Origin: an uncultured Chloroflexia bacterium
GTDB lineage: Bacteria > Chloroflexota > Anaerolineae > CG2-30-64-16
NCBI GenBank assembly: GCA_963810095.1
Contig: CAWEMM010000012.1
Coordinates: forward strand, 640,001-704,000
Direction: 5' to 3'
DNA: 64,000 nt
Positions within the stretch are counted from its first letter, which is position 1. Every line of letters starts with the position of its first letter. The position numbers were made by a program, and so were the translations under genes. The notes under the pieces were generated by a model. It worked only from the letters and a program-made list of their open reading frames with translations. It was not told where the DNA came from and made no database searches. This document shows positions 1 through 64,000 of this stretch, piece by piece.

Positions 1-684
1 CACGCCGAATCGCGCACCATGGCGGCCGTCCTCCTCATGGCGTCGCTGTTCGACCGCCCGGTCCACATCGCCCACGTCTCGCTGCGCGAGGAAATCCTCC
101 TCATCCGCCGGGCGAAGGAAGCGGGCATCAAGGTCACCTGCGAGGTGGGTCCGCACCACCTGTTCCTCTCGCAGGACGACATCGGCGGGCTGACCTTCGG
201 GCGCTCGGAGGTGCGGCCGAGACTGGCGACGCGCGCCGATCAGCAGGCGCTGTGGGATAACCTCGATGTGATCGACTGCTTCGCGACGGACCACGCGCCC
301 CATACGGCAGCCGAGAAGGACGGCGACAACCCGCCGCCCGGCTTCCCAGGGCTGGAAACCGCGCTGCCCCTGCTCCTGACCGCCGTGCGCGCGGGCCGGC
401 TGACGCTCGAGGACCTGGTGCGCCGCATGCACGACAACCCACGGCGCATCTTTGCCCTGCCCCCACAACAAGACACCTGGATCGAGGTCGACGAGCACGA
501 CACCTACGAAATCCGGGCGAACGAGATGCACACCCGGTGCGGCTGGACGCCCTTCGAGGGCCGGCGAGTGACCGGGCGGGTGCGCCGGGTGGTGCTGCGC
601 GGTCAAGACGCATTTGTGGACGGGGTGGTGCTGGCCCCACCCGGCTCTGGCCGGGACTTGCGGAGCGAAGGAGCCGCACGATGA
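1..684 (+). CDS. pyrC: Dihydroorotase, CAD-type (5' truncated by window edge)
   Basis: Motifs [44 protein letters not shown]; frame is open from base 1; first gene of the pyr operon. Confidence 0.93.
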
Positions 685-2150
685 CGAGTTTCGCCCAAAC
701 CCTCGACTCGCTGGCGCGCGAGCGCGATTCCCTGCTGTGTGTCGGGCTTGACCCGCACGCGTCCGACCTGCCGGCAGCGACGGCTGCCGCGGCCCGCGAC
801 TTCTGCCTGCGCTTGATCGAGCAAACCCACGACCTCGCCATCGCGTACAAGCCCAACGCTGCCTTCTTTGAGTTGTACGGCCCGGAAGGCTGGGTCGCGC
901 TCAAGGAGGTCATCGACGCCGTCCCGGCCGGCATCCCGGTCGTGCTGGATGCGAAGCGGGGCGACATCGCCTCCACGGCCGACGCGTACGCCGCTTCTGC
1001 GTTCGAACAACTCGGCGCGACGGCCATCACGCTCAACCCCTATCTCGGCCATGACAGTCTTGCGCCGTTCCTGGCCGACCCCGCCCGCGGCGCGTTCCTG
1101 CTCTGCAAGACCTCCAACCCCGGCTCGGGCGACCTGCAAGACCTGCGGCTGGCGGACGACGGATCGCTCCTTTACGAGCGGGTGGCGCAGTTGGCCCGAA
1201 CGTGGAACAAGGGCGACAACGTCGGCCTGGTCGTGGGCGCCACGCACCCGGAAGCGCTGGCCCGCGTCCGAAACCTGGCACCCGATCTCTGGTTCCTGGC
1301 GCCCGGCGTCGGTGCGCAGGGCGGCGACCTGGACGCGGCCCTGCGCGCCGGCCTGCGCGCCGACGGCCTGGGGATGCTCATCCCGGTGAGCCGCCTGATC
1401 TCACGGGCGGCAAAGCCCCGGCAGGCTGCGCAGCAGTTCGTCGACGAGGTGCGCGGCCGCCGTGCTCACAGGGCCGCCGAGCGGAGCACTCCTGCCGCTC
1501 AACTTGACAAGCATCCCGCCACTTTGCCGGCTGCGCTGGCGGCCGGTGAGGAGGCGACCCGACCTGACGCCCTTGCCGATGGCCTGCTCGCGGCCGGCTG
1601 CGTGAAGTTCGGCAGCTTTACGCTCAAGTCGGGGCTGGTCTCGCCCATCTACCTCGATCTGCGCCAGTTGGTGTCGCACCCCGCGCTCCTGGCCCAGGTC
1701 GCACAGGCCTACGTGCGGGTCCTCGGGGCCCTGCAGTTCGACCGCCTGGCCGCCTTGCCCTACGCGGCGCTGCCCATCGGCACGGCCGTCAGCCTGGCCG
1801 GCGGCTGGCCCATGATCTACCCGCGCCGCGAGGCCAAGGCATACGGCACGGGCGTGGAGATCGAAGGCGCGTATGAGGCCGGCGAACGAGCCGTGATCCT
1901 CGACGACCTTACGACGACGGGCGGCAGCAAGTTCGAAGCAATCGAGAAGCTGACCGCAGCCGGCCTTCGGGTGCAGGACGTGGTGGTGCTGATCGACCGC
2001 CAGTCTGGCGCAGCCGAGGCGCTGGCCGAGAAAGGCTACCACCTGCACTCGGTGCTCAACCTTAACGATCTGCTCAACTATTGGGAACGCACCTCCGCCG
2101 TGCCGGCCGACCGCATTACGGCGACGCGTGACTTTTTGAGGGGAGGCTGA
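681..2150 (+). CDS. pyrF-pyrE: Bifunctional OMP decarboxylase / orotate phosphoribosyltransferase (ODC-OPRT order)
   Basis: N-terminal [31 protein letters not shown]; C-terminal [19 protein letters not shown] and PRT motif [12 protein letters not shown]; ATGA overlap with pyrC stop. Confidence 0.95.
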
Positions 2151-2151
2151 A

Positions 2152-3243
2152 ATGTATCAGCAAATCCGGCCGCTTTTGTTCCGTCTCGAACCGGAACGGG
2201 CCCATCACCTGACTGTCTCTTTGCTGCGCGCATCCGGCGCACTGCCGCCCGTGGCCGCGCTGCTGCGCACGCAATTCCAGCCGGCCCATTCGCCGGCGGG
2301 CGTACGGGCGTTTGGCCTGACATTTGCGAACCCGCTCGGGCTGGCCGCCGGTTATGACAAGGACGGGCTCGCCTGGCGCGGCCTGGCTGCGCTCGGCTTT
2401 GGCCACATCGAGGTCGGCACCGTCACGGTACGCCCGCAGGGGGGCAACCCCGGCCCCCGCGTCTTCCGCATCCCTGAATCGGAGGCCGTCATCAACCGAA
2501 TGGGCTTCCCCAATCGGGGCGCGGAGTTCGTCGCGCGGCGGCTGCAGGGCCCCCGACCGAAGGGCCTCGTGCTCGGCGTCAACATCGGCAAGAACAAGAA
2601 TACGCCCCTTGAAGAGGCGGCCCAGGATTATACATCCCTCATTCATACGTTCGCGCCGCTGGCCGATTACCTGGCCGTCAACATCAGCTCGCCGAACACG
2701 CCGGGGCTGCGCGCACTCCAGTCGGGCCCGGCGCTCGAGGCGCTGCTGGCCGAGATCCGCACCGCCCGCCTGGATGCCTCGCGTAAGCTGGGGCGCAACG
2801 TGCCCATCCTGCTCAAGCTGGCGCCCGACCTGACGCCTGACCAGTTGGTCGAAGCCGTCGGCGCGATCCGGCAAAGCGGCATGGACGGCATCATCCTGTC
2901 CAACACGACCCTGCGGCGCGACGGGCTCCGTTCGCCCCTGGCCGAGGAGTCGGGCGGCTTGAGCGGCAAACCCCTGCGTCGGCAGGCCACGGAAATGCTC
3001 GAGCGGGTGGTCGACCTGACGGGCGGCCGCTTCCCGATCATTGCGGCGGGCGGCGTGATGTCGGGCGAGGATGCGCTGGAGAAGCTGCACGCCGGCGCAA
3101 CCCTGGTCCAAGTCTACACCGGGCTGATCTACCGGGGGCCGGGGCTGGTCCGCTCCATTCTCGAACACCCGGCATTTCGCGGGGCGGGCTTGCCCGAGCC
3201 GCTTGGCAATCCGCAGGGGCTTCCCCAGGAGTGGCAGGCGTAG
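2152..3243 (+). CDS. pyrD: Quinone-dependent dihydroorotate dehydrogenase (class 2)
   Basis: NPLGLAAGYDK, GNPGPRVFR, INRMGFPN, NISSPNTPGLR, GGLSGKPL, QVYTGLIYRGP. Confidence 0.96.
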   Translation: MYQQIRPLLFRLEPERAHHLTVSLLRASGALPPVAALLRTQFQPAHSPAGVRAFGLTFANPLGLAAGYDKDGLAWRGLAALGFGHIEVGTVTVRPQGGNPGPRVFRIPESEAVINRMGFPNRGAEFVARRLQGPRPKGLVLGVNIGKNKNTPLEEAAQDYTSLIHTFAPLADYLAVNISSPNTPGLRALQSGPALEALLAEIRTARLDASRKLGRNVPILLKLAPDLTPDQLVEAVGAIRQSGMDGIILSNTTLRRDGLRSPLAEESGGLSGKPLRRQATEMLERVVDLTGGRFPIIAAGGVMSGEDALEKLHAGATLVQVYTGLIYRGPGLVRSILEHPAFRGAGLPEPLGNPQGLPQEWQA

Positions 3244-3276
3244 CCTCACGGCCGGAGCGCGCCTTTGCTTCCATTC

Positions 3277-3660
3277 GCAGGGGACGAGCCCGCTCCCTGC
3301 ACCTTATTGTCATTGCTTCTATTTGCAGGGGGCGAGCCCGGCCCCCTGCACCCCGGCCGGAGGGCTTCGCCCCCTCGACCCCTAAAGGTTAAGGGGGCGC
3401 GGGGTTTCCGCCGCAGAACGCAGTCTGTCCGAAACGTCCGGCGTGTCAGCAAAAGAACCCCACGAATGTTAGTTTGCGGAGATATGTTTATGGAGGCCCA
3501 CCTACGCCCAGAGACTAGGTGGATTTAGCGTCAGACGCCGAGGGGCGTAGCCTTTGGGGGTTTCGGGGGCAAGGCCCCCGAGGGGGCAAAAGAAGACGGG
3601 GGCGTCGGGGGCGAGCCCGCCCCCGACAGAACAGAGCCGACGCCGGGGGCTGGTGAAAGC
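3277..3660. repeat. Dispersed structured repeat, copy 1 (inverted copy at about 37888-38345)
   Basis: 3495-3520 and 3527-3578 are exact reverse complements of 38041-38066 and 37981-38032; flanks align with divergence; several GC hairpins. Confidence 0.85.
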
Positions 3661-3743
3661 CCGGGTTTCTGTCACGCGGGCCTCCCGCCGGCGCCCGAGG
3701 GTAGGAGACCGGCGGCGCCCGCTCCGCCGGCCCCCTACCTACA

Positions 3744-5727
3744 TCAGGGCAGGATCGTGATCGACCCCACCACGCCTTCGAGTTCGGCCAGGTTCGGGAC
3801 AAAAGAGGTTACGTCCTGGGACGCCAGGTCGGCCGTGGCCTTGGCGATGTAAGTATCCCAGTGCGTGCCGATTTCCTCCGCCTGCTCCGCCGGCAGGTCC
3901 AGGTAGCTCGCGGGCAGCGACGGATGCGAGACCGGGAAGATCGCGGACACGTAATACTTGCCGTCCGCAGTCAGGCCCTGGAAGGTGTAGAACATGTCCC
4001 GATTGTTAAGGGCGACCGGCGCCTGCGCGTACTGCGTGACGTAGGCGATGCCGGAGCCGCCGGCAAACGCCACGTAGCGCAACCCGAAGTGCATCTGCTG
4101 CATCGCGTTCTGGGGCGGCAGGAAGGGCAGTTGCCCGCTGACCTGCTCGGGACGCTCCGCCAGCAGCTTGCCCAGTGCGGCCACTTCAGCCTCCGCAGCC
4201 GGCGACAGGGCGGTGAACTCGGCCACGGGGTAGACCCGCACCGCGGGTGTCTGCAGTGTCGGGGTCAGGACGTAGCCGGTCAGGACGATCTCCCGGTATT
4301 CGGGTGCGATGCCCCAGGCCGGGCCGTCGCCGGTCACGGCAGGCACGGTACTGCCCTCCGAACCCTGCGCCAGCGTGGGGGGGTAGGAGAAGCTCACGCC
4401 CGCATACTCCGCCTGGACGGCCGCATTTGCCTCGGCCGGCGCCGCAGCGGGCAGGAAGCCAAACGACTGCGTCACGGCGTCGATGAGGTCGTCGCCTGCA
4501 CCGGGCGCCGTGGCCCCGCGCTGCGTTCCGGCCAGGGGCGTAAAGCGGAAGTGGAATAGCAAGTCGTCGCGCAGCATCAGGATTTCGGTCGAGGCGGGGC
4601 GCCCGGGCGCCGTGTCCAGCCTGACTGCCGGCAGACCGGCCACGGTCAGATTGGCTTGCTCTGCCGGCGCTGCGAGTTCCGGATGGGTCGCCAGATAACT
4701 GGTCACCACCTTCTGCAGGTCGCCGCCATTCACCGGCTCCACATTCAGGCTCATCTCGGCGCTCACCGGCTCCGCGCTGGCATCCTGCGCGGTGCCCTGA
4801 AGTGCGGCGCCGCCCGCCAGGTGCGAGAATGCCAATTGTGGCGGGAACCCGAAGCAGTAACCGTTGACCCGGTCGACGTACAGCGGGTGATCGACGGACA
4901 GGCAGCCGGCGGGCAGGTCGACACGCGCTGCGGCGGCGATCTCCACACCCTGGGGCGGGAGGCCCGCGAAGGAGGCCGAAACGACCTCGTACAGCCGGTC
5001 CATCGCAGCCTGCGCCTGCTTGCTTTCGGCATTCAGGTCCGCAGCCGGCATATCTGCGAAGGACGGCCAGAAGCGTCAGGATAAAGTACTTCTCGGGCGA
5101 GCGGTCGACGATGACGGTGCGCGAGCTCAGCCGGCCTGGAAACGGCTCCAGCACCTCGGCGCCGCCCCCACCGAATAGCGCCTGCTTGCGCTCGATCTTC
5201 GGGAAGCCCTCGGGCACGTTCGCCTTGATGTACTCGTCGACGAAAGGCGCGAGGTCTACCCCCTGGTACGGCACGGAGTCGATGGTCAGGAGCGCGGCGA
5301 GCGGCTCGGGACCGTTACCGGCGGCCGGCCCGCGCACCTCAGTGTTGCCGTTGCCGTCCTTCCCAACGGTAAAGCCCTCGGGGTAGGCGAAGCATAGGCC
5401 ACGGGCCCGGTCGACAAAGGTCGGCAGCCCATCTACAAAGCACCCGGCCGGGAGCGCGACGGCAGCGGGATTCTCTGCGGCGGCCGGCGTACCGGCGGCG
5501 AGGGCAGTCGCTTCGGCCGTGGGAGCGGTCGGCGCGACCGTGGCCTGCGGCACGGCGGTGGCGGCCGGCGCAGTCGCGGTTGCCGCGACCACGGCCGGAG
5601 CAGGTTCGGAGGTTGCTGCGACGGCCGTCGCGACAACCGGGGCGGTCGCAGGGACCGGCATACAGCCGGCCAGGACCACACAGAGGACGAGCACGAGGCT
5701 GACGGCCTTGAGGCTTCTGAAGATCAT
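3744..5727 (-). CDS. Hypothetical lipoprotein with Ala/Pro/Thr linker and repeated domains (frameshift near 5075)
   Basis: Lipobox VLAGC in ORF 4186..5727 continues into ORF 3744..5051; RBS upstream. Confidence 0.7.
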
Positions 5728-5863
5728 TCTTTGGTCCCCCTTCTGATACCCTGGTCACCGGGGCTGTCGGGGCCCCAAACAATCCGGGTCTGTAACCAGA
5801 ATACGGAGAACCGGTGCGCCGGGTAGCAGGCGCGACACTGCACTGTGCAGAGCCGCCTGGTTG

Positions 5864-6136
5864 CTACTTGCCGGCCGGCGCCTTCTTCCAGGTCGCGTTG
5901 GAGAGGCCATCGGGGCTGATCCTGCGAATGCCCAGTTCTACGCAGTGCAGCGACAGGTACGCGTCCACGGCGGGGTAGTAGCCCGGCACGCGCTCGCCTC
6001 CCCACAGGCCGTGCGCCAGGAGCATCGTGGCCTGGTTGGCCAGGTCCTTGGTATGAAAGGTCGGTGTTCCGATCTCGGCCACTGCTGCCTTCACTGCACG
6101 TGCGTCGACGTCTTCTGCTCTCATCACGTCACTCAT
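5864..6136 (-). CDS. Small hypothetical protein
   Basis: Protein-like composition; AAGGGA upstream of ATG; co-oriented with neighbours. Confidence 0.5.
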   Translation of the reverse strand: MSDVMRAEDVDARAVKAAVAEIGTPTFHTKDLANQATMLLAHGLWGGERVPGYYPAVDAYLSLHCVELGIRRISPDGLSNATWKKAPAGK

Positions 6137-6659
6137 TTCGATTCCCTTCGAAACCATCGCTCGCGGCCGTCTTCAGGCGGGTCCATGTCAAACACCGCCC
6201 GCCGCCGTTGCTAATCAGAAGCCGGGTATTCGGCCCCCCGCTCAGGCGTCGGGCCGGCCGAGCGAGAAGTTGCAGCTCGTCCAGGATCAGCGGATAGTGC
6301 TTCTGCAGGACGTGGAACAGGCCCTCCAGGCGCCTCGCCGTCAGGAGCGAGCCGTCTACCTGCATCTTCTTCCCGAAGAAGGCGTCTCGCACGCGCATGT
6401 CCTTCAGCAGCACCTGGTGCAGCACGTCCATACGGGTGTGAATGGCCAGGTTGACATGGCTCTCGGTACGGCCGTGCGACCAGGTCGGCGGCCGGTTTTT
6501 GCCGTTGACCGTGACCATCATGGCCGGCTCGGTGACGTCAAACAGAAAGACCATCTTTTTGCTCGACAGCTCCGCCAGCCCCTCGGGGTCCGCAATCACG
6601 CGGTCGAACAACTCGGTAAGCACCCTCTCCAGGGTTCCCGCGTCTTGGTACACAGGCAT
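6129..6659 (-). CDS. SCP2 sterol/lipid-binding domain protein
   Basis: MPVYQD start with AAAGGA RBS; DAFFGKKMQVDG SCP2-type motif; 3' end uncertain. Confidence 0.7.
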   Translation of the reverse strand: MPVYQDAGTLERVLTELFDRVIADPEGLAELSSKKMVFLFDVTEPAMMVTVNGKNRPPTWSHGRTESHVNLAIHTRMDVLHQVLLKDMRVRDAFFGKKMQVDGSLLTARRLEGLFHVLQKHYPLILDELQLLARPARRLSGGPNTRLLISNGGGRCLTWTRLKTAASDGFEGNRNE

Positions 6660-6825
6660 TGCCAGGGTCCTTTCTCGTGGTCCGCAGCTCGGAAGCGTGA
6701 GCGCAGTGGGTCGCACGGTCCCCTGCGTAGTCTGTTTCGGCTCCGCCCTCTCGAACGCCGCCGCCCGGGAGGGTGCGGGGGCCCAACGAAGAGGTTGAGC
6801 GGGATAGAGAGTCCGGGCCGGGCGG

Positions 6826-7554
6826 TCAGCGCAGCCGGGTCGCATAGCGGGCGACCACGATCATCCAGACGCTGTAGACGACCACCAGCACCCGGTTGGG
6901 CCACCCCAGAAGCACCTGGGGCCCCACCCGGCCCGCACCCGGGTGAATCAGCCCGGAGATGATGATCGAGCCAAAGAAGGCGAGGAGGCTCAGCCAGCAC
7001 AGCACCGTGCCCCACACCAGCCAGCCCCGTGCGCGCACCCATTTCGGGTTTTGGCTCAGGCTGCGCGCCACGAGCGTGGCCGCAACCGGGAACGTGATGA
7101 TGACGATCGCCCCGCACAGGGTATGAATCGTGTTATCGAGGCTGGGCGTGTTGTCCGTGATCGCATTGGTCTTGAAGACCCCCGCCGCCATCATCGCGAC
7201 CCCGATCACCACCAGCCACCACCGGCCGATCTTGCCGCCCGTCGTGCCGAGCGAATGCGAGAGTACCATTTGCAGGTCGAGCACGCCCAGGCCCCAACAG
7301 AGAAAAGCGATGGTCATCAGCCAGCCGTACTGGCCGATCTCGTATTCGCTGATCATGCGCCACGAGGGGGCAAACTCGGGCTCGAGGAAGTGGAGCAGGA
7401 CGAGGATTGCGAGAAACGCACCGACGAGCACGACCGAAGACGAGCCCACAAGCCGGGGCTCTCCGGCCAGCGCCCGCTGGGAAAGGGATGATGTTGGGTG
7501 CTGCGCCGCGCGCGCTTTTGTTCCCGCACTGCGGGAGGCCGCTTTCTTAGCCAT
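6826..7554 (-). CDS. DUF998-like membrane protein
   Basis: About five hydrophobic helices; ISEY..GQYGWLM and IHTLCG motifs. Confidence 0.7.
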   Translation of the reverse strand: MAKKAASRSAGTKARAAQHPTSSLSQRALAGEPRLVGSSSVVLVGAFLAILVLLHFLEPEFAPSWRMISEYEIGQYGWLMTIAFLCWGLGVLDLQMVLSHSLGTTGGKIGRWWLVVIGVAMMAAGVFKTNAITDNTPSLDNTIHTLCGAIVIITFPVAATLVARSLSQNPKWVRARGWLVWGTVLCWLSLLAFFGSIIISGLIHPGAGRVGPQVLLGWPNRVLVVVYSVWMIVVARYATRLR

Positions 7555-7885
7555 TGTCGGGAGTGCCTTTCCGGTGAAAGGATGGCAGTGAGGGCGCCGG
7601 GTGGGCCGGTTTCGGTGTCATGTCGCAGGCCACCCGCCTCGCCCTCTATCATATCACAGGAAGCGTCCAGAGGACCGCTGGCGGGTGCGGTCTGCAAGGG
7701 GGCGGTGGGGTTGGGATCGACGGGCAGCGGGCCCCCGTCATGATTCGGTGACTGGACGCCCGACTACATGAGCAGGCCGCTTTGTGCGTTACATTGCACT
7801 CGCCTGACTGGCACAAACAAACCGATCCCCTACGGGTCCGCCGATGCACCTCTTGGGGCGATCTCACCTGCACCCAGAGGTAACG

Positions 7886-8041
7886 ATGTTGACCATAGTT
7901 TTGGCCCTGTTGATCCTGAGCTTGCCGTTCGTCCTGGCGCGCGTCACGTCCGCCAACTCACGCAACGCAGACCGCCGAGGTCTCTCGCCGGTCCGCGTCC
8001 GTGTGGATCAGCCGCAGATCGAGCGGCGGCGGTCGCGCTAA
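7886..8041 (+). CDS. Small (51 aa) single-TM protein with basic tail
   Basis: GAGGT SD 5' of ATG; MLTIVLALLILSLPFVLA followed by an Arg-rich tail. Confidence 0.55.
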   Translation: MLTIVLALLILSLPFVLARVTSANSRNADRRGLSPVRVRVDQPQIERRRSR

Positions 8042-8042
8042 C

Positions 8043-8942
8043 TCAAGGCGCCGGCGCAGCGGCGGGTACGATGTAAGTCACGGCGCAGGGCAACAGCTTG
8101 GCACTGACCGGTGCTGCCGGCAGCACCTCGCCGTCGACCTGCACCGGCTGGGGGGGCGTCGCCTCCACCCTGATCTCGCGCCCCGTATAGGTGTCGTACG
8201 GCGCGGCCTGCTCGTCTTGCCGCACAACCGATGCCGCCAGGGAGACCAGCGCGGGTAAGCTCTTGCTCTTGAAGACCAGCAGGTCCAACTGGTTGTCGGC
8301 CATGCTGACGCTTGGCGCAATGGTGACCCCTGGGATACCGAACTGCCCCGCGTTCAGGATCACTGCGCTGATACCCTCGGTCTCGAACGTCTCGCCGTCA
8401 ATCGTCACCCGGTAGACCACCGTCTCGGCGTTCCGCAGGGCCTGGATCGACGAAACGAAGTACGCCAGAACGCCCAGGCGGTCCTTCGCCTCCCGGTCGG
8501 CCGTGTCGGCAATCTCGCCCGGCACCCCAACCCCCACGCCGATCAGGAAGGCCTGTTCGTCCACCATCCCCACATCGACCTGCCGCAGCTCACAATCGTC
8601 ACACGTCAGCAGGGCGGCCGCAGCCGCCAGGTCCGTCGGGATGCCGAGCGCAAGGGCCAAGGCATTGGCCGTGCCGCCGGGCAACACGAGAATGGGCACG
8701 TTCGTTCCCAGCAGCCCCGTCGTCACTTCCCGCACGGTGCCGTCGCCGCCGTAAACCGCCACGACGTCTACTCCGGCCGCCGCAGCCTCCTTCGCCAGCC
8801 GGACGCCGTCGCCGGCCTCCTTCGTTACGAACATCTCCCAGTCGATGCCGTTGTCCTTGAAGACCGTGTTCAGCGTCTTGAGGATGGGTTTATCCTGGCC
8901 CGACGCAGGGTTGACGATCACGTGGACGCGCTTCACATTCAT
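8043..8942 (-). CDS. Diacylglycerol kinase family lipid kinase (YegS/BmrU-like)
   Basis: IVNPASG, GGDGTV, LPGGTANALA, QVDGE motifs. Confidence 0.9.
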   Translation of the reverse strand: MNVKRVHVIVNPASGQDKPILKTLNTVFKDNGIDWEMFVTKEAGDGVRLAKEAAAAGVDVVAVYGGDGTVREVTTGLLGTNVPILVLPGGTANALALALGIPTDLAAAAALLTCDDCELRQVDVGMVDEQAFLIGVGVGVPGEIADTADREAKDRLGVLAYFVSSIQALRNAETVVYRVTIDGETFETEGISAVILNAGQFGIPGVTIAPSVSMADNQLDLLVFKSKSLPALVSLAASVVRQDEQAAPYDTYTGREIRVEATPPQPVQVDGEVLPAAPVSAKLLPCAVTYIVPAAAPAP

Positions 8943-9032
8943 GGTTCACTCCTACCTCAGCTCGATCGATACACTCAATGCACTCTACACCGGCAAGCAC
9001 CCTGCTCGCAGTGAGCGATGTGACGTTCTTTC

Positions 9033-9122
9033 GCCACGAATTACACGAATTTGACGCATGCAGCAAGGGCCCGAGGTCTCAGGCTGGTTCGTGCAATTCG
9101 TACGACTCGTGTAGTTCGTGGC
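9033..9122. repeat. Imperfect palindrome with 9-nt periodic arms (REP-like)
   Basis: gccacgaattacacgaatt ... aattcgtacgactcgtgtagttcgtggc, just downstream of the tpl stop. Confidence 0.7.
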
Positions 9123-9131
9123 GGAACCGTC

Positions 9132-11990
<2,859 letters not shown>

Positions 11991-12009
11991 CGTTGCCCCC
12001 CAAATGCGC

Positions 12010-12038
12010 TTGACATTCGCGGCCGTCTCTCGTAGAAT
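12010..12038 (+). promoter_or_regulatory. Sigma70-type promoter upstream of the M6 protease gene
   Basis: TTGACA-17 nt-TAGAAT. Confidence 0.75.
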
Positions 12039-12422
12039 GAAGTGTGAGAACGGTCACTAATCGGCAAGGCCCCAGCCTGTCCTGTTCCTCCGTTACGCAG
12101 TTCATGAGGCGCCGGCCCCAGGTTTTCCGCTCCGTGGGCGCACCGTTTGGCTTCGACCCGCTTCTCCACGTCGACGTGTTGCAAGCCCGGGTTATGTCTG
12201 ATTCCGCCGCCGTCCTCCGGTGAGGCACTCTCGGTCCGTCCGGCTGGAAAAGACATTCTCCGGCTCTGGCACTTGGGCGCTCCATGGCGCGACGCCCGGA
12301 AAGGAGTCGCTGCGAGCTGTGCTCGCCCTGTGAGGTGTCTCATCCATCCTCGGGCATCTCAGCAGACGCCGCCTGGGTAATCCCTTCCCCCTCATTGCCC
12401 CAACGCAAGGGAGCGACAGGTA

Positions 12423-15400
12423 ATGGACATGTCCCGTATTTCGCAAGGCACGCACGCGCGGTCCTTCCGGCGCTTGCTCAGTCTCGTCTTCATTTTGGCG
12501 CTGGTCCTCGCAAGCTTCGGCAGCGTGGCCGCCCAGCCCGCCGTTCAAGCCGAGCCGCCGGCCGTGCTCCCCGACCCGTACGACCTCTGGTCCGGCCAGA
12601 TCCTCGACTTCGTCCCGCCCACCACGAGCGGCATCAACCTCATCCAGCCCGACGGAACGTCCGTCGCAGCACGCCTTACCCCTGCCGAAACCGGCGCGCG
12701 TCTCGAGACGACGGCGGGCTACACCCTTCTCCAGGACGCCGAACATTGGTGGACCTACGCCACCACCGACGCGAACGGCGCTCTCGTTGCGTCCGGCCTG
12801 CGCGCCGGCATCGATGCGCCCGAAGGGCTTGCTCAGAAGCTCGGCCAGACCGAGTCGATCTGGCTGGACGCGGAGGGCAACGACACCCGTACGCCCGTGT
12901 TCGAGGCCGTCAAGGAGGCCCAGTCGCCCAACGCGTCTGCGTTTACCCAGGGGGACCTCGCCGTCAAGCATTACAAGTACCTGATGATCCTGGCCGAGTT
13001 CCAGGATGTGAAGCTTCAACCCGGGTCCACGCCTCAGTTTATCCAGGACCAGATTTCCGGCCTCGGCACCAGCCCCACCGGCACGGTAACTGACCTCTAC
13101 TACGAAATGTCCTACGGCCAGTTCGAGCCGGAGTTCGACGTCATCGGCCCGCTGACCTTGCCCTACGACATGGTCAAATACGATTACCAACTTCCCGGCG
13201 GGCGCAGCGTCACCAGCATGATCACCGACCTCGGCCCCCAACTCCAGGCGATGGGTATCGACTGGGAACAGTACGACAACGATAAGGTTGTCTACACCTC
13301 GGGCGGCGTGCAGTACCGCTCGGTCGACATGACCGTCGTGCTCCATGCCGGCCCCGGCAAGGAGGCCACCGGCCAGGACGGCCAGGTGTGGTCGCACGCG
13401 TCGACAGCCAATTACCGCACCGGCTTCTACGGCGCGGACGGCAAGGAAATCCGCATCCGCGGCTGCAACACCGTGCCCGAGATCGGCTTCAACATCGGCG
13501 TCGTCGCGCACGAGATGGGCCACACTATTGGCGAGTCCGATTACTACGACACCAGCTACCGCTCCATGGGCACCGGCGACTGGGATCTCATGGCCGGCGG
13601 CTCCTGGATGGGCAACACGCCCGCCGGGTCCAACCCCTCGGTCATGAACCCGCTGAGCCGCATCAACCAGGGCTGGCTGCAGCCGGAGGTCGTTACGGCC
13701 ACCCGCCTGGGCGTCGAGCTCAAGCCCCGCACGGTGGCGGGCAACGTGATCAAGATCCCGCTCGGCGGCACGGCCACCAGCGGCTCGACCAACGTGCAGG
13801 AGGACCTCTACGTCGAAATGGTCTCCAACCGCGTTGCGGGGACGATCTTCGACAAGGCCGAGTACGGCACGGGCCTGCTGATCTGGCACTACGACCGAGG
13901 CGGCAGCCAGACGAAGCCGAGCAGTGCGCCGGCGCGCTACCGCATGGGCGTGCTCGAGTACGACTTCCGTGACGGCACGCAGGAACTGCCCACGAACCAG
14001 AACCGCGGCGAGCCGACCGATCCGTGGTCAGACACCGCCCTCGGCATCACCCCGTATACGGCCCCGAACACCAGTCGCAACACGCCGCTCGTGGCCGGCG
14101 GTGCCAAGGAAACGGGTTGGTACCTGATGAACATCTCGCCGGTGGGCGACACGATGACGTTCGACATCGTGCAGCAGGCCGACGTGCAAGCAAAGGTCGG
14201 CGTGGACCGGCCGAGCCTGGTCAGCCAGCCCGCCATCCTGGGCGCGGCGCCGTGCAGATCAGCACGAAGGTCTACAACCTGACGGCCGCGCCGCTGGCCG
14301 ACGTAAGCGTCGAGTTCTGGGCGACGATGGGCGCCGACAAGGTGAAGCTGGCCGAGACCGTGCTGGCGACGCTGGCGCCCGGTGCGCCGGCGGTGGCCAC
14401 TGCGACGTGGGACGCGCCGGTGGCGGGCAAGCTCAACATCGAGGCCGTCGTCACCGCAGGCGACGCATCGGCGAGTGCGCCGGGCGTCGTGCGGGTGTTT
14501 GCCCGCAATGCGCCGGTGCTGCTCGTGGACGACGACGACGGCTACACGGCGGAAGAGGCATTCGAGGGCGCACTGGTGTCGCTCGGCGTTCCCTACGTGG
14601 TCGTCGAGAAGACCGCACCGCTCGCCCTGATGCAGCAGTACGACCTGGTGGTCTGGTCGGCCGGCCAGGCGGGCCGCCTCGAGGGTCAGCTCAACAAGAC
14701 CGAGATCGCGGACCTGAAGGCGCTGCTCAATGCCGGCGGCAAGGTGTGGTTCTCGAGCCCACGGCTGGCCGGCGCGCTGGACGCCAGCTCGCCCGGTCCG
14801 GTGGACGCGGCCTTCCTGAACGACTATCTGGGCGCGACGTACCCGATGTCGAACCAGGCGGGCGGCGGCTTGATTACCGGCACCGGCCAGTACATCGGCG
14901 GCACCGGCTCCTACCAGTTGCGCGCGTTCCCCGGCCGCTCGATCGAGGACTTCCTCGATCCGGCCGTGAGCCCCATCGCCTCGAGCACGATGCTCTTTAC
15001 CTGGGATGCGGGGCATCACCTGGGCACCGAGGTAATCGGGGATGCAGCCCACAACAACTTCCACGTCGTCTACTTCGGCTTCAATATGTCGCAGGTGGTT
15101 GCGCCCGAGGACCGCATGCTGCTGACTCAGCAGGTGCTGGACCGCATGGGCATCGCTAATGCGTACTTCGAGAAGACGACCTACTTTGTACCTACGACCG
15201 GCTCGGTCCGCCTGCTCGTGCACGACATGGTGACCCCGCTGACGCAGGTGCGGGTGACCAGCCAGGCCCAGCCGGGCGGCGTGTTGGTTAATGTCCGGCC
15301 GACCGCATACCCCGGCACCTACACCGGCGTGTTGACCGTGCGTGTGAACGGCATGACGCGCGGCACCCTGAAGGTGAACCCGGTCGACGAGATTCGGGTC

Positions 15401-15796
15401 ACGTACGTGGACGCGGCGGGTGGCGAAATCTGGGGCACGGCGGCCACGGTGCAGCGCCCGGCCGACGAGCTGCCCGCGACCATCTACCACGACGTGATCG
15501 ACAACGCGTTCGATGCGAAGGCGCTGCCGGTCATGGTCATCGCGACCGACGACATCCGCGTCGAAAACGTGGTCCTGTACTACCGCTACGCGGGAACGGG
15601 CGCATGGCAGAAGGCCCCGATGGGGGAAACCTACCGCTTCGCGTTCACGGCGACCATCCCGGCGTCCTCCGTGACGCCGGCGGGCGTGGAGTACTACGTC
15701 ACTGCCACCGACATCCGCGGCCACGTCACCAGCGTGGGCTCGGCCGCCGCACCGAAATTCGTCGTCGTCCAGCCCCGCACCGTCGGGCTGGAGTAG
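12423..15796 (+). CDS. Secreted M6 (immune inhibitor A-like) metalloprotease with C-terminal accessory domains (frameshift near 14255)
   Basis: Signal peptide; HAGPGKE, VVAHEMGHTIGESDYYD zinc motif, WDLMAGGSW, GLLIWH; second ORF has LLVDDD and Ig-like segments. Confidence 0.88.
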
Positions 15797-15807
15797 GACG
15801 CGACTGG

Positions 15808-15904
15808 GAATGGAACACAGATTGGATTGATTGAACTGATTTGCCTGATGTTCTCCTATAAGATCAGGTAAATCGGCCAGATCAGTCCAATCAGCGTCCC
15901 ATTC
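15808..15904. repeat. Family A palindromic intergenic repeat, copy 1
   Basis: gaatggaacacagattgg...ccaatcagcgtcccattc between convergent genes. Confidence 0.85.
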
Positions 15905-17348
15905 TTACCGTACTAATGTAAACGCAAACGCGCCGGCGTGGGCCGACGTTTTGGACTGGAGCCCGGACTGGGCGACGCTGCGGACGCCGTAGAAGACGGG
16001 CGCACCGGGCGCGGCCAGGACTCCATCCAGCACGTTGGTCCCGCCGGTCGTGGTCACCGGCACCGCACCGGCATCCCAGGGCCGGAAGTACGGCTGGGTG
16101 CCCCGCCACACCTGGTAACTCGCCACCGCCACCGTCTCGCCTCCCTCGTCCTTCGTCACCGCGCCCCAGCTCAGGCGGTTTCCACCCGCCTCCAGCCCGA
16201 TAGTCACGGTGGGACTTTGCGGCAGCCTCGGCGTCCGCGAGCACGTTGCGGTTCTGGTCCACCGCCCACATCCGGCCCTGGATGGCAGCCATGCCCCATG
16301 GCAGCGACGGGGTTGCGCCCACCTTTGGCAGCGCATAGCGTATGACCCCGGCCTGCCCCGTTCCCGCAGTCCATGTCACGGCGCCGAAACTCAGCGTCCC
16401 CGTCTGCACGGTCACGCCGGCCTGCACCGTGCCCGCACCGAGCGTTGGGCAGGTGCCTGGCGCGACGTTCGAGGTCGATACGCCGAGCGTTTGGCTGGAG
16501 CCGCCCGCCAGCGCAGGGTCGACGAAGCCGGCGTACCCCCCGCCATCCGTGTACCACATGACCTCGGTTCCCGCGGCGAGCATGACCGGCTGCGAGCCTG
16601 CGGGCAAGGTTACGATGACGGCCTGGTTGGCGGCCGGCGTCAATCGTCCGATAATGCCTGCGCCAGAGTCGGCCCACCACACCCGGCCGTCGGAGTCCAG
16701 CGCCAGCCCTTCCGGCGTCTGCCAGCCGGCCGGCAGCGTCCACGCCGACAGTTGGTTGTTCGACGCGTCGAAGCGCAGCAGGCGGCCGGTCTGTTGGTCG
16801 GTCAGCCACAGCTGATTGCCCCGGCTGATCAAGTAGTTGCCCCCGCCGCCGACCGTGAACGGGCACAGGCTGCGGTCGGAGGGGGTGAAACGGATCAGCT
16901 GCGTCTTATTGGGCTGGCTGAACCAGATGCGCCCGGACCCGTCGAAGGCAAAGCCGCCGGGATTAAGGCCCTTGGACGCGAGATCCCAGTACTCAGCCTG
17001 AAGCGGCCCGAACGTCAGCTTGCCGAAGGCCGTGCCGAAGTCGCTCCACCACACCTCGCCGGCCGGTCCGGGTTTGGCATCGCCCGGTTGGATGAGAAAG
17101 CCCGCGCCGGTGGAGAATACGTAGCGCGAGTACTGTCCGCCGGCCGCGTCGACTTTGAGGATCGCCGGCGCGGTGTAATCGCTGGCGTAGAGGTAACCGG
17201 ACGAGTCCGGGTTAAGCTCGACGAGCGAGCTGCCGCTGATTCCGGCGGCGGCTTCTCCCACCGTAATGTCGGCTTGCACCGGCGGGTGGGAGAGCAGCAC
17301 CAGCCCGACTGCACAGAGAAACGCGAGTAGATGACGAAGCGAGTGCAT
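15905..17348 (-). CDS. Secreted Vgb-lyase-like beta-propeller protein (frameshift near 16230)
   Basis: Signal peptide; repeated P.GL..D.DGRVWW / G.IWF blades. Confidence 0.75.
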
Positions 17349-17512
17349 GAGTGGCTCCTGGCAGAGAATAGGCTCGCGAAGGTTACACGGCGAGAGCGTG
17401 GCGACCGAAGATGTGGGTCCGATGATACCCTGTTCTCGGGTTGGGGTCAACGGCGCGCCGGCGGTGGATTGCGGGCAGGTGTGGCGGAATGCACACACGG
17501 CTGCGCGACGTA

Positions 17513-17541
17513 TTGAAGAACTGCGCCAAGTGTGGTAGACT
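17513..17541 (+). promoter_or_regulatory. Probable tRNA promoter
   Basis: TTGAAG-17 nt-TAGACT with extended TG, 15 nt before the tRNA. Confidence 0.55.
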
Positions 17542-17556
17542 CACTTCTGAAGTGAA

Positions 17557-17929
17557 GGGCCCCTAGCTCAGCGGTTAGAGCGGCCGGCTCGTGACGGACA
17601 AGTCTATCCGTCAAGGGCTGCCCGGCGGGTAACTGCCGGGTGACACCCTGCCAAATTCGGGGAAGCCTACGCCACAGACGGCATGGTAATCCCGAGCCAA
17701 GCCCCGCGTAAGCGGGGAAGGTGTAGAGACTAGACGGCGGGCGCCCGACGGGGGAGCAGCATGCTCGACCTGCGAAGGTCGGTCCCCACAGGGTGAAGGG
17801 ATAGTCCAGCCCACAAACCCGTCTCCGGTGCAGACTGGCGCAGCCGGTGTGGCCGGGGGTCGCGGGGCGGCGAAAGCCGCAGTGGGAGGCATAACCGGTT
17901 GGTCCTCGGTTCGAATCCGGGGGGGCCCA
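17557..17929 (+). tRNA. tRNA(CAU), probably Ile2; exons 17557-17589 and 17890-17929; CCA not encoded
   Basis: Spliced form folds as a cloverleaf: GGGCCCC/GGGGCCC acceptor, GCCGG-CT CAT AA-CCGGT anticodon arm, GGTTCGAATCC T arm. G1-C72 is paired and there is no GGG/CCC anticodon stem, so it is not initiator Met. Confidence 0.9.
17590..17889 (+). ncRNA. Group I self-splicing intron (IC3/Azoarcus-like), 300 nt, no ORF
   Basis: Exon ends in U and intron ends in G; core elements AAATTCGGGGAA, AATCCCGAGCCAAG, GAAGGTGTAGAGACTAGACGG, GGTGAAGGGATAGTCCAG; IGS GGCUG pairs with exon CGGCU with a U-G wobble; GAAA-capped P9 hairpin. Confidence 0.92.
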
Positions 17930-18016
17930 CTTCTTTGAGGTTCTACGTGCGGAGCGAGCGGCTTCTTGATAACCAGGAAGCCGCTCGCTGACATTTAAGA
18001 CACTAGCCGTCGACCG

Positions 18017-18331
18017 TCAGTTGCCCGCCTGACGATCCTTGAAGGCGGCGTAGGCGCTCGGCCGGGTGATGACCAGCGACGCGACCTTGATCGAGGTCCG
18101 GCAACTCGCCTGGGCGGCCGGCTCGTCGCCCAACAGCCGTGCTGTCTGCGCATCCTTGAAGGCGACATAGCGTTGGGACGCGGGAGCCGACAGATGTGAC
18201 GGGGCCCGGCTGGCGGCCACACACGCGCCTGCATTTGAAGCCGGGGCGGCGCTCGCCACCCCGGTCACGAGGGTCAGCACCAACATCGCGACGGAAACGA
18301 TCGATCCGGTGAACAAACGGCTGCGCTTCAT
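18017..18331 (-). CDS. Small secreted hypothetical protein (two Cys)
   Basis: Signal peptide MKRSRLF...VASA; GGAGGGGAG RBS. Confidence 0.6.
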   Translation of the reverse strand: MKRSRLFTGSIVSVAMLVLTLVTGVASAAPASNAGACVAASRAPSHLSAPASQRYVAFKDAQTARLLGDEPAAQASCRTSIKVASLVITRPSAYAAFKDRQAGN

Positions 18332-18469
18332 CTTGTTTCTCCCCTCCGACTGTCTGGGTGGTCTGGTCGTCCAACCCGACTACGGCTGCATCATAGCAGG
18401 GAGGACTCACGCAGTCATTGGGGGAAACACCTAGATTATTGTCCTTGGGGTACGCAAACTTTCCGGACG

Positions 18470-21171
18470 TTAGCTCGCCCCCATCTGGATCAGCCCCCTG
18501 GCGATGGCCCAAGTCGCAATTTGCGTCCGGGAGGTGAGCTCCAGCTTGGAGAGGATGTTGCCGATGTGGGCCTCGACTGTCCGCTCGCTGACTACAAGGA
18601 CCTCCGCAATGCGGCGGTTGGACTTGCCCTGCGCCACCAGCGCGGCCACCTCGCGCTCACGGGCGGTCAGGCCGCCCCATTGCGCCTTAGGCGTGCGGGG
18701 CGGCGCCGGTGCTCGGGCTCCAGCGGGAGGCTTTGGGCCCCGGCTGGCCCCCGGCTGCGGCTCATCCGGCATGGCTGCGATGGCATCGAGGGGCTCCTGG
18801 GCGCGCCCCAAAGCCCACTCCGCAGCGAGTGTGGCCGGATCGAGCGCCGCATTCACCGCCTTGAGCGCGCGCTCGTAGTCTGGCAGGTAGATCCATGCCC
18901 GTTGGACGCCCGTTCTCTCCAGCCTGGCTTCGGCGACCCCCATTAGCTGAGCGGCCCGCCTCGGTTCGCCTCGGATGCAGCTCATTTCTGCCAGTCCCGT
19001 GAGACAGGCGACGACACCTGGGTTGTCATCCAGGTCGGAATACTCCCTCGCTGCGCGACCGAACAGCCTGGCGGCCTCCTGAGTCTCGCCGCGCGCCAGG
19101 GCCAAACACCCAGCCTCGGCCATCTGATTGGTCGTTCGCTGGCCGATCTTGCCGAACAGGGCGATTGCTTCGTCCTGGTAGGCTTGCGCGTGGTTCAGAT
19201 CGCCTTCGAGCCTCATCACGTGGCCGAGCTCAGCTCGTGTGAAGGCAATCCCCGGCGAGAAACCAAGCTTCTCGTCAGCGGCAAGAGCCTCCTCATATAG
19301 TCGCCGCGCCAAGGCATAATCGCGTTCGCAAAAGGCAACCCGCGCAGCCGTGGCGAGTATCCGGGCCGCGCCCCAAATATCGCCCTTCGTCCGAAATATC
19401 GCCAGGCCCTGGTCAAGCAAACTGCGAGCCGTGCCCCAATCCTCGTTCATCATCGCGGTCGTGCCTAACTCCCGCAGCACGTACGCGACGCCGAGCAGAT
19501 TGTCGGTCTGACGGCACAGCGCAAGGCTCTCCTCCAGCAACGGTCGCGCTGCGCCGCCGTAGCCGTATGAAGACTGCATGTTGCCCGCAAGGCGCAAAGA
19601 CTCGGCCAGCACCGACCGGCTCTCTAATCCCAGGGCTCGACCGATCGAGATGCTCTCATTGCAAGCGGCCCATGCCCGAGCCATATCGTCGAACATCCAG
19701 GCAAACCTGGCCTCGTTCGCCAGCGCGCACGCGTGTTCCGGACTGGGCTTCTGAGCGAGGGACAGCCCGAGCACCTTCTGCAACCACATGCGACCCTCAT
19801 TGAGATGGCTGCGAATGCGCCAGAAGGGTTCGAGAAGATTGACCAGTCGCAAGGCATCGTGTGCAGCACGGGCGCCAATCGCTTCGTCAGTGGCGCCCTC
19901 GGCCTGGCCGATCACCCAACTTAACGCCTCTCGGAAGTTGTCATGCTCCGCGTCCAGCCGGTCGAGCCAGCCGATTGCGTTGACCCCGTGCAGCTCCGGC
20001 TCAGCCTGCTCGGCCACCCGCAGATAGAAGGCAACATGGCGGTTATACAGGCTTCCTGCCTCACCGGCTTCGCGGAGGCGTTCGCCCGCATACTGCCGGA
20101 TCGTTTCGAGCAGGAGATAGCGGGTCTCCTGGCTGCGTTGATGAACAACGCTCAAGACCACCGATTTATCCACCAGGCGCGAAACGAGGTCCAGGATCGC
20201 GCTTCCGCTGAGTGAGTCGTCACCACAGACGGCTTCGACGGCTGCCAGGTTGCTGCCGCCGGCGAAAACCGCAAGTCGGCGGAAGAGGATCTGCTCGCCC
20301 GCCGAGAGCAGCGCGTGACTCCAGTCGATTACTGACGCGAGCGTCTGGTGTCGGGCGGCGCGCTGCGCAGGTTCGTGCGAAGGAGACCGAGACTGTCAGC
20401 TAATCGGCCGGCCATTTGCTCGGCCGTCAGCACGCCAACCCGCGCAGCAGCCAGCTCGATGGCGAGCGGCATGCCGTCCAGGTGCCGGCAGATCTGCGCG
20501 ATCGGCTGCGCGTTGCCGGGCTGCAGCGCAAAACCGGGGGCTGCGGCCTGAGCCCGCTCGACAAACAAACGCACCGCCTCGGACTGCGCGACGTCGGCCA
20601 TGTCCGCAGCAGCGGACACGTCTGCAGCAGGCGACTCGACCGGGGGCAGCGAGAGCGACGGCACGCGCCAGGCGACTTCACCCGGAACGCCGAGAGGCTC
20701 GCGACTGGTCGCCACGATCCGCAGGTCCAGGCAGCACCGGTGGAGCAGTTGTTCGACCAACTGCGCGCAAGCGGCGACAAGATGTTCGCAGTTGTCAAGG
20801 ACCAGCAGGAGATCGCGCCCTTCCAGGAAGGCGACAAGGGTATCGATCAGCGAGCCGGTTCGGTCAACGATACCCAGAGCTTCCGCGACCACCGCGGGCA
20901 CGAGCGCTTCGTCTGTGAGGGGGGCAAGCTCGACCACCCACGTCCCGTCTTCGAACTCGGGGAGGACCCGCCGAGCGAGTTCGAGCGCGAGTCGCGTCTT
21001 GCCTGCGCCACCGGAGCCGGTCAGCGTCACCAGGCGGCTCGTTAGCACGAGGGGTTCAAGCTGCGCGAGTTCACGCTCGCGGCCGACGAGGCTCGTTAGC
21101 GCGAGCGGCAGGTTGGTCGGGGTATGGGGCAATACGAACGTTGTTTGTGCGTTGGTTGTGACTTGGCGCAT
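18470..21171 (-). CDS. ATPase (STAND/NB-ARC-like)-TPR-LuxR HTH transcriptional regulator (frameshifts near 20230-20340)
   Basis: LVGRERE, Walker A GSGGAGKT, LLVLDNCEH, LDGMPLAIELAAAR; C-terminal LTAREREVA...SNRRIA...TVEAHIGNILSKL. Confidence 0.9.
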
Positions 21172-21428
21172 GGTGACGATTATGACTCAAAAGGACGCCT
21201 TGTCAAGTAGTAGCGCAAGTTGCCCGCTTGCGCACGCGCCCTAACACCTGCGATCCAGGAGCCGGCCTGGTTGGTCCTCGCTTCGAATCCACGGGGCCCA
21301 CTTTTCTACCGCCGCAACGCCTCGCGCAATTCGTATCGCTCCGCCGGCACTTTCTGCCCTGTCCCTGTCGTTAATAACGTAGTTGTGGGTGGTGATGTTA
21401 TCGCTAGCGTGAAGTGGAGTGTAGAGGC

Positions 21429-22313
21429 ATGGGAGTACGAGCGGAGACACGAGGGACGCCGCAGGACGTAGCGCAGGATGTTAAGGACGCGGCCGGCCAA
21501 GTCACGGCCAGCCCCGCCGTCGAGGCGCTGCTGCGGCTGGGTTATGTGGTGCGCGGCCTGTTGTACGGGGTCATCGGCCTGCTGGCGCTCAAGGTGGCCA
21601 CCGGCGGACGGGGCCAGTTTACCGACACGCAGGGGGCCATCGCGACGGTGTCTCGGACGCCGTGGGGCGACATCCTGCTCTGGGTGATCCTGGCCGGATT
21701 GATCGGCTACGGGCTGCTGGGCTTGATCCGTGCGATCTTCGATCCGCTTCGGAAGGGCACAGACGCGAAGGGGATCGTCGAACGGCTGGGTTACGCCGTC
21801 AGCGGCATTTCGTATCTGCTGCTCGGTTATGCGACCTGGAACCTGATGCGGGGCGCCGCGGCCGCCGTCAAGAACGGCGCGCAGGGCCAGCAGATTCAGC
21901 ACACTGCCGGGACCGTGCTGTCGAAGCCGTGGGGGCCGTGGGCCGTCGGACTGGCGGGTGTGGTAGTGGTGGGCATCGGCATCGCCCAGATTGCGAAGGC
22001 CGCGGGCCGCAACTTCGATCAGCAGTTCCAAGCCTTTCAGTTGAGCCCGGAACATCGCAAGTGGATCGACCGGCTTGGCCGCTTCGGCACGGCCGCACGC
22101 GGGGTCGTCTTTGCGCTGATCGGCGTGTTCTTGTTCCAGGCGGCCTACTTCCACGACCCGAAGCGGGCCCAGGGGATGGACGGCGTGCTCGCATCGCTGC
22201 TGCACCAACCCTACGGCCCTTATCTGTTGGCCGTCGTCGCACTGGGGCTGATCGCGTTCGCGATCTATTCGATCCTCAGTGCGGTGTGGCTGCGGCTCCC
22301 GCGGCCGGCCTAA
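21429..22313 (+). CDS. DUF1206 membrane protein
   Basis: Three repeats of RLGY.RG...PWG/PYG hydrophobic units. Confidence 0.85.
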   Translation: MGVRAETRGTPQDVAQDVKDAAGQVTASPAVEALLRLGYVVRGLLYGVIGLLALKVATGGRGQFTDTQGAIATVSRTPWGDILLWVILAGLIGYGLLGLIRAIFDPLRKGTDAKGIVERLGYAVSGISYLLLGYATWNLMRGAAAAVKNGAQGQQIQHTAGTVLSKPWGPWAVGLAGVVVVGIGIAQIAKAAGRNFDQQFQAFQLSPEHRKWIDRLGRFGTAARGVVFALIGVFLFQAAYFHDPKRAQGMDGVLASLLHQPYGPYLLAVVALGLIAFAIYSILSAVWLRLPRPA

Positions 22314-22314
22314 A

Positions 22315-23095
22315 ATGTTGAACGAAGCGAAAGAAGAACCTGGCGGCCTTGTCCCCGCCCGGACAGGTGCGCTCGAGGGCCGGGTGGACGGGGGTCTCCG
22401 CTCGCCCGGTCTCTTGGGACAATGGCCGCTGCTGGGGTTGATGCTGGTTCTGCTGGGGCTTGGCGGGTTCGCGTTCTTCGCCTACAACGTGCAGACGAAG
22501 GGTCCCGCTGGTTCCGAACGACCTTATCGTTGCGAACACCCTCCATCGTGCCGCGCTGGCAAGCCCGGGCTGGCTGCGCGAACTGATGGTATCGGGGTAT
22601 TACCTGGGGCAGCACGTGATCGTGGCCATCGGGATCGTGCTGGCAGCCTACTTCGTCTACCGGCGCTTCTGGCCCGAGCTGGCCATGGTATTGATCGCGT
22701 GGGCGGGCGAGGGCTCGCTGTGGCTGCTGCTGTCGAGCCACTTCAACCGGGCGCGGCCCGTCTTTCCCGAGGCCGTCTACCACACCATGACGGCCCCCAG
22801 CTTCCCCAGCGGGCATACACTGAGCGCAGTCATGTGCTACGGCCTGCTGGCCTACTTGATCGTCCCAAGGGTCCGACCGTTGTGGGGGAAGGTGGCCGTC
22901 GTCGCGCTGGCCGCCCTGATCGTGCTGTTCATCGGCTTCAGCCGCATCTTCATCGGCGACCACTGGCTGACCGACGTCCTGGCCGGGCTCGCGCTCGGCA
23001 TTGCCTGGGCGAGCCTGGTCTACACGGCCGTGGAGTTGGTGGCTAGGACGAGGGCGAATAAGCGCCAGCGGGGCGCGCTGCCGGATAATGCGTGA
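22315..23095 (+). CDS. PAP2-family phosphatase (frameshift near 22500)
   Basis: RARP, SFPSGH, SRIFIGDHWLTDVLAG. Confidence 0.85.
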
Positions 23096-23196
23096 TGAAA
23101 TAGGACACTGATTGAACGGATCGGACTGATGATCACGATCTTTACCCAAAAGACAGTGCAAATCAGTTCAATCAGTTCAATCTGCGTCCCATTTCA
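23096..23196. repeat. Family A palindromic repeat, copy 2
   Basis: tgaaataggacactgattgaac...gttcaatctgcgtcccatttca. Confidence 0.85.
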
Positions 23197-23209
23197 GATT
23201 CACTGTGCT

Positions 23210-24061
23210 TCAGCTTTTTAGCACTTTGTACACAGCCGACACTTCTTCCCTGCCGTACCCCGCCGCCATCGCTTTTTGAAACAGCGCCGAAGTGAACGCC
23301 GGGAACTCGGCATTAACGCCACAGTCCCGCGCGTGCTCGGCGATCAGCCGGATGCCTCCCGCCCAAAGCTCCAGCGGCGCCGAGGTCTCCTGATAATTGC
23401 CGGTGCGGATGCTCTCACACAACCACTGTTCGTATCCCTTGCCCTGCGCGCCCAGAAGTGCGCTGAACTGCTCCAGCGGGATCCCTTCGGCCTGGCAAAT
23501 CTGAATGCTGTGAAACAGGCTCAGAAACCGGCCGTAGTAGTGCATGATCATCGCCAGGTCCCACGCCGCAGCCAGCCCGATGCCCTCGCCTTTGAAGTCG
23601 AGCTTGTCGGCCAAGGCCCGCAAGGCCGGCTCGGCCTTGTGAAACACAGCCTCTTTGCCCGAGAGCAAAATGTGGGCGTCGGGTGTCCCAATCGAATCGG
23701 GCCCGCCCGTGATGGCCGCCTCGAGGTACTCTGCCCCCTGCTGCTCGGCCCACGCCTCGCCCACACGGGCCTGCTGGGGCGTGCCCGTGCTCAGTTGCAC
23801 CAGCACTTTCCCCGCGAGGCTCGCTGCTGCGTCGCTCAGGATGCGGTCTGACACGGCATAGTTGGTGACGCAAATCAGGGTGACCGGGCTGGCCGCAATC
23901 GCCGCGGAGGCATCCGGCGCAAGCTGGGCGCCCTTTGCGGCCAGCGGCCCGGCTTTCTCGGGGCTGCGGTTCCAAACGGTGAGCCCGAACCCGCGCTCCA
24001 CCAGCGCCCGGGCCAGCGCAGCGCCCATGTTTCCCAGTCCAATCATCGAGACGTCGGACAT
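23210..24061 (-). CDS. NADPH-dependent imine-reductase-like oxidoreductase (beta-HAD fold)
   Basis: IGLGNMG, VWNRSPEKA, QLSTGTP; AAWDLAM where beta-hydroxyacid dehydrogenases have a catalytic Lys. Confidence 0.75.
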   Translation of the reverse strand: MSDVSMIGLGNMGAALARALVERGFGLTVWNRSPEKAGPLAAKGAQLAPDASAAIAASPVTLICVTNYAVSDRILSDAAASLAGKVLVQLSTGTPQQARVGEAWAEQQGAEYLEAAITGGPDSIGTPDAHILLSGKEAVFHKAEPALRALADKLDFKGEGIGLAAAWDLAMIMHYYGRFLSLFHSIQICQAEGIPLEQFSALLGAQGKGYEQWLCESIRTGNYQETSAPLELWAGGIRLIAEHARDCGVNAEFPAFTSALFQKAMAAGYGREEVSAVYKVLKS

Positions 24062-24125
24062 GATTTCACCTCCAGGAAGTCGTCTGTTGGTTGCTTTGCG
24101 GCCAGAGCCGCCCGGGGAGTCCGGT

Positions 24126-25123
24126 CTACGGCAGTGGATGCCATAGCTGGGCGAGCAGCACCGCGGCGGCGACCAGCAGCGCGGCCAGTGCGGCGAACGC
24201 GACGCTGATCTCGATCGTCTCCTCCCGGCTGATCAAGGCGGTGGGCAAGCCGGCAAAGACCTTCTGGAGCTCGTCCGCACTGCTGGCGGTGTAGTACTGG
24301 CCGCCGGTCAGCGAGGCGATCGCCTTCAGCGACGCTTCGTCGATGCCCCAGCCGCGCCCCCCGGGCCCCGACCGCCAGGCCCCCGCCCCAACCCGCCGCG
24401 GCCGAACGAGCCGCCCGGGGTGCCGAAGCCGATAGTATAAACGCGCACTTTCTTGTCGAGGGCCAGCTGCGCCGCCTTCAGCGGGTTCATTCCCGTCGTC
24501 GCCACGCCGTCGGTCAGCAAAACGATGATGTCCGGCTGGTATTCCTCGCCCGAGACGGCGCCGGTTTGCAGCCCGGTGCTCTGGCTGAAGTCGTCGATGG
24601 CGTTCAGCGCGGAAACGATGCCGTCGCCGATCGCCGTCCCCCGACCGGTCGTTAGGCTGCGGATCGCGTTCTTGAGCGCGGCCGGATCCGTGCTGGGCGC
24701 CTGCACGAGCTGAGCGAAGCTGGCGAAGGCCACGATGCCGACCTGGTTCGTGCTCTTTTGCTTCTGGATGAAGCCCAGCGCGGCTTGCTGCGCTGCGGCC
24801 AGCCTGGAGGGTGCGATGTCGGTTTGCCGCATGCTGCCCGAAACGTCGAGGGTCAGCATGATCGTCGCCCGGCCCGCCGGCACACGCGTCACCGTGACAG
24901 GGCGCGCCAAGGCGAGGGTCAGGCTGGCGATTGCCAGGAACAGCAGCGCCACGGGTGCGTAGCGCCGGAGCCGCGACTGTGCGGGCAGGGCCGCGCGGAC
25001 GAGAGACAGGCTCGAATAGCGCACGGCAAAACGCCTGCGCCGCCGCTGGCGAAGCGCAAACGCCAGGATCAGCAGCGGGATCAAGGCCAGTGCGGCAAAG
25101 GCCCACGGCCACAGGAACTTCAT
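24126..25123 (-). CDS. VWA domain membrane protein (BatA-like), frameshift near 24350
   Basis: ALARP, LDVSGSM MIDAS, GTAIGDG, LLTDG. Confidence 0.88.
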
Positions 25124-25157
25124 GCGAGACCTCCATCGTCACCCGTACGCATGCGCA

Positions 25158-26237
25158 TCACACCAACCGGTTGAGCCAGAGCACGGAGAGCAAGCTGCCG
25201 GCGAGCAACATCACGATGCCCGCACCGGCAAGAATCGACGTGATCTCCATCGCCTGGGGCTTGATGACGAGCGCCGGCGTCAGGTTGGCGTAGATCTCCT
25301 TCGGGTCCTGCTCGCCCTGGGCCGCGTAATAGACGCCGCCGGTTTCGGCCGCGATTTGCGTCAACTGGGCCTCGTCCAGCGCCGTGTGCACGCTGTAGCC
25401 GTCGAGTTGGAGCGTGATCCCGGCCGTGGTGCCGAAGCCCAGGGCATCGACGCGCACGTTGTGCGCCAACGCCGCCTGGGTCGCCTCCAGCGGGTCGATG
25501 GACTGGTTGTTCTCGCCGTCCGACAGGAGCACGATGACGGACGGGGGATAGGGGCCCTCGGGCAGGGAGGCCAACAACTCCTGCTGACCGAAGCCGGGTC
25601 CGCCCTGCTGCTCGGTCGGCGGAGTCGCGCCGCCCTGGGGCGCGGGCGGGGCTTCGGTGGCCGAACCCGGTGCCGGCGTCGGATCGGCGGCCAGCCCGGC
25701 GTCGACGGCGATCGCCTTGAGCGCGGTCAGGATGCCGTCGCCCACGGCGGTGCCGCTTGCGGGCTTGAGACGGGCGATCGTCGCGAGCAGTGCGGTGCTG
25801 TCATTCGTGGGCGTCTGCACCGTGAAGCCGCTGCCGCTGAACGACACAATTCCAATCCGGACGGTGGACGGCTGGGTGAGCACGAATTCACGCGCGGCCT
25901 TCTTGGCGGCTTCCAGCCGGGACGGCTCAACGTCCGCGGCGCCCATGCTGGCCGACACGTCGAACACCAGCATGACCGTGCCTTCCACCCGTGGCAGCCG
26001 CACGGTCGCTTGCGGCCGCGCCAGGGCAAACAGGAGAATCGCCAGGCCCACCAGAAAGAACAAGGGCGGCAGGTGCCGGCGGAAGCCCGGTGCGCGCTTG
26101 GCGCCCGCCGGGCCAGCCAGGCCGTAAAATGCGCTCGCCACCCGCATGCGCCGCTTTCGCTGCACCGACAGGTAAAGTGCCACCACCGCGGGGATGAGCA
26201 GCAGGGCGAAGAGCATCGACGGCCAGATAAAAGTCAT
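25158..26237 (-). CDS. VWA domain membrane protein (BatA-like)
   Basis: ALARP, FDVSASM, GTAVGDG, LLSDGENN. Confidence 0.88.
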   Translation of the reverse strand: MTFIWPSMLFALLLIPAVVALYLSVQRKRRMRVASAFYGLAGPAGAKRAPGFRRHLPPLFFLVGLAILLFALARPQATVRLPRVEGTVMLVFDVSASMGAADVEPSRLEAAKKAAREFVLTQPSTVRIGIVSFSGSGFTVQTPTNDSTALLATIARLKPASGTAVGDGILTALKAIAVDAGLAADPTPAPGSATEAPPAPQGGATPPTEQQGGPGFGQQELLASLPEGPYPPSVIVLLSDGENNQSIDPLEATQAALAHNVRVDALGFGTTAGITLQLDGYSVHTALDEAQLTQIAAETGGVYYAAQGEQDPKEIYANLTPALVIKPQAMEITSILAGAGIVMLLAGSLLSVLWLNRLV

Positions 26238-27245
26238 TGCGTCGCCGCCATTATCTCGCCGCCAGGGCAGGGTTAGCCGCCCTCGGGGGCCGGCCGGCTG
26301 CACCCCGGCGGATTTGCTTGCGCGCCGCCGCGTAGCGCATGATGGCCCGCACCAGGTCTTCCTGCGTCGACACCGCCCACGGCTCCACACCGGCGCGGCG
26401 GAAAGCGTCGCTCAGCGCCGCCTCGCGCTCGCGCGGCAAGCTCGGCGAACCGGGCGCGGAAGCGCGGGTCGTGCGTGTCCACGTAGAGCTGTTCGCCGGT
26501 TTCGGCGTCTTCCAGCCACACCGGACCGACGTCGGGCAGCTCCGCCTCGCTGGGGTCCCACAGCCGCACCACCAGCACCTCGTGGTGCTGATTGAGCAGG
26601 CTGAGCGTTCGTTCCCAGCCGGGCGCGCTGATAAAATCAGAGATGACAAAGATGAGCGAGCGCCGCTTGATCGAATACAGGCCGCCTTCGAGCATACACT
26701 TCAGGTCGCTCGGCCCGCTTTTGGGCAGCCGGGGCTGGCCGAGCAGGTCGTTGATGAGCCACAAGACGTGGTTCCGCCCCCCTTTCGCCGGGATGACATG
26801 CTCGGCGCAGTGGGGGTCGCGGCCGCCCCGGTCGCCGCCCCGCCCGCTGTACATGATGGCGCCGACCCTGTTGCCGTGCCGGGTTAGCAGGCGCGCCAAC
26901 GTGCCGACCAGGTCGATCAACACCGCCCGCTTCTCGGCCCCCACGGTTCCGAAATCCATCGAAGGGCTGACATCGAGCAAGAACCAGGCCGTCACCTCCC
27001 GATCCTCCATGTACTGGCGAACGTAGGGCGAGTCCATGCGGGCGGTCACGTTCCAGTCGATGTACCGCACGTCGTCTTCCGGCTGGTACTCGCGCAGGTC
27101 CGCAAAGTCGACCCCGTAGCCGTAGAAGAGGCTGCGGTAGTCGCCCTGCAGCTGCCCATCCAGCCGGCGGATCACCTGCCATTCCAGCCGCCGCAGGATG
27201 CGCTCGGGCGTGCGTGCCTCAGGCGCCGGCCGCGGCGCCTGGGCC

Positions 27246-28259
<1,014 letters not shown>

Positions 28260-28294
28260 GACGATCTCCTTAATCCCTGCTCTGAACTGATTTG

Positions 28295-28391
28295 AAATGG
28301 GACGCTGATGCAACTGATCGAACTGATCCGCACTGTCCTTCGCCTAAAGATCATGGTAATCGGTCGCATCCGTTCAATCAGTGTTCCATTT
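28295..28391. repeat. Family A palindromic repeat, copy 3
   Basis: aaatgggacgctgatgcaactgatcgaactgatc...gttcaatcagtgttccattt. Confidence 0.8.
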
Positions 28392-28401
28392 GAGATCGGT
28401 T

Positions 28402-29268
28402 CTAATATGCCGGCGCACCTGCGCCACCCGCGGCGGTGGTGATGGGCACCGCAAAGCCGATGCCCACGAAAACGTCCTCGTCGGTCGGGTTCAGCAGGGC
28501 CACGACAATCCCGATCACCTGGCCGTAACGGTTGAGCAGCGGCCCGCCCGAGTTGCCCGGGTTAACCGCCGAATCGATCTGAATCAGGTCTTCGATCGGG
28601 CGGACCGCGCCCTTGCCCTGAAAGCTGCGGTGCAGCCCCGAGACCACGCCGGTGGTGAGCGACCCGTACAGGCCGAAGGGATTGCCGAAGGCGAATGCTT
28701 CGTCGCCCACCCGCACGGCGTTCGGGTTACCCATCACGGCAGGAATCACGGTCTCGGGCACCTCGGCAGGCTGGAGGACGGCGATGTCGTTCTCCGGCTG
28801 GGTCAGCACGACCTCCGCTTTCGTCTCGGTCCCGTCCGCAAAGGTAACGCTGATCTCGGTCGCGCCCTCTACCACGTGCAGTGCGGTCAGGATCTGCCCT
28901 TGATCGGAGATCACCACGCCGCTGCCCAGACCGTGCGAATCTGCAGCGCCCCCACCCTTGCCCTTGTCGACCTTGCCGCCGGTTTGGATCAGCACGAGCG
29001 AAGGCTGGATGACGCGATAGACCTGGGCGGAGTAGGCGGGCGGCGGCGTGGCCGAAGCCATTGCCTGCGCGACGACCGTACTCACCTGTTTTGGCGTCAG
29101 GGGCTCGGCCGGCGGGTTGATCGCATTGTAGAGGAGCAGGCCGAGGAGCGCGGCCACCACGCCCAGGGCAAAGGGAAGCAGGGGCTTTGCGCGGCCGCGC
29201 CAACGCCGCCACATCTCCCGCTGCCTCGTGAATCGTGGACTGGTTCCGGTTTCGGCCGGTTGGGTCAT
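28402..29268 (-). CDS. Membrane-anchored S1C (HtrA-like, PDZ-less) serine protease
   Basis: GSGVV, TALHVV, DIAVL, NPGNSGGPL; N-terminal TM helix. Confidence 0.9.
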   Translation of the reverse strand: MTQPAETGTSPRFTRQREMWRRWRGRAKPLLPFALGVVAALLGLLLYNAINPPAEPLTPKQVSTVVAQAMASATPPPAYSAQVYRVIQPSLVLIQTGGKVDKGKGGGAADSHGLGSGVVISDQGQILTALHVVEGATEISVTFADGTETKAEVVLTQPENDIAVLQPAEVPETVIPAVMGNPNAVRVGDEAFAFGNPFGLYGSLTTGVVSGLHRSFQGKGAVRPIEDLIQIDSAVNPGNSGGPLLNRYGQVIGIVVALLNPTDEDVFVGIGFAVPITTAAGGAGAPAY

Positions 29269-29482
29269 CCGCTACTGTCCCTCCGAGAATATAAGCATTG
29301 TGATTATATAAGTAGCATATATAGATGTTATGAAGATTCCGTTTGGCTGTGCGTGAACGTTTGCATTAGAAAGGGAGCTAGGCGGCGAGCGGAAACGAGC
29401 GCTGTCTCTAAAAGTGGAGCGCATTTTTCGCACTTACAGCCTTTTGTATTATGATATTCATATAAATCCGCGGAGTAATCAC

Positions 29483-30757
29483 TTGGGTAAAAGCAAAGTC
29501 GCAATTCTGCGCACGACCCCGCGCACGGTCTTCTCCGACTATCACCGCCTGTTGAACCTGGCCGGGTATCAGGATGTGGTCGCGAAGGACGCCGACACGG
29601 CGCTCAAAGTCAACATCTCGTGGCACTTCTTCTTCCCGGGCAGCTCGACCACGCCCTGGCAACTGGAGGGCGTGATCCGGGCCATGGAGGCCGACGGCTA
29701 TAGCCCCGACCTGATCCATGCGTGTCACAATCGCACGGTCGTGATCGACGCGCACCTGGGCGAGCGCGAGAACAAGCAGCTCGGCCCGGTCGAGGCACAC
29801 GGGCTGCGTAACGTCCACCTGTACGAGGGCGAGGAGTGGATCCCCATCCGGGAGGCGGTGGGCGACCTGGCAGACAAGTTCCTCGTGCTGAACCAGGTCT
29901 ATCCGGACGGGTTCATGATCCCCAAGCGCTTCATCGGGGAGAACATCATCCACCTGCCCACCGTCAAGACGCACATCTTCACCACCACGACCGGCGCGAT
30001 GAAGAATGCGTTCGGCGGGCTGCTCAACGAGCGCCGGCACTGGACCCACCCGGTGATCCACGAAACGCTGGTCGACCTGCTCATGATCCAGAAGCGCATC
30101 CATCGGGGCGTCTTTGCGGTCATGGATGGCACGTTTGCCGGCGACGGCCCGGGGCCTCGCTGCATGGTGCCGTACACAAAAAACGTGATCCTCGCGTCGT
30201 CCGACCAGGTGGCAATCGACGCAATGGCCGCCAAGCTGATGGGCTTCGATCCGATGAAGATCAAGTACATCCGGCTGGCACACGAACAGGGCCTGGGCTG
30301 TGGCGACCCGCGCCAGATCGAGGTGGTGGGTGATCTCGACGCAGCAAGCCAAAACTGGCGCTTCCGCGGCCCGTTCGAGAAGATGACCTTTGCCTCGCGC
30401 ATGCAGCACAAGATCTACTGGGGCCCGCTGAAAAAGCCGGTCGAGTGGTCGCTCAAGACCATCCTGGCGCCCTGGAGCTACCTGGCCTCCGTCTTCTACC
30501 ATGACACGATCTGGTATCCCTTCATCGGCGAGAAGCGCGTCAAGGCTGCGCTCGCCAGCGATTGGGGCCGCCTCTTCCGGAACTGGGAAACGCTGACCCC
30601 CGACGCGCAAGGTTTCCCGTCGGTCGGCCAGGAGACGCTAGAGCTGCAGCGCACGGGGGCGTCCGCATTTCTCCGGTCGTTCGGCGTCCTGGGTCATGCC
30701 GTGAAGGAAGCGCCCGAGTTCGCCGCCAGCCGGCGCAGGGCGGCTGCAGGCAAGTGA
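29483..30757 (+). CDS. DUF362 family protein
   Basis: LPTVKTH..TTTTGAMKNAFG, GDGPGP, DQVAIDA; probable TTG start after GGAG. Confidence 0.8.
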   Translation: MGKSKVAILRTTPRTVFSDYHRLLNLAGYQDVVAKDADTALKVNISWHFFFPGSSTTPWQLEGVIRAMEADGYSPDLIHACHNRTVVIDAHLGERENKQLGPVEAHGLRNVHLYEGEEWIPIREAVGDLADKFLVLNQVYPDGFMIPKRFIGENIIHLPTVKTHIFTTTTGAMKNAFGGLLNERRHWTHPVIHETLVDLLMIQKRIHRGVFAVMDGTFAGDGPGPRCMVPYTKNVILASSDQVAIDAMAAKLMGFDPMKIKYIRLAHEQGLGCGDPRQIEVVGDLDAASQNWRFRGPFEKMTFASRMQHKIYWGPLKKPVEWSLKTILAPWSYLASVFYHDTIWYPFIGEKRVKAALASDWGRLFRNWETLTPDAQGFPSVGQETLELQRTGASAFLRSFGVLGHAVKEAPEFAASRRRAAAGK

Positions 30758-30760
30758 AGC

Positions 30761-30833
30761 AATAGGACGCAGGTTGGATCGATTTAGCCCATCGCCCTGA
30801 TGCGGGGCGGTCAACTCAATCTGCGTCCCAATT
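30761..30833. repeat. Family A palindromic repeat, copy 4 (short, degenerate)
   Basis: aataggacgcaggttg...caatctgcgtcccaatt. Confidence 0.7.
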
Positions 30834-30863
30834 CCTCTCGAACCTCTCTCCTTATTTTCTGGT

Positions 30864-30916
30864 ACTTCAATAATATAAAAAGCTGTATTGACATTATTGA
30901 AGTGGGGTGCTATCTT
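30864..30916 (+). promoter_or_regulatory. Promoter with overlapping inverted-repeat operator upstream of the MFS gene
   Basis: TTGACA (30888)-17 nt-TATCTT; acttcaataat (30864-30874) and attattgaagt (30893-30903) form a perfect inverted repeat. Confidence 0.65.
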
Positions 30917-30943
30917 CGTGTCATCACGGCCAAGGAGACCACG

Positions 30944-32254
30944 ATGACGGCTGAGAACGTGCAACAGGGCCCGCAGTGGGCCCGACGCTTCTTCACTATC
31001 TGGGCAGGGCAGGCATTTTCGCTGTTGGGCAGCCAGCTCGTCCAATTCGCCCTGGTCTGGTGGCTGACCAGCACCACTAAGTCTGCCACGGTCCTGGCGA
31101 CCGCGACGTTGTTCGCCATTCTGCCGCAGGTGTTCATCAGCCCGTTTGCCGGCGCGCTGGTCGACCGCTGGAACCGGCGCCTGGTCATGATCGCAGCCGA
31201 CGGCTTGGTCGCACTCACCACCGTCGGGCTGATCGTCCTCTACGCGACGGGCAACATGCAGGTTTGGCACGTCTACGCCGCCATGCTGCTCCGCGCGACG
31301 TTTGGCGCGTTCCATTTCCCCGCCATGCAGGCTTCCACTTCGCTGCTCGTTCCCAGCGAACAGTTGTCGCGCATCGCCGGGCTCAATCAGGGCCTGCAGG
31401 GCCTTATCAACATCGTCGCGCCGCCGCTTGGCGCCCTCATGTTGAGCTTTGTGCCGCTGCACAACGTGCTGATGGTCGACATCGTCACGGCCGCGCTGGC
31501 AATCCTGCCCTTGCTCTTCATCGCCATCCCGCAGCCCGAAAACCGCACGGTTTCGGAGCATACGAACCTGGTCAAGGCCGTCCTCGTGGACATTCGCGAA
31601 GGCGCACGATACGTGCGGGCGTGGCCGGGCCTGCTCGTGATCATCTTCGTCGCGATGGCGCTGAACTTCATCATGGTGCCGTCCAGCTCGCTCATGCCCC
31701 TGCTGGTCACCCAGCACTTCGGCGGGGGTGCGCTCCAACTCGGCTGGCTGGAAGCCGTGATGGGCGTCGGCGTCGTGGTCGGGGGCATCACCCTGGCAGT
31801 GTGGGGCGGCTTCAAGCGCAAGGTGATCACGTCGATGGTCGGGCTGATCGGGATGGGCTTGGGCAGCGTTCTGATTGGCCTCGCACCGGTCAGCCTCTTT
31901 GTCCTGGCGCTGGGGGGCATGTTCATCATGGGCTTGACCAATCCGCTGGTGAACGGCCCGCTGTTCGCCATCCTGCAGGCGACGGTGGAGCCGGACATGC
32001 AGGGCCGGGTCATGTCGCTGCTGGTCAGCGGCGCGGGCGCCATGATGCCCATCAGCCTCCTGCTGGCCGGTCCGCTCGCCGATATCATCGGCGTGCAGAC
32101 GTGGTACCTGGTCGGTGGGCTAGCTTGCATCCTGATCGCGGTGGGCTGCCTGTTCGTCAAGCCGCTGATGGCCATCGAGCAGAATGGGCAGGGGAAGGCC
32201 CGCGCGCCCCAGGCGCACGCTGCCTTCGCCGGCGAACCGGCGTCGGGCGAATAA
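30944..32254 (+). CDS. MFS efflux transporter (DHA3/MefA-like)
   Basis: IWAGQAFSLLGSQLVQFALVWW, GALVDRWNRR, DMQGRV. Confidence 0.9.
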   Translation: MTAENVQQGPQWARRFFTIWAGQAFSLLGSQLVQFALVWWLTSTTKSATVLATATLFAILPQVFISPFAGALVDRWNRRLVMIAADGLVALTTVGLIVLYATGNMQVWHVYAAMLLRATFGAFHFPAMQASTSLLVPSEQLSRIAGLNQGLQGLINIVAPPLGALMLSFVPLHNVLMVDIVTAALAILPLLFIAIPQPENRTVSEHTNLVKAVLVDIREGARYVRAWPGLLVIIFVAMALNFIMVPSSSLMPLLVTQHFGGGALQLGWLEAVMGVGVVVGGITLAVWGGFKRKVITSMVGLIGMGLGSVLIGLAPVSLFVLALGGMFIMGLTNPLVNGPLFAILQATVEPDMQGRVMSLLVSGAGAMMPISLLLAGPLADIIGVQTWYLVGGLACILIAVGCLFVKPLMAIEQNGQGKARAPQAHAAFAGEPASGE

Positions 32255-32327
32255 GCACTCGGACTCGGACGAAACAAGCTCCTGAGACTGCGTTTTCCGC
32301 CCGAGAGCGAATCTCTAGTACAATAGC

Positions 32328-32354
32328 GGCGGGCCGTAACGGCCCGCCTTTTTT
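32328..32354 (+). terminator. Rho-independent terminator
   Basis: ggcgggccg-taa-cggcccgcc followed by TTTTTT. Confidence 0.75.
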
Positions 32355-32385
32355 GTCTGAAAGACACGCCCGTTGGGAGAGATTC

Positions 32386-33621
32386 ATGTTTACTCGGTTG
32401 CGTTCGCTCGGCTATCCGAGGCAGTTCTGGATCATGGTGTCGGGCATGCTGATCGTCAGCATCGGCGGCTCCATGTGGTGGCCCTTCGTCACCATCCTGC
32501 TGCGCGAGCAGTTGGGCCTGCCACTGACGCAGGTCACGCTGCTGTTTACGCTCAACTCTGCCGCGGGCTTGATCGCCACCTCGTTTGTCGGCCCCGCCGT
32601 CGACCGGTTCGGCCGCCGCACGGCCATGATCGCCGGCCTCGTCATGAGCGGGCTGGCCCTCGTGATGATGGGCCTGGTGCACGGGCTCGCCGGCTGGGCG
32701 CTGGCGCTTACCCTGACGGGCTTGTTCAACCCGATGTACCGGGTGGGCTCCGATGCCATGGTCGCTGACCTGATTCCCGAGAAGGAACGGGCGAACGCCT
32801 ATTCCGTCATGCGGATGAGCAACAACCTCGGCGTTGCCGTCGGTCCTGCAATGGGCGGCGTGGTCATAGCCATTTCCTACAGCCTCGCGTTTTTTGCGGC
32901 GGGCGCAGCCAGCCTGGTCTACGCGCTCATCGTGCTCCTGCTCGTTCGCGAGACACTGCGCAGCGCCGCCCCGTCGCAGGCCGGTGCAGCCGGGCAAAGG
33001 GAGTCGCGCGGCTTCGGGCCCGTGTTCCGTGACCGCCGCTTCGTGGCCTTCTGCCTGCTAATGATCCTCGCCACGATCCCGTCGCCGATCCTGTGGATGC
33101 TCATGCCGGCCTACGCCAAGGCAAACTTCGGTGTGCTGGAACAGCAGGCCGGCTTTATCATGTCGACGAACGCCCTGATGGTCGTGCTGCTCCAGGTCCC
33201 GGTGACCCGCTGGAGCTCGCAGCGGCCGCATCTGCGCGTCCTGGCGCTCGGTGCGCTGATCTACGCGCTGGGGGTGGGCAGCGTGGCGCTGGGCGCCGGG
33301 TTCTGGGCCTTCTGGCTGAGCATGGTCGTGCTCACGTTCGGGGAGTTGCTCATCGCGCCCACGGGCACCGCCTATGCCGCAAATGCAGCCCCCTCGGCCA
33401 TGCGCGGCCGCTACATGGGGCTCTACGGCCTCACCTGGGGCGTGGCATTCGGCATCGGGCCGGTGCTGGGCGGCTGGCTCAACGACAATGTTTCGCCCAT
33501 CGCAACCTGGATCGGCGGCATGTTGATCGGTTTCATTGCCGTGCTCGGGTTCCTTGCCCTCCAGCGGCTGCGGGGTCAGCCGACAAGGCTCGCCGAGAGC
33601 CCCGCCCCGGTAGATGGGTAG
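32386..33621 (+). CDS. MFS transporter (MdtH-like)
   Basis: GPAVDRFGRR, AMVADL, NLGVAVGP, MRGRYMG. Confidence 0.88.
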   Translation: MFTRLRSLGYPRQFWIMVSGMLIVSIGGSMWWPFVTILLREQLGLPLTQVTLLFTLNSAAGLIATSFVGPAVDRFGRRTAMIAGLVMSGLALVMMGLVHGLAGWALALTLTGLFNPMYRVGSDAMVADLIPEKERANAYSVMRMSNNLGVAVGPAMGGVVIAISYSLAFFAAGAASLVYALIVLLLVRETLRSAAPSQAGAAGQRESRGFGPVFRDRRFVAFCLLMILATIPSPILWMLMPAYAKANFGVLEQQAGFIMSTNALMVVLLQVPVTRWSSQRPHLRVLALGALIYALGVGSVALGAGFWAFWLSMVVLTFGELLIAPTGTAYAANAAPSAMRGRYMGLYGLTWGVAFGIGPVLGGWLNDNVSPIATWIGGMLIGFIAVLGFLALQRLRGQPTRLAESPAPVDG

Positions 33622-33673
33622 CCTCGGCCTCGGCGCTCTTCCAAATCCCTCCATAACGCGCTAAACTAGCTCC

Positions 33674-34249
33674 ATGGACCACTCTTTACCCGATATTCCG
33701 ACCGCCGAAGCCTGGCTTGCCGAGCAGGGCGTCGACGGGCAACTGCTGGGGCATGTCCGGCTCGTCGCGCTCATTGCCGAGCACCTGGCGCGGCGTTTGG
33801 CCCGCGCGGGCATGAAAGTCGACCCCATCCTCGCACAGCGCGGGGGCCTGCTCCACGACCTGGCGAAGCTCAGCGCCAAGCCGGTCGCGCGCTCGCATGA
33901 GTTGATGGCTGCGGAGATCCTGCTCGAGCACGGGCAGCCCGAGCTCGCCGAAATCGCCCGACGCCATGCCATGTGGGCGCCGCTCACGGAGGGCCAGCGC
34001 CCCGAAACCTGGGAGCAGAAGGTCGTGTATTACGCCGACCGTATCGCCCAGCACGACCGGCTCGTTGGCATAGATGCCCGAATGCTCGAGATCGCTCAGC
34101 GCCGGCCCGAGCTGCGTGCGCGTATCGACGAGTACCGCTTCGCGGCCCTGCAGCAGGAGGCGGAGATCGCAGCCCGCCTGGGCGTGAGCCTGCCGGAACT
34201 GTGGCGCGAGCTGGAATTGGTGCTGGGGCAGCAGCCTGGCCCGGGCTAG
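33674..34249 (+). CDS. HD domain phosphohydrolase
   Basis: H...GLLHDLAK...H...H...YADR. Confidence 0.85.
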   Translation: MDHSLPDIPTAEAWLAEQGVDGQLLGHVRLVALIAEHLARRLARAGMKVDPILAQRGGLLHDLAKLSAKPVARSHELMAAEILLEHGQPELAEIARRHAMWAPLTEGQRPETWEQKVVYYADRIAQHDRLVGIDARMLEIAQRRPELRARIDEYRFAALQQEAEIAARLGVSLPELWRELELVLGQQPGPG

Positions 34250-34313
34250 GAACGACCGCCGCTTCGTCTTCGTCTTGAAGGCTGACCGTGTCTCTGACCC
34301 CGGAGGTGAGCGC

Positions 34314-37300
34314 ATGAAAGCCGCCCGCACGCTATTGATTTCGCTGGTGCTCGTTCTGACCGCCTGCACCCTGCCAACGGCAGCCGTGGCTCCTGCGGCC
34401 AGCGCGCCACTCGCGCCGGCCGGCGCCGTAACCTCCTTCGCGCCCGGTGCGCGCCTCGCCACCCGGACGCCGCCTCCCGGGGCAACCTCGGTCAGCGCCC
34501 GGCCCATGCAGTCTACGCGAACGATCGTGACGGGCGCGACCACCGCGCCGGCCGTCCCCAGTCGGGCGTTGGCCCCCTTCAGCATCGGCGTGCCCGCCGG
34601 CGACGCGTACGGACCGATGAGCATTGCGATCGACTCGGCCCGCAACCTGGCCTATGTCTATCACGCGGACTCGGCCGAGCGCCGGCCTGTGATCTCTGTG
34701 GTAGACCTGAAGGCCGGCCGGGTTACCCAGGTAATACGACTCGAGCAGACCACGCCCGGCGCCTCGGGTCGCCTGTTTCTGACTCCCGACGGAAAGCGCC
34801 TCTTCCTGCAAGAAACTCAAAACAAATCCGTTCTCAGCGTCGACATTGCTTCGGGGAGGGTGCGCAAGGTGCTCGAGGGGGTGAATGACGCCGTACTGAG
34901 CGACGACGGCAAGGTCTTGTACGCTGTCCTGCACGATATCGTCGCCGCTTATCCCGCAGCCGATCTCGCACAGGGCGAGACCCGCCCCATCTGGCAAGCC
35001 GAAACCCCATTTACGCGGATCGAGTTGAACGGCAACCGGCTGTTGGCGACAAGTTACGGCGGTGCGGGCGCACTGGTCGCGCTGGACGCCGCCACCGGCA
35101 AGGAGATCGCGCGCAGCAGTCCACCGGCGAGCGCAGACGTGATTTCGCCGGGGCCCAATGGGGGCTGGGCTGTGGTCGCCGGCGGCGAGAAGTCCCGTCT
35201 CGTGCGTTACGACGCGGACCTGAACGTGCTGGGCGAAACGCCGGTCAGCTACACGGGGGCCGCGCCCTACGACACGGTGCGCAACCGCTACCTTATGGCC
35301 GGCAGCCGCTACACGGAGACCGAGCCGGCGGGCCACCCGGTCATCCTGAGCATTGACGCACAAGACGGCAAGTTGGTGGACGAGGTGCCCCTGAGCGGCG
35401 GGTATCCGCTCACGGCCTTCGCGCCCTGGGGCCGCGACGCGATCGTCGCTTTCGCGACCGGGGGCCCTGGCGCGCTCTACGTTCTCGACGCCGAGACGCT
35501 CCAGCCGAAGCAGCAGATTGTCACGGGCGTGCGAGCGACGGAGGCGGTCGTCGACGGCATCTCGAGGTTGTACGTGGCCGACGACACCGGCCGGATCCAC
35601 GTGCTGCAGTTGCCCGGCGGACAAGAGGTTGCGCTTTGGCAGGGCGCTGGGCCGCTGGCGCTCGACAAGCAGAATCAACGGCTGTACGCCAACCGCGAGG
35701 GTCGGGTGGTGGCCCTTTCTCTGCGCGACGGCTCCGTGGCGGCCCAATTCCCCCAGGGCGGCTCCCCCGCCCCCGATCCGAACGCTGATTTGGTCTACAT
35801 TGCCGACCGCGGAGTGACCATCTACAACCGCAGCGGCGCGAAGCTGGGCACGCTGCCATCCACTTTTCCCGCACCGACCGCGTTCTCGGGCAACCCCTAC
35901 GCGGTCGCCGCACAGGTTAACCCCGTGACGGGCCATGTGGCGGTGATCCTCCACAATGGCATCCCGGGTTCGAACGGCGGCACGTTCCTGCGCATTTATC
36001 CCCGCCAGAGCGACGCCGGTGTGACGCCGCCGGGTCCCCATAGCTTCGTGCTCGACCTCGAAACCGACCGGGCCGGCAACTGGTATGTTGCGTACAGCAC
36101 GGCTCGCACGCAGGAGGCCGTGCATCTGCTGTCGCCCGCAGGCCAGCCGCAGCGGAAGTTGGAGCATCGTACCGGCTTCGAGGTCCTGGACGAGGTTGCC
36201 AACACGCTGTATCTCTTCGCCGATGGCCGGATTACGACCCTTTCGCCGTCAACTCTGGGCGCGAACTTGGCGTATGCCGGTCCAGACGTGTTCGTCGACC
36301 CCGCCTACAGCCCGGGCCTCCGAACCGCCTACGTCCCCGAGTACACTGGGTCCCACATCACCGCGGTCGATCTCGACGCGCTCGCGCCGCTCGACCTGCG
36401 CCCTGTGCCCGCCCGGCCTTCCCCCGAGGCCTACAATGAGGGTGTGACGGCAGTAGGCGGTGGCCGCCAGCGCCTGCTGCTGAGCCGGTATGGCACGGCC
36501 TATCGAACATCGAATGGAACAGCCTGGGAACAACTGGTTCCCGGGCTGGATATGTATTACACCCACGTTACGGCCGTCGATCCCCAAACCATCTTCGTGG
36601 CGGGGCGAAGTGCCGCGGGCGGCGAGGGCGTTTGGCGCAGCACGGACGGCGGAAGCACCTGGGCCTTCCTGTCGGCCGGCTTGACGGACCTGTTGGCGTC
36701 CGGGCCGGTGCTTGCGAACAGCGCGAACGAGGCCTACTTCGTCAACGCGAGCCAGGGTCTGTTCCGGTGGGATCCGGCGGGGAGCAAGTGGGCCCTGGCA
36801 AGCGCGGGCCCGCCTGAGGGCCAGTGGGGCAGCCTGAGCCTCGCGCCCGACGGCGCGCTCTTCCGCTCGAACAATGGCAGCCTGGAGCGCAGCATGGATC
36901 GCGGCGCCAGCTGGCAAAAGCTGGGCGCCACGGAGAAGACCGGAGACGTGATCGGCTACTCGTCGCTGTACACCGTCACGCAGACGCTCTTCTCAGTCGT
37001 GCGCAAGGATTACCGCCCTGCGGCTATCAATCGCTCCACCGATGCTGGCAAGACCTGGCAGCCTTCGCTCGGGGGACCGCTGCTCGGTTTCGATGGCTAT
37101 CAGCCCGAAATTACGACTGGGTTCGGGCGCAGCTACCTGCTTCTCCAGCCCTATTCCGGGCCTGCCCGGCTGCTGCGCACCGTCGATTACGGCGCAACGT
37201 GGGAGGTCGCGCCGGTCGAGACCGCCCCCGACGCGCAACATCTTGCGGTCGACCCGCTGGACGGCCGTCTGTGGCTGGGCGTTAAGGGCGGGTTGCGAAG

Positions 37301-37823
37301 CATAGACCCCGGCAACATCAGATGGACTAGGGCTCCGCTTGCGGCAACGCCCACTGCTACGCCCGTGCCCACGGCCACCGTCGCCCCCTGCACCGCCACG
37401 CTGAACGCGAGCGACGCGGAGACCAGCGGCCGGGCGCCGGGCATCGGCTGTCCGAAGGGGGCGCCTGCCGTCGTCCAGATGGCCCGCCAGCGCTTCCAGC
37501 ACGGCCAGATGATCTGGCGAGGCGACCGGAAACAGGTCTACGTTCTGTCTGACGACGGCCGCTGGCAGGGGTACGAGGACAAGTGGGTCGAAGGCGATCC
37601 GACCGACGATCCGACCCTCCAGGCGCCGGCCAGTTTGCAGCAGCCCGGCCGGGGTTTCGGGAAGGTGTGGCGCGAGCAGCTCGGCGGTCCGAAGTCGGCG
37701 CTAGGCTGGGCGCTGGAAAAGGAGCAGGGCGTGCAGGGCCAGGCCCAGGACTGGGACCATGCCACGGTGCTGCGCTTCGGCGGGGAGCTAATTGCGCTGT
37801 CTGACAATGGGCGGTGGCAGTAG
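34314..37823 (+). CDS. Large beta-propeller lipoprotein (YVTN-like plus BNR/Asp-box repeats)
   Basis: Lipobox LTAC; S.DGG.TW Asp boxes; Thr/Pro linker; C-terminal PGRGFGKVW domain. Confidence 0.8.
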   Translation: MKAARTLLISLVLVLTACTLPTAAVAPAASAPLAPAGAVTSFAPGARLATRTPPPGATSVSARPMQSTRTIVTGATTAPAVPSRALAPFSIGVPAGDAYGPMSIAIDSARNLAYVYHADSAERRPVISVVDLKAGRVTQVIRLEQTTPGASGRLFLTPDGKRLFLQETQNKSVLSVDIASGRVRKVLEGVNDAVLSDDGKVLYAVLHDIVAAYPAADLAQGETRPIWQAETPFTRIELNGNRLLATSYGGAGALVALDAATGKEIARSSPPASADVISPGPNGGWAVVAGGEKSRLVRYDADLNVLGETPVSYTGAAPYDTVRNRYLMAGSRYTETEPAGHPVILSIDAQDGKLVDEVPLSGGYPLTAFAPWGRDAIVAFATGGPGALYVLDAETLQPKQQIVTGVRATEAVVDGISRLYVADDTGRIHVLQLPGGQEVALWQGAGPLALDKQNQRLYANREGRVVALSLRDGSVAAQFPQGGSPAPDPNADLVYIADRGVTIYNRSGAKLGTLPSTFPAPTAFSGNPYAVAAQVNPVTGHVAVILHNGIPGSNGGTFLRIYPRQSDAGVTPPGPHSFVLDLETDRAGNWYVAYSTARTQEAVHLLSPAGQPQRKLEHRTGFEVLDEVANTLYLFADGRITTLSPSTLGANLAYAGPDVFVDPAYSPGLRTAYVPEYTGSHITAVDLDALAPLDLRPVPARPSPEAYNEGVTAVGGGRQRLLLSRYGTAYRTSNGTAWEQLVPGLDMYYTHVTAVDPQTIFVAGRSAAGGEGVWRSTDGGSTWAFLSAGLTDLLASGPVLANSANEAYFVNASQGLFRWDPAGSKWALASAGPPEGQWGSLSLAPDGALFRSNNGSLERSMDRGASWQKLGATEKTGDVIGYSSLYTVTQTLFSVVRKDYRPAAINRSTDAGKTWQPSLGGPLLGFDGYQPEITTGFGRSYLLLQPYSGPARLLRTVDYGATWEVAPVETAPDAQHLAVDPLDGRLWLGVKGGLRSIDPGNIRWTRAPLAATPTATPVPTATVAPCTATLNASDAETSGRAPGIGCPKGAPAVVQMARQRFQHGQMIWRGDRKQVYVLSDDGRWQGYEDKWVEGDPTDDPTLQAPASLQQPGRGFGKVWREQLGGPKSALGWALEKEQGVQGQAQDWDHATVLRFGGELIALSDNGRWQ

Positions 37824-37887
37824 ACGGCTTGGTACGCCTGCCGTTTCGGAGGGCGGTTTCTGTTTGTTTCCGTCGGGGCGATCCCTG

Positions 37888-38345
37888 CTTCGTTCCGTCG
37901 GAGGCGAGCCCGCCCCCGATGCCCCCGGCTTCTGCTTTCTTCTGTCGGGGGCAAGCCCGCCCCCGACGCCCCCCGCTTCGGGGGCCTTGCCCCCGAAACC
38001 CCCAAAGGCTACGCCCCTCGGCGTCTGACGCTCCAAATCTACCTAGTCTCTGGGCGTAGGTGGGCCACCACAACCATATCTCCACAGACCCACGTTCGTG
38101 GAATGTCGTTGCTGACACGCCCGGAGTGCTGGCCACACACCCGTTCTCCGCACGCATCCAGGGTGAAGCGTACCTTAATCTTTGGGGGGTCGGGGGGCGA
38201 TGCCCCCCGGCCAGGGTTGCAGGGGCCGACTGGCCCCTGCCAGAAGAAACAGTGTTTGCACTGGGGCCGGCCCCTGCCAGAAGAAACAGTGTTTGCACTG
38301 GGGCCGGCCGGCCCTTGCCAGAAGAAACAGGGTTTGCATTGCTGC
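37888..38345. repeat. Dispersed structured repeat, copy 2 (inverted), ending in three 37-bp tandem units
   Basis: Reverse complement of 3277-3660; ggcccctgccagaagaaacagtgtttgcactggggcc at 38232-38268 and 38269-38305, variant copy from 38310. Confidence 0.85.
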
Positions 38346-38408
38346 AACCGCACCGCCCTCCTTGCGTAGAGAAGGATGAAGACAACAAGCAGACACAAGG
38401 AGGATAAG

Positions 38409-39170
38409 ATGGCGCAGTTGGTAAGGTTTGCAGGTAGTATGATCGTGCTGGGCATGCTCGTCGCGAGCCTGGGTGCATGCACGTTTGCGCCGGGCGACGT
38501 AATCACAGGCTCTGGCCGCACGACGACGAAGAACTACGACTTCAGCGGTTTCACCAAGGTCAGCATCGGCAGCGCGTTCCAGGCCGACATCACGCAGGGC
38601 GAGAGTTACGCCACCTCGGTCACCGTCGACGACAACATCGTCGAATACCTGGACGTACGGGTGGAGGGCGACACGCTCCACATCGGGCTTAAGCCCCGCC
38701 TGAGCCTGGGTTTCCGCAACACGACGCTCAAGACGCAGATCACGATGCCCGACCTTGCAGGGCTGGACCTCAGCGGCGCAACCCGCACGAACGTCAAGGG
38801 CTTCAAGAACGACCAGCCGGCTAGTGTCGAGGTCTCCGGCGCCAGCCAGCTGCGCGGCGATCTGACCACCGGCCAGATGAAGATGCGGGCGTCGGGCGCG
38901 AGCACGGTCGATATCTCGGGCGCTACAGGTACGCTCGACGTCGAGGGCTCGGGCGCCAGCACCGTCCGCCTGGACAACTTCACCTCGACCGACACGAACG
39001 TGCGGGCCTCGGGTGCCAGCAACGTGACGGTCAACGCCAGCGGCAAGATCACGGGCGAGGCCAGCGGTGCTTCCAGCGTTTCGTACGTGGGCAACCCGAC
39101 CTCGGTGCTGGTCGACACCTCGGGGCGCCAGCAACGTGCGCCACAAGTAATTGGCGTGCGCCACAAGTAA
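38409..39170 (+). CDS. GIN-domain (DUF2807) lipoprotein; true stop probably 39148-39150
   Basis: Lipobox LGAC; repeated SGAS beta-helix motif; ITGSG. Confidence 0.85.
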   Translation: MAQLVRFAGSMIVLGMLVASLGACTFAPGDVITGSGRTTTKNYDFSGFTKVSIGSAFQADITQGESYATSVTVDDNIVEYLDVRVEGDTLHIGLKPRLSLGFRNTTLKTQITMPDLAGLDLSGATRTNVKGFKNDQPASVEVSGASQLRGDLTTGQMKMRASGASTVDISGATGTLDVEGSGASTVRLDNFTSTDTNVRASGASNVTVNASGKITGEASGASSVSYVGNPTSVLVDTSGRQQRAPQVIGVRHK

Positions 39171-39195
39171 TTGGCGTGCGCTATAAGTGATCGGC
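39136..39195 (+). repeat. Three 20-bp tandem units, each containing the stop codon
   Basis: gtgcgccacaagtaattggc twice plus gtgcgctataagtgatcggc. Confidence 0.85.
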
Positions 39196-39205
39196 ACCTG
39201 ACCCC

Positions 39206-39245
39206 AGACCTTCGGAGTCTTGCAAGACTCCGAAGGTCTTTTTTT
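39206..39245 (+). terminator. REP-like palindrome acting as intrinsic terminator
   Basis: agaccttcggagtcttgcaagactccgaaggtct followed by a T-tract; related arms at 56497-56561. Confidence 0.75.
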
Positions 39246-39312
39246 GTTCCGTACTGATTGCACATGCCGAGCTGTTTCGCTCGGCATGTGCATTTCGAGC
39301 TATACCTTGAGA

Positions 39313-39350
39313 ATGTGATTTTACGCACATATTCGTAATGAGTGTCACAG
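39313..39350. promoter_or_regulatory. Two tandem Rex/CRP-like operators upstream of ndh
   Basis: ATGTGA-ttttac-GCACAT and TCGTAA-tgagtg-TCACAG fit TGTGA-N6-TCACA spacing. Confidence 0.5.
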
Positions 39351-39449
39351 ATATTTGTGTGCCCGTGTGAGAAACTATGGAGGATCGCAGGACGTTCTGG
39401 AATAGTAGTGGCTGGGTCTGCCAGGCGGGCTTGTGGTGAGGAGGCGTGA

Positions 39450-40817
39450 GTGGGCGAATTGCATCGAGTTGTAGTCATCGGGGGCGGTTTCGGGGGTATG
39501 TACGCGGCCAAGGCGCTGGGCCGCGCCGCGAACGGCGGTGCGCCAGGCATCGACGTTACCTTGATCGATCGCCGCAATTTCCACTTGTTTCAGCCGCTGC
39601 TCTACCAGGTGGCGACGGCCGGCCTGTCGCCGGGCGAAATCGCGTCGCCGCTGCGTGGCGTGCTGCGTAAGTCCAAGAACGTCACCGTCCTGATGGGCGA
39701 GGTCACCGGCTTCGACCTGGCGGCCCAGGAAGTGCTCCTCACCGATCGCCGGCTGCCGTACGATTCGCTGATCGTCGCGGCCGGCAGCCACGACTCCTAC
39801 TTCGGCAACGACCAGTGGAAGCCGATCGCGCCGGGCCTCAAGACGATCGAGGACGCGCTCGACATCCGCCGTCGTGTCTTCCTGGCTTATGAAGAGGCGG
39901 AGCGTGAGCAGGACCCCGAGAAGCGTAAGGCATGGCTGAACTTCGTGGTTGTAGGCGGCGGGCCGACCGGCGTCGAGTTGGCCGGCGCACTGGGCGAGAT
40001 CGCCCGGCAGACCCTGAAAGGCAATTTCCGCCGCATCAACCCGGCGGAGGCGAACGTGCTGCTGGTCGAGGGTGCGGACCGGGTGCTGCCGCCCTTTCCG
40101 CCCGACCTGTCGAAGAAGGCGCAGCGCGCGCTGGAGCGGCTGGGCGTGACCGTGAGAACCGGCCTGCGCGTCACCGAGATTGATGGCGAGTGTGTGACGG
40201 TCAAGTCGGCTGCGGGAACAGAGAAGATCCAGTCGCGGACGGTCTTGTGGGCGGCCGGCGTCCAGGCGTCGCCGCTGGCCCGGCAGCTGGGCGAGGCCAG
40301 CGGGGCCGAGGTCGACCGGGGCGGCCGCGTCAAGGTCACGCCGAACCTGACGCTGCCCGGCCATCCCGAGGTATTCGTGATCGGCGACATGGCCCAGGCG
40401 CTGGCCGAGAACGGCAAGCCGCTGCCCGGGCTGGCCCCGGTCGCCATGCAGCAGGGGCGCTACGCGGCTGCGCTGATCCAGGCGCGACTAGCAGGCAAAG
40501 GGCTGCCGCGCTTCCACTACAAGGACAAGGGCACGATGGCTACGATCGGGCCGGCCGCGGCGGTCGCCGATGTTGGTCCCCTCCACTTCAACGGCTTCCT
40601 GGCCTGGCTGACGTGGCTCTTCATCCACCTCCTCTACATCGCAGAGTTCGACAACCGGCTGCTGATCCTGATCCAGTGGGCGTACAACTACTTCACCCGC
40701 AATCGCGGCGCCCGCCTGATCACCGGCAGCGTCAACGCGCCACCCTTGACGGTGAAGGAAATGGCGAAGGAAGGCGTCGAGGTCAAGACCGACGCCAAAG
40801 TCCGGGAGCCTGGTTAA
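39450..40817 (+). CDS. ndh: Type II NADH:quinone oxidoreductase
   Basis: GGGFGG, FQPLLYQVATA, VVGGGPTGVELAG, WAAGV, IGD, AMQQG, YKDKGTMATIG. Confidence 0.93.
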   Translation: MGELHRVVVIGGGFGGMYAAKALGRAANGGAPGIDVTLIDRRNFHLFQPLLYQVATAGLSPGEIASPLRGVLRKSKNVTVLMGEVTGFDLAAQEVLLTDRRLPYDSLIVAAGSHDSYFGNDQWKPIAPGLKTIEDALDIRRRVFLAYEEAEREQDPEKRKAWLNFVVVGGGPTGVELAGALGEIARQTLKGNFRRINPAEANVLLVEGADRVLPPFPPDLSKKAQRALERLGVTVRTGLRVTEIDGECVTVKSAAGTEKIQSRTVLWAAGVQASPLARQLGEASGAEVDRGGRVKVTPNLTLPGHPEVFVIGDMAQALAENGKPLPGLAPVAMQQGRYAAALIQARLAGKGLPRFHYKDKGTMATIGPAAAVADVGPLHFNGFLAWLTWLFIHLLYIAEFDNRLLILIQWAYNYFTRNRGARLITGSVNAPPLTVKEMAKEGVEVKTDAKVREPG

Positions 40818-40819
40818 GG

Positions 40820-40905
40820 CCGGAGGGCGGCGAGGGCGCAGAGGAATTACGAGACACGGGGCAGGGCGCCGCCGTCTCTTGCCTCGCCGCCCTCGCCGCC
40901 CTCGG
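40820..40905. repeat. Palindrome with 9-nt periodic arms
   Basis: gagggcggcgagggcgcagagg ... cctcgccgccctcgccgccctc after the ndh stop. Confidence 0.6.
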
Positions 40906-41128
40906 TGGCGCAACCCGTCCCGGTCCTACGACACCCCTCGCGTTCATCTTCACAGATTCTAATCCAATTCTAATCGTCTCTCTATCCTCAGCCGCATATA
41001 ATGACGCCGAACGCGCCTGGAGAAGACCCGGCGCTTATTCATGTGGTGGAGGGTGCGGGCCTCTGTCCGCAGCCTCCACCCAAAAGCAAGACCCAGTCTT
41101 TCGACTTCTCCTTCTTCGAGGTTTCTGC

Positions 41129-42052
41129 ATGATCGAAGTGTCTGAACTTAAGAAATCTTACGGTTCAGTTGAGGCGCTTCGCGGCGTCAGCTTTTCGATC
41201 GCCTCAGGAGAGATCGTCGGCCTGCTCGGGCCCAACGGCGCAGGCAAGACGACGATTATCAAGATCCTGACCGGCTATCTGCAGCCCGATGCTGGCGCCG
41301 TGACCGTAGACGGGCTCGACGTGCTCGCGCATACCCGCGAGGTCCAGGCCCGCATCGGTTACCTGCCCGAGAACGCGCCGCTTTACCCCGAGTTGTCGGT
41401 GCAAGGCGTATCTCAAGATGATGGCCCAACTGCGGCAAATCCCGGCGGCCGAACAGTTGCGCTTGTATCTCCGATGCCGGTGCACGCCACCGGCCTGGCC
41501 GAGCATCTGACCCGGCCCATCGGCACGCTGTCCAAGGGCTTCCGGCAGCGGGTGGGGCTGGCCCAGGCCATCCTGCACCGCCCGAAGCTCCTGATCCTCG
41601 ACGAGCCGACCGTCGGCCTGGACCCGACCCAAATCGTCGAGATCCGCCGGCTCATCCACCGGCTCTCCGAGCAGTCGACCATCCTGTTCTCGACCCACAT
41701 CCTTTCCGAGGTCGAAGCCCTGTGCGACCGGGCCCTGATCCTGATCAACGGGCTTGTCAAGACCGACGCCAGGTTGTCGGACCTCGAAGAGACCGCCGAC
41801 GCGGTGCTGGTGCTGGCGAACAAGGTCGACGGTGCGGAGCGGTGCCTGCGCTCGCTGCCCGGCGTGCGCGGCATCGAGCCGCTGCGCGGGCGCAACGGGT
41901 ACGCGGCGTACCGGATTCTTGGGATGGACGACGTGGACCTGTGTCCCGCCGTGTACGACCTGGCCCGCAGCGAGGACTGGCCCGTGCGCGAGCTGCGGCG
42001 TGACGTGCGGACGCTCGAAACGGTGTTCAACCAATTGGCGACGGGGGCCTGA
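41129..42052 (+). CDS. ABC transporter ATP-binding protein (GldA-like); local compensating frameshifts near 41405-41480
   Basis: GPNGAGKTT, LSKGFRQRVGLAQA, LILDEPT. Confidence 0.9.
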   Translation: MIEVSELKKSYGSVEALRGVSFSIASGEIVGLLGPNGAGKTTIIKILTGYLQPDAGAVTVDGLDVLAHTREVQARIGYLPENAPLYPELSVQGVSQDDGPTAANPGGRTVALVSPMPVHATGLAEHLTRPIGTLSKGFRQRVGLAQAILHRPKLLILDEPTVGLDPTQIVEIRRLIHRLSEQSTILFSTHILSEVEALCDRALILINGLVKTDARLSDLEETADAVLVLANKVDGAERCLRSLPGVRGIEPLRGRNGYAAYRILGMDDVDLCPAVYDLARSEDWPVRELRRDVRTLETVFNQLATGA

Positions 42053-42056
42053 TCCG

Positions 42057-44989
42057 ATGAAACCGACGCTCGCCATTGCCCGCAAGGAGCTTGCGGCCTA
42101 TTTCGGCTCGCCGATGGCCCTGATCTTCGTCGGCGTGTTCCTGGCCGTCACGCTGTTCGTCTTCTTCTGGATCGATGCGTTCTTCGCCCGCGGCATCGCC
42201 GACGTGCGCCCCATGTTTCGCTGGATGCCCGTGCTGATGATCTTCCTCGTCGCAGCCCTGACCATGCGCCAGTGGAGCGAGGAGCAGCGCTCGGGCACGC
42301 TCGAGGTGCTGCTGACCCTGCCCGTGAGCAAGGTCCAGCTGGTCCTCGGCAAGTTCCTGGCGGTCATGGCCCTCGTTGCGCTCGCGCTCGCGCTGACCCT
42401 GTTCCTCCCGATCACGGTCGTCGTTCTCGGCCCGCTCGACTGGGGCCCGGTGGTCGGCGGCTATCTCGCCGCGCTGCTGATGGCGGGGCCTACACGGCCA
42501 TCGGGCTGTTCGTTTCGTCGCGCACCGACAACCAGCTCGTCGCCCTCATCGTGACGGTCATCATCAGCGGCTTCTTCTACCTGATCGGCTCCTCGGGCGT
42601 GACCGACTTTGTGCCCCGCAGCCTGGGCGACATCTTCCGGGCGTTGGGCGCGGGCAGCCGCTTCGAAAGCATCGAGCGGGGCGTGATCGACGTGCGCGAC
42701 CTGCTCTACTACGTTTCGATCGCACGTCATCTTCCTGGTGCTGAACGTCCTCTCGGTCGACCGCAAGCGCTGGGGCAAAGGTGCGGGCAGCGCGGGCTAC
42801 CGGCGCAGCGTCGTCCTGACCTCCGGCCTCGTGATCGCCAACCTGCTGCTGCTGAACGTGTGGCTCTTCCCGCTCAACGGACTGCGTCTCGACCTGACCA
42901 GCCAGCAGGACTACAGCCTCTCTTCGACCACGAAGGAACTGCTCGGCAACCTCAGCGAGCCGCTGCTGATTCGCGGCTTACGTCAGCGACAAGACGCATC
43001 CGTTGCTCGCGACGCTGAAGCCGCAGCTGGCCGACCTGTTGCGCGAGTACGAGATCGCCGGCCAGGGCAAGGTGACCGCCGAGGTCGTCGACCCGACGAC
43101 GAACCCGGATGCGGAGCGCGAGGCAACCAGACGTACGGCATCCAGCCCTCGCCGTTCCAGGTGGCCGGCCGCTACGAGGCGTCGGTCATCAACGCGTACT
43201 TCGACGTGCTGGTCCGCTACGGGGACCAGAGCGAGGTGCTGAACTTCCGCGACCTGATCGAGGTCCAGGCGGACCGCAGCGGGGAGCCGGACGTCCGGTT
43301 CCGCAACCTGGAGTACGACCTGACCCGGGCCGCTCAAGCGGGCAACCTCTGGCTTCCAGAGCGTCGACAACCTGCTCGCCTCGCTGCCCAGCGCCGGCGA
43401 AGCTGACGCTGTTTGCCACGGCCGCAACGCTGCCCGAGGAGTCTGCAAGAGCGCCCCGGCCACCTTCCACAAGGTGGGCCAGGAACTGGCGGCCAAGTCG
43501 AACGGCAAGCTCACCTTCGAGATGATCGACCCGGACGCGCCGGGCGCGAAGGTGACGCGCAGCAGCTGCTCGACACTTACAAGCTGCGGCCGATTGCCGC
43601 GTCGCTGTTCTCGCCCGAGACGCTACTACCTCGACATGTGCTCGAGTCGAAGGACGGCCAAGGGCTCCGGCAGCGCGGCACCGCGCAGCTCGTCACACCC
43701 GCCGGCGACCTGAGCGAGGCCAACATCCGCACCGCCGTCGAGTCGGCGCTCAAGCGCTCGTCGACCGGCTTCCTCAAGGTGGTGGGGCTGTGGACGCCGC
43801 CCGAGACGCCAACGCCGAATGTGTTCGGCCAGCAGCAGCCCGCGCTCCGCACCTGGCAGCAGCTGCGCCAGCAGCTCGGCCGCGACTACACCGTGCGCGA
43901 CGTGGACTTGACCACCGGGCAGGTGCCGGCCGAGATCGACACGCTGGTGGTCGTGTCGCCGCAAGGGCTCGACGACAAGGCCAAGTTCGCGATCGACCAG
44001 TACCTGATGCGCGGCGGGTCGGTGATCGTCGCCGCAGGGAATTATGACAGTCGGCCCTGGACCAGATGAACGGCGGCATTGCCCTGAACCCCCAGCAAGG
44101 CGGGATCGACGATCTGCTCGAGCATTACGGGGTCAAGGTCGAGAAGAGCCTGGTGCATGGACCCGCAGAACGAGCCCTTCCCTTCGCCGGAGCAGCGCAC
44201 TGTGGGCGGCATGACCGTGCAGCGAGATCCAGCTCGTCAACTACCCCTTCTTCGTGGACGTGCGGGCGGGCGGCATGGACAAGACAAGCCCGATCGTGAG
44301 CAAGCTGCAGGCGATCACGCTCAATGGGCCTTCGCCGGTCGTCCTCGACCAGGCTAAGAACAAGGGCCGGCAGACCACGGTGCTGCTGAAGTCCTCGCCC
44401 GAAGTCATGGCTGCGGAACAGCACCGACATCAAGCCGGACCGCAGAAGTACGGCGAACTCGGGTTCCCGGTCGAAGGGCAGCCGGCCTCTCGAGCCGTTG
44501 GCGGTGGCCGTGCGAGGCACGTTCGAGAGTTTCTTCAAGGGCAAGCCGTCGCCGCTGCTCCAGCCCTCGCAGGCGGCCCAGCCCAACGCGCAAGCGGGTC
44601 AGCCCACGCCGACCCCTGCGCCGCAAACAGCGGGCGTGATCGAGAGCTCGCCGGAAACCGCCCGGCTGGTGGTCGTCGGCAGCGAGCGACTTCCTGACCG
44701 ACGTGTTGTTCCAGGTTTCGTCGAGCGTCGCGCCCGACCGGTATCTGAACAGCCTCCAGTTCGTGCAGAACGCGGTGGACTGGTCGGTCGAGGACCTCGA
44801 CCTGCTCAACATCCGGGCCCGGGGCACCTCGGCACGGGTGCTGAACCCGCTCGAGGCATCTCAGGAACGAATGGTGGAGATCGGCAACTATGCCCTGGCG
44901 CTCGCTCGCGCTGGTGGCCATCGCCGTGCTGTGGAACGTGCGGCGCCGCAACGAGAAGCCGCATGGTGCTGGTGGGAGATAAGCGATGA
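42057..44989 (+). CDS. Fused ABC-2 permease / GldG-like auxiliary component (multiple frameshifts)
   Basis: ARKELAAYFGSP, EEQRSGTLEVLLTLP, RLDLT...YSLS, NLEYDLTR, AIDQYLMRGG, FVQNAVDW spread over successive frames. Confidence 0.78.
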
Positions 44990-45982
44990 ACAAGCTGCAA
45001 CGCGCCCTCGATCGTCGCGCTGGTCGCACAGATTGCGCTGATCGCATTCGTCTTCTGGCCCCGCCCCGTGGCGGGCAGCACCGGTGCGCCCCTGCTCGGC
45101 GGGCTCAAGGCGAGCGACATCACGGGCATGACCATCACGGACGACCAGGGCGTGTCGACCCGGCTGGTGAGGCAGGGCGACGGCTGGATCGCCCCGGACG
45201 CGGCGAACTACCCGGCGGACGCGGCCAAAATCAGCCCGGCGCTCGAAAAGCTGGTGGCGATGAAGGCGGGCCAGCCCGTCGCGACGACGGCCGCGAGCCA
45301 CGCGCAGTTGCAGGTGGCCGACAACAAGTTCCTCCGCAAGGTCGACCTCGCGAAGGCGGACGGCTCGACTGTGACGCTGTACCTCGGCTCGGCAGCGGGG
45401 GGCGGCCAGTCGGTGCATACCCGGCTGGGCGGCAAAAACGAGGTTTACCTGACGCAGGGTCCGGCCACCTGGGAGACGAATGCGGACCTCCTGTCCTGGA
45501 TCAACCCGGTCTACCTGAGCGTCAACGCGGCCGACGTGACCACGTTGAGGCTGAAGAACAAGAACGGCGAGTTCACGCTGACGAAGGACGCTCAGGGCCA
45601 GTGGCAGCTGGCCGGGCTGGCCGGCGGCGAGACGCTCGACGCGAACAAGGCCGCCGGTCTCGTCAATGCGGCCACTTCGATCCGCATGACTGCGCCGCTC
45701 GGCAAGACGGAGGACCCGGCGTGGGGTCTGCAGCAGCCGAGCGCGGTCATTACGCTGCAGGTGAAGACCGGCGACCAGGTCAAGCCGGTCACGTTGACCA
45801 TCGGGAGCCTGGATGAGAATGCCAAATCTTACGTGGTCAAGTCCTCGGAGTCCGACTACTTCGTCCGGGTGGGCGACTTCAGCGTGCAGGACCTGGTGTC
45901 GGCCGACAAGGCGGCCTTCCTGACGGCCACGCCGGCGCCTGCCGTCTTGCCGGCCCCGTCGGGCGCGACGCCCACGCCTTAG
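44986..45982 (+). CDS. DUF4340 protein (frameshift near 45010)
   Basis: Follows the GldG-like gene; N-terminal TM; YPAD, LYLG, WGL..P motifs. Confidence 0.75.
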
Positions 45983-45995
45983 CCCATTTCTTCAA

Positions 45996-46077
45996 CACAA
46001 AGACACGAAGACACAAAGTTTGCAGGCCTTCTCGAGGTATCCACCTTCGTGCGCCGTTGTGTCTTCGTGTCTTTGTG
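45996..46077. repeat. Family B palindromic repeat
   Basis: Perfect 21-bp inverted repeat cacaaagacacgaagacacaa / ttgtgtcttcgtgtctttgtg with 8-nt periodicity. Confidence 0.85.
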
Positions 46078-46220
46078 GCAAATGAGTCCTCGCATTAAAA
46101 GCATTCACCCGCACTCCCTCGCGCTTTCATGCGTTGTTCATATTGCAGGGTTACCCTACGCTTGACCTACAAGGCGCTGTCCTCGGTTAGGGTGCCCACT
46201 TCACGTTCGGAGTTCTCCCG

Positions 46221-47947
46221 ATGAAAGCACGAAACGCTCACAGGCGGAGTTTCGCCGTCCTGCTTCTCGTCGTGGTCTTGATCGCCACGCTCGCTGTCGT
46301 CCTGGGTAGCCCCGCCGGCTCGCCCGCCAGCGCGGCGCGCGCCGCTGGGACCCGCTGCGCCCCTGGTGTCATCCAACGGTTGGACACAGGTCTTCTCCGT
46401 GCCGCCCTACCCCAACGGCGCGGAGTTTCACTTCTACGGCATGACGTTCTCGAGCCGCACCACCGGCTTTGCCTACGGCGGCGACACGTGGGACCCTCAG
46501 ACTAATCCGGGCCGGGTGTATCGCACGAAGGACGGCGGCGCGACGTGGGAATTGGTGCTGCAGAACAACGGCTGGAAGATCGGCATGGCGTGTACCGACG
46601 AGCTGCACTGCTGGGTCGGCGGGCGCTACGGGCAGATCTACTACACCAACGATGCCGGCGATCACTGGCTGAGCGCAAGCGAGTACACGTGGCAAGGAAT
46701 TGACGATTATCCGACGCCTCCCGTCCAGACCCCGGTTCCGTTTGCCAAGTGGATCCGCTCGGCGGGTGTGGCTCCGAACGGCAACCCGGTCGTTTTTGGC
46801 GCAACCGACAACACCATTCTGCACTCGAAGGACGGCGTCAACTTCTACAACTACTGGCCCATGTTGGGCTGGTGGTCGGCCACCTGGTCGGTAGCCTGCC
46901 CCACGAGCACCATCTGCTATGGCGGCCAGATCAACCGCTTCATCGTGAAGTCGACGGACGGCGGCGATACCTGGACCATGCCGGCCTACGCCAGCGACGC
47001 GACGCACCAACTGCCTGGCGGACAAATATCCGAATCCCGATCCGGACCTCCAGGGCGGTATTCAGCGCCGGTACTACGGGTTGGCGTTCCTCGACGAGAA
47101 TTACGGGTGGGCCGTGGGCAGCTGCGGGATGATTTTCCGTACCCGTAACGGTGCGGCCAGCCGCTGGGAGCGGCAGATGCCCACCCTGTCAGAGGAAGTT
47201 CAGCTGCGCCGTGTCGAGGCGTTCAGCACCAAGAGCGCGATCACGGTGGGCGGTCAGAATCCGAACCCGGCCGAGCCAAGTGAGGCGCAAAATGCGCTCA
47301 TCTTTCGCACGACGGACGGCGTGAACTGGAGCCCTGTAACTGCGCCCGACACGAGCGAGTTGCACGGCTTGGCCGCGTTCGCGGATGCAACGTTCGTGGC
47401 CGACTGGTCGGGCAAGGTGTGGCGCTGGGACGGCGAGCTCGTGCCCGTTCCACAAGCCACCAATACCCCGACAGCCACGCCGACGGAGACCCAGACGCCG
47501 ACTCCGACTGCCAGCGCGACACCCACCGAGACGCCCGCCGTCACGCCAACCGCCACCTCAACCGAGATTCCGACCACGGGCAGCATCGAGGCGTTCGCGT
47601 TCTATGATGCGAATCTGAACAACAAGCCCGACCAGGGCGAGGCCCCACTGCCTGGCGTCGGCTTCACGCTTTCGACCGATGAGGTCACCGTCGCGACCGG
47701 TGTAACTGGGGTAGACGGCCGCTATGTGTTCGTCAACCTGCAGCCCGGCTCATACGAGGTCGCTGAGACCACGCCACCGCAGGGCTACACGCCCGTGCGG
47801 GTCACCCTCCTCGTCGCGGTCGCGGCAGGTTCGGGACCGGTCTTGCCTTTCGCACATACCATGAGCACGGTGACGCCCTACCCGAGCGCCACGCCGACGG
47901 GCGCCGCGCTCCCCATGCGGACGTGGCTCCCGATGCTGGTGCGCTGA
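46221..47947 (+). CDS. Secreted Ycf48/BNR beta-propeller protein with SdrD-B-like domain (frameshifts near 46365 and 47010-47080)
   Basis: T.DGG.TW repeats; PT linker; FYDANLNNKPDQGEAPLPGV...GRYVF.NL.PGSY; C-terminus WLPMLVR. Confidence 0.75.
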
Positions 47948-48194
47948 CAGGGACGAATGAACCACAAAGGCACCAAGACACCAAGAATCTATCCGAAAAC
48001 TCGCCGGCGCAGCAGCCCGGCCAGCGCACTTTCGGATGGATCCTGAGGGCCCCCGCGTGGCTCTGCGCCCGGCTGGTTAGCGTCCCCGCGGGCAGAACCT
48101 GATTATCGTCATTTTCCCGTAGGGCAACTCGTGCTAAACTCACTTTGTTTGGCGTCGAAGCGGCGCCTGAGCACCCCTGCCATATTCGGAGGAA

Positions 48195-48398
48195 ATGATG
48201 TACGTTGTGACTGTTGATGTCGCCAAGTGCGAAGCCTGCGGCGACTGCATTGATGCATGCCCGTCGGAGCTCATGGCCCTGGTCGAGGAAGAAGGCAAGA
48301 AGTATGCCATGTTCAAGGGCGACCCCGACGACTGCATCGCCTGCTATTCGTGCGAGTCGACCTGTAACGAAGGCGCAGTGACTGTCACCGAGGTCTGA
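48195..48398 (+). CDS. 2x[4Fe-4S] ferredoxin
   Basis: CEACGDCIDACP and CIACYSCESTC; GGAGG RBS. Confidence 0.92.
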   Translation: MMYVVTVDVAKCEACGDCIDACPSELMALVEEEGKKYAMFKGDPDDCIACYSCESTCNEGAVTVTEV

Positions 48399-48481
48399 TC
48401 GGGCTGACCGGTCGCTTTTCGTGTAATGCAAAATGCGGGCTTGCGCCCGCATTTTGCGTTACAAGCAGCCGTTGCCCCGGC

Positions 48482-49963
48482 CTACGCGGCCAGCGCGGGC
48501 GCAGCCGCACCCGACGACTCGGGCGCCCGCACCCCGCGCAAGGCCAGCACCGACACCAGGAACATCACGCCGAAGATCCCAAACAGCAGGACGTAACCGG
48601 CGCCGGGCACGCCCGGCAGCCGCAGCGTCACGTAATCGGCAATGGGGCCGCCGATGTACGCGCCGACCGCGCCCGCACCCGCACCCGCCAGGTTCGAAAT
48701 CCCCAGGTACTTCCCTGCCTCCGCACCGGGCACGATCCGGGTGCCCAGCGCCCAGTTGGCCGTGAAGAAGAACCCCGTCGCAATGCCGATCAACGTGCCG
48801 CCGATGTAGATCACCGTCATGTTGGGCGCGAGCAGGGCAATGAGCACCCCGAGCGCAGCGACGACCCCGCTGATCTGGAGCAGCCGCTTGTGCCCGAAGC
48901 GGTCGCCCAGGAACCCGCTCGGGATGGCCGCGATGAGGATGAAGACGCCGATTACCGTCATCAGCAGGGCCGCCGGCCCCGCCGCCTTCTCCCGCTCGAG
49001 CCCCAGCCGGCCCTGCAGGAAATAGATCGCAAAGGTCGACAGGTTGGTTGTGCCGACCAGGAACGCCAGGCGGCTGACGACCCACCAGGTGAACGACGGG
49101 TTGGCCTGCGCGGCCCGGTTGCCGATGCTGATGCGCACGCTGACCCAAACGCCGATGGCGACCGCGACCAGCATGGCCGCGATCCCGATCAGTCCCATCA
49201 GCGGCATGAGTGTTAGCGCCGAGTCGAGCGAGCCGAACGGGCCTGCCAGTTGCTTCACGGCCCAACCCAGGCCGAGGATGATGGCGGTGAAGACGGCCGT
49301 CATCGCCAGCAGCCGCAGGATCGAGCTCCAGTCAAACGGAGGCGCGTCTTCGCGGCTCAGCGGCCGCTCTTGCACCAGCATGGTCAGGAGCATGGAGACG
49401 AGCAGGATCACCGCTGCCAGCCCCAGCGCGGCCCACAGGTTGCCCCCGGCAATCAGGCGTGCGATGGTAAATGAGACCAGGATCAGGGGGATCGGGATTT
49501 CAAGCACCGCTTTGATGGCCGAGGCCCGCCCGCGCTTCTCGTCGGGCACAATGTCGGGGATGAGGCCCTGCTGTGCGCCGTGCGCGGTGTTGGCGGCGAC
49601 CGACTGCAGGATAGCGATGACGAAGAGGAACCAGAAGCCCGCCATCCCGAGCATCCCCGCCGAGACGCCGGTCAGGCCGATGAAGACGAGCATCCCCAGC
49701 GTCCCCACGAAGATGAAAGGCCGTCGCCGGCCGATCGGGGAGGTGTTCCGGTCGGAGAGCATGCCCATGACCGCCTGCCACAGCAGCGCGACCATGAGGC
49801 TCCACAGCCGCAGCTCGCCCAGGCGGGTGCCCTTGGTCGCTTCACCCACGAAGTTCTGCACCAGCAGGGGGAACACGAGACCGTTGGTCTGCGAAAGGGT
49901 CGTGAGCGCGAGGAAGAAGATGTTGATGGTGATGTAGTCGTACCAGCGCAAACGCCGCGTCAT
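48482..49963 (-). CDS. MFS transporter (GPH/SLC45-like)
   Basis: GMLSDRNTSPIGRRRPFI, LIPDIVP, GFLGDRFGHK. Confidence 0.88.
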   Translation of the reverse strand: MTRRLRWYDYITINIFFLALTTLSQTNGLVFPLLVQNFVGEATKGTRLGELRLWSLMVALLWQAVMGMLSDRNTSPIGRRRPFIFVGTLGMLVFIGLTGVSAGMLGMAGFWFLFVIAILQSVAANTAHGAQQGLIPDIVPDEKRGRASAIKAVLEIPIPLILVSFTIARLIAGGNLWAALGLAAVILLVSMLLTMLVQERPLSREDAPPFDWSSILRLLAMTAVFTAIILGLGWAVKQLAGPFGSLDSALTLMPLMGLIGIAAMLVAVAIGVWVSVRISIGNRAAQANPSFTWWVVSRLAFLVGTTNLSTFAIYFLQGRLGLEREKAAGPAALLMTVIGVFILIAAIPSGFLGDRFGHKRLLQISGVVAALGVLIALLAPNMTVIYIGGTLIGIATGFFFTANWALGTRIVPGAEAGKYLGISNLAGAGAGAVGAYIGGPIADYVTLRLPGVPGAGYVLLFGIFGVMFLVSVLALRGVRAPESSGAAAPALAA

Positions 49964-50010
49964 GGGGCCTCCTTGGCTCGAGGAGTCGGGGGGAGGGCGG
50001 ACGGGGAACG

Positions 50011-50241
50011 CTATCCCCCTCCCATCGGTGGGTAGAATTCTATCACATCCCGGTCTGTCACCGGGGGGTGATCCCACTGCGCCAGCCGGCGGTTGACCGC
50101 AATCACGGCCACTTCGGCGGGGGGCACGCCCAGTCGGGCCGCGAGGTCGCCCAGGGAGACGGGTTGCGGCTGAGCCAACTCCAGCCAGTCCCGCTTCTCC
50201 CTGTCATACCAGCTCAGGTGTCCACCCAGATGTACGCGCAT
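50011..50241 (-). CDS. moaD: MoaD/ThiS sulfur carrier
   Basis: 76 aa ubiquitin-like protein ending PPMGGG; directly after aor. Confidence 0.85.
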   Translation of the reverse strand: MRVHLGGHLSWYDREKRDWLELAQPQPVSLGDLAARLGVPPAEVAVIAVNRRLAQWDHPPVTDRDVIEFYPPMGGG

Positions 50242-50247
50242 GGATGA

Positions 50248-50342
50248 GAATGGGACGCAGATTGAACTGATCGAACTGATTTTGCCGATTTTTTAGTCGA
50301 ATCATGGGGATCAGTTGAATCAGTCTAATCAGCGTCCTATTC
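50248..50342. repeat. Family A palindromic repeat, copy 5
   Basis: gaatgggacgcagattgaactgatcgaactgat...atcagttgaatcagtctaatcagcgtcctattc; overlaps the aor stop codon. Confidence 0.88.
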
Positions 50343-52267
50343 AGTGCCTCCCGTGGCAAGCTTCTCTGCAGCCCAGCCGATGCCGAGCGCTTCCAGCCGT
50401 TCGCGTGTGGGAATGCCGGTCTCCGTGTCCCAGCCCTTGATTTCATACAGGTCGGTCAGCGCGCGCTCGAAGTCTTCGCGGGGGTATGCGACGCCGGCCA
50501 GCGCGCCCCCTTCCAGCGGCTGGAACAGCCGCTCGGGCAGCGTGTCGTCCTGCCGGGTGCGCCCCTCCCGGGCATTGAACACCCGGGCGAGGTTATTGGC
50601 GCGCTCGCCGATCCGCATCAGCTCGTCCAGCGTGACATCCCAGCCCGGTGGCCGCATGCACCGTCTCCACCACGTCGGGAATCGCGATGAACGAGCGCGG
50701 CGCGGGCCCGAAGTAGCACAGCCCGCTCGTCTTGCCCCAGTTGTTCCAGTGCTCCATCAGCGTGTAGTACTCGACCTTGCGCCGGCTGAGGTCGCGCGGG
50801 GCCAGCGGCTCGGTCACGCCCAGCGGCTCGACGCCCTTGAACTGGAGGGAGTCCGGGTTGGCCAGCACGGGGTCGTGGAATGCCGTCAGGTGCTCGGCGC
50901 CGGTCTCGGAGGTGGCATATGACAAGCCCACGCCCACCTTGCCGCGCGGCTCGTGCATGGCCAGCTCCTGCCCCTTCACCTGCATGGCAAAGAGCGGTGC
51001 GTCGCCCCCGATCGCTTCCGCGGCCCGCTTGCTCCCTTCGGCCAGCAGGTTGCCGATGCCCTCCCGGCGCCCGATCAGCTCCACGCAGCGGACCATGGCC
51101 GGGGCGTTTCCGAAGCGGAGGTCGAGGCCGCCCGTGTCCTCCAGCCCAATCAGCCCGTGCTCGAAGCATTCCATGGCGAATGCGACGGTGGCGCTGCACG
51201 AAATCGCGTCCATCGTGAAGCGGTTGCACAGCTCGTTGGCCTTCGCCACGGCCTGCAGGTCGTCGATGCCGCAGTTGGAGCCGAAGCCGGCGACCGCCTC
51301 GTACTCGGGCCCGCCGTAGTTGTCGCTCACCTGGTACGCGGTCGCCGGCTGCGCCGCCGACCTTCACTTCGCGCTTGCAGCGCACCGCGCACGCGTAGCA
51401 GCTGCGCCGGGCGCTCAGGATCTCCTTCTCGTAGGCTTCCCAGCGCAGGTTGTCGACGCCCTCGAACCCGCCGCTGCGGAAGTTGCGGGTGGGCAGGATG
51501 CCCCCGGCGTTCAGCCCCCCGGTGAGCCCCGGCGTGCCCTTCACCTGCAGGTCCCAGCTCAGCGGGTTCTCTTTGACCTCTTTGGCAAGCTTCTTGCCGA
51601 AGTTCGCGATCCACGGCCCATCTTCCGCCATGTCGACGTAGCGCGTGCTGCCGCGCACGGCGACGGCCTTCAGGTTCTTCGACCCCATGACCGCGCCCAT
51701 GCCCGTGCGCCCGTTGAAATGGCGCAGGTCGTTCGTGATCGCTGCGAACCGCACGCCCTTTTCGCCGGCCTCGCCGATCTGCAGCACGCGGACCAGCTTA
51801 TCGCCCAGCTCGCCGCGGATGGTCGCCTGGGCTTCCTCCGGCTCGCGGCCCCACAGGTGCTCGGCCGGGCGCAGCTCGACCTGGTCGTCCTTGATCCACA
51901 GGTACACCGGTCGCTCGGCCCGCCCCGTGATGACCACGGCCTCCCAGCCGGCCATCTTGAGCTCGGGGCCCCAGAACCCCCCGGCCTCCGACTCGCCGTA
52001 GCCGTCCGTCAGCGGCGACTTCCCGATGGCCGTGAAGCGGGTGGCGGTGGAAAAAGGCGCGGCGGTCAGCAGTCCGTTTGCCAGGATCAGGATGTTCTCG
52101 GGGCCCAGCGGGTCGACATGTGCGGGCAGTTCTGATAGGAGCAGGTAGGCGCCGAGCGCTTTGCCGCCCGGGTACATGCGATAAGTCTTTTCGTCGAGGG
52201 TCTGCGTAGCGATTGAGCCGCTCGCCAGGTCGACGCGTAGGATTTTTCCGGTGTAGCCAAATGGCAT
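50337..52267 (-). CDS. aor: W/Mo aldehyde:ferredoxin oxidoreductase (frameshifts near 51340 and 50655)
   Basis: GYTGKILRVDL, KSPLT, GRTGMGAVMGSKNLKAV, CYACAVRC, GPEYE, VKGQELAMHEPR, DDTLPERL. Confidence 0.93.
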
Positions 52268-52281
52268 GATTGAGCCTCGGT

Positions 52282-53080
52282 TTATGAATGGTGCGGGTCG
52301 CCGGCGACGGGCTGCCCGAACTGGCGCGCGAGGAACCGGCGGGTGGCTTCGAAAAGCTCCCCGCGTTCGCAGTCGAGCGCCACGCAGTGCGTGGACCGGT
52401 CGAGCCAGAGCAGTTCCTTATCGGTCGAGCCGACCCGGTCGTAAATCTCCTGCGGCGCGGCCGGGTCGACCGTGCGGTCCAGCCGGCCGTGGACGATGAG
52501 GATCGGCTGGCGGATCTCGGGCAGCAGCGGGCGCACGGCAGCCTGCAGGCGCAGCAGTTCCCGGATGCCCCGTGCCGGCCGCACGTCGTATCCTTGCCAA
52601 AGCGCATCGGACTCGGCGGGCGCGCCGGGCTTCGGATGCACCATCACGTCGAAGGGCGCGAGCGCATACGCGGCCCGTTCCTGGAATGAGCTGATGGCGA
52701 GCTTGAGCGCGGGCGCGTACGAGAGCACCGCCGCAATCTCCGGGTGGGTCGCCGCCAGGTGCAGCGTCAATGCCGCGCCCGTCGACTCGCCGCCAACCGC
52801 AACCCGGCCGCAGCGGGTCTTCAGTGCCACGTACGACGGCTGTGACGGCCCGCAGCCAATCGCGCCAGCCGTAGTGCCCGAGGTCTTCCGGCTCCGTGCC
52901 GTGCCCGGGCAGCAGGGGCGCAGAGACGGTGTAGCCCGCCGCGTGCAGGTTTTCCGCCAGCGGCCGCATCTCCGCAGTCGTCGCGGTCAGCCCGTGCACG
53001 AGCAGCACGCCGTCCGGCCCCCCGTCCAGGCAGAAGGCGTCGCCGGGCAGGTGGTCGTTGACAAGAAGTCTCTTCGACAT
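52282..53080 (-). CDS. Alpha/beta hydrolase, carboxylesterase/monoacylglycerol-lipase-like (frameshift near 52835)
   Basis: LLVHGLTAT, LPGHGT, nucleophile elbow GESTG, HGRLDRTV, STH. Confidence 0.85.
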
Positions 53081-53091
53081 GCAGGATCCTT

Positions 53092-53162
53092 ACCACTAAG
53101 ACACAAAGAACCGAAGACGCACGAAGTGATTGTGCAACTTCGTGTCTTGGTGTCTTTGTGGT
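53092..53162. repeat. Family B palindromic repeat
   Basis: accactaagacacaaaga...tcttggtgtctttgtggt. Confidence 0.8.
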
Positions 53163-53174
53163 TAGTCGGACGAC

Positions 53175-54092
53175 TTATGGCAGCCACTTCTTTGCCAGCC
53201 GGCATACCATCGTGTAGGCCGGGTCGTAGACGTTGCCCAGGTCGTAGTCCACGCACTGGCCCAGGAGGATGCTCGCCTCCTGCATGGTGAGGCCGTAGTC
53301 GGCGGTCAGCCAGCGGAGCATTTCGGTCGTGGCGTGCTGCAGGGCCTGGTCGAGCGGCCGGGCGTTGCCAACCGTGAAGATGTGCTCCGCATTCTCGCCC
53401 CTGGGCCACCGAACCGGCGCGTGCGCCTCCTGGCCCTTGATCACCCGGAGGCGGAACTCGACCTCGAACGAAATCTCGATCCCCGTTCCCACCACCTCGC
53501 CGTCGCCCTGCACCGCGTGCCCGTCGCCGATGAAGAAAAGCGCGCCCGGCACCGCAACGGGGAAGTATGCGGTCACGCCCGCACAGAAGCCCCGGTAGTC
53601 CATGTTGCCGCCGTGCGGTCCGGCCGTGGACGTGGAGATGGCCTGGCCGCCGGCGGGCGCGACGCCGAAGCAGCCCACCATCGGCGCAAGCGGCAGGGCC
53701 AGCCGGCCGAGCTTGGGGAACGGCTCCTGCGGCGTGGCACAGCCGGCCGCTGCGTCGACGTCCCAGATCAGCGTTTCGGCCTCGGGCAGCGAGGCGACAA
53801 AGCTCGGATCGACCACGCCGGGCGCGACGACGTCACGGGTGAAGCCGGTCGGCCGGTTGGGCGCCAGGCGGATGAGATCGACGGCCAGGGTATCGCCGGG
53901 CTCGGCCGGCTCGACATAAAAGGGACCCGTCTGCGCGTTCGGGCGGCCGCCAGCAAGCTGGCCGTGGTGGTCCCAGCCGTGCGCGTCGATGGTCGTGGTC
54001 ACGACCGTATCGCCGTCGGCGACCGTGAGAACGGGCGGATGCGAGCCGAGCGTGTTGTAATAGCGGGTTGGTGCGAAGTGATGAGTCGTCAT
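53175..54092 (-). CDS. Acetamidase/formamidase family protein
   Basis: TGPFYV..AEPGD, HGGNMD, GDGHAVQGDGEV.GTGIE. Confidence 0.9.
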   Translation of the reverse strand: MTTHHFAPTRYYNTLGSHPPVLTVADGDTVVTTTIDAHGWDHHGQLAGGRPNAQTGPFYVEPAEPGDTLAVDLIRLAPNRPTGFTRDVVAPGVVDPSFVASLPEAETLIWDVDAAAGCATPQEPFPKLGRLALPLAPMVGCFGVAPAGGQAISTSTAGPHGGNMDYRGFCAGVTAYFPVAVPGALFFIGDGHAVQGDGEVVGTGIEISFEVEFRLRVIKGQEAHAPVRWPRGENAEHIFTVGNARPLDQALQHATTEMLRWLTADYGLTMQEASILLGQCVDYDLGNVYDPAYTMVCRLAKKWLP

Positions 54093-54096
54093 AACA

Positions 54097-55379
54097 CTAG
54101 CGTAACACCGGGATTGTGGCGTTGGCAAATGGCATGACGCCAATGCGCGCGCCGGATGGCAGGCGGGCCAGCGCCTCGTCCACGGCCTGCTGGAGCGAAG
54201 GGGCGGGGTTCAGCAGCAGGCGCTCGGCCAGGCTGCGGTCCATGTCTGACACGAACGTAAGGCGGACGCGGGCCGCGTCGCGTGCGATCTGCCACGCCTT
54301 GTGCGGGCCGATCCGGTAACCCTCCGCCGCATAGCGGTCGAGCACCTGCTCGTGCGTCGTGAAGCCGCCGTCGAGCATCCAGCGCTCGTAGGCTGCGCTG
54401 CCCGTGCCTTCCCCGCAGGCCGCGGCCAGGATCACTGCGCCGCTCAGAGCGGGAACCAGCCGGGTCACCAGGGTGGCGTGCGCGAGGGCCTTTTGCGCCT
54501 GGTACAGGTTGATGTCCTTCGGATGGCCGCCGGGCGACACGATGACCAGGTCGAACGGGCGGCTGACTTCCACCGCGTAGATGGCGCGCAGCAGGGGGAT
54601 GCCCGCCTGCATCACGTCGACCGGGCGCCCGGCCAGGACGTGCGCGATCTGCTTGTGGTCATTCAGGATCGCGTTGAGCGCGTAGTCCACCCCGATCAGC
54701 CGCCCGATCTCTTCGACATCCTGCCGGCAGGGGTTGTCCGCGTAGGAGTTGATCTCGGCGCCGGCCGCGGTCATCATGGCATGGTTCGTGTTGATGGTGG
54801 CCTTCGCCGTCAGGCCCACCGCCGCGCTCTTGACCCCGCCCGAGAAGCCCATGAACTGGTGCGGCTCGATGTTCCCCACGACCACCCGCAGGTCCGCCTC
54901 CCACCAGCGCCGGTTGACGCTGACGGGCGTGCCGCGGGCCGTCTCGCCGAGGTAGATCAGCTCGCCGTCCGCATTGCAGTCGTGGCTGTACACGGGGTAG
55001 CGGGCGAGGATCTCGGCCGGCAGGATGGCCGGGAATTCCTCGGGCGGCATGGGGGCGTGGGTGCCGGTCGCCACCAGCAGCGTGATGTTCTCGGGGAGGA
55101 ACCCGAGCCCTTCGAGCCGGGCGAGCAAGGGCGGCAGAAGGTAGCGGTGGGGGACGGGCCGGGTCTTGTCGTTAACCGCGACGACAGCCCTCCGCCCTCG
55201 GTTCGTGGGCAGGGGCGCGGCGTCCAGGGCCGCCTCGACTGCCGCCAACGGATCGGGCGAGGGCGCGGCCTCGCGGGGCGCGAGCAACTCCACCCGGCGT
55301 CCAGCGCGGCGGGCAGGTCGAACTCGACAAATCCTTTCCCGTAGGGAAGCTGGTAGCGGGTCAACGGCGCCTCATGCAA
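54097..55379 (-). CDS. larA: LarA-family nickel-pincer-nucleotide hydroxyacid racemase (frameshift near 55295)
   Basis: LPYG, NDKTRP, ATGTH, IEPHQFMGFSGGVKS, NH, GGHPKDINLYQAQKA. Confidence 0.88.
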
Positions 55380-56485
55380 ACAGCCGGATCAGCAGCAGGC
55401 TAAACAGCGCCAGGCAGCCGCCCACGGCAAAGCCGAGCGCGAGCGGCTTGAGCCCGGTGCGCCGGATGCTCGCGGCGTTGGTGCTCAGCCCGATGGCCGA
55501 GAGGGCGAGCAGGATGCAGAGCTTCGTCACCTCGTCCAGCAGCTTCAGCACGTTGGCGGCGGCTACCAGGCTGCCCGGGTCGTTCACGTTGACCGGTGTG
55601 AAGCCGAGCGCGTTGCCGAGCGACCGGACCAGGCTCATGCCGACGAAGCCGAGCACGAACCAAGGCACGATCTTGCCGATCGACAGCTTGACCGACGCAT
55701 CCCGCTTCTGCTGCGCCCGGGCGTACACCAGCCCGATGCCGAGGATCAGCGGGGCCATGAGCGTGTTGCGCACGAGCTTGACCACCGTCGCAACGTCGCG
55801 TGCCGCGTCGCTGAACGCCGCGCCCGCGGCCACCACCTGCGACGTGTCGAGGATCGCAGTGCCGGCCCACAGCCCGAAGATCCGGTCGCTCATGCCCACC
55901 AGGTAGCCGAACGTGGGGTAGAGCAGCACGGCCAGCGTGCCGAAGAAGGTGATGGTGGCGACCGCATAACTCACATCCTCGTCCTCGGCCTCGATGACCG
56001 GGGCCGTCGCAATGATGGCGGAGTTGCCGCAGATGGCGGTGCCGACGCCGATCAGCGCGGCCAAGCCGGGGGCGGATACGGAGGGCGCGCCCCAGCAGGT
56101 AGGCGAGCGACAGGGCAAAAGCCACGCACGCGAGCACCAGCAGCAGCGCAGACCCGCCGATGTTGATCACGTCCTGGAAGCTGAGCCGCACGCCCAGCAG
56201 GATAATGCCAAAGCGCAGGATGCGGGTCAGAGCGAACTTGATGCCCGGCTCGAAGCGGGCGGAAAACCCGATCGCGTTGCGGACGAAGAACCCGAGCAGC
56301 ACCGCGATGAAGACTTCGCTCACCGCCCGAGCGATCTCGGGCGAGGGGATCAGCCCGTGCAGGTAGCGCGCGATGAGCGCCACGGCCAGCACCAGGAACA
56401 GGCCCGGCAGGGCAGGGCGCAGCTCCGCGCCGATCTTGCGGAGCTCGGCAACAAGTGGATTGACGTGCGTTGTAGGGGCGATCAT
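55372..56485 (-). CDS. YeiH / putative sulfate(sulfite) exporter family protein (frameshift near 56075)
   Basis: LRFGIILLG, GTAICGNSAI, GTAILDTSQVVAAG, KLVRN, PWFVLGF. Confidence 0.88.
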
Positions 56486-56496
56486 GGCAGCTTCCC

Positions 56497-56561
56497 GACC
56501 TTCGGGGTTTCGACCGCGAGCAACCTGACCGGGTCAGGCGCTCGGTGAAACCCCGAAGGTC
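56497..56561. repeat. REP-like palindrome
   Basis: gaccttcggggtttc...gaaaccccgaaggtc with an internal cctgac/gtcagg hairpin. Confidence 0.7.
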
Positions 56562-56576
56562 TCGGATTGGAGCGGG

Positions 56577-58086
56577 TTACGCGCTCTCGTAGAGCTTCGT
56601 CAGGACGAACTCGTCGTGGCGCAGGGCCTCGGCGGCGGTGAAGCGGCCGTTGATGGTGTGTTCCAGCACCTCCATCGCCTTGTCGGCGCCCTCGTCCAGG
56701 TTGATCTCGATGCGGAGGAGCCCGGTCAGGTCCACGTCGATGTGCTCGGACATCGTCGCGACGGTCAGCGGGTTCGCACACAGCTTGATGACGGGGATGA
56801 TCGGGTTGCCGATGATGTTGCCCTGCCCCGTGGGGAAGTAATGGACGACCGACCCGGCTGCCGCGCACAGGGTGACCATTTCGGCCGCGGCCGACGACGA
56901 ATCCATGAAGTGCAGGCCCGGGCCCTGGGGCTCCACGGCCTTGTCGAGCACGCCCACGACGGTGCAGCGCCCCATCTTCTGGATGTTGCCCATGGCCTTC
57001 TCTTCGATGGTGGTCAGGCCGCCGCGGATGTTGCCTTCGGTCGGCTGCGAGCCCAGCAGGTCGACGCCCTTGCTCTTCACGAGCGCCTGGTAGTCGTTGA
57101 AGAACTGCATGAACCCGTCGGCCACTTCCTGCGTCGCGCACTGGTTGGCGATGATGTCCTCGCCGCCCGTGACCTCGGTCGTCTCGCCGAAGATGAGGGT
57201 TGCCCCAGCGTCCGCCAGCCGCTCGAACACCCGGCCGACCGTGGGGTTCGCCGCCAGGCCCGACGTGGTGTCCGACTCGCCGCACTTGGTGCTCATGCAC
57301 AGCTGGTCGACGGTGAACGGCTCGCGCTGCAGCTCGGTGGCGTACTGCACGAACTCCATGGCCTTGCGCGCCGCCATCTCGATGGTCTTCAGGTCGCCGT
57401 AGCGCTCGATGCTGAACCCGGCGACCGGCTTGCCCGTCTCGGCGATCGCATCGACCACCCGCTGCGTCCACTTCGGCTCGATGCCGATGACGATGGCCGC
57501 GGCCACGTTCGGGTTGCGCCCGGTGCCCGCCAGCGTGCGGAAGGTCAGCTCGAGGTCCTCGCCGAACTGCAGCCGGCCGTATGGGTGCGGCAGGGCCATC
57601 GTGCCCTTGATCAGGCTGGCAACGCCGTTGGCGGCGGCATTGGAGATGTCGTCGATCGGCAGGATGATGACGTGGTTGCGGACGCCGAAGCGGCCGTCCG
57701 GGCGCTTGTAGCCCAGCAGCTTCATTTCCTCCGGCTTCTTGCCGCCCAGGGCCAGCCGCTCGGTGTGCTTCTGGACGATTTCCGGCGCGGGCGCCTCTTC
57801 CAGGCTCCACGCGCATCGTCTTCAGGTTTTGCGTGTGGACGTGGCCGCCGCAGGGGATGGCCGCAGTCGTCTGGCCGATCGTGCGCCCGTACTTGAGCAG
57901 CTTGTGCCCCGCCGGCATGTCGCGCATCGCAACCTTGTGGCCCAAGGGCACGTCGTTCACGACCTTGAGGCTGCCGTGCTCCTGCCCCTCCAGCGTGACG
58001 ACGCCCACTTCCTCGCCCGCGTGCAGGTCGCGCACCGCCACGCCGACATCGTCGATGAGTTCGTGAATCAGGATTCCGTGTGCCAT
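56577..58086 (-). CDS. suyAB: (2R)-sulfolactate sulfo-lyase SuyA (SAF domain) plus SuyB, probably one fused ORF with a 1-nt error near 57810
   Basis: SAF domain DVPLGHKVA..KYG..HVHTQN; SuyB signatures LPIDDISNAA, HPYGRLQFGEDLEL, KCGESDTTSG, SQPTEGNIRGGLTTIEEKA, MDSSSAAAE, EFVLTKLYESA. Confidence 0.9.
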
Positions 58087-58113
58087 GATGAGTGCCTTTC
58101 GTAAACGGGATTG

Positions 58114-58206
58114 GAATGGGACTCAGTTAACTGATCAAACTGATCGACCTGATCTTTCTTGAATATCATGAAGATCAGTCCGATCCGTTCGATCTGTGTC
58201 CCATTC
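58114..58206. repeat. Family A palindromic repeat, copy 6
   Basis: gaatgggactcag...gatctgtgtcccattc. Confidence 0.85.
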
Positions 58207-58214
58207 TGCGTTCT

Positions 58215-59431
58215 CTACAAGTCGATCCCGTTTTCGCGGAGCAGCTCGTCGATGAGCACGGGCTGCCCGGTCTTGACCGATTTTTCGGCCGCCGCGCCGA
58301 CGACGATGGACCAGAAGCCCTCGGCGGCTGTGGCCGCTGTCCTTGGCGCACCGTCGATGTTGTCCACAAAGCTGACGTGCTCGAAGTAGGTCGCGCCGTG
58401 GTGGCCGCTCGCCTGGATGAAGCCGGGTAGCACGGCGTGCCGATGCGGGTGGGCTTGCGGTCGCCGCACTTGATCTCGATGGTCGTGTCGGGCTGGCCCG
58501 CCGGCAGGAAGTCCTCGTTCTCCGACACCTTCAGCCGGCCGTCGTCGCCGCAGAGCACCATCTCCTCGTAGAACATGGGCGAGAACATGCAGAGGTTGAA
58601 GGTGGCCCGCACGCCGTTGGCGTAGTTGACGATGACGAACGGCGTTGTCGATGATGTCCGACTTTTCGCCCTCGTACTCGAAGTCGAGGAAGTTGACCGC
58701 CGCGCTGCCGCTCGCATACACGCTGACCGGCCGGGCGCCGGCGAACAGGTTCATCAGGTCGAAGTAATGGCAGCACTTCTCGACCAGCGTGCCGCCCGAG
58801 TACTTCGAGAACTTGTTCCACTGCTTCACCTTGTCGAGGAAGGGGAAGCGGTGCTCGAGGATGCTGATCGTCTTGATGTCGCCGATGGTCTTGCGCTCCA
58901 GCGCCTCGTGGATGGCCTCCACGTAGATGGGCTTGAAGCGGTACTGCAGCCCGATCTGGAAGACGGCGGGGTGCCGCTGCGCCATCTGCATGATGGCATA
59001 GGCGTCGCAGACCGTCGTCGCCATCGGCTTCTCGAGCAGGATGTGCTTGCCCGACGCGGCGGCCACCCGCACCACGTCGAGATGCGTGAAGTTCGGCGTG
59101 CAGATGATCAGGCCGTCGACCGCCGGGTCGTTGCACGCCGCTTCGAGCGAGTCGTACACGACCAGCTTTTCCCGCCCGGGCGGAACTGGGCGTGCATCCC
59201 CTGGGCGCCGGCAATGCTCAGCGGGTTCGGGTCGTACACGCCGTGGATGACCGCGCGGCCCTCCATGCCCGTCACCCGGATGTGCTCCTGCCCGTTGACG
59301 CCCGTTCCGATCACGTTGAAGCGGTAGCGCTCCTCTGCCGGTGCGAAGAGGTAGCGGTCTTCGGCCGGGATGTACGCGAAGACGGGGCTCCGCGCAAAGA
59401 CCTGGTTGCGGAATTCTTTACCGATTGGCAT
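58215..59431 (-). CDS. Gfo/Idh/MocA-fold protein, probable NAD+-dependent sulfoquinovosidase (GH188, SqgA-like); several frameshifts
   Basis: IGTGVNG, LEKP, GLQYRF, HRFPFLDKVKQWNKF..SGGTLVEKCCHYFDL, GHHGAT; located in a sulfoglycolysis operon. Confidence 0.75.
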
Positions 59432-59446
59432 AGCGTTATCCTCGAC

Positions 59447-60111
59447 TTATTCGTACGGCGTCTTGTCCCAGAAGCTGCAGAACCGCTTCAGCCCCTCGTC
59501 CGTCCACGGGTGCTGGACCATGCCCTTGTACACCGCGAGGCCCGCAGGTCACGATGTCCGCCCCGGCCACGGCCGAGTCCACGATCTGCCGGCCGTTGCG
59601 CACCGCACTGACGATGATCTCGGTCGGGAACTCGTAGTTGTCGCGCATCATCACGATTTCCTGGATGAAGCGCACGGTTTCTTCGCCGGTCTCTTCCTTC
59701 CAGCCGATGAAGGGCGAGACGAACGTCGCGCCGAGCCGCATGGCCTGCAGCGCCTGGCTGCCCGAGAAGACGAGGGTCAGGTTGACGCGGATGTTCTTCG
59801 GCCCGCAGGCCGCGCAGCGCCCGGAACCCGGGCTCGGTGGCGGGCAGCTTGATGACGAAGTTGGGGCTGAGCGCGGCCAGCTTCTTGCCCTCGGCCACCA
59901 TCTCGCGCCAGTCGTCGTAGTGCGGGTTGACCTCGACCGACACCGGCAGGTCTGTCCCCTTGAAGATCTCCGCGATCTCCTTGATCACGACCATGAACGG
60001 CTTGCCCGAAGCCTGCACGTGCCGGGGGTTCGTCGTCACGCCGTCGATCCCCACCATCTCCAGCGCGTACGTGATCTCGTCCGTGATCGCGCTGTCCAGG
60101 AAGAACTTCAT
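59447..60111 (-). CDS. sftT: Sulfofructose transaldolase (frameshifts near 59800 and 59540)
   Basis: MKFFLDSA, DGVTTNPRH, Schiff-base VIKLP, SPFIGWKE, VRNGRQI. Arg in TNPRH, Trp in GW and Arg in RNG match my recollection of the sulfonate pocket in Bacillus SftT/SqvA. Confidence 0.85.
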
Positions 60112-60248
60112 CCTTGCCTCCGAATGTGTGTCGTCGCCCGCGGGACCAATGTCGAGGCTACCACAAGGTGCCCGATGACATGGCTTCACAAAGCTCTGCA
60201 ACTATCGCCTGGCTTCCGTTTGTCTGTGTCTTTGTGTTAAAGTCATGT

Positions 60249-61197
60249 CTACCTGCCGCCGAAGCCCGTCGTTGCGACGCCCTGCACGAAGTAGCGCTGG
60301 GCGAAGACGAACACGATCAGGATCGGGATGAGCACCGCCGTCGACGCCGCGAACAGCAGCTCCCAGTTCCCCGTCATCTGCACGTCGTTGAGCGCGCGCA
60401 AGCCGAGCGCCAGCGTCCAGTTTTGCCGGCCGTTGATGTAGATCAGCGGCTGCAGGAAGTCGTTGTAGCTCTGCAGGAACGCGAACACCGCCACCGTCGC
60501 GATGACCGGCTTGGACAGCGGCAGGATGATGTTGAAGAGGATGCGGACGCGGCTTGCGCCGTCGACCAGCGCGGCTTCCTCCAGCTCCATGGGGATGGTC
60601 TTGAAGAACTGCCGCATCAGGAACACGTAGAGCGGCGCCAGCGCCAGCCAGAACGGCACGGTCAGCGGCAGGTAGTTGCGCGGCAGGTCGAACAGCGTGC
60701 CCGGCAGGTCGAGCACGTTGCCCGGCTTCGTCCAGCCAAGCGTCCTGAACTCGATGAACATCGGGATCATCGTGATGATCTCGGGCAGCATCATCGTGCC
60801 GAGCAGCATGCCGAAGAAGAAGTCGCGGCCGGGCCAGCGCAGCCGGGCGAACGAGTAGGCCACCAGCGACGACGACAGCACCACGCCCAGCACGGTCAGG
60901 AGGGAGATCTTGAAGGTGTTGACCGCAAACGTGGCGAAGGGCAGCAGCTGCCATCGCGTCGGCGTAGTTGCGCCACTGGGGCACGGCCGGGATCCACACG
61001 ATCGGGTTGGCGAAGATCTCGGGCTGGCTCTTCAGCGACGAAGAGACCATCCACAGCGTGGGGCCCAGGAACGTGAGCAGGATCAGCGTCATCAGGACCT
61101 GCAGGCCGATGATGCCCAGCCGGTCCATCGTCTTGCGCCGCGATTTGGCGGCCGCGTATTTTTCGGTCTCGACCGTTGGCGTGGCAGGGATGTCCAT
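60249..61197 (-). CDS. Carbohydrate ABC permease (MalG-like), frameshifted
   Basis: AYSFARLRWPGR, EAA motif ELEEAALVDGA, LPLSKP. Confidence 0.9.
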
Positions 61198-61206
61198 GGG
61201 GCGCTC

Positions 61207-62118
61207 CTACGACTCGTAATACACCCAGCGGCTCGACACGTAGAACTGCGACGATGGTCAGGCCGATGACGATGATGAAGAGCTCCCACGCCAGCGCGGA
61301 AGCGTAGCCCATGTTGAAGAACTGGAAACCGTTCCGGTAGATGTTGAGCACGACGAACAGCGTCGAGTTTTCCGGCCCGCCGTCGGTCATGATCAGCGCG
61401 GGGACGAACGTCTGGAACGAGTTGATGATCGCGATGATCATGTTGTAAAAGATCAGTGGCGTCATCAGCGGGACGGTGATCTTGAGGATCGAGGTGAACT
61501 TGCTCGCGCCGTCGATCTGCGCGGCTTCCTGCAGCTGGACCGGGATGTTGCCGAGGCCGGCGATAAAGATCACCATCTGGCGGCCGATCATCCAGAACGA
61601 CATGAAAGATGAAGGCGGGCTTGGCCAGCTCGGGCTTGAGCAGCCACGGCTGTGCCGGGATGCCCACCCAGCCGAGGATGGTGTTCAGGATGCCGAAATC
61701 GGGGTGCAGCACCCGCTGCCACACGACGGCCGTCGCGACGACAGGGATGATGATGGGCAGGTAAAAGCCCGCCCGGTACATCGCCCGGAACTTGAGCGGC
61801 TGGGTCAGCGCCAGTGCCAGCGAGAAGGAGATGACAAGCTGGAACGGCACGGCAAAGAGGGTGTAAATCGCGCTGTTCACCAGCGCCTTGCGCGCCAGCT
61901 CGTCGGTGAACACCCGCGTGATATTCGCCAGCCCGGCGAACAGCCGGCGGCGAGAGCAGGTCCCATTTCTGAAACATCAGGTAAATGGAGTAGAGCATGG
62001 GAAATGCGACGAAGGCGAAAAAGCCGATCAAGAACGGCGCAGCAAACAGGTAGCCTTGCAGCCATTCGCGGCGCTGAAATGACGACACGCGGCGCCTGGG
62101 TTGCGTTACAGCGGCCAT
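61207..62118 (-). CDS. Carbohydrate ABC permease (MalF-like), frameshifted
   Basis: GYLFAAPF, QEAAQIDGA, ITVPLMTP, MGYASALAW. Confidence 0.9.
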
Positions 62119-62136
62119 GCCGTACCTCCCGAAGCA

Positions 62137-62254
62137 GAATTGGACTCAGATTGAACTGATCTGACTGATTTGCCTGATCCTTCACCCTGGGCTGGCAGGG
62201 TAATCACGAACAAGATCAGGTGATCAGTCCGATCAGTCCAATCTGCGTTCTATT
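62137..62254. repeat. Family A palindromic repeat, copy 7
   Basis: gaattggactcagattgaactgatctgactgat...atcagtccgatcagtccaatctgcgttctatt, between the binding-protein and permease genes. Confidence 0.85.
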
Positions 62255-62257
62255 GCA

Positions 62258-63674
62258 CTATGCGCCGAGCGCGGCGTTCAGCTTCTCGTCGACCTGCGGG
62301 AAGACCTCGGCCGGCTTGGCGCTGCCGTTGTTGATCTTGTCCCATGCGGTCGGCTTCACGACCTCGGACCACATCTTCGAGCGCGGCACGTTGGCGCTGA
62401 CCACGTCGATCTGGCCTTCCTTGAACGCATCGAGGAACGCCTGGCCGTTCTCGATCTGGTACAGCTCCTTGGTGCGCGGCACCCACCAGCTTTGCGCCAG
62501 GTCGAGGTTCGACGGGATGCGGCCGGTGATGGTGGAGTACTGCTTGTTGCCTGCTTCGCTCACCAGGAACGCGGCGAACGCCCAGGCGGCCTCGGCCAGG
62601 TCGGTCTTCGGTGACCGCGACGCCTTCGCCCCAGCCGCGATGCGGCCGGCCCGAAACGTTGGGGGTCTTGGGCATGAGCACCACGTCGAAGGGCACTTCC
62701 TTCTTCTGCTCGCGCAGCTTCGGGCTGTTGAGCTGGGGCAGGAACCACGGCCCTTCGTACTTCATGGCGCACTTGCCGGTGTTGATCGTGTTCGCGCCGG
62801 ACGTGTCGGCCGGGCTCGGCGCGACCTTCCAGGTGTGGGGCATGTCGTAGGAGGTCGTGGTGATGCGGTCCACGATCTCGGGCTGGTTGAACATGGCCTT
62901 CTTCGGGTCGATGATCGTGTCGAACTCGCGCTTGCCCGTGCCGACGATCCAGCCGATGTCGCGGTACCAGTTGCCGTTGACCTGGTAGCCGAACAGGCCC
63001 TTGCCCGCGTCGGTCAGCTTCTTGGCCGTCTCGACGAACTCGTCGAACGTCCAGTCGGTCTTCGGGTAGGCCACGCCGGCGTCGTCGAAGATCTTCTTGG
63101 CGTAGAACATGATCATCGTCGCGGCCTGCAGCGGGATGAGGAAGGTCTTGCCGTTGCGCTTCGTGCTCTGCTCGACGCTGGTGTAGCCCGAGGGGTAGAC
63201 GTTGGTCACCTTGTCGCGGGTGATCCAGTCGTCGACCGGCTGGAGCAGGCCCTTGTCCGCATAGGCTTGCCACTCCCAGCCCTGGAAGGAGGCCAGGTTG
63301 GGCGGCGTGCCGCCGGCGAACATGGTCTGCAGCTTGGTGTAGTAGTTGGCGTTAGGGTCGGCAACCGGCGTGATGTTCACCACGTTCCCGGTCAGCTTGG
63401 TGTACTCGGGCCCCAGCACTTCCCAGGCCGGGACCGTCGGTCGTGTCGCCCCAGGCGAGGAACTCGATCGGGGCGAGCGCTGCCCTTCGCCGCAGGTGCG
63501 GCAGTCGGGGCGGCTGCGGCCGGCGCGGTGGTCGCCGCGGGCGCAGCCGTGGGGGCGCTGCGGCCGGTGCGTGGCCTGCTGGCCGCCGCATGCGGAGAGC
63601 AATGCGGCCGCCGCCAGGCCCCCGCCGCCCAGCTTCAGGAACTCGCGGCGGGACAACTTGGTCTGCTTGGACAT
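62258..63674 (-). CDS. Sugar ABC substrate-binding lipoprotein, Tat-exported (frameshifted)
   Basis: SRREFLK twin-arginine motif, LLSAC lipobox, KLQTMFAGGTPP, DWTFDEF, GPWF. Confidence 0.88.
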
Positions 63675-63748
63675 GTGCCTTTCCCTCCCTGGGTGGTGTT
63701 GAGATCGCGTCGTGGGGCCCGTGCGCAGCACGCCGCCTCATGACAGGA

Positions 63749-63799
63749 GTTGACTTACGACAGGCGTTGACCTACGACAGCTGTTGACTTACGACAGGC
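63749..63799. repeat. Three 17-bp tandem units spanning the isomerase stop codon
   Basis: gttgacttacgacaggc / gttgacctacgacagct / gttgacttacgacaggc. Confidence 0.8.
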
Positions 63800-64000
63800 G
63801 CAGCACGGGCAGGTCGAGCAGCCGCGCCAGCGCCAGCAGGGCGTCCAGGTGGTCGCCGTAGGTCAGGGAGATGTGGTGGTCCAGCCCTTCGGTCATGATG
63901 GTGTCGAAGCACCTCTTGGGCCGGGCGGTCGAACCGGATGCACGCCGGACGTGCCCGTGTAGCTCATCGGCGCGTGCTGCATTTCGCCCGCCGCCACGAC
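63789..64000 (-). CDS. L-fucose/L-arabinose isomerase family protein, C-terminus only; probable sulfoquinovose isomerase
   Basis: Manual translation (not in the ORF track): GEMQHAPMSYTGTSGV...TIMTEGLDHHISLTYGDHLDALLALARLLDLPVLRLS*; upstream of the transaldolase operon. Confidence 0.65.
   Translation of the reverse strand, partial: RGGGRNAARADELHGHVRRASGSTARPKRCFDTIMTEGLDHHISLTYGDHLDALLALARLLDLPVLRLS

Follow-up and report, generated by a model that had tools for sequence, protein, structure and literature searches.

The question raised by this locus is which tRNA is encoded by a gene whose anticodon loop is broken by 300 nt, and what kind of sequence breaks it. In the window, i.e., the whole 64-kb stretch of DNA that was analyzed, the split tRNA gene occupies positions 17557–17929 of the + strand. 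The answer reached, in which we place considerable confidence, is that this is the sole tRNA-Ile2(CAU) gene in the assembly of an Anaerolineales (Chloroflexota) genome, and that it is split at U33/C34 by a 300-nt group I intron with no detectable ORF, which would be removed by the splicing steps proposed below. The observations behind this answer concern the sequence, its boundaries, the conservation of the structure, the identity of the host tRNA and the distribution of the intron.

The split gene and its group I intron

Excision of the intron in silico yields a canonical cloverleaf of 73 nt, counted to the discriminator, with the anticodon CAU. The gene does not encode CCA, as A73 is followed by CUU, so that maturation of the end is also required. 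The expectation that standard tRNA finders could miss such a gene was borne out. With default settings, ARAGORN found zero tRNAs in the whole 64-kb window and 51 in the whole assembly, the split tRNA-Ile2 gene being missing from them. With introns allowed, it miscalled the gene as a tRNA-Thr(CGU) with an intron at 36/37, a spurious result of arbitrary intron placement that fails the U(-1)/omega-G rule. For split genes, the ARAGORN anticodon calls were consequently set aside, and the introns were placed with the U(-1)/omega-G rule. In the available text of the tRNAscan-SE 2.0 paper (PMC8450103), an fMet or Ile2 gene is reported as missed in 36 genomes owing to group I introns.

Concerning the surroundings of the gene, a promoter and terminator scan gave no + strand promoter and no terminator near it. 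A 13-bp inverted repeat is present just 3′ of the tRNA, at 17953–17989; it is without a T run and was not called a terminator, and its match to mir-1255 in Rfam (20.9 bits) was discarded as due to chance. Further downstream there is a degenerate copy of the 3′ part of the tRNA (Table 1), separated from the gene by ORFs for a LuxR/TPR regulator (18470–20173, − strand) and an AAA_16 protein (20329–21171, − strand). No integrase was found in the stretch from the gene to the copy. The copy may be the trace of a former integration event in the tRNA gene.

Table 1. Features of the split tRNA-Ile2(CAU) gene, of the structure modelled for its intron, and of the degenerate downstream copy (positions in the window).
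Feature	Position	Strand	Basis or location
5′ exon of tRNA-Ile2(CAU), tRNA positions 1–33, ending in C32 U33 (GGCU)	17557..17589	+	97–100% identity to the 5′ half of intron-less orthologs
Group I intron, 300 nt, start CGUGACGG, end GGGAGG, omega-G at 17889	17590..17889	+	RF00028 match, structure counts, terminal G in 13/13 orthologs
3′ exon, C34 A35 U36 through discriminator A73 (17929), start CAUAACCGG	17890..17929	+	Sequence and cloverleaf
P1, exon C29–U33 (17585–17589, CGGCU) with guide GGCUG (17616–17620), U33·G wobble	17585..17620	+	Model, pair counts, fold
L1 hairpin tgacgga/tccgtca, within the P1 loop	17592–17598 / 17607–17613	+	Model, pair counts, fold
P2, 8 bp, GUAA tetraloop	17621..17640	+	4/8 pairs compensatory; 100% of cells paired
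Core domain, P3 (17647–17652 / 17736–17741) enclosing P4–P6 and the 5′ strand of P7	17647..17741	+	Model, pair counts, RNAalifold
P4	17656–17662 / 17690–17696	+	Inside P3
P5 and P5a	17665–17687	+	Inside P3
P6	17702–17717	+	Inside P3
P7, 5′ strand GACUA with 3′ strand UAGUC, pseudoknot with P3	17728–17732 / 17802–17806	+	Invariant in 13/13 orthologs
P8, enlarged: closing helix 17742–17746 / 17791–17795, inner helix 17750–17753 / 17784–17787, two hairpins	17742..17795	+	Model, pair counts, fold
P9 three-way junction, with P9 helix 17810–17814 / 17882–17886	17810..17886	+	Model, pair counts, fold
P9a, enlarged	17818–17821 / 17863–17866	+	Arm of the P9 junction
P9b, GAAA loop	17867–17880	+	Arm of the P9 junction
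Degenerate copy of the 3′ part of tRNA-Ile2 (3′ strand of the anticodon stem to discriminator, plus CUU)	21262..21303	+	Sequence match, 3.3 kb downstream

The nature of the intron was assessed with covariance models. An Rfam search of the window at gathering scores gave no match, but in E-value mode RF00028 (Intron_gpI) matched 17598–17824 over its full length (model 1–253 of 253) with 45 bits and E 3e-10, i.e., 5 bits below the gathering score of 50. This was the sole RF00028 match in the 6.13-Mb assembly. The introns of orthologs scored 75.5, 54.3, 51.1 and 49.4 bits, the first three passing gathering, and in general the compact relatives (49.4–75.5 bits) scored higher than the long forms of the type found in the window (36.6–45 bits). 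Inside the intron there is no + strand ORF of at least 60 aa, and the two minus-strand ORFs that overlap it (17611–17994 and 17730–17930) matched no Pfam family. In the genus, the intron lengths are 295, 299, 300, 300, 300, 301 and 343 nt, with differences that are non-multiples of three. The original prediction of a group I intron devoid of an ORF is thus sustained by the full-length covariance-model match, by the structure kept in the orthologs and by the lack of a + strand ORF of that size. As read from sequence and structure, from which its splicing is predicted, the intron at 17590–17889 belongs to the group I introns of the IC3-like kind found in bacterial tRNAs.

The secondary structure was drawn by hand on the window sequence, with helices P1, the L1 hairpin, P2, P3, P4, P5, P5a, P6, P7, P8, P8a, P9, P9a and P9b, and its pairs were counted on an alignment of 13 orthologous sequences, that of the window among them. 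Considering the 73 modelled pairs, 96.7% of 928 cells were standard pairs, versus 36–48% when the 3′ partners were slid by 1–3 columns, a control that is biased toward the model, since one of the aligned sequences had served to draw the structure. Changes on both sides occurred in 15 pairs, a number reached by 0 of 500 shuffles. These compensatory changes were mostly in P2, P5a, P6 and the L1 hairpin, while P3, P4, P5, P7 and P9 were nearly invariant among the 13 sequences, so that covariation is uninformative there. The model was corroborated in two independent ways. RNAalifold recovered P2–P6, P8, P9a and P9b. An unguided minimum-free-energy fold of the precursor (z = −3.49) recovered P1, the L1 hairpin, P2–P6, P8 and P9, but not the P7 pseudoknot. 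By analogy, P7 would be the guanosine-binding helix.

The extra hairpin that had been proposed in P1 is indeed present in the P1 loop. The enlargement of P8 and P9, also proposed, was corroborated by comparison with the short introns of the family members G015 (206 nt, also without the L1 hairpin) and G017 (237 nt): in the window intron P8 is branched and P9 forms a three-way junction whose P9a arm is extended, whereas G015, G017, G011 and G018 have a short, simple hairpin as P8, and the P9a of the short family members consists of a short CCC/GGG helix with a small loop at its end. The P1-loop hairpin and the large P8 and P9 are peripheral additions specific to the lineage.

The splice junction and the identity of the host tRNA

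When the eight positions of the anticodon loop were examined as possible insertion sites, only position 2, after U33, gave both a U(-1) and an intron-terminal G. The U·G wobble in P1 and the terminal G were conserved in 13 of 13 orthologs. The exons are contiguous in 17 intron-less relatives, as found by DNA search, five of the 17 loci having also been read directly. The exon matches in these intron-less genes abut, and the sole ambiguity is a one-base overlap at the junction, due to the C with which the intron as well as the 3′ exon starts. Another piece of evidence comes from other lineages: where the exon ends in GGACU (Accumulibacter and Pirellulaceae), the guide reads GGUU, not GGCU, a compensatory change that supports a 5′ splice site after U33. 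The originally proposed site, U33|C34, is therefore upheld as the sole position that satisfies the rule, as the point at which the intron-less orthologs are joined, and by the covariation of guide and exon.

Sequencing reads were compared for one DNA run and three metatranscriptome runs, all as Logan contigs. No run was found that contained as many as half of the words sampled from the stretch. The intron-bearing form is contained in the DNA run. A contig of an RNA run that joins 17589 to 17890 was considered as a spliced product and rejected: it has other flanks and four differences, and represents another organism's uninterrupted gene or RNA.

Concerning the identity of the host, the spliced tRNA has G1-C72, G3-C70, C4-G69, C5-G68, C11-G24 and U12-A23. 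In Silva 2006 (PMC1635315), where the CAT tRNAs of 234 bacterial genomes were classified, the available text states that G3 and C70 act as negative discriminators that are complete for both Met and fMet, and that tRNA-Ile(CAT) very frequently has C4-G69 and C5-G68; by those criteria, as far as that text sets them out, the spliced tRNA is of the Ile type. The isotype assignment thus relies on published rules and on comparison with a single reference species, E. coli, to whose ileX the spliced tRNA is identical at 58 of 73 positions, versus 49 of 74 for metT.

Two other CAU tRNAs occur in the assembly, adjacent to each other on contig C6. One is an initiator (C6:481049–481122) with a GGG/CCC anticodon stem and with the initiator marks C1×A72 (a mismatch), A11-U24 and G12-C23, which are absent from the split tRNA. 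The other has the acceptor stem GGCGACG, near the GGCUACG of E. coli metT, with C3-G70, G4-C69 and A5-U68; it is identical to E. coli ileX at 58 of 73 positions and to metT at 56 of 74, and so is not separated by identity. It is assigned to Met on account of its Met-type acceptor stem and by elimination. The assembly, which is 88.5% complete, was found to contain neither a tRNA-Ile(UAU) nor a further copy of the 5′ or the 3′ exon of tRNA-Ile2. The genome has tilS (170.4 bits versus a cut-off of 93.6) and uses AUA at 1.2 per 1000 codons, as counted in 864 long ORFs.

These data bear on the alternative that the host is an elongator tRNA-Met, with which the link to lysidine would be void. ARAGORN does label the spliced gene tRNA-Met, by its anticodon, and the almost equal nearness of the other elongator CAU tRNA to ileX and metT means that identity to a single species is not enough to decide which of the two tRNAs is the Met one. 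On the other hand, the G3-C70 pair of the split tRNA is of the kind that excludes Met and fMet in the available text of Silva 2006 (PMC1635315), and it is accompanied by C4-G69 and C5-G68; the split tRNA, for its part, is nearer to ileX than to metT; the other tRNA on C6 shares its three acceptor pairs with E. coli metT; and TilS requires a substrate. A tRNA-Met host is thus considered highly improbable. The assignment to the tRNA-Ile2(CAU) type, as put forward from the start, agrees with the acceptor-stem discriminators, with the separate initiator and Met-type tRNAs, and with the presence of tilS and the use of AUA. As far as can be judged from sequence, the split gene is the only tRNA-Ile2(CAU) gene of the 88.5%-complete assembly.

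Distribution and relation to known tRNA introns

A total of 40 related genomes were searched by DNA and the loci were then read: 24 of the family, the seven other genomes of the genus included, and 16 of other families of the class. In the genus, the gene is interrupted in six genomes (introns of 295–343 nt, 79–86% identity over the gene), contiguous in none, and without a match in one, which is 89% complete. In the family as a whole, genus included, it is interrupted in 12 (G018 among them, without the 5′ exon), contiguous in seven, at a contig edge in one, and without a match in four. In the other families of the class, it is interrupted in none; the exons are contiguous in ten, only one exon was found in three, and there was no match in three. 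In G018 (L012, G018:C321:1–2235, approximately 489–844), the intron and 3′ exon directly follow a complete tRNA-Gly(UCC), and a search of the 97%-complete genome that tolerated up to two mismatches did not locate the Ile2 5′ exon. Either the gene is truncated here or the assembly is at fault. The intron of this locus has the top RF00028 score of all, 75.5 bits.

It has to be considered at this point whether the intron has decayed and no longer splices, the gene being a pseudogene and AUA being read by a tRNA that is missing from an incomplete assembly. The RF00028 score below gathering, the 88.5% completeness and the apparently 5′-truncated copy in the relative G018 could be taken in that sense. 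Against it, the core is invariant, and the peripheral helices keep their pairing by compensatory changes across genera; the U·G pair and the terminal G are kept without exception in the 13 orthologs; the assembly has no other Ile2 gene or exon copy; and the interrupted gene has been retained in nearly all of the other genomes of the genus (6/7). A splicing-dead intron is thus very unlikely, and a functional split gene remains the preferred reading.

The spread of related introns beyond the family was explored by a scan for the 21-nt J6/7-P7 motif of the window intron, with one genome per species. It gave at least 119 stretches, of which 80 were fetched, a sample that is biased toward introns with the exact motif and yields no frequency. 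Of the 80 fetched loci, 72 were called as split tRNAs by ARAGORN with introns allowed, and the CAU tRNAs were classed by the U(-1)/omega-G splice rule and by the criteria of Silva 2006 (PMC1635315) as given in its available text. Among the matches listed, 24 of the 80 were Ile2-type genes split at 33/34, from Anaerolineae, Chloroflexia, Thermoflexales, Gracilibacteria, Peregrinibacteria, Saccharimonadota, other CPR groups, Bdellovibrionales (Bdellovibrionota), Accumulibacter (Pseudomonadota), Pirellulaceae (Planctomycetota) and Bacillota; 13 were initiators split at 33/34, from Omnitrophota, CPR groups, Planctomycetia and others (two after a one-base correction of the start by eye); and 16 were Ile2 genes split at 36/37, all betaproteobacterial. 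The same core motif was also observed in other putative hosts, placed by the splice rule: at loop position 2 of tRNAs with TCG or CCG anticodons in Rhodobacterales, at position 4 of a CTT tRNA in Acidobacteriota, and at position 3 in Armatimonadota and Gemmatimonadota (L052, L080, L024, L055, L051, L058 and others). The idea that the combination of host, site and lineage was unusual did not hold, in view of the 24 Ile2-type loci at 33/34 among the matches listed and of the many phyla to which they belong; by this reading of the sequences, an Ile2 gene split at 33/34 is not rare.

As to known introns, the Azoarcus type has in common with the window intron the tRNA-Ile2 host, the location in the anticodon loop and the lack of an ORF. 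It differs in being inserted after U36, instead of after U33. The Azoarcus P1 is a 3-bp CAU/GUG helix, whereas in the window intron the guide GGCUG pairs into the anticodon stem; the L1 hairpin, the branched P8 and the three-way P9 set the window intron further apart. In the comparison, the Azoarcus type was represented by the betaproteobacterial Ile2.5 loci from the motif scan, which, among the matches listed, have the identical 21-nt J6/7-P7 motif and introns of 202–223 nt, most of them of 202–205 nt; the Azoarcus intron itself is of 205 nt according to the available text of PMC13168695. A quick tree search with the intron cores (85 rows) placed the window intron in a well-supported group of 11 family introns, together with other 33/34 introns, and placed the Azoarcus-type Ile2.5 introns (16 loci, all betaproteobacterial) inside a separate group of 19 rows with SH-aLRT 96. 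Of the claim that the core is close to that of Azoarcus, what stands is the shared core motif, while closeness in the tree is contradicted by the separate, well-supported group. Identical intron cores were seen in L061 (an Anaerolineales MAG) and G007, of the same genus, and in L026 (an Anaerolineae MAG) and G024, of the same family, which agrees with an origin of the genome in Chloroflexota.

The cyanobacterial fMet.2Ug introns share with the window intron the U33/C34 site within a CUCAUAA loop. Their host is the initiator tRNA, whereas the host in the window is without initiator marks and is a tRNA-Ile2. The fMet.2 locus L038 carries a sense-strand PD-(D/E)XK ORF, and the window intron has none. 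That locus, from an uncultured bacterium (L038:84–524, initiator 33/34 intron), encodes a 147-aa endonuclease (PDDEXK_5, 144.6 bits), which we take to be of the I-Ssp6803I kind known from Synechocystis.

The four classical bacterial classes are, according to Williams 2020 (bioRxiv 10.1101/2020.01.27.920355), Leu.3Ug, Arg.5Ug, fMet.2Ug and Ile2.5Ug (Azoarcus), to which 17 further tRNA/site classes were added there. The background given in the original prediction, i.e., an Azoarcus intron 3′ of CAU and 33/34 introns in fMet, agrees with the classes Ile2.5Ug and fMet.2Ug. The logic applied here is shared with that work, namely a covariance-model match in an ARAGORN split tRNA followed by the U(-1)/omega-G rule, and in its nomenclature the window intron would be Ile2.2Ug. 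A literature search, which for Williams 2020 covered the running text, gave no description of an Ile2 33/34 class and no occurrence of 'Ile2.2Ug', and a search on group I introns in Chloroflexi tRNAs gave nothing relevant.

Group I introns were also observed at 33/34 of fMet genes close to the organism studied: they are of 264–279 nt and occur in three genomes of the same genus (L143 in G005, L144 in G002 and L146 in G007) and in one of the family (L015 in G014). Their exons are those of the intron-less initiator of our own genome (C6:481049–481122), and the introns of G002, G005, G007 and G014 share the layout of the window intron, with an L1 hairpin, a GGGCUG guide and a GNRA-capped P2. G014 has the intron in fMet and not in Ile2, the reverse of what is found in our own genome. 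Approximately unbiased (AU) tests were non-significant (fMet.2 as a single clade, p 0.415; Ile2.2, p 0.134; Chloroflexota introns, p 0.238; 4 long-branch rows excluded), so that neither a single origin nor host switching was rejected by the trees.

In ten Ile2 33/34 introns of approximately 600–623 nt, an ORF was observed on the strand opposite to the tRNA (L023, L030, L037, L046, L047, L054, L057, L063, L079 and L085). It fills the P1 loop from the splice site to the guide (e.g., L054:759–1133), with the guide at intron position 411–413 in six of the ten. Five copies are intact, with 121–125 aa, and those of L037 and L063 look cut short or frameshifted. The product shows Cys pairs and an HH...N...H pattern; when five were tested with Pfam HNH, one was over the cut-off (22.2 bits), two were below it and two gave no match. 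A tentative interpretation is that the 33/34 introns may be one lineage that moves between CAU tRNA genes with the CUCAUAA loop (initiator and Ile2), within and between phyla; that its Ile2 branch may have been spread by the small antisense HNH-like endonuclease encoded in the P1 loop; and that the P1-loop hairpin of the window intron may be a remnant left after loss of the ORF. It is suggested by the related introns at the same site of both genes in the genus, by the ten antisense ORFs and by trees that reject neither option.

Proposed processing and its significance

Catalysis, the order of processing and the modification of the tRNA are deduced from established group I chemistry together with the anatomy of the window intron. 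P1 would form in the precursor by pairing of the guide GGCUG with CGGCU (the 5′ side of the anticodon stem together with C32-U33), with U33·G as a wobble. Exogenous guanosine bound at P7 would attack after U33; the terminal G (17889) would then occupy the same P7 site, and the freed 3′-OH of U33 would attack after it. The CU end of the 5′ exon would be joined in this way to CAUAA, and the anticodon stem-loop could form. TilS reads the anticodon stem-loop and the acceptor stem. As C34 starts the 3′ exon and the adjacent stem is held in P1, TilS would be able to convert C34 to lysidine only after ligation, with charging by Ile and reading of AUA as the outcome.

A variant of this proposal is that the intron is a genuine group I intron whose efficient splicing in vivo needs a host protein or special conditions owing to the large P8 and P9. 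It could be favoured by the competition between P1 and the anticodon stem, both of which draw on the same five exon bases, and by a P10 that in the window intron is minimal, with at most 1 bp. Since the core and the tetraloops (GUAA in L2 and GAAA in L9b) are as in small self-splicing bacterial tRNA introns, and short relatives without the peripheral additions occupy the same site, such a dependence seems unlikely, and the pathway outlined above is preferred.

The find leaves the known working of such introns unchanged, and its main value is for annotation: the window intron is an ordinary representative of a known intron type, and to the four textbook classes of bacterial tRNA introns it adds a further host/site class that is well populated. 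Default tRNA finders would show this genome without a tRNA-Ile2, and the intron mode invents a tRNA-Thr(CGU) in its place. Without provision for group I introns, the annotation and the codon-capacity estimates of MAGs from Anaerolineales, CPR and other groups will therefore be in error. In the organism, splicing at this site would mean that a ribozyme acts ahead of the lysidine switch, on which the choice between Met and Ile identity of the tRNA depends.

Follow-up and report, generated by a model that had tools for sequence, protein, structure and literature searches.

A conserved Anaerolineae gene cluster for the probable breakdown of the plant sulfosugar sulfoquinovose to pyruvate and sulfite within one cell

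Layout of the locus

The operon occupies the end of the window (the whole 64,000-nucleotide stretch of DNA that was analysed), where its genes all lie on the minus strand, separated by anything from a few to roughly 100 nt. Pfam searches with 43 open reading frames and 104 minus-strand stop-to-stop pieces of the window gave, from position 64000 downwards, the C-terminus of a fucose-isomerase-like protein, a solute-binding protein (SBP), two BPD permeases, TAL_FSA, GFO/IDH/MocA, GD_AH (SuyB), PF03601 (YeiH), Lar_N/LarA_C, FmdA_AmdA, Hydrolase_4, AFOR_N/AFOR_C, ThiS/MoaD and MFS. This bears out the gene content, order and orientation given by an earlier, sequence-only reading of the same DNA, which had also named the convergent ferredoxin and a continuation of the operon beyond the window edge. 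Indeed, the isomerase gene extends past 64000 and is followed by a gene for a ROK-family regulator. The features are:

48195..48398, plus strand: 2x[4Fe-4S] ferredoxin, 67 aa, intact (translation; Pfam Fer4_7/Fer4)
48482..49963, minus strand: MFS transporter (MFS_1/MFS_2/PUCC-like), intact (Pfam; single tblastn piece, 79% identity to congener)
50011..50241, minus strand: ThiS/MoaD-family small protein, intact (Pfam ThiS; tblastn)
50337..52267, minus strand: AOR-family protein in three frames, changes near 51340 and 50645 (Pfam AFOR_N/AFOR_C pieces; tblastn)
52282..53080, minus strand: alpha/beta hydrolase (Hydrolase_4) in two frames, change near 52843 (Pfam; tblastn)
53175..54092, minus strand: FmdA/AmdA-family amidase-like protein, intact (Pfam; tblastn)
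54097..55364, minus strand: LarA homologue, first ~20 codons off-frame, change near 55300 (Pfam; orthologue comparison)
55372..56485, minus strand: YeiH/PF03601 membrane protein in two frames, change near 56065 (Pfam; NCBIfam; tblastn)
56577..58086, minus strand: putative SuyA-SuyB, cut at 57810 by a single extra G (orthologue comparison; tblastn)
58215..59431, minus strand: Gfo/Idh/MocA protein of the SqgA (GH188) kind, change near 59170 (Pfam; tblastn)
59447..60111, minus strand: SftT/SqvA-like sulfofructose transaldolase in three frames, changes near 59800 and 59542 (Pfam; tblastn)
60249..61197, minus strand: ABC permease 2 (BPD_transp_1) in two frames, change near 60957 (Pfam; tblastn)
61210..62145, minus strand, ends approximate: ABC permease 1 in three frames, changes near 61605 and 61944 (Pfam; tblastn)
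62258..63680, minus strand: solute-binding protein (SBP_bac_1/8, TAT-like signal) in two frames, change near 62608 (Pfam; tblastn)
63789..64000, minus strand: 3′ end of an SftI-like isomerase, frame change near 63923 (Pfam; NCBIfam)

The window covers just the last ~70 codons of the isomerase. In the SqgA-like gene, a −1 change and a +1 change at 58422 and 58642 additionally cancel each other, and the ROK-family regulator outside the window is likewise frame-split.

Frame changes in the present assembly

The sequence-only reading had missed that 11 of the 14 minus-strand genes of the window are frameshifted in this assembly. Mapping by tblastn, with the intact orthologues of a congener against the window, located 13 frame changes, to which one near the 5′ end of the LarA gene is added (14 net). 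Only the amidase, MoaD and MFS genes on the minus strand, and the ferredoxin gene on the plus strand, read through. These frame changes are likely to be consensus errors in an error-rich patch of about 15 kb of a long-read metagenome-assembled genome and not true decay, so that in the organism itself the operon is probably intact, as are the operon genes of its congeners.

That the frameshifts are real, and the operon a recently inactivated relic in the present strain of which the congeners keep a working copy, appears unlikely. The number of broken genes in the assembly as given would fit such a decay, as would the concentration of the changes in ~15 kb roughly matching the operon plus the ROK regulator and the unbroken state of long essential genes in the rest of the genome. 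In favour of errors, near-identical contigs from other metagenomes (95–99% alike) do not have the extra letter(s) at seven of the 14 sites, the seven for which contig evidence is listed, but they stem from related populations and, because they also differ from the window at further positions, may represent other strains. Against decay, the 4,792 residues that tblastn aligned with the congener orthologues include no in-frame stop, a large deletion is likewise absent, and the amino-acid identity of the patch to the congeners resembles that of its flanks. The 24 kb immediately ahead of the patch are free of frame changes, and four tRNA-synthetase genes have open frames of 962–1,120 aa. Furthermore, the frame-breaking indels, hand-picked from the alignments, comprise about 16 extra letters and two to three losses, mostly outside homopolymers, whereas gene decay in bacteria is deletion-biased. 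The first broken site lies within the 3′ part of the AOR gene and leaves the downstream MoaD and MFS genes untouched, which fits a patch of read length better than selection acting on the unit. Frame splits are also scattered over other genes of the present assembly, which consists of few contigs, and the other congener assembled into few contigs shows splits of its own at the same locus.

The upper half of the cluster

Enzyme identities were read from the intact orthologues of a congener. The transaldolase orthologue has BmSF-TAL as its best solved match (272 bits; next transaldolase 170) and conserves the lysine aligning with Lys89, the Schiff-base lysine of BmSF-TAL according to the accessible part of PMC12890257. 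For the Gfo/Idh/MocA orthologue the matches 8qc2 (214 bits) and 8qc3 (212 bits), which are FlSqgA and ArSqgA (PMC10755693), stand far above the next entry (71 bits), and homology supports an SqgA/GH188-like protein of the NAD-dependent sulfoquinovosidase kind. The sole NCBIfam match of the isomerase orthologue is the SftI model, with 258 bits against a cut-off of 700. Homology also supports the assignment of an SftI-like isomerase, an ABC importer and a sulfofructose transaldolase.

The downstream half of the cluster

The LarA homologue belongs to the nickel-pincer racemase family; both catalytic His of 5huq, its Lys and its Ni-binding His are conserved in the aligned orthologue, and the genome encodes a larE-larB-larC cluster. 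It is proposed to be a sulfolactate racemase. The NCBIfam LarAH5 cut-off is passed by nine of nine SuyAB-linked LarAs and by none of the genome's four other LarA paralogues. In a quick tree, the SuyAB-linked LarAs (n = 29) form a single clade (SH-aLRT 100). Their identity to LarAH5 of the Bacillota type is just 33–40%, and in that phylum a close SuyAB adjoins only two of 16 LarAH5 loci. SuyA and SuyB are fused in this genus and form one reading frame in six of seven relatives, and gene context together with automated names (SuyB homologues are labelled "(2R)-sulfolactate sulfo-lyase subunit beta" at source) leads us to propose that the fused protein is an (R)-sulfolactate sulfo-lyase. PF03601 is a "putative sulfate export" family, and we propose the YeiH-type protein as sulfite exporter. 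The AOR orthologue has 1aor as best solved match (414 bits) and is proposed to be a tungsten-type sulfolactaldehyde oxidoreductase, with the plus-strand ferredoxin as candidate electron acceptor. At three loci an Aldedh adjoins the transaldolase or SuyAB where the present genus has the AOR.

It is quite improbable that this half is not concerned with sulfonates and that the sulfo-TAL cluster ends with excreted sulfolactate or DHPS, the LarA homologue then racemising malate or lactate, the AOR acting on aldehydes in general and the UxaA-family (SuyAB) protein dehydrating sugar acids. Such roles would agree with the LarA homologue exceeding the NCBIfam cut-off for "malate racemase LarAH5", by which the NCBI model would label it, and having the malate racemase Mar2 as best solved match. 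They would also agree with the solved and NCBIfam matches of the UxaA-family protein, which are only galactarate or altronate dehydratases with low scores, and with the many LarA and AOR paralogues of the genome (about seven of the latter). When the LarA clade is taken as the starting point, SuyAB is missing, at the threshold used, from 17 of the 40 class genomes that carry the clade, and two of these loci carry LarA-AOR-MFS-esterase with neither SftT nor SuyAB nearby. Against this, SuyAB-LarA-YeiH repeatedly lie in a single gene string in which SftT, SftI and sulfoquinovosidases are interspersed. Proteobacterial SuyAB homologues (57–67% identity) adjoin 2-Hacid_dh, Ldh_2 (ComC family) and YeiH in LarA's place, a set that the available text of PMC9594981 describes for sulfolactate. 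The LarA clade, moreover, adjoins other (2R)-sulfolactate or sulfite enzymes elsewhere (ComA at one locus, dsr-like genes at two), and the Km of LarAH5/Mar1 for L-malate is given as 55 mM in the accessible part of PMC7583248.

Conservation in relatives

The gene cluster is conserved in Anaerolineae bacteria. The entire locus is collinear in two congeners and its core is retained in other genera of the family. Among 401 sampled genomes of the class, 26 encode SuyAB, and the other 25 loci were compared with the present one. Of the linkage of sftT, suyAB, larA and aor, for which the sequence-only reading had suggested a search, these loci show LarA in 19 cases and SftT in 13, but AOR in only four. 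SuyAB loci of public genomes (n = 80) adjoin LarA in 18 cases, SftT in ten and AOR in seven; the 18 include two Verrucomicrobiota and one Spirochaetales. The amidase is restricted to the genus and a few close loci, and the esterase recurs more broadly, yet inconstantly.

That two independent modules are present, a sulfo-TAL half that excretes its product and a SuyAB-LarA half that uses imported sulfolactate, with no flux from sulfoquinovose to sulfite in a single cell, is equally doubtful: SuyAB-LarA does occur without SftT in 12 of the 25 class loci and in the two Verrucomicrobiota (one with dsr-like genes, one with only a 38%-identical transaldolase), an MFS transporter belongs to the gene string and one congener has SuyAB-LarA-AOR about 36 kb away from the transaldolase, but in the genus and at least two other genera of the family there is one co-directional string with short spacers and SftT directly upstream of SqgA and SuyAB, and this string includes an AOR or Aldedh, for which there would be no need unless the cell itself produced the aldehyde.

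Proposed pathway and comparison with known systems

It appears fairly probable that the operon encodes an "extended" sulfo-transaldolase pathway and that its frame changes are assembly errors; the cluster would then most likely allow one cell to convert sulfoquinovose to pyruvate and sulfite. We infer the function of every step from sequence. Sulfoquinovose or its glyceride would be imported by the ABC importer, sulfoquinovose freed by the SqgA-like enzyme and sulfofructose made by the SftI-like isomerase. SftT would transfer a C3 unit to glyceraldehyde phosphate and leave (S)-sulfolactaldehyde, which the tungsten-type AOR, in place of the NAD-dependent SlaB, may oxidise to (S)-sulfolactate while reducing the neighbouring ferredoxin. 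With its nickel-pincer cofactor, the LarA homologue would form (R)-sulfolactate and thereby stand in for the SlcC/ComC dehydrogenase pair. The fused SuyAB would cleave (R)-sulfolactate to pyruvate and sulfite, the latter probably being exported by the YeiH-type protein. The pathway logic of the sequence-only reading agrees with the homology, and better still with the synteny conserved in several families of the class; its statements on the novelty of sftT-suyAB, on anaerobic lifestyle, on amidase and esterase and on gene integrity did not hold. An anaerobic lifestyle is unsupported since the genome encodes oxygen reductases (three COX1-type oxidase genes and a cytochrome bd oxidase). As no NIR_SIR sulfite reductase was found in the 88.5%-complete genome, the fate of sulfite is inferred only.

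The gene combination, of which no description had been known to the sequence-only reading, is in part already published. For Thermotogae and Chloroflexi, the available text of PMC9594981 (Wei, Tong & Zhang 2022) describes clusters in which SuyAB accompanies sulfo-TAL genes, speaks of an "extended sulfoglycolytic pathway" and, as here, takes it as complete use of the sulfoquinovose carbon; the suggestion is bioinformatic only and Liu et al. 2020 is cited for it. A term search of that text returned no racemisation step, LarA, AOR, ferredoxin or SuyA-SuyB fusion. What appears new is the proposed LarA-type racemase and the proposed AOR-type oxidation, enzyme types not yet linked to a sulfoquinovose pathway: literature searches found no publication on a LarA-type sulfolactate racemase and none joining "sulfolactaldehyde" with "aldehyde ferredoxin oxidoreductase".

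The sulfo-TAL (sulfo-SFT) pathway of Bacillus aryabhattai/B. megaterium and gut Firmicutes likewise leads through a sulfoquinovose isomerase and sulfofructose transaldolase to sulfolactaldehyde (PMC7491151, as far as accessible). There, the NAD(H) enzymes SlaB and YihU act on the aldehyde, sulfolactate or DHPS is excreted and the sulfoquinovosidase belongs to GH31, whereas the present string contains an SqgA-like enzyme and, instead of SlaB or YihU, AOR, racemase, lyase and exporter. Paracoccus wurundjeri, according to the available part of PMC12421959, also combines sulfosugar cleavage with the conversion of (S)-sulfolactaldehyde via (S)- and (R)-sulfolactate to pyruvate and sulfite in a single organism. 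However, this aerobic proteobacterium uses sulfofucose, an ED-type upper pathway and an SlcC/ComC-SuyAB lower part, with racemisation via sulfopyruvate by two NAD(P) dehydrogenases, separate SuyA and SuyB and a TauE exporter.

The SlcC/ComC "racemase" of Chromohalobacter salexigens similarly supplies (R)-sulfolactate to SuyAB (accessible text of PMC9594981 and PMC11193023), and in proteobacterial loci the pair holds the same position near SuyAB and YeiH as LarA does here. It consists of two NAD(P)-linked enzymes with free sulfopyruvate, whereas LarA is one nickel-pincer enzyme with an internal hydride shuttle. The LarA homologue shares superfamily, catalytic and cofactor residues with the malate racemases LarAH5/Mar1 and LarAH6/Mar2 (PMC7583248, PMC11770544), in the texts of which the string "sulfo" is absent; it falls into the separate clade of the SuyAB-linked sequences, and its proposed substrate carries a sulfonate for the distal carboxylate of malate. 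The AOR resembles Pyrococcus furiosus 1aor in its AFOR_N plus AFOR_C architecture and the ferredoxin gene nearby, but differs in sulfolactaldehyde being its proposed substrate. The MoaD-family protein encoded next to it ends in GG in the congener.

Gene content and order of the operon

As the G+C-content of the window is 65%, raw ORF lists of this stretch are full of spurious frames. The gene string was read from codon-position G+C and from Pfam scans covering 43 ORFs and 104 stop-to-stop pieces, the latter being all minus-strand stop-to-stop stretches of at least 35 aa between 47.7 kb and the end of the window.

Features of the operon and its flanks, with assignments from Pfam
From 64000 downwards, minus strand, first part: fucose-isomerase-like C-terminus, solute-binding protein, two ABC permeases, TAL_FSA transaldolase
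Continuing, minus strand, second part: Gfo/Idh/MocA oxidoreductase, SuyA-like and SuyB (GD_AH) parts, PF03601/YeiH, LarA homologue
Continuing, minus strand, third part: FmdA/AmdA-like amidase, Hydrolase_4 esterase, aldehyde:ferredoxin oxidoreductase (AOR), ThiS/MoaD-like protein, MFS transporter
48195-48398, plus strand: 2x[4Fe-4S] ferredoxin, 67 aa, convergent to the operon
Locus L022:5142-6085, just past the window edge: ROK-family regulator
L022:11262-12629, further on past the window edge: type I restriction-modification HsdM methylase

The gene list and order put forward by the sequence-only reading were borne out by this Pfam string and the convergent ferredoxin. The operon is real, conserved and biologically coherent, and it is a variant of the known extended sulfo-transaldolase (sulfo-TAL) pathway. 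The ROK-family regulator, which lies upstream of the isomerase and is split between frames, occupies the same position relative to the predicted sulfoquinovose (SQ) isomerase SftI in several relatives. Directly before the ferredoxin, DUF4340 and BNR-like proteins and proteins with a SpaA/SdrD-B fold are encoded on the plus strand (44990-47944), which bear no relation to the operon; the DUF4340 gene of this flank also adjoins a LarA-AOR string in locus L162.

Frame changes within the operon

The window covers C12:640001-704000 of its genome. Several families were split over two to three frames in the Pfam scan, among them AOR (three frames), YeiH, esterase, transaldolase, one permease and the solute-binding protein. 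A tblastn search with proteins of the congener G007 located 13 frame changes in the window, and the first ~20 codons of LarA also lie in another frame, which brings the net total to 14, spread across 11 of the 14 minus-strand genes, in addition to a compensated -1/+1 pair within the SqgA-like gene. Extra letters lie at about 50645, 51340, 52843, 56065, 57810, 59542, 59800, 60957, 61605, 61944, 62608 and 63923, and letters are missing near 55300 and 59168. Four genes have uninterrupted frames (amidase, MoaD, MFS transporter and, on the plus strand, ferredoxin), and the isomerase exhibits more frame changes past the window edge.

Among 40 relatives searched at the DNA level, two members of the genus (G001 and G007) carry the whole 15.8 kb locus in collinear order, with long unbroken ORFs (AOR 675-693 codons; SuyA-SuyB frame 510-528 codons). 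In tblastn alignments with the congener proteins, not a single in-frame stop was present in 4,792 aligned residues. The frame-breaking indels relative to both congeners were strongly one-sided, with ~16 single extra letters versus 2-3 missing ones, mostly outside homopolymers. In four public metagenome runs, short near-relative contigs with a likeness of 95-99% are one letter shorter than the window at 57813, 59794, 60949, 61943, 62612, 63910 and 63941, two letters shorter at 59166, and also one letter shorter at 58638, which belongs to the compensated pair; among the matches listed, this contig evidence covers seven of the 14 frame-change sites and none is listed for the other seven. A comparison of 160 kb with G001 yielded no frame changes in the rows for C12:666-690 kb of the window's contig and four in 624-665 kb, as compared to ~16 distinct sites in 690.3-705.4 kb (duplicate antisense rows discounted). 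G001, itself a few-contig assembly, contains splits in the same locus (amidase twice, in three pieces; LarA once, in two; transaldolase twice, in three), located at places other than those of the window. Elsewhere in the window's genome, frames stay open over 962-1,120 aa in four tRNA-synthetase genes, and sporadic splits show that the assembly has a background of frame errors or pseudogenes:

Genes split over two frames elsewhere in the window's genome
C9:334855-335947, C6:795292-796393 and C6:1172356-1173091: two AOR paralogues and one tRNA-synthetase-family gene

The frame-broken patch is quite probably an error-rich stretch, about one long-read length, of a long-read metagenome-assembled genome (MAG). 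The rival explanation, that the frame changes are real and the operon has decayed in this strain, appears unlikely, yet retains some weight because the contigs without the extra letters are not proven to stem from the same strain as the window. The run search gave small shares (0.05-0.12 of words) in six runs from three studies, and the contigs are short and of low depth; what they reveal are open frames in near relatives rather than the state of the window's own strain. Joints within these contigs (e.g., 50281 to 58165) have short sides and a likeness of 90% and were taken as arrangements of other organisms. The operon copy of this MAG should not be counted as pseudogenes before read-level checks.

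Predicted isomerase, transaldolase and sulfoquinovosidase

Enzyme identities were read mainly from the intact orthologues of G007 as proxies. The best solved matches of its transaldolase were three BmSF-TAL entries with 266-272 bits (8bc3: 272), as compared to 170 bits for the next transaldolase, and the lysine of its FVIK(I/L)P motif aligns with Lys89 of BmSF-TAL, given as the Schiff-base residue in PMC12890257. The transaldolase of the window is the same protein distributed over three frames, with an identity of 79-97% to the congener. For the isomerase the sole NCBIfam match was the SftI model NF048012, covering positions 35-440 of 443 with 258 bits, far short of its cut-off of 700; a search of solved structures found no relative.

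The Gfo/Idh/MocA protein of G007 matched 8zn9 (228 bits), 8qc2 (214 bits) and 8qc3 (212 bits) far better than the next entry (71 bits). According to PMC10755693, 8QC2/8QC8 represent FlSqgA and 8QC3/5/6 ArSqgA. The protein is a predicted SqgA/GH188-type NAD-dependent sulfoquinovosidase. G007 additionally harbors an ORF of 196 aa between the transaldolase SftT and SqgA (L018:13926-14513), which is absent from the window and gave no Pfam or NCBIfam match. In otherwise similar SftT-SuyAB-LarA strings of class-mates from other families (L126, L129, L131, L140) a GH31 (YihQ-type) or GH4 enzyme replaces SqgA, and one of these four loci has a TctABC transporter in place of the ABC importer.

Predicted sulfo-lyase, exporter and AOR

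SuyA-SuyB exhibit the UxaA-family architecture in Pfam, with a SAF-like N-terminal part, GD_AH_second and GD_AH_C, SAF itself being listed for several fused homologues. Close SuyB homologues are named "(2R)-sulfolactate sulfo-lyase subunit beta" in their source records, and the solved and NCBIfam matches were galactarate dehydratase only, with low scores. The assignment as SuyAB is suggested by these source names and by the gene context of proteobacterial homologues with 57-67% identity. Unlike the classical enzyme with its two separate subunits, SuyA and SuyB form one frame with a linker of ~27 residues in six of seven relatives, the classical split form being found in one; in the window a single additional G at the junction breaks the fusion. 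YeiH and LarA are neighbors of SuyAB. The YeiH-type protein (PF03601/TIGR00698), a predicted exporter, scored 179 bits, which is under the subfamily cut-off of 232.6.

The AOR comprises AFOR_N (profile positions 1-198) followed by a complete AFOR_C (profile positions 3-84, 89-304 and 300-385) over three frames, while the congener copy is unbroken; the closest match of the orthologue was AOR from P. furiosus (414 bits). No Aldedh or NAD_binding_2 protein (SlaB or YihU type) was found among the pieces from 48-64 kb, and AOR stands in that place. In three related loci the place that AOR has in this genus is taken by an Aldedh protein (PF00171), which lies beside the transaldolase or SuyAB. The genome encodes five LarA and ~7 AOR paralogues in total, and outside the window a second AOR-family gene adjoins a second LarA homologue (C12:583785-585519).

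The LarA homologue

The LarA homologue of the window belongs to the nickel-pincer racemase family and keeps, in an alignment to 5huq, the residues at the catalytic and cofactor-binding positions. In L. plantarum LarA, His108 and His174 form the catalytic pair, with Lys184 tethering the cofactor and His200 binding Ni. The closest solved structure to the homologue is Mar2. R75, K184 and H200 of the L. plantarum enzyme are named in PMC11770544. The genes for cofactor synthesis are present as well: LarE, an AIRC (LarB-like) domain and LarC are encoded side by side on contig C2 of the window's genome (113.5-116.3 kb).

With 469 bits the window LarA exceeds the cut-off of 462 for the LarAH5 "malate racemase" model (NCBIfam NF052595), and so do the eight other SuyAB-linked LarAs scored (481-535 bits; nine of nine including the window), whereas the remaining four LarA paralogues in the genome reached 187-330 bits or were not listed (none of four). 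In a quick IQ-TREE tree, for which rows were picked via SuyAB, 29 SuyAB-linked LarAs fell into one clade (SH-aLRT 100), and its sister group consisted of 16 LarAH5 sequences of a Bacillota-type phylum. LarAH5 was found above cut-off in 15 genomes of a 301-genome sample of this phylum; at these and one further locus (16 in total) two genes lie beside a close SuyAB and two beside a distant UxaA-family gene. The idea that the whole LarAH5 family consists of sulfolactate racemases is weakened by these loci being mostly without SuyAB, and the racemase claim is limited to the SuyAB-linked clade. For L-malate, a Km of 55 mM is listed for LarAH5/Mar1 from Desulfitobacterium hafniense (Table 2 of PMC7583248), and D. 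hafniense DCB-2 is among the users of sulfolactate as electron acceptor cited in a review. These two points are no more than suggestive. The "malate racemase" names on the SuyAB-linked clade may be wrong.

Conservation and linkage

In other genera of the family, SftI, the ABC importer, SftT, (SqgA), SuyAB, YeiH, LarA, AOR and MoaD are retained, if slightly rearranged; outside this genus the amidase was found in just a few close loci, and the esterase is wider but not constant. Among 80 SuyAB-related loci (one genome per species, neighbors scored to 10 kb) 18 contain a LarA homologue, including two from Verrucomicrobiota and one from Spirochaetales, ten contain SftT (at least 62% identity) and seven AOR (at least 71%). 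In an even sample of the class, which overlaps with this set, SuyAB is present in 26 of 401 genomes. In the synteny search proposed along with the pathway, the 25 class-mate SuyAB loci, several of them on short contigs, carry LarA in 19 cases, SftT in 13 and AOR in only four. The LarA clade occurs in 40 of the 401 genomes, 23 of which also have SuyAB and 17 of which do not at the threshold used, and three SuyAB genomes are without the clade. Fourteen of the 17 LarA-without-SuyAB loci include four beside SftT and two LarA-AOR-MoaD-MFS-esterase strings.

The proteobacterial SuyAB loci contain a GntR regulator, SuyA/B, TctC, a D-2-hydroxyacid dehydrogenase, an Ldh_2 (ComC-family) protein and YeiH, a gene set corresponding to the SlcC/ComC arrangement published in PMC9594981. 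SuyAB loci from Anaerolineae, Verrucomicrobiota and Spirochaetales have LarA where Proteobacteria have this two-dehydrogenase pair for sulfolactate inversion.

Proposed pathway and its relation to previous work

In the pathway suggested by these genes, SQ or an SQ glyceride would be imported, SQ would be released by the SqgA-type enzyme and isomerized by SftI to sulfofructose, and transfer by SftT would leave over (S)-sulfolactaldehyde. [quoted passage not shown] The stereochemical need for a racemization is given in PMC12421959 and PMC13436972. The upper pathway and the SuyAB assignment are very probably correct and the LarA step is likely, while the chances of the AOR step appear slightly better than even.

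The sequence-only reading knew of no description of this gene combination. This does not hold for the core, as sulfo-TAL plus SuyAB in Chloroflexi was already predicted in PMC9594981, and sulfo-TAL clusters of Chloroflexi also appear in PMC7491151, PMC12890257, PMC10755693 and PMC10599462. It does hold for the LarA and AOR steps as far as found in print: the text of PMC9594981 mentions no racemase for the Chloroflexi case and no ferredoxin, tungsten, PF09861 or PF01314. A full-text literature search found neither AOR-type sulfolactaldehyde oxidation, nor a sulfolactate racemase or a lactate racemase tied to sulfoquinovose, nor suyB named together with Chloroflexota, although figures or supplements may already depict the genes concerned. 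The additions beyond the prior prediction are the LarA step, the AOR step and the fused SuyAB.

Taken together, a tentative joint reading, which we hold to be slightly less probable than even, is that the SuyAB-linked LarA clade would represent the first nickel-pincer racemase with a sulfonate (sulfolactate) as substrate. With a tungsten AOR, which would pass electrons from sulfolactaldehyde to ferredoxin, it would form a lower branch of sulfoglycolysis that does not depend on NAD. Such a branch would let single cells of Anaerolineae and, by transfer, of some Verrucomicrobiota and Spirochaetales mineralize SQ completely, and in sister clusters sulfite might be passed to Dsr-type reductases, or a kinase plus a reversed phosphosulfolactate synthase may replace SuyAB. 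Sulfoquinovose is made on a gigaton scale. The clusters mark abundant, uncultured Anaerolineae from sediment and soil as candidate complete single-organism SQ degraders, a capacity which a 2026 review (PMC13436972) describes as undemonstrated outside oxygen-dependent routes. Two enzyme predictions can be assayed: racemization of sulfolactate by a single enzyme and oxidation of sulfolactaldehyde by a ferredoxin-linked oxidoreductase. If either is true, the scoring of SQ-degrading potential in metagenomes would change, as current screens seek SlcC/ComC and SlaB.

Host physiology and sister clusters

The genome (6.13 Mb, 16 contigs) gave three matches of COX1 type, one to cytochrome bd and others to [NiFe]-hydrogenase. 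The oxygen-reductase matches do not support the probably anaerobic lifestyle proposed in the sequence-only reading, and strict anaerobiosis is rejected on their account, with the qualification that an estimated contamination of 4.8% leaves this not airtight. No NIR_SIR domain was found in the genome, which is 88.5% complete, and sulfite respiration is therefore not proposed for this organism; four sulfite-oxidase-family Mo domains are present.

In the class-mate locus L167 (~5262-10673) the gene for ComA, the (2R)-phospho-3-sulfolactate synthase (PF02679), stands side by side with those for SftT, GH4, a phosphotransferase resembling APH and another member of the LarA clade, with no close SuyAB. 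This set could constitute another desulfonation route, in which (R)-sulfolactate would be phosphorylated and ComA would run backwards to PEP and sulfite. Locus L166 (5131-14468) carries a string of AOR, SftT, GH4, LarA, PALP (a PLP enzyme) and a sulfatase, likewise without SuyAB, and here the PLP enzyme may be a stand-in for the lyase step. In the Anaerolineae locus L036 a dsrAB-like NIR_SIR pair (16233-18475) follows a cluster of GH31, SftT, fused SuyAB, LarA and YeiH, and in the Verrucomicrobiota locus L050 (2874-9783) SuyAB-LarA lies beside NIR_SIR, NrfD and DsrMK-like genes. Both arrangements hint that sulfite from sulfolactate may be respired within the same cell.

Follow-up and report, generated by a model that had tools for sequence, protein, structure and literature searches.

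A candidate ferredoxin-linked route for sulfolactaldehyde oxidation in a sulfoquinovose operon of uncultured Anaerolineae

Sulfoquinovose (SQ), of which about 10 billion tonnes are produced per year (PMC10755693), is one of the commonest organosulfur compounds, and in the characterised routes found in the literature searched it is nicotinamide enzymes that oxidise or reduce sulfolactaldehyde (SLA). The locus studied here, which lies in a window of 64,000 nucleotides (the whole stretch of DNA analysed) from an uncultured Anaerolineae bacterium, raises the question of which enzyme would oxidise SLA in an operon that encodes an aldehyde:ferredoxin oxidoreductase (AOR). The original prediction was that AOR possibly replaces an NAD-dependent SLA dehydrogenase and passes its electrons to a ferredoxin encoded nearby. 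Judging from sequence and gene context, we give a probability of roughly 0.55 to the reading that AOR would oxidise SLA in a ferredoxin-linked step, with a LarA-type enzyme then racemising the sulfolactate.

The operon is identified as an SQ (sulfo-transaldolase, sulfo-TAL) plus sulfolactate-lyase cluster, because of the identities of its SqgA, transaldolase (TAL) and SuyAB genes and because of the neighbours of suyB across phyla, namely, GH31, SqgA, TAL, PfkB with DeoC, aldehyde dehydrogenase (ALDH), Ldh_2, 2-Hacid_dh, YeiH and TauE. All of its genes lie on the minus strand, with the following contents. First, downstream of a ROK-family regulator gene there is a fucose-isomerase-like gene (weak PF02952 match), a candidate SQ isomerase present in 37 of 80 suyB loci, whose 3' end occupies 63792-64000 and which extends to about 65394. 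Second, domain matches identify a sugar-type ABC importer (60252-63737), made up of a solute-binding protein (62267-63737) and two permeases (61250-62118 and 60252-61197). Third, an FSA/TalC-type transaldolase (59450-60201; PF00923; two frame breaks) is a candidate sulfofructose transaldolase. Fourth, structure matches assign 58218-59446, with at least one frame break, to an SqgA-type (GH188) NAD+-dependent sulfoquinovosidase: the orthologue from the relative G007 matches the SqgA structures 8QC2 and 8QC3 (PMC10755693) at about 1e-62, and other Gfo/Idh/MocA structures at 71 bits or less. Among the 80 suyB loci, SqgA occurs alone in 32, GH31 alone in seven, both in one and neither in 40.

The second half of the operon would serve sulfolactate. 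A SuyAB-type (2R)-sulfolactate sulfo-lyase (56580-58086; Pfam SAF, GD_AH_second and GD_AH_C), named suyB in the JGI annotation, is a fused single chain of 502 residues in the relatives G001, G004, G007 and others, rather than two subunits, and carries one frame break at about 57810 in the window. Its identity is 65% with the UxaA-family proteins paired in the Cupriavidus pinatubonensis hpsN-hpsO cluster and 53.5% with a Paracoccus versutus pair that adjoins a gene for a sulfate exporter; with the other UxaA proteins it does not exceed 38%. Domain matches place 55378-56485 (one frame break) in the YeiH / Cons_hypoth698 'putative sulfate exporter' family, as a SuyZ-like protein; this family also adjoins suyAB in P. 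versutus. Then come a LarA homologue of the LarAH5 family (54103-55371; NCBIfam NF052595), a proposed sulfolactate racemase; an FmdA/AmdA-family gene (53178-54143; Pfam) which, on comparison with the relatives' loci, is limited to those of the source genus; and an alpha/beta hydrolase (52285-53080; Pfam Hydrolase_4; one frame break). The AOR gene and a MoaD-like gene terminate this long run.

The AOR gene, which we call type 1, covers 50340-52267 (minus strand), and a Pfam scan of the window gave AFOR_N (E 1.3e-74) and AFOR_C over 50337-52267, so that the architecture of the family, usually of about 600-630 residues, is present when summed over three frames. Its orthologue P0122, of 633 residues, aligns over its full length with the Pyrococcus furiosus enzyme 1AOR (E 6.5e-117). 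The motifs C-x2-C-x3-C, GGPEYE, AEH and a distal Cys are all retained and aligned with the corresponding 1AOR positions; we take them to supply the four Cys ligands of the [4Fe-4S] cluster, as well as the Glu and the His close to the metal in PfAOR numbering. Thus, AOR is predicted to be an intact, single-subunit, PfAOR-type aldehyde:ferredoxin oxidoreductase, and the metal of its cofactor is probably tungsten. It has the same Fe-S and pterin-region motifs as 1AOR, a member of the homodimeric, 'archaeal-type' branch as described in PMC6365974, and differs from it in that its gene is part of a defined catabolic operon, in a Chloroflexota genome of mesophilic type, and in its clade-specific basic residues. 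The window scan found no AorA or AorC subunit genes near AOR, whereas AorABC of Aromatoleum aromaticum is reported to have three subunits, to be able to use NAD+ and to have MoaD-like genes in its operon (PMC6365974); a co-encoded MoaD-like protein is what both systems have in common.

As printed, and as the original prediction did not mention, AOR is read in three frames, namely, 50618-52267 (AFOR_N and AFOR_C positions 3-84), 50593-51363 (AFOR_C 89-304) and 50337-50657 (AFOR_C 300-385), with breaks at 51341-51353 and 50643-50647. Two frameshifts could mean that the gene is inactive, a true pseudogene. The same kind of break, however, affects 12 of the 16 operon genes, and rpoB of the same assembly is likewise split, into two frames. 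When compared with four orthologues, the window has 13 additional nucleotides at 51341-51353 (12 in frame plus one) and one additional nucleotide at 50643, and in the relatives' orthologues the whole gene is one open frame. Within one study, three runs gave near-identical short-read contigs, three in all, that span 50643-50647 and are all one base shorter there; one contig of about 90% identity bridges 51251-51394, keeping the 12-nucleotide insert and leaving out one base at 51337. The extra base is therefore absent from every bridging contig, the cofactor-binding motifs are retained, and GC3 in adjacent frames is of coding type (0.85-0.91). On the grounds of the intact orthologues, the short-read contigs and the breaks in the other operon genes and in rpoB, we conclude that the AOR frameshifts are most probably assembly errors and not decay; a genuine pseudogene is very improbable.

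The genes around AOR bear on how it might work. Pfam confirmed AOR, the MoaD-like gene and the nearby ferredoxin at the positions originally given for them. The MoaD/ThiS-like small protein (50014-50241, minus strand; PF02597, E 1e-07), a putative pterin-cofactor maturation factor, has a ThiS-fold match spanning 50011-50241 and a Gly-Gly-Gly C-terminus, and follows AOR in 51 of the 71 metagenome loci in which the downstream sequence extends for at least 400 nt. The view that aor and moaD belong to the same gene run is upheld by a gap of 14 nt between AOR and the gene upstream of it, and by gaps of 0-6 nt from LarA through MoaD in the intact relative G007. A scan of 47900-64000 for promoters and terminators found no site of either kind on the minus strand between LarA and MoaD, which is uninformative, the whole scan giving one promoter-like site (1.3 expected) and six terminator-like sites (9.4 expected). 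Beyond MoaD lie an MFS transporter of the GPH / MFS_2 type (48485-50077, minus strand; Pfam MFS_1 and MFS_2), whose orthologue aligns in one frame across 48512-49963, and, after a terminator-like hairpin at 48396-48414, a 67-residue 2x[4Fe-4S] ferredoxin (48195-48398, plus strand; Fer4_7 and other Fer4 models) that converges with the operon end. This ferredoxin has conserved flanking synteny with DUF4340 and ABC-2 genes. It is found in four of 19 relatives' loci, each time adjoining the MFS gene, and in none of 80 metagenome AOR loci; it is not co-conserved with AOR, and the proposed link between the two is not supported.

We then turn to the aldehyde-oxidising enzymes that such operons have in other bacteria. 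That neither an ALDH of the SftD/SlaB type nor an SLA reductase is encoded in the operon, as originally observed, was borne out by profile scans: PF00171 had no match in the frames scanned between 48 kb and the end of the window, nor in the 19 kb beyond position 64000, and SLA reductase is absent from both the operon and the contig. The window encodes a single beta-hydroxyacid dehydrogenase (23213-24232), which has an unrelated gene neighbourhood at a distance of 26 kb. The cluster therefore lacks the NAD-dependent SLA dehydrogenase or reductase by which a canonical sulfo-TAL cluster is recognised. A missing ALDH proves little by itself, because 25 of 45 sulfoglycolytic clusters elsewhere have neither ALDH nor AOR; three clusters have ALDH and AOR together. 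The source genome (G000) has about seven ALDH loci, none of them on contig C12, and their products are just 30-38% identical to cluster-linked ALDHs and are not their orthologues.

These unlinked ALDHs introduce a different explanation, namely, that AOR is a general, broad-range aldehyde scavenger whose AOR-MoaD pair drifts among loci, often beside LarA, while an unlinked NAD(P)-dependent ALDH oxidises SLA. The frequency of clusters elsewhere that have no aldehyde oxidiser at all agrees with it, as does the distribution of AOR. Among 37 genomes of the order, the type-1 orthogroup is present in 27, ten of which have no SuyAB orthologue; seven unlinked type-1 loci have heterogeneous neighbours; and 68 of the 80 metagenome AOR loci have no SQ gene, the remaining 12 having SQ genes and, in every case, no ALDH. 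The link between AOR and SQ is not exclusive, and the type-1 orthogroup is wider than the pathway. The original notion that AOR possibly replaces an NAD-dependent dehydrogenase is thus a candidate reading, given the ALDH loci of G000 and the AOR-bearing genomes that have no SuyAB.

Several observations nevertheless argue against a mere scavenger or for AOR as part of SQ metabolism, besides the tight gaps inside the operon and the non-orthology of the G000 ALDHs. First, the neighbourhood survey and the phylogeny called for at the outset show AOR recurring in SQ clusters in at least five gene orders (SuyAB-LarA-AOR, AOR-MoaD-TAL, perm-AOR2-TAL-SuyAB, LarA-M24-AOR and TAL-TauE-M24-AOR). Second, the SQ clusters of Chloroflexota hold AORs of two lineages, with about 35% identity between them, which points to independent recruitment of the second; the type-1 sequences form a clade (25 of 25 sequences, support 0.91; FastTree, SH-like supports, midpoint rooting). 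Relatives of the type-2 AOR at 52-60% identity, on the other hand, are SQ-linked in 0 of 14 cases. Third, SQ genes occur at seven of the 23 metagenome AOR loci that are flanked on either side by 3 kb or more, which, by a rough estimate and not a computed control, is far above chance for a gene occurring about once per genome. Fourth, all 18 genomes of the order with the isomerase-like marker gene have type-1 AOR, as do 17 of the 19 with SuyAB, the two exceptions being 65% and 70% complete. AOR is also found in 15 of the 80 suyB loci, 12 of them without ALDH, and beside AOR-MoaD ten of the 19 relatives' loci have LarA and eight have SuyAB. The relatives counted are kin, and one type-1 locus set shares genomes with the 19-locus and 37-genome counts. 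Taken together, we regard a general scavenger as unlikely, and AOR as probably a broad-range enzyme that was recruited to the SQ operon, rather than a dedicated SLA enzyme.

Since LarA accompanies AOR in 23 of the 27 AOR-bearing genomes, the two could also form a module of their own, which would convert an aldehyde into a 2-hydroxy acid and then into its racemate, for another substrate, and which was merely joined to the SQ operon. Candidate substrates would be lactaldehyde, glyceraldehyde or a product of the hydrolase and MFS genes, and glycerate or lactate are substrates of some LarA homologues (PMC11770544). The genus g4 fits such a module, as its four genomes all have AOR and LarA and lack both SuyAB and the isomerase marker; of the two g4 loci compared, G024 has AOR-MoaD-LarA together with hydrolase, MFS and ferredoxin genes, and G010 has AOR-MoaD-LarA. 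This contrasts with the type-2 AORs, which are found in SQ operons without any LarA, and with locus L199, where TAL-TauE-M24-AOR occurs without LarA or SuyAB. Moreover, gene context would tie LarA itself to sulfolactate, by its mutual exclusion with Ldh_2 and 2-Hacid_dh genes beside SuyAB: across the 80 suyB loci, LarA only is found in 23, Ldh_2 only in 26 and both in none, and LarA is also never accompanied there by a 2-Hacid_dh gene, the usual companion of ComC-type Ldh_2. We consider a separate module with another substrate quite unlikely.

The LarA protein scores 471.3 bits against NF052595 (cut-off 462), with Mar2 (6D6Z) as its best PDB match, and one LarC gene of the genome speaks for nickel-pincer cofactor synthesis. 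The same NCBIfam family includes Mar1, the LarAH5 'malate racemase' of Desulfitobacterium hafniense, which is described as having a Km for L-malate of 55 mM, as assayed with carboxylate substrates only, and for which the authors drew no link to gene context; in Table S1 of that paper, COG2721 'altronate dehydratase' heads the neighbours listed for group 5, with 19 counts and 100% (PMC7583248). In the LarA papers PMC11770544 and PMC7583248, no mention of sulfolactate was found. In Chromohalobacter salexigens, a sulfolactate 'racemase' consists of the two dehydrogenases SlcC and ComC (PMC11193023, PMC12814064). Its place in the pathway is the same, between (S)-sulfolactate and the (R)-specific SuyAB, and here a single LarAH5 enzyme would carry out the inversion.

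Returning to AOR as an SLA oxidase, the ABC system would take up SQ or SQ-glycerol, the SqgA-type glycosidase would release SQ, the fucose-isomerase-like protein would convert it to sulfofructose, and the FSA-type transaldolase would release (S)-SLA. SLA is the only free aldehyde of the sulfo-TAL route. AOR, matured with the help of MoaD, would then oxidise (S)-SLA to (S)-sulfolactate and reduce a ferredoxin; the LarAH5 nickel-pincer enzyme would racemise sulfolactate; the fused SuyAB would split (R)-sulfolactate into pyruvate and sulfite; and the YeiH/SuyZ-like protein would export the sulfur anion. In an Anaerolineae operon that would mineralise SQ, AOR is the final catalytic gene. Tentatively, two non-orthologous replacements may have come together in these bacteria, a tungsten AOR for ALDH and a LarAH5 enzyme for the SlcC/ComC pair, the latter enzyme feeding the fused SuyAB. 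As sinks for ferredoxin the genome has an [FeFe] hydrogenase at one locus and [NiFe] hydrogenases at three or more; it also has three COX1 genes, which is why anoxic use of the pathway is an assumption.

The pathway as such is known, and a ferredoxin-linked SLA step would probably be a new variant of it. The named enzymes of the sulfo-TAL pathway are SftT, SftD and SftI. The cluster has in common with the sulfo-TAL (SFT) pathway of Firmicutes (PMC11489063) an FSA-type transaldolase as the aldehyde-forming step, SLA as the C3 product, a sugar importer, a sulfoquinovosidase and an isomerase. It differs, first, in having an AOR-MoaD pair instead of an ALDH (SftD/SlaB) or a reductase; second, in a glycosidase of the SqgA/GH188 and not the GH31 type and in its fucose-isomerase-like candidate; and third, in going on to full desulfonation by LarA, the fused SuyAB and the SuyZ-like exporter. 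A precedent for the AOR step is Desulfovibrio sp. DF1, in which an AOR of COG2414, Ga0134130_130621, is inducible by DHPS and encoded together with DhpA and SlaB, and desulfonation is by SuyAB (PMC6278857). Its authors proposed in 2018 that this AOR was a second candidate for SLA oxidation, never demonstrated; the recombinant enzyme from E. coli was inactive on SLA, acetaldehyde and lactaldehyde, and the NAD-dependent SlaB is present and active (PMC6278857). Both systems have an AOR near SLA-forming enzymes and a SuyAB, the DF1 AOR being likened to ours by description and not by sequence, whereas a linked ALDH, there SlaB, is missing here. The titles and abstract openings of the papers found that name both sulfoquinovose and Anaerolinea report no SQ catabolism in Anaerolineae; a possible Chloroflexi cluster figure in PMC10755693 might already depict an AOR gene.

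If AOR does oxidise SLA, anoxic SQ degradation would yield low-potential electrons, and the energetics of SQ fermentation would shift, with extra reduced ferredoxin that could feed H2 formation or ion-pumping complexes. Sediments and digesters are rich in Anaerolineae. With such a step, sulfonate cycling would demand trace tungsten and nickel, marker-gene surveys that count ALDH-type SLA dehydrogenases would overlook such degraders, and the unexplained DHPS-induced AOR of DF1 would be settled. If both replacements hold, sulfolactate would be a plausible native substrate for the LarAH5 group, and this 'malate racemase' group would really be a sulfolactate racemase family.

Two minor features of the AOR gene deserve mention. 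Ten basic positions are conserved in type-1 AOR and rare in paralogues, including an Arg four residues after the fourth cluster Cys, and K232 alone is common to type 2; these positions may be a lead on sulfonate binding and are not evidence for it. An Rfam scan of 47900-53500 returned just two sub-threshold matches to miRNA models, and so no family at threshold for the spacer between AOR and MoaD (50242-50340), which holds a palindromic, REP/MITE-like repeat of about 95 nt that folds into a hairpin of -34.9 kcal/mol and has 117 blastn matches in the genome.

The original prediction placed this minus-strand operon in a pathway with a sulfolactaldehyde step, and that context, sulfoquinovose (SQ) degradation, proved right on the basis of its SqgA, transaldolase, SuyAB, exporter and isomerase-like genes. 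From 5' to 3', it comprises a ROK regulator gene and a fucose-isomerase-like one, each lying mostly past position 64000; a sugar-type binding protein with two permeases; an FSA-type transaldolase (TAL); a Gfo/Idh/MocA protein resembling the sulfoquinovosidase SqgA; a UxaA-family protein, which in relatives is a fused protein of 502 aa; a YeiH-family 'putative sulfate exporter'; a LarA homolog (54103-55371), whose score exceeds the curated LarAH5 cut-off; an FmdA/AmdA-like protein; an alpha/beta hydrolase (52285-53080); the aldehyde:ferredoxin oxidoreductase (AOR) gene (50337-52267); MoaD (50011-50241); and a GPH-type MFS transporter (48485-50077). A two-cluster ferredoxin of 67 aa (48195-48398; Pfam) follows on the plus strand. 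The window spans C12:640001-704000 of the source genome (G000), which near-identical proteins and contigs assign, through their source names, to the Anaerolineae.

An intact ortholog of the Gfo/Idh/MocA protein matched 8QC2 and 8QC3 at about 1e-62, with other structures of the family at 71 bits or less; PMC10755693 confirms these codes as SqgA structures and names a Chloroflexi SqgA cluster in a figure. The UxaA-family protein is, by sequence, sulfolactate lyase (SuyAB). At 65% identity it matches the large UxaA protein of a Cupriavidus pinatubonensis plasmid, where the order is hpsN, hpsO, MFS, dehydrogenase and then UxaA; the Paracoccus versutus pair, with a sulfate-exporter-family gene after it, shares 53.5% identity with the operon's protein over its two parts, versus at most 38% for the remaining plasmid UxaA proteins; and JGI applies the name suyB to close relatives of the operon's protein. 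In the neighborhoods of 80 suyB homologs from many phyla, the recurrent neighbors are permeases, the isomerase-like gene, SqgA or GH31, TAL or PfkB plus DeoC, ALDH, Ldh_2 with 2-Hacid_dh or else LarA, and YeiH or TauE. Judged from this gene content, the operon is a sulfo-transaldolase SQ operon extended as far as full desulfonation.

The isomerase-like gene (63792-64000 and on; C12:703792-705394 on the contig) encodes a conserved protein of about 450 aa, found in 37 of 80 suyB loci, with both sulfo-TAL and sulfo-EMP clusters of several phyla. Its similarity to the C-terminal domain of L-fucose isomerase is no more than weak, and the protein is a candidate SQ isomerase from a family outside Pfam coverage.

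That AOR and MoaD share one gene run, as had been proposed, is real: Pfam detects AFOR_N and AFOR_C across 50337-52267 and the ThiS/MoaD fold in the smaller gene, and 14 nt separate the start of AOR (52267) from the stop of the hydrolase gene that precedes it. The motifs C-x2-C-x3-C, GGPEYE and AEH and the distal cluster Cys are kept. A 633-aa ortholog from a genus-mate (P0122; piecewise identity 85-89%) matches Pyrococcus furiosus AOR (1AOR) along the entire length at E 6.5e-117, ahead of FOR, WOR5 and BamB, and a Pfam scan of the neighborhood found no adjoining AorA- or AorC-like subunit genes.

As printed, however, AOR is spread over three frames, whereas in relatives the whole gene is one open frame; compared with four orthologs, the window carries 13 additional nt at 51341-51353 and one at 50643. 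Contigs from four freshwater-sediment short-read runs of one study were placed on the gene. Three of them, each from a different run (0-3 mismatches over 179-226 nt), bridge 50643-50647 with one base fewer, and one contig of about 90% identity bridges 51251-51394, omitting one base at 51337 but keeping a 12-nt insert. Breaks are widespread in the source genome (G000; 6.1 Mb, 16 contigs, about 65% G+C, completeness 88.5%, contamination 4.8%): relative to intact orthologs they affect 12 of 16 operon genes, LarA, Fmd, MoaD and MFS alone being unbroken, and rpoB (G000:C14:146935-150808) is likewise split across frames. The AOR frameshifts are very probably assembly errors and, given the intact orthologs, the bridging contigs and the breaks in operon and rpoB, the gene is therefore to be read as intact. 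Single-base indels occur throughout the assembly (window 48000-64000; G000:C14:146935-150808), such that an ORF-based reading under-calls genes and over-calls pseudogenes; this caveat attaches to all gene calls of the window.

The operon was also said to lack an NAD-dependent ALDH and a sulfolactaldehyde reductase; this is borne out, and for ALDH it held past position 64000: PF00171 was absent from all frames scanned between 48 kb and 83 kb. None of the genome's approximately seven ALDH loci is on this contig, and its ALDHs are only 30-38% identical to those of 16 SQ clusters elsewhere.

Linkage of AOR to SQ genes recurs elsewhere. First, in 19 orthologous AOR loci of relatives, drawn from no fewer than five genera and rearranged in gene order, the same stretch holds LarA in 10 and SuyAB in eight. 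Second, we surveyed 37 genomes of the order, all from one family, taking as type 1 those AORs with at least 67% identity (next paralog, 51%). Type-1 AOR was present in 27, LarAH5 in 26, SuyAB in 19 and the isomerase-like marker in 18, all 18 of which have AOR. AOR and SuyAB occur together in 17 genomes, AOR only in 10, SuyAB only in two (completeness 65% and 70%) and neither in eight; the corresponding numbers for AOR and LarA are 23, four, three and seven. Third, AOR was found in 15 of the 80 suyB loci, 12 without and three with ALDH. Eight of these AORs are type 1, from the same genomes as the order survey and therefore not independent. The other seven, from six Chloroflexota and one Spirochaete (AOR 9 kb off), belong to a second lineage, type 2, which is 33-37% identical to type 1, also closest to 1AOR, devoid of MoaD, and flanked directly by TAL on one side and by a permease or ALDH gene on the other. 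In the tree, type 1 is monophyletic (25/25 sequences, SH-like support 0.91) and type 2 a distant clade (4/4, support 1.0). Type-2 relatives in a class sample had SQ genes at 3/6 loci for 64-69% identity and at 0/14 for 52-60%. Fourth, type-1-like AORs (61-75% identity) were examined in 80 metagenome loci: one or more SQ genes lie in 12 of these, none of which has an ALDH, and in 7 of the 23 that extend 3 kb or more in both directions; new orders are AOR-MoaD-TAL-isomerase...GH31-SuyAB-LarA, GH31-TAL-SuyAB-YeiH-LarA-M24-AOR and GH31-TAL-TauE-M24-AOR.

Several observations nevertheless speak against a dedicated role. Ten genomes of the order have AOR without SuyAB, including all four of one genus (G010, G024, G051, G052), which combine AOR and LarA yet lack both SuyAB and the marker; in both loci fetched from it (L016, L028; G010, G024) AOR, MoaD and LarA lie together, that of G024 adding hydrolase, MFS and ferredoxin. 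Neighbors are unrelated at seven unlinked AOR loci, 68 of the 80 metagenome loci, many of them short, have no SQ gene, and 25 of 45 sulfoglycolytic clusters, for example Nanopelagicaceae-type sulfo-EMP, have neither ALDH nor AOR. The ferredoxin, originally predicted as the AOR partner, could not be upheld as such: it occurs solely beside the MFS gene (4/19 relatives' loci), and in 0/80 metagenome loci; its flank, with DUF4340 and ABC-2 genes, is syntenic in G024. On balance, oxidation of sulfolactaldehyde would be the most economical role for this AOR, the genomic support being recurrent but non-exclusive.

As to the literature, Burrichter 2018 (PMC6278857) proposed, but could not confirm, a sulfolactaldehyde role for a DHPS-induced AOR. 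Our searches found nothing combining SQ with aldehyde ferredoxin oxidoreductase, nothing beyond a general review for sulfolactaldehyde with tungsten and, by titles and abstract openings, only unrelated work for SQ with Anaerolinea; the text of a 2026 SQ review contains no 'ferredoxin', 'Chloroflex...' or 'racemase'.

We infer that the operon's LarA is a sulfolactate racemase. SuyAB is (R)-specific and sulfolactate from SQ is taken as (S), according to PMC11193023 and PMC12814064. Beside SuyAB (80 loci, L030-L109), LarAH5-type LarA and the pair of ComC-like Ldh_2 and 2-Hacid_dh are mutually exclusive: LarA in 23, ComC-type Ldh_2 in 26, both in none, neither in 31. In Desguin et al. (PMC7583248), COG2721 is the top-listed neighbor of LarAH group 5 (Table S1; 19 counts, 100%), and the authors report 55 mM as the malate Km of Mar1, with a context link not apparent to them. 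The enzymes grouped as LarAH5 'malate racemase' may in fact be racemases of sulfolactate, an assignment for which we found no precedent among papers matching sulfolactate and LarA, checked by passages, where 'lara' was a reference-list author name, or by titles and abstract openings. The genome has one LarC gene.

A search of the 88.5% complete genome revealed no sulfite reductase of the NIR_SIR type, and export is the probable fate of sulfite. Ferredoxin could be re-oxidized by hydrogenases, for which the genome has one [FeFe] locus and at least three [NiFe] loci. Its three COX1 genes point to a facultative lifestyle.

Among the suyB loci, freshwater Actinomycetota (Nanopelagicaceae, Planktophila; L077, L087, L088, L090, L093, L094, L098, L099, L102, L104, L105, L108) have compact clusters of PfkB, DeoC-type aldolase, SqgA, SuyAB, 2-Hacid_dh, Ldh_2 and YeiH, from which ALDH and AOR are both absent. 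Pelagibacterales loci (L079, L081, L082, L095) hold SuyAB and TauE, with YeiH in 3/4 and no sulfoglycolysis genes, which suggests direct use of imported sulfolactate. A Peptidase_M24-fold protein (Pfam) of about 366 aa lies immediately upstream of AOR in L199 and L200, gaps of M24-like size separate LarA from AOR in L181, L191, L205 and L206, and the fold recurs in six other suyB loci (cluster representative L088). Counting relatives' loci in which both were found, the alpha/beta hydrolase and MFS transporter are paired in G001, G004, G007, G021, G024 and two metagenome contigs, and could act together as lipase and importer for sulfolipids. Finally, an intergenic palindrome of about 95 nt, with a hairpin of -34.9 kcal/mol and no fitting family in Rfam, is repeated throughout the genome (117 blastn hits); copies lie at 50242-50340, 58130-58207, 62136-62171, 15805-15905 and 23100-23193, three of them in spacers of the operon, and a query stretch containing the repeat also had a match in the relative G007.

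Follow-up and report, generated by a model that had tools for sequence, protein, structure and literature searches.

A LarA homologue encoded behind suyAB in a Chloroflexota bacterium as a probable nickel-pincer 3-sulfolactate racemase

Our analyses suggest that the LarA homologue encoded at positions 54097-55379 of the window (the whole 64,000-nucleotide stretch of Chloroflexota DNA analysed here) is a nickel-pincer racemase that interconverts (S)- and (R)-3-sulfolactate and feeds the (R)-specific sulfo-lyase SuyAB. Reasoning from gene context, we give this reading a probability of roughly 0.6, and as far as computation goes a one-enzyme sulfolactate racemase is the best-supported explanation. 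Because the gene lies directly behind suyAB, both here and in many other bacteria, the enzyme probably flips sulfolactate to its mirror form; sulfolactate would be its substrate, and flux would run toward the sulfo-lyase. The reading draws on intact catalytic and cofactor residues, a larE-larB-larC cluster in the same genome, the adjacency of SuyB and LarA in two phyla, the sulfoquinovose clusters in which they occur and the absence of a precedent in the literature consulted.

The plant sulfosugar sulfoquinovose ranks with the most abundant organosulfur compounds. The configuration at the stereocentre of its C3 products prevents direct use by the known sulfo-lyase. To our knowledge, sulfolactate racemase activity is known only as the dehydrogenase pair SlcC/ComC, of which SlcC belongs to the beta-hydroxyacid dehydrogenase family and ComC to the Ldh_2 family. 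PMC11193023 takes sulfoquinovose-derived sulfolactate to be (S) and SuyAB to be (R)-specific, and has Chromohalobacter salexigens bridge the two forms by SlcC and an (R)-sulfolactate dehydrogenase. The net reaction that we propose, supplying (R)-sulfolactate to SuyAB, would be the same as that of this SlcC/ComC system (Denger and Cook 2010, as relayed in PMC11193023 and PMC12421959). In contrast, SlcC/ComC comprises two NAD(P)-dependent enzymes and free sulfopyruvate, whereas the LarA homologue would act alone, keep its intermediate bound and, on balance, turn over no cofactor. SlcC and ComC come from protein families unrelated to the LarA homologue, which has only Lar_N and LarA_C domains and is a member of neither. 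Another parallel, also from PMC11193023, is the cysteate racemase CuyB, which works with the D-cysteate sulfo-lyase CuyA. Here too a racemase is paired with a stereospecific C3-sulfonate sulfo-lyase, although CuyB acts on an amino acid rather than a hydroxyacid and has a different enzyme family and cofactor. The first-pass annotation did not know sulfolactate to be an established substrate of the LarA superfamily; we likewise found no link between LarA and a sulfonate in our literature searches or in a January 2026 review.

The LarA homologue lies in a gene string on the minus strand, the members of which are as follows within the window (L014 and L044 are related loci from the survey described below).

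48482-50077, minus strand: MFS transporter (MFS_1) in one frame, 79% identical to the L014 protein; end of the gene string
50358-52267, minus strand: aldehyde:ferredoxin oxidoreductase in three frames (AFOR_N and AFOR_C), 78-83% identical to the L014 protein
53175-54092, minus strand: FmdA/AmdA-family gene, intact (Pfam, 4.8e-25), 75% identical to the L014 protein
54097-55293, minus strand: main frame of the LarA-family (LarAH5-type) gene, from GTG at 55293 to the stop at 54097, 398 aa
55293-55295, minus strand: frameshift site in the LarA homologue, one base fewer than in homologues
55296-55379, minus strand: N-terminal ~23-28 codons of the LarA-family gene in another frame, aligning with the N-termini of P0003, P0008 and others
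55372-56485, minus strand: YeiH/SuyZ-type putative sulfite/sulfate exporter (PF03601 on both pieces; TIGR00698)
56577-58086, minus strand: suyA-suyB (GD_AH_second and GD_AH_C), with a frame change near 57810
58215-59431, minus strand: GFO/IDH/MocA oxidoreductase, one frame change
59450-60111, minus strand: sulfofructose-transaldolase-like gene in three frames (TAL_FSA on two pieces)
60249-62127, minus strand: two sugar ABC transporter permeases, several frame changes
62250-63737, minus strand: TAT-signal binding protein of the sugar ABC transporter, with several frame changes across the transporter (60249-63737)
63795-64000, minus strand: 3' end of a fucose-isomerase-like gene, candidate sulfoquinovose isomerase (weak Fucose_iso_C; tblastn)

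The claim that suyAB and an exporter precede the LarA gene was borne out by Pfam, TIGR00698 and suyB identities, with suyA/suyB (58086-56577) followed by the YeiH-family exporter (56485-55372). The SAF-like SuyA piece (58086-57811) and the SuyB piece (57809-56577) are 89% and 96% identical to a fused protein in L014, and probably form one fused gene of 502 aa, as in that locus. SuyB is 66.8% identical to the suyB product of the hpsN-hpsO(hpsNOP)-suyAB cluster of C. pinatubonensis and 58.5% identical to that of the suyAB-exporter cluster of P. versutus, and no other GD_AH_C gene occurs in this genome. NCBIfam holds no SuyB-specific model, and SuyB matched only the galactarate dehydratase model, far below its cut-off; orthology was therefore established through annotated suy loci. 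Judged by domains, by this orthology and by the SuyZ/YeiH exporter next door, these neighbours are SuyAB, with (2R) specificity presumed from work on the proteobacterial enzymes. Upstream, the transaldolase pieces share 58-76% identity with the L044 protein. The fucose-isomerase-like gene runs beyond the window to ~65163 (window-equivalent), in four pieces by tblastn with the L098 protein, and is followed, outside the window, by a ROK gene. Downstream, the FmdA/AmdA-family gene begins 4 nt past the stop of the LarA homologue, and the aldehyde:ferredoxin oxidoreductase is a candidate sulfolactaldehyde oxidiser.

The 398-aa body of the LarA homologue matches Pfam Lar_N (6.2e-49) and LarA_C (1.3e-11), and contains all catalytic and cofactor residues. 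The motifs listed in the first-pass annotation are all kept and could be mapped onto the numbering of Lactiplantibacillus plantarum LarA (5huq): D42/T44/R45 corresponds to D72/T74/R75, GTH79 to H108, EPH145 to H174, GGVK155 to K184, NH171 to H200 and Y264-Q265-x-x-K268 to Y294/Q295/K298. According to PMC11770544, Lys184 of L. plantarum LarA tethers the cofactor, His200 is a nickel ligand and Arg75 is also functional; K155, H171 and R45 align with these three. The same alignment places HQF where LarA has HFF, as had been stated. Among 69 aligned relatives the catalytic histidines are conserved in 68 (H79) and 69 (H145), the Gln-Phe that follows the second of them (H145-Q146-F147) is present in all 69, and the GHK motif (G329-x-H331-K332) is invariant. 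In LarA enzymes, the two residues that follow the second catalytic histidine touch the C-alpha substituent (PMC11851776). An AlphaFold2 model of the LarA homologue (pLDDT 88.5) gave Foldseek TM scores of 0.91 to 9eid, 0.87 to 5huq and 0.74 to 7s91. With domains, fold, residues and cofactor genes all in place, the LarA homologue is a member of the LarA superfamily. It shares its fold, catalytic histidine pair, lysine tether, nickel-binding histidine and larB/larC/larE genes with the L. plantarum system; in contrast, identity to that enzyme is only ~25%, HQF stands in place of HFF, and His-Lys occupies the W358/T359 region.

Within the superfamily, sequence models place the protein in the LarAH5/Mar1 family, an assignment absent from the first-pass annotation. 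With its N-terminus left out it scored 469 bits against the cut-off of 462 for NF052595 (LarAH5 'malate racemase'), and all nine relatives tested scored 471.6-553.2 bits. The LarAH6 model gave 369.7 against a cut-off of 500. Among solved structures, the malate racemase Mar2 is nearest in sequence (3.6e-69).

The first-pass annotation had called for larBCE elsewhere in the genome, and these genes were found clustered on contig C2.

C2, 113532-114305: larE (TIGR00268, 319 bits)
C2, 114715-115119: larB (AIRC, 62.7 bits), with one TAG inside
C2, 115139-116260: larC (Ni_insertion, 474.6 bits)

Two separate paralogues are also encoded in the genome: L002 is Mar2-like (448.7 bits to NF052593), and L001, which scores 486.9 bits (cut-off 460), is of the true LarA type. 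The claim that the window lacks the bridging dehydrogenases holds almost entirely: Ldh_2, the ComC family, has no gene there, and the one NAD_binding_2 gene (23210-24061) is imine-reductase-like, 30 kb away and in an unrelated context. Two Ldh_2 genes lie elsewhere in the genome, outside the window, so a dehydrogenase route to (R)-sulfolactate may exist.

The association of LarA with SuyB recurs well beyond this genome. Among 72 LarA loci from genomes, 39 have the gene for a SuyB orthologue (58-97% identity) preceding that for LarA by 78-2462 nt on the same strand, and five have a GD_AH paralogue (37% identity) in its place; SuyB is absent despite at least 3 kb of upstream flank in 17, and the flank was too short in the remaining 11. 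By the phylum named in the record titles, the SuyB-linked loci comprise 18 of 19 from Spirochaetota and 21 of 53 from Chloroflexota. The corresponding figures for 80 metagenome loci, some of which probably repeat genome loci (L108 and L021, for example, lie on contigs one base apart in size), are 32 with an orthologue, five with a paralogue, 10 with a full flank and no SuyB, and 33 with a short flank and none. These 80 are 52-65% identical in LarA, so the survey stops short of Firmicutes-type LarAH5. The link is thus not universal, as the 17 of 72 and 10 of 80 full-flank loci without SuyB show, and several of the SuyB-less loci have an unrelated gene context. Five genomes with a SuyB-less LarA locus, all metagenome bins of unstated completeness, carry SuyB elsewhere (one), only paralogues of 34-38% identity (two) or none (two). 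When 401 genomes were sampled from the phylum, a SuyB orthologue (>= 60%) was found in 17, a LarA orthologue (>= 60%) in five and both in two; in two LarA holders without SuyB (G015 and G002), LarA lies directly behind a transaldolase gene.

The gene content of the 39 SuyB-linked loci points to sulfosugar breakdown: 28 have a transaldolase, 17 a GH31 enzyme, 16 an aldehyde dehydrogenase, 12 a fucose-isomerase-like gene and nine an aldehyde:ferredoxin oxidoreductase. A simple GC3-based gene caller mis-stranded some genes, namely the transaldolase and exporter of L014; low-GC L097 was left out of the scan, and L047 was covered only downstream of LarA. The best solved match of the L044 transaldolase is BmSF-TAL (8bc3, 1.3e-78), and that of the L053 GH31 protein is the sulfoquinovosidase YihQ (5aed, 4.7e-191); by these sequence matches the clusters are genuine sulfoquinovose clusters. 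Dehydrogenases of the ComC family (Ldh_2) are encoded in none of the 72 genome loci and near LarA in four of the 80 metagenome loci. Seven Chloroflexota suyAB loci that lack LarA were also scanned. Ldh_2 adjoins suyB in two of them and a D-2-hydroxyacid dehydrogenase in two, one locus having both, so that dehydrogenases occupy the position in which LarA sits elsewhere; the remaining three have no candidate dehydrogenase. A strict rule of either LarA or ComC was rejected because of these three loci and the four metagenome LarA loci with Ldh_2.

Based upon these observations, we propose the following pathway. The ABC transporter would import sulfoquinovose or its glycoside, and the fucose-isomerase-like enzyme and sulfofructose transaldolase would convert it to (S)-sulfolactaldehyde. 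Oxidation to (S)-sulfolactate would follow; the probable enzyme is the aldehyde:ferredoxin oxidoreductase in this organism and an aldehyde dehydrogenase in relatives. The LarA homologue would then interconvert (S)- and (R)-sulfolactate, SuyAB would split the (R) form, yielding pyruvate and sulfite, and the sulfite would leave the cell through the YeiH/SuyZ-type exporter. A point against this reading is that sulfite inhibits L. plantarum LarA competitively (PMC11851776); the exporter gene between suyAB and larA would keep this inhibitor low. By analogy with solved LarA enzymes, we predict that the NPN cofactor is tethered at Lys155 with its nickel held by His171, and that His79 and His145 take turns as base and acid. 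The C2 hydride would pass to the cofactor, leaving bound sulfopyruvate, and return to the opposite face. Arg45, Tyr264, Gln265 and Lys268 may hold the carboxylate and hydroxyl, and the invariant Gln146-Phe147 and His331-Lys332 the CH2-SO3- arm.

One alternative is that the LarA homologue is a real pseudogene, with a genuine one-base deletion, in a decaying operon. The first-pass annotation was right about the location of the gene, but it mentioned neither the minus strand nor a frameshift. At 1283 nt, the interval 54097-55379 cannot be divided evenly into codons. The first ~28 residues (..TRYQLPYGKGFVEFDLPAALDAG) are in a separate frame that opens at TTG 55379 and align with the N-termini of full-length homologues (417-424 aa). 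That TTG, the start given by the first-pass annotation, overlaps the end of the exporter gene; comparison with P0003 and P0008 makes TTG 55364 (MTRYQ...), 15 nt further in, the likely true start. The break in the assembled sequence is one of at least 17 frame changes across the gene string, in which 11 of 13 genes are interrupted, and this would suit decay. Nevertheless, there are no in-frame stops, and the broken pieces keep high amino-acid identity (96% for SuyB, up to 94% for permease pieces), a combination consistent with indel errors in a long-read assembly. Breaks also occur in genes elsewhere in the genome. Further, near-identical short-read contigs from other runs carry single-base indels at the LarA break (X2), at the exporter break (X6) and at 56548 (X1). 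These are scattered contigs of relatives, and no run compared contained more than 0.14 of the sampled words. The X6 contig is one base short at 56065, where the exporter is split between two frames (near 56060-56070). The X2 contig, a single low-depth contig from a different sample than the source, matches 55295-55432 with one difference, and its 13 loose letters reproduce window positions 55283-55294 with a single letter inserted between 55294 and 55295, an insertion that puts LarA back into one reading frame. From this one low-depth foreign contig and the pattern of breaks in neighbouring genes, the LarA frameshift is probably an assembly error, and we regard true decay as very improbable. 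A programmed frameshift was rejected, since homologues read in one frame and the breaks are scattered over most neighbouring genes.

The other alternatives concern the substrate. The enzyme could be a malate racemase of the LarAH5/Mar1 type acting on D-/L-malate, with the proximity of suyAB incidental or serving metabolism of the released pyruvate. The NF052595 scores of the protein and its relatives fit this, as does Mar2 as the nearest solved structure. Malate racemases typically have the GHK motif (PMC7583248; PMC11770544), and Mar1 of D. hafniense racemises malate in vitro (PMC7583248). However, the KM of Mar1 for L-malate is 55 mM (kcat/KM 0.39 s-1 mM-1), compared with 0.38 mM (kcat/KM 185) for Mar2, and the authors of that study themselves doubt malate as the native substrate of Mar1 (PMC7583248). 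Malate-handling genes were found in none of the annotated loci, where the recurrent neighbours are sulfoquinovose and sulfolactate genes, and this genome has its separate Mar2-like paralogue. Mar2/LarAH6 (6d6z, 7s91) has every catalytic residue in common with the LarA homologue, as well as the His-Lys pair of the G-x-H-K-A helix; in contrast, it has H-Y-K after the second catalytic histidine where the family of the LarA homologue has H-Q-F, and its context and kinetics suit malate. We therefore consider malate an unlikely physiological substrate. Another 2-hydroxyacid linked to these operons, such as an FmdA/AmdA-related amide or derivative, tartrate or 2-hydroxysuccinamate, or else a broad-range enzyme, seems to us about equally doubtful. 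The last two compounds were proposed by the Mar1 authors (PMC7583248), SuyB is missing from some genomes that encode LarA family members, and the FmdA/AmdA-family gene that adjoins LarA here recurs in five of the 72 genome loci (L013, L014, L027, L032 and L033). These five are confined to the small sub-branch that contains the query, whereas neighbouring genes for SuyB, transaldolase and sulfoquinovosidase extend across the whole tree and two phyla. Further, the route through sulfo-transaldolase and SuyAB is expected to involve no 2-hydroxyacid other than sulfolactate.

Taken together, these analyses favour a 3-sulfolactate racemase. The LarA homologue shares with LarAH5/Mar1 (Desguin et al. 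2020, PMC7583248) the NF052595 family, the GHK motif, the expected NPN chemistry and the glutamine after the second catalytic histidine, by which those authors mark group 5 (Gln/His where group 6 has phenylalanine). In contrast, malate was the one dicarboxylate on which Mar1 was assayed, and activity was poor, whereas here the gene context points to 3-sulfolactate. D. hafniense DCB-2 can use sulfolactate as a terminal electron acceptor, according to a review (PMC12890257). We would put it at even odds that 3-sulfolactate racemisation is the native activity of the entire LarAH5/Mar1 group, which currently bears the label 'malate racemase'.

If the proposed function is correct, the LarA homologue would be the first nickel-pincer enzyme that acts on an organosulfonate, and sulfonates would become a new substrate class for the LarA superfamily. 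It would provide a one-enzyme, redox-neutral substitute for the SlcC/ComC pair that neither spends nor needs NAD(P). For anaerobes, such an enzyme would close the stereochemical gap between sulfoglycolysis and SuyAB and account for sulfoglycolysis and desulfonation within single organisms. Chloroflexota, Spirochaetota and probably Desulfitobacterium could thereby pass sulfoquinovose-derived (S)-sulfolactate on to (R)-specific SuyAB, so that one anaerobic cell could achieve complete mineralisation of the sulfosugar. It would also answer the question, left open by the LarA field, of the native substrate of Mar1/LarAH5, and the NCBI name 'malate racemase, LarAH5 family' would misstate the physiological role of many Chloroflexota and Spirochaetota genes.

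The first-pass annotation had placed a LarA-family gene at 54097-55379 and read it as a probable nickel-pincer 3-sulfolactate racemase. A LarA homologue is indeed present in this interval, but it lies on the minus strand, is frameshifted and probably has another start; since the interval is 1283 nt long, it cannot be a single reading frame. The gene belongs to a string on the minus strand, listed below in transcription order. Frame changes were counted against intact proteins of related loci for 13 genes, at about 48.5-66 kb.

Gene string around the LarA homologue, with the number of frame changes per gene compared.
Just past the window end, minus: ROK gene (at least 1) and fucose-isomerase-like gene (3)
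Minus: TAT-signal sugar-binding protein (1) and two permeases (3 and 1)
Minus: short transaldolase (2)
58215-59431, minus: GFO/IDH/MocA oxidoreductase (1)
56577-58086, minus: suyA-suyB, (R)-sulfolactate sulfo-lyase (1)
Minus: YeiH-family exporter (1)
GTG 55293 to stop 54097, minus: LarA homologue, main body, 398 aa, Pfam Lar_N 6.2e-49 and LarA_C 1.3e-11 (1 for the whole gene)
Separate frame opening at TTG 55379, minus: N-terminal ~28 residues of LarA (..TRYQLPYGKGFVEFDLPAALDAG), from homologue alignment
53175-54092, minus: amidase-like (FmdA/AmdA, acetamidase/formamidase family) gene, intact, start 4 nt past the LarA stop (0)
Minus: alpha/beta hydrolase
50358-52267, minus: aldehyde:ferredoxin oxidoreductase, AFOR (2)
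Minus: MFS transporter (0)

Full-length homologues (417-424 aa) have N-termini that line up column by column with the ~28 N-terminal residues, and the two LarA frames join at 55293-55295 with one base fewer than in the homologues. Translation probably starts at TTG 55364 (MTRYQ...), 8 nt past the exporter stop, which would give a 422-aa protein, as in the nearest relative, P0003.

Taken alone, a broken frame might be read as a real pseudogene. However, at least 17 frame changes affect 11 of these 13 genes (48500-64000 of the window, continuing to about 66000 in the same contig, locus L012), a density of about one per kb of coding sequence. In-frame stops are absent from the 13 genes compared with intact relatives, and the gene pieces retain as much as 96% identity to relatives. 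The genome, a bin of 16 contigs, totals 6.13 Mb (completeness 88.5%). We also compared short-read contigs of four runs, each public run containing at most 0.14 of the stretch's sampled words. A 151-letter contig from run X2 equals 55295-55432 with one difference, and its other 13 letters reproduce 55283-55294 with an extra letter inserted between 55294 and 55295, which on the minus strand restores the LarA frame (..D-A-A-V-E-L-L..). A contig from run X6 has one base fewer at 56065, within the interval joining the exporter's two frames, and one from run X1 has one base fewer at 56548. These single, low-depth contigs from other samples are hints of assembly indels. Combined with the breaks in neighbouring genes, they favour assembly indels as the explanation, also for the LarA break, and genuine decay of LarA is very improbable. 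Gene calls and pseudogene counts of this genome are unreliable before polishing.

The catalytic and cofactor residues noted earlier are kept in an alignment to L. plantarum LarA (5huq): D42/T44/R45 (D72/T74/R75 of 5huq), H79 (H108), H145 (H174), K155 (K184, the cofactor tether), H171 (H200, a nickel ligand) and Y264/Q265/K268 (Y294/Q295/K298). The same alignment has HQF in place of LarA's HFF, in agreement with the first-pass annotation. An AlphaFold2 model (pLDDT 88.5, pTM 0.87) resembles LarA-family structures, with TM scores of 0.91 (9eid), 0.87 (5huq) and 0.74 (7s91, Mar2 apoprotein). The larBCE genes anticipated elsewhere in the genome are there, as adjacent larE, larB and larC on contig C2; the single AIRC-domain match in this 88.5%-complete bin is larB, so purE was not seen. 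Four more Lar_N loci (C12:86055-86669, C12:27583-28119, C12:584913-585519 and C14:91762-92244) comprise one of true lactate-racemase type (486.9 bits, cut-off 460), one Mar2-like (448.7 bits against a cut-off of 500), one broken and one distant. All LarA-family loci of the genome presumably share the single larE-larB-larC cluster.

By sequence, the closest solved relative is the malate racemase Mar2 (3.6e-69). The NCBIfam model NF052595 ('nickel-dependent malate racemase, LarAH5 family') scores 469 bits with the N-terminus absent (cut-off 462), and all nine relatives tested, SuyB-neighboured or not, score 471.6-553.2 bits. By profile score, then, the family is already known and named. According to the available part of PMC7583248, LarAH5 (Mar1, Desulfitobacterium hafniense) acts on L-malate with a KM of 55 mM and a kcat/KM of 0.39 s-1 mM-1, against 0.38 mM and 185 for Mar2, and its authors doubt that malate is what Mar1 naturally acts on; group 5 has Gln or His at group 6's Phe position; and genomic context matched the activity found for Mar2 and GntE2 only. 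According to PMC11851776 (in part), the pair of residues following the second catalytic His is in contact with the substituent on C-alpha. All 69 aligned relatives have Gln-Phe there, and the GHK motif keeps its His-Lys in 68 of 68.

LarA is often found beside SuyB. Among 72 loci from a one-genome-per-species collection, 39 have a SuyB orthologue, five a GD_AH paralogue (35-38%), 17 neither with at least 3 kb upstream, and 11 neither with too short a flank; the corresponding numbers among 80 metagenome loci, some probably duplicates of genome loci, are 32, five, 10 and 33. All 39 orthologues in the genome set (58-97% identity) lie on the same strand, 78-2462 nt upstream of LarA, and linkage is seen in 18/19 Spirochaetota and 21/53 Chloroflexota loci (phylum by record title). 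A quick-search tree (SH-aLRT only; three short rows omitted) was built from the query, 69 relatives and the four paralogues found in the query's own genome. The relatives form one tight family, and the paralogues have long branches. SuyB-linked members occur throughout, including 18/19 Spirochaetota rows. Speaking against the racemase reading, LarA is present in five genomes of a 401-genome phylum sample, and three of these lack a SuyB orthologue (G338, G015 and G002; completeness 99, 92 and 93%). Five further genomes with SuyB-less LarA loci have SuyB elsewhere (one), 34-38% paralogues only (two) or none (two). Several SuyB-less loci lie amid unrelated genes, but others read transaldolase-LarA-PLP enzyme-YeiH exporter (G015), transaldolase-LarA (G002), isomerase-like-aldehyde dehydrogenase-LarA (L042) and AFOR-ThiS-like-LarA-MFS (L017), orders in which LarA's link to sulfoglycolysis outlasts its link to SuyB.

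Several loci vary this arrangement. Just upstream of LarA, L028, L031, L052, L058, L066, L114, L138, L146, L148 and L149 carry the GD_AH paralogue (35-38% identity to SuyB), often near transaldolase and aldehyde dehydrogenase genes; this paralogue may be a divergent sulfo-lyase or a dehydratase of another sort. At L180 (G015:C566, 2255-6606), on a contig that lacks SuyB, the gene order is sulfofructose transaldolase, LarA homologue, PALP-family PLP enzyme and YeiH exporter; desulfonation may there fall to the PLP enzyme, as a CuyA-like alternative.

The window's SuyB part shares 66.8% identity with suyB of the Cupriavidus pinatubonensis hpsN-hpsO-suyAB cluster and 58.5% with that of the Paracoccus versutus suyA-suyB-'putative sulfate exporter' cluster, and it is the genome's only GD_AH_C gene. 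SuyA and SuyB form one 502-aa protein in the nearest intact relative (L014:7188-8693). The fusion characterizes the window's lineage; many database relatives measure 497-504 aa, and a SAF domain is present in some of them. Two separate genes are the rule in Spirochaetota and other Chloroflexota.

By tblastn (E <= 1e-15, >= 120 residues), neighbours in the 39 loci with linked SuyB include a transaldolase (28), GH31 glycosidase (17), aldehyde dehydrogenase (16), fucose-isomerase-like gene (12) and AFOR (9). The L044 transaldolase, 58-76% identical to the window's pieces, has the sulfofructose transaldolase BmSF-TAL as best solved match (8bc3, 1.3e-78, 267 bits; ordinary transaldolase 162 bits), and the L053 GH31 best matches the sulfoquinovosidase YihQ (5aed, 4.7e-191). 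Judged from these matches, LarA-SuyB clusters are sulfoquinovose clusters. The sulfo-transaldolase route yields (S)-sulfolactaldehyde and thus (S)-sulfolactate. SuyAB, by contrast, is described as specific for the (R) form, and described bacteria use a pair of dehydrogenases to invert the stereocentre (PMC11193023 and a paper on sulfofucose, both in part).

AFOR genes lie near LarA in 9/39 SuyB-linked and 4/33 other (SuyB-paralogue or SuyB-less) loci (e.g., L014:12805-14787, L017:7685-9577, L044:4462-6309), sometimes with a ferredoxin or ThiS-like gene, and P0024 (583 aa) is a LarA-ThiS fusion. In anaerobes, AFOR may stand in for SlaB-type dehydrogenases in the oxidation of sulfolactaldehyde to sulfolactate. 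A GFO/IDH/MocA gene sits between transaldolase and suyAB in several Chloroflexota loci (L014:5892-7106, L044:1166-2398, L063:5008-6219), accompanied in L063 by a xylose-isomerase-like TIM-barrel gene; we know of no such step in the sulfo-transaldolase pathway as described. In L014, the operon's closest intact relative, a PemK/MazF-type toxin gene (5529-5885) is inserted between the transaldolase and GFO genes, and it is absent from the corresponding place in the window. The FmdA/AmdA-family gene recurs only in the query's sub-branch (L013, L014, L027, L032, L033) and has, to our knowledge, no established role in sulfonate metabolism.

Candidates for the described SlcC/ComC dehydrogenase pair are rare beside LarA: Ldh_2 (the ComC family) occurs in 0/72 genome loci and 4/80 metagenome loci, and a D-2-hydroxyacid dehydrogenase in 1/72. 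The window's sole NAD_binding_2 gene (23210-24061, minus) is an unlikely SlcC equivalent, given its reductive-aminase-like C-terminal domain and MoxR/DUF58/BatA-VWA neighbours. SuyB orthologues (>= 60% identity) occur in 17 genomes of the 401-genome sample, only two of which have LarA (the window's genome and G175, which has the two genes side by side). In seven LarA-less suyAB loci scanned of eight, suyB is directly adjoined by Ldh_2 in two (L092, L096), by a D-2-hydroxyacid dehydrogenase in two (L094, L096) and by a short-chain dehydrogenase in one (L093); three have no candidate dehydrogenase beside it. This fits one racemase having displaced the dehydrogenase pair, though there is no clean either/or.

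Against a racemase count two Ldh_2 genes elsewhere in the window's genome, the lack of any published assay of a LarA homologue on sulfolactate in our search, and sulfite, the SuyAB product, which competitively inhibits L. plantarum LarA while also protecting its cofactor (PMC11851776, in part, and PDB titles). Full-text searching, which covered few subscription journals and leaves absence unproven, returned no link of LarA, lactate racemase or nickel-pincer with sulfolactate or sulfoquinovose; LarA matches were author names only, and literature on a racemase with SuyAB concerned the dehydrogenase pair and cysteate racemase only. The 2024 survey of LarA substrates lacks the string 'sulfo', and the available part of a January 2026 review of sulfoquinovose catabolism (PMC12890257) contains neither 'racem' nor 'nickel'. 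That part does state that D. hafniense DCB-2, of Mar1's species, uses sulfolactate as terminal electron acceptor.

Taken together, the one-enzyme reading remains the best-supported interpretation, and we consider the LarA homologue a candidate 3-sulfolactate racemase with a probability of about 0.6. For this protein, whose family is already known and named, the reading proposes a new substrate, sulfolactate, and a new role, and it would answer in concrete terms a question left open for the LarAH5 family.
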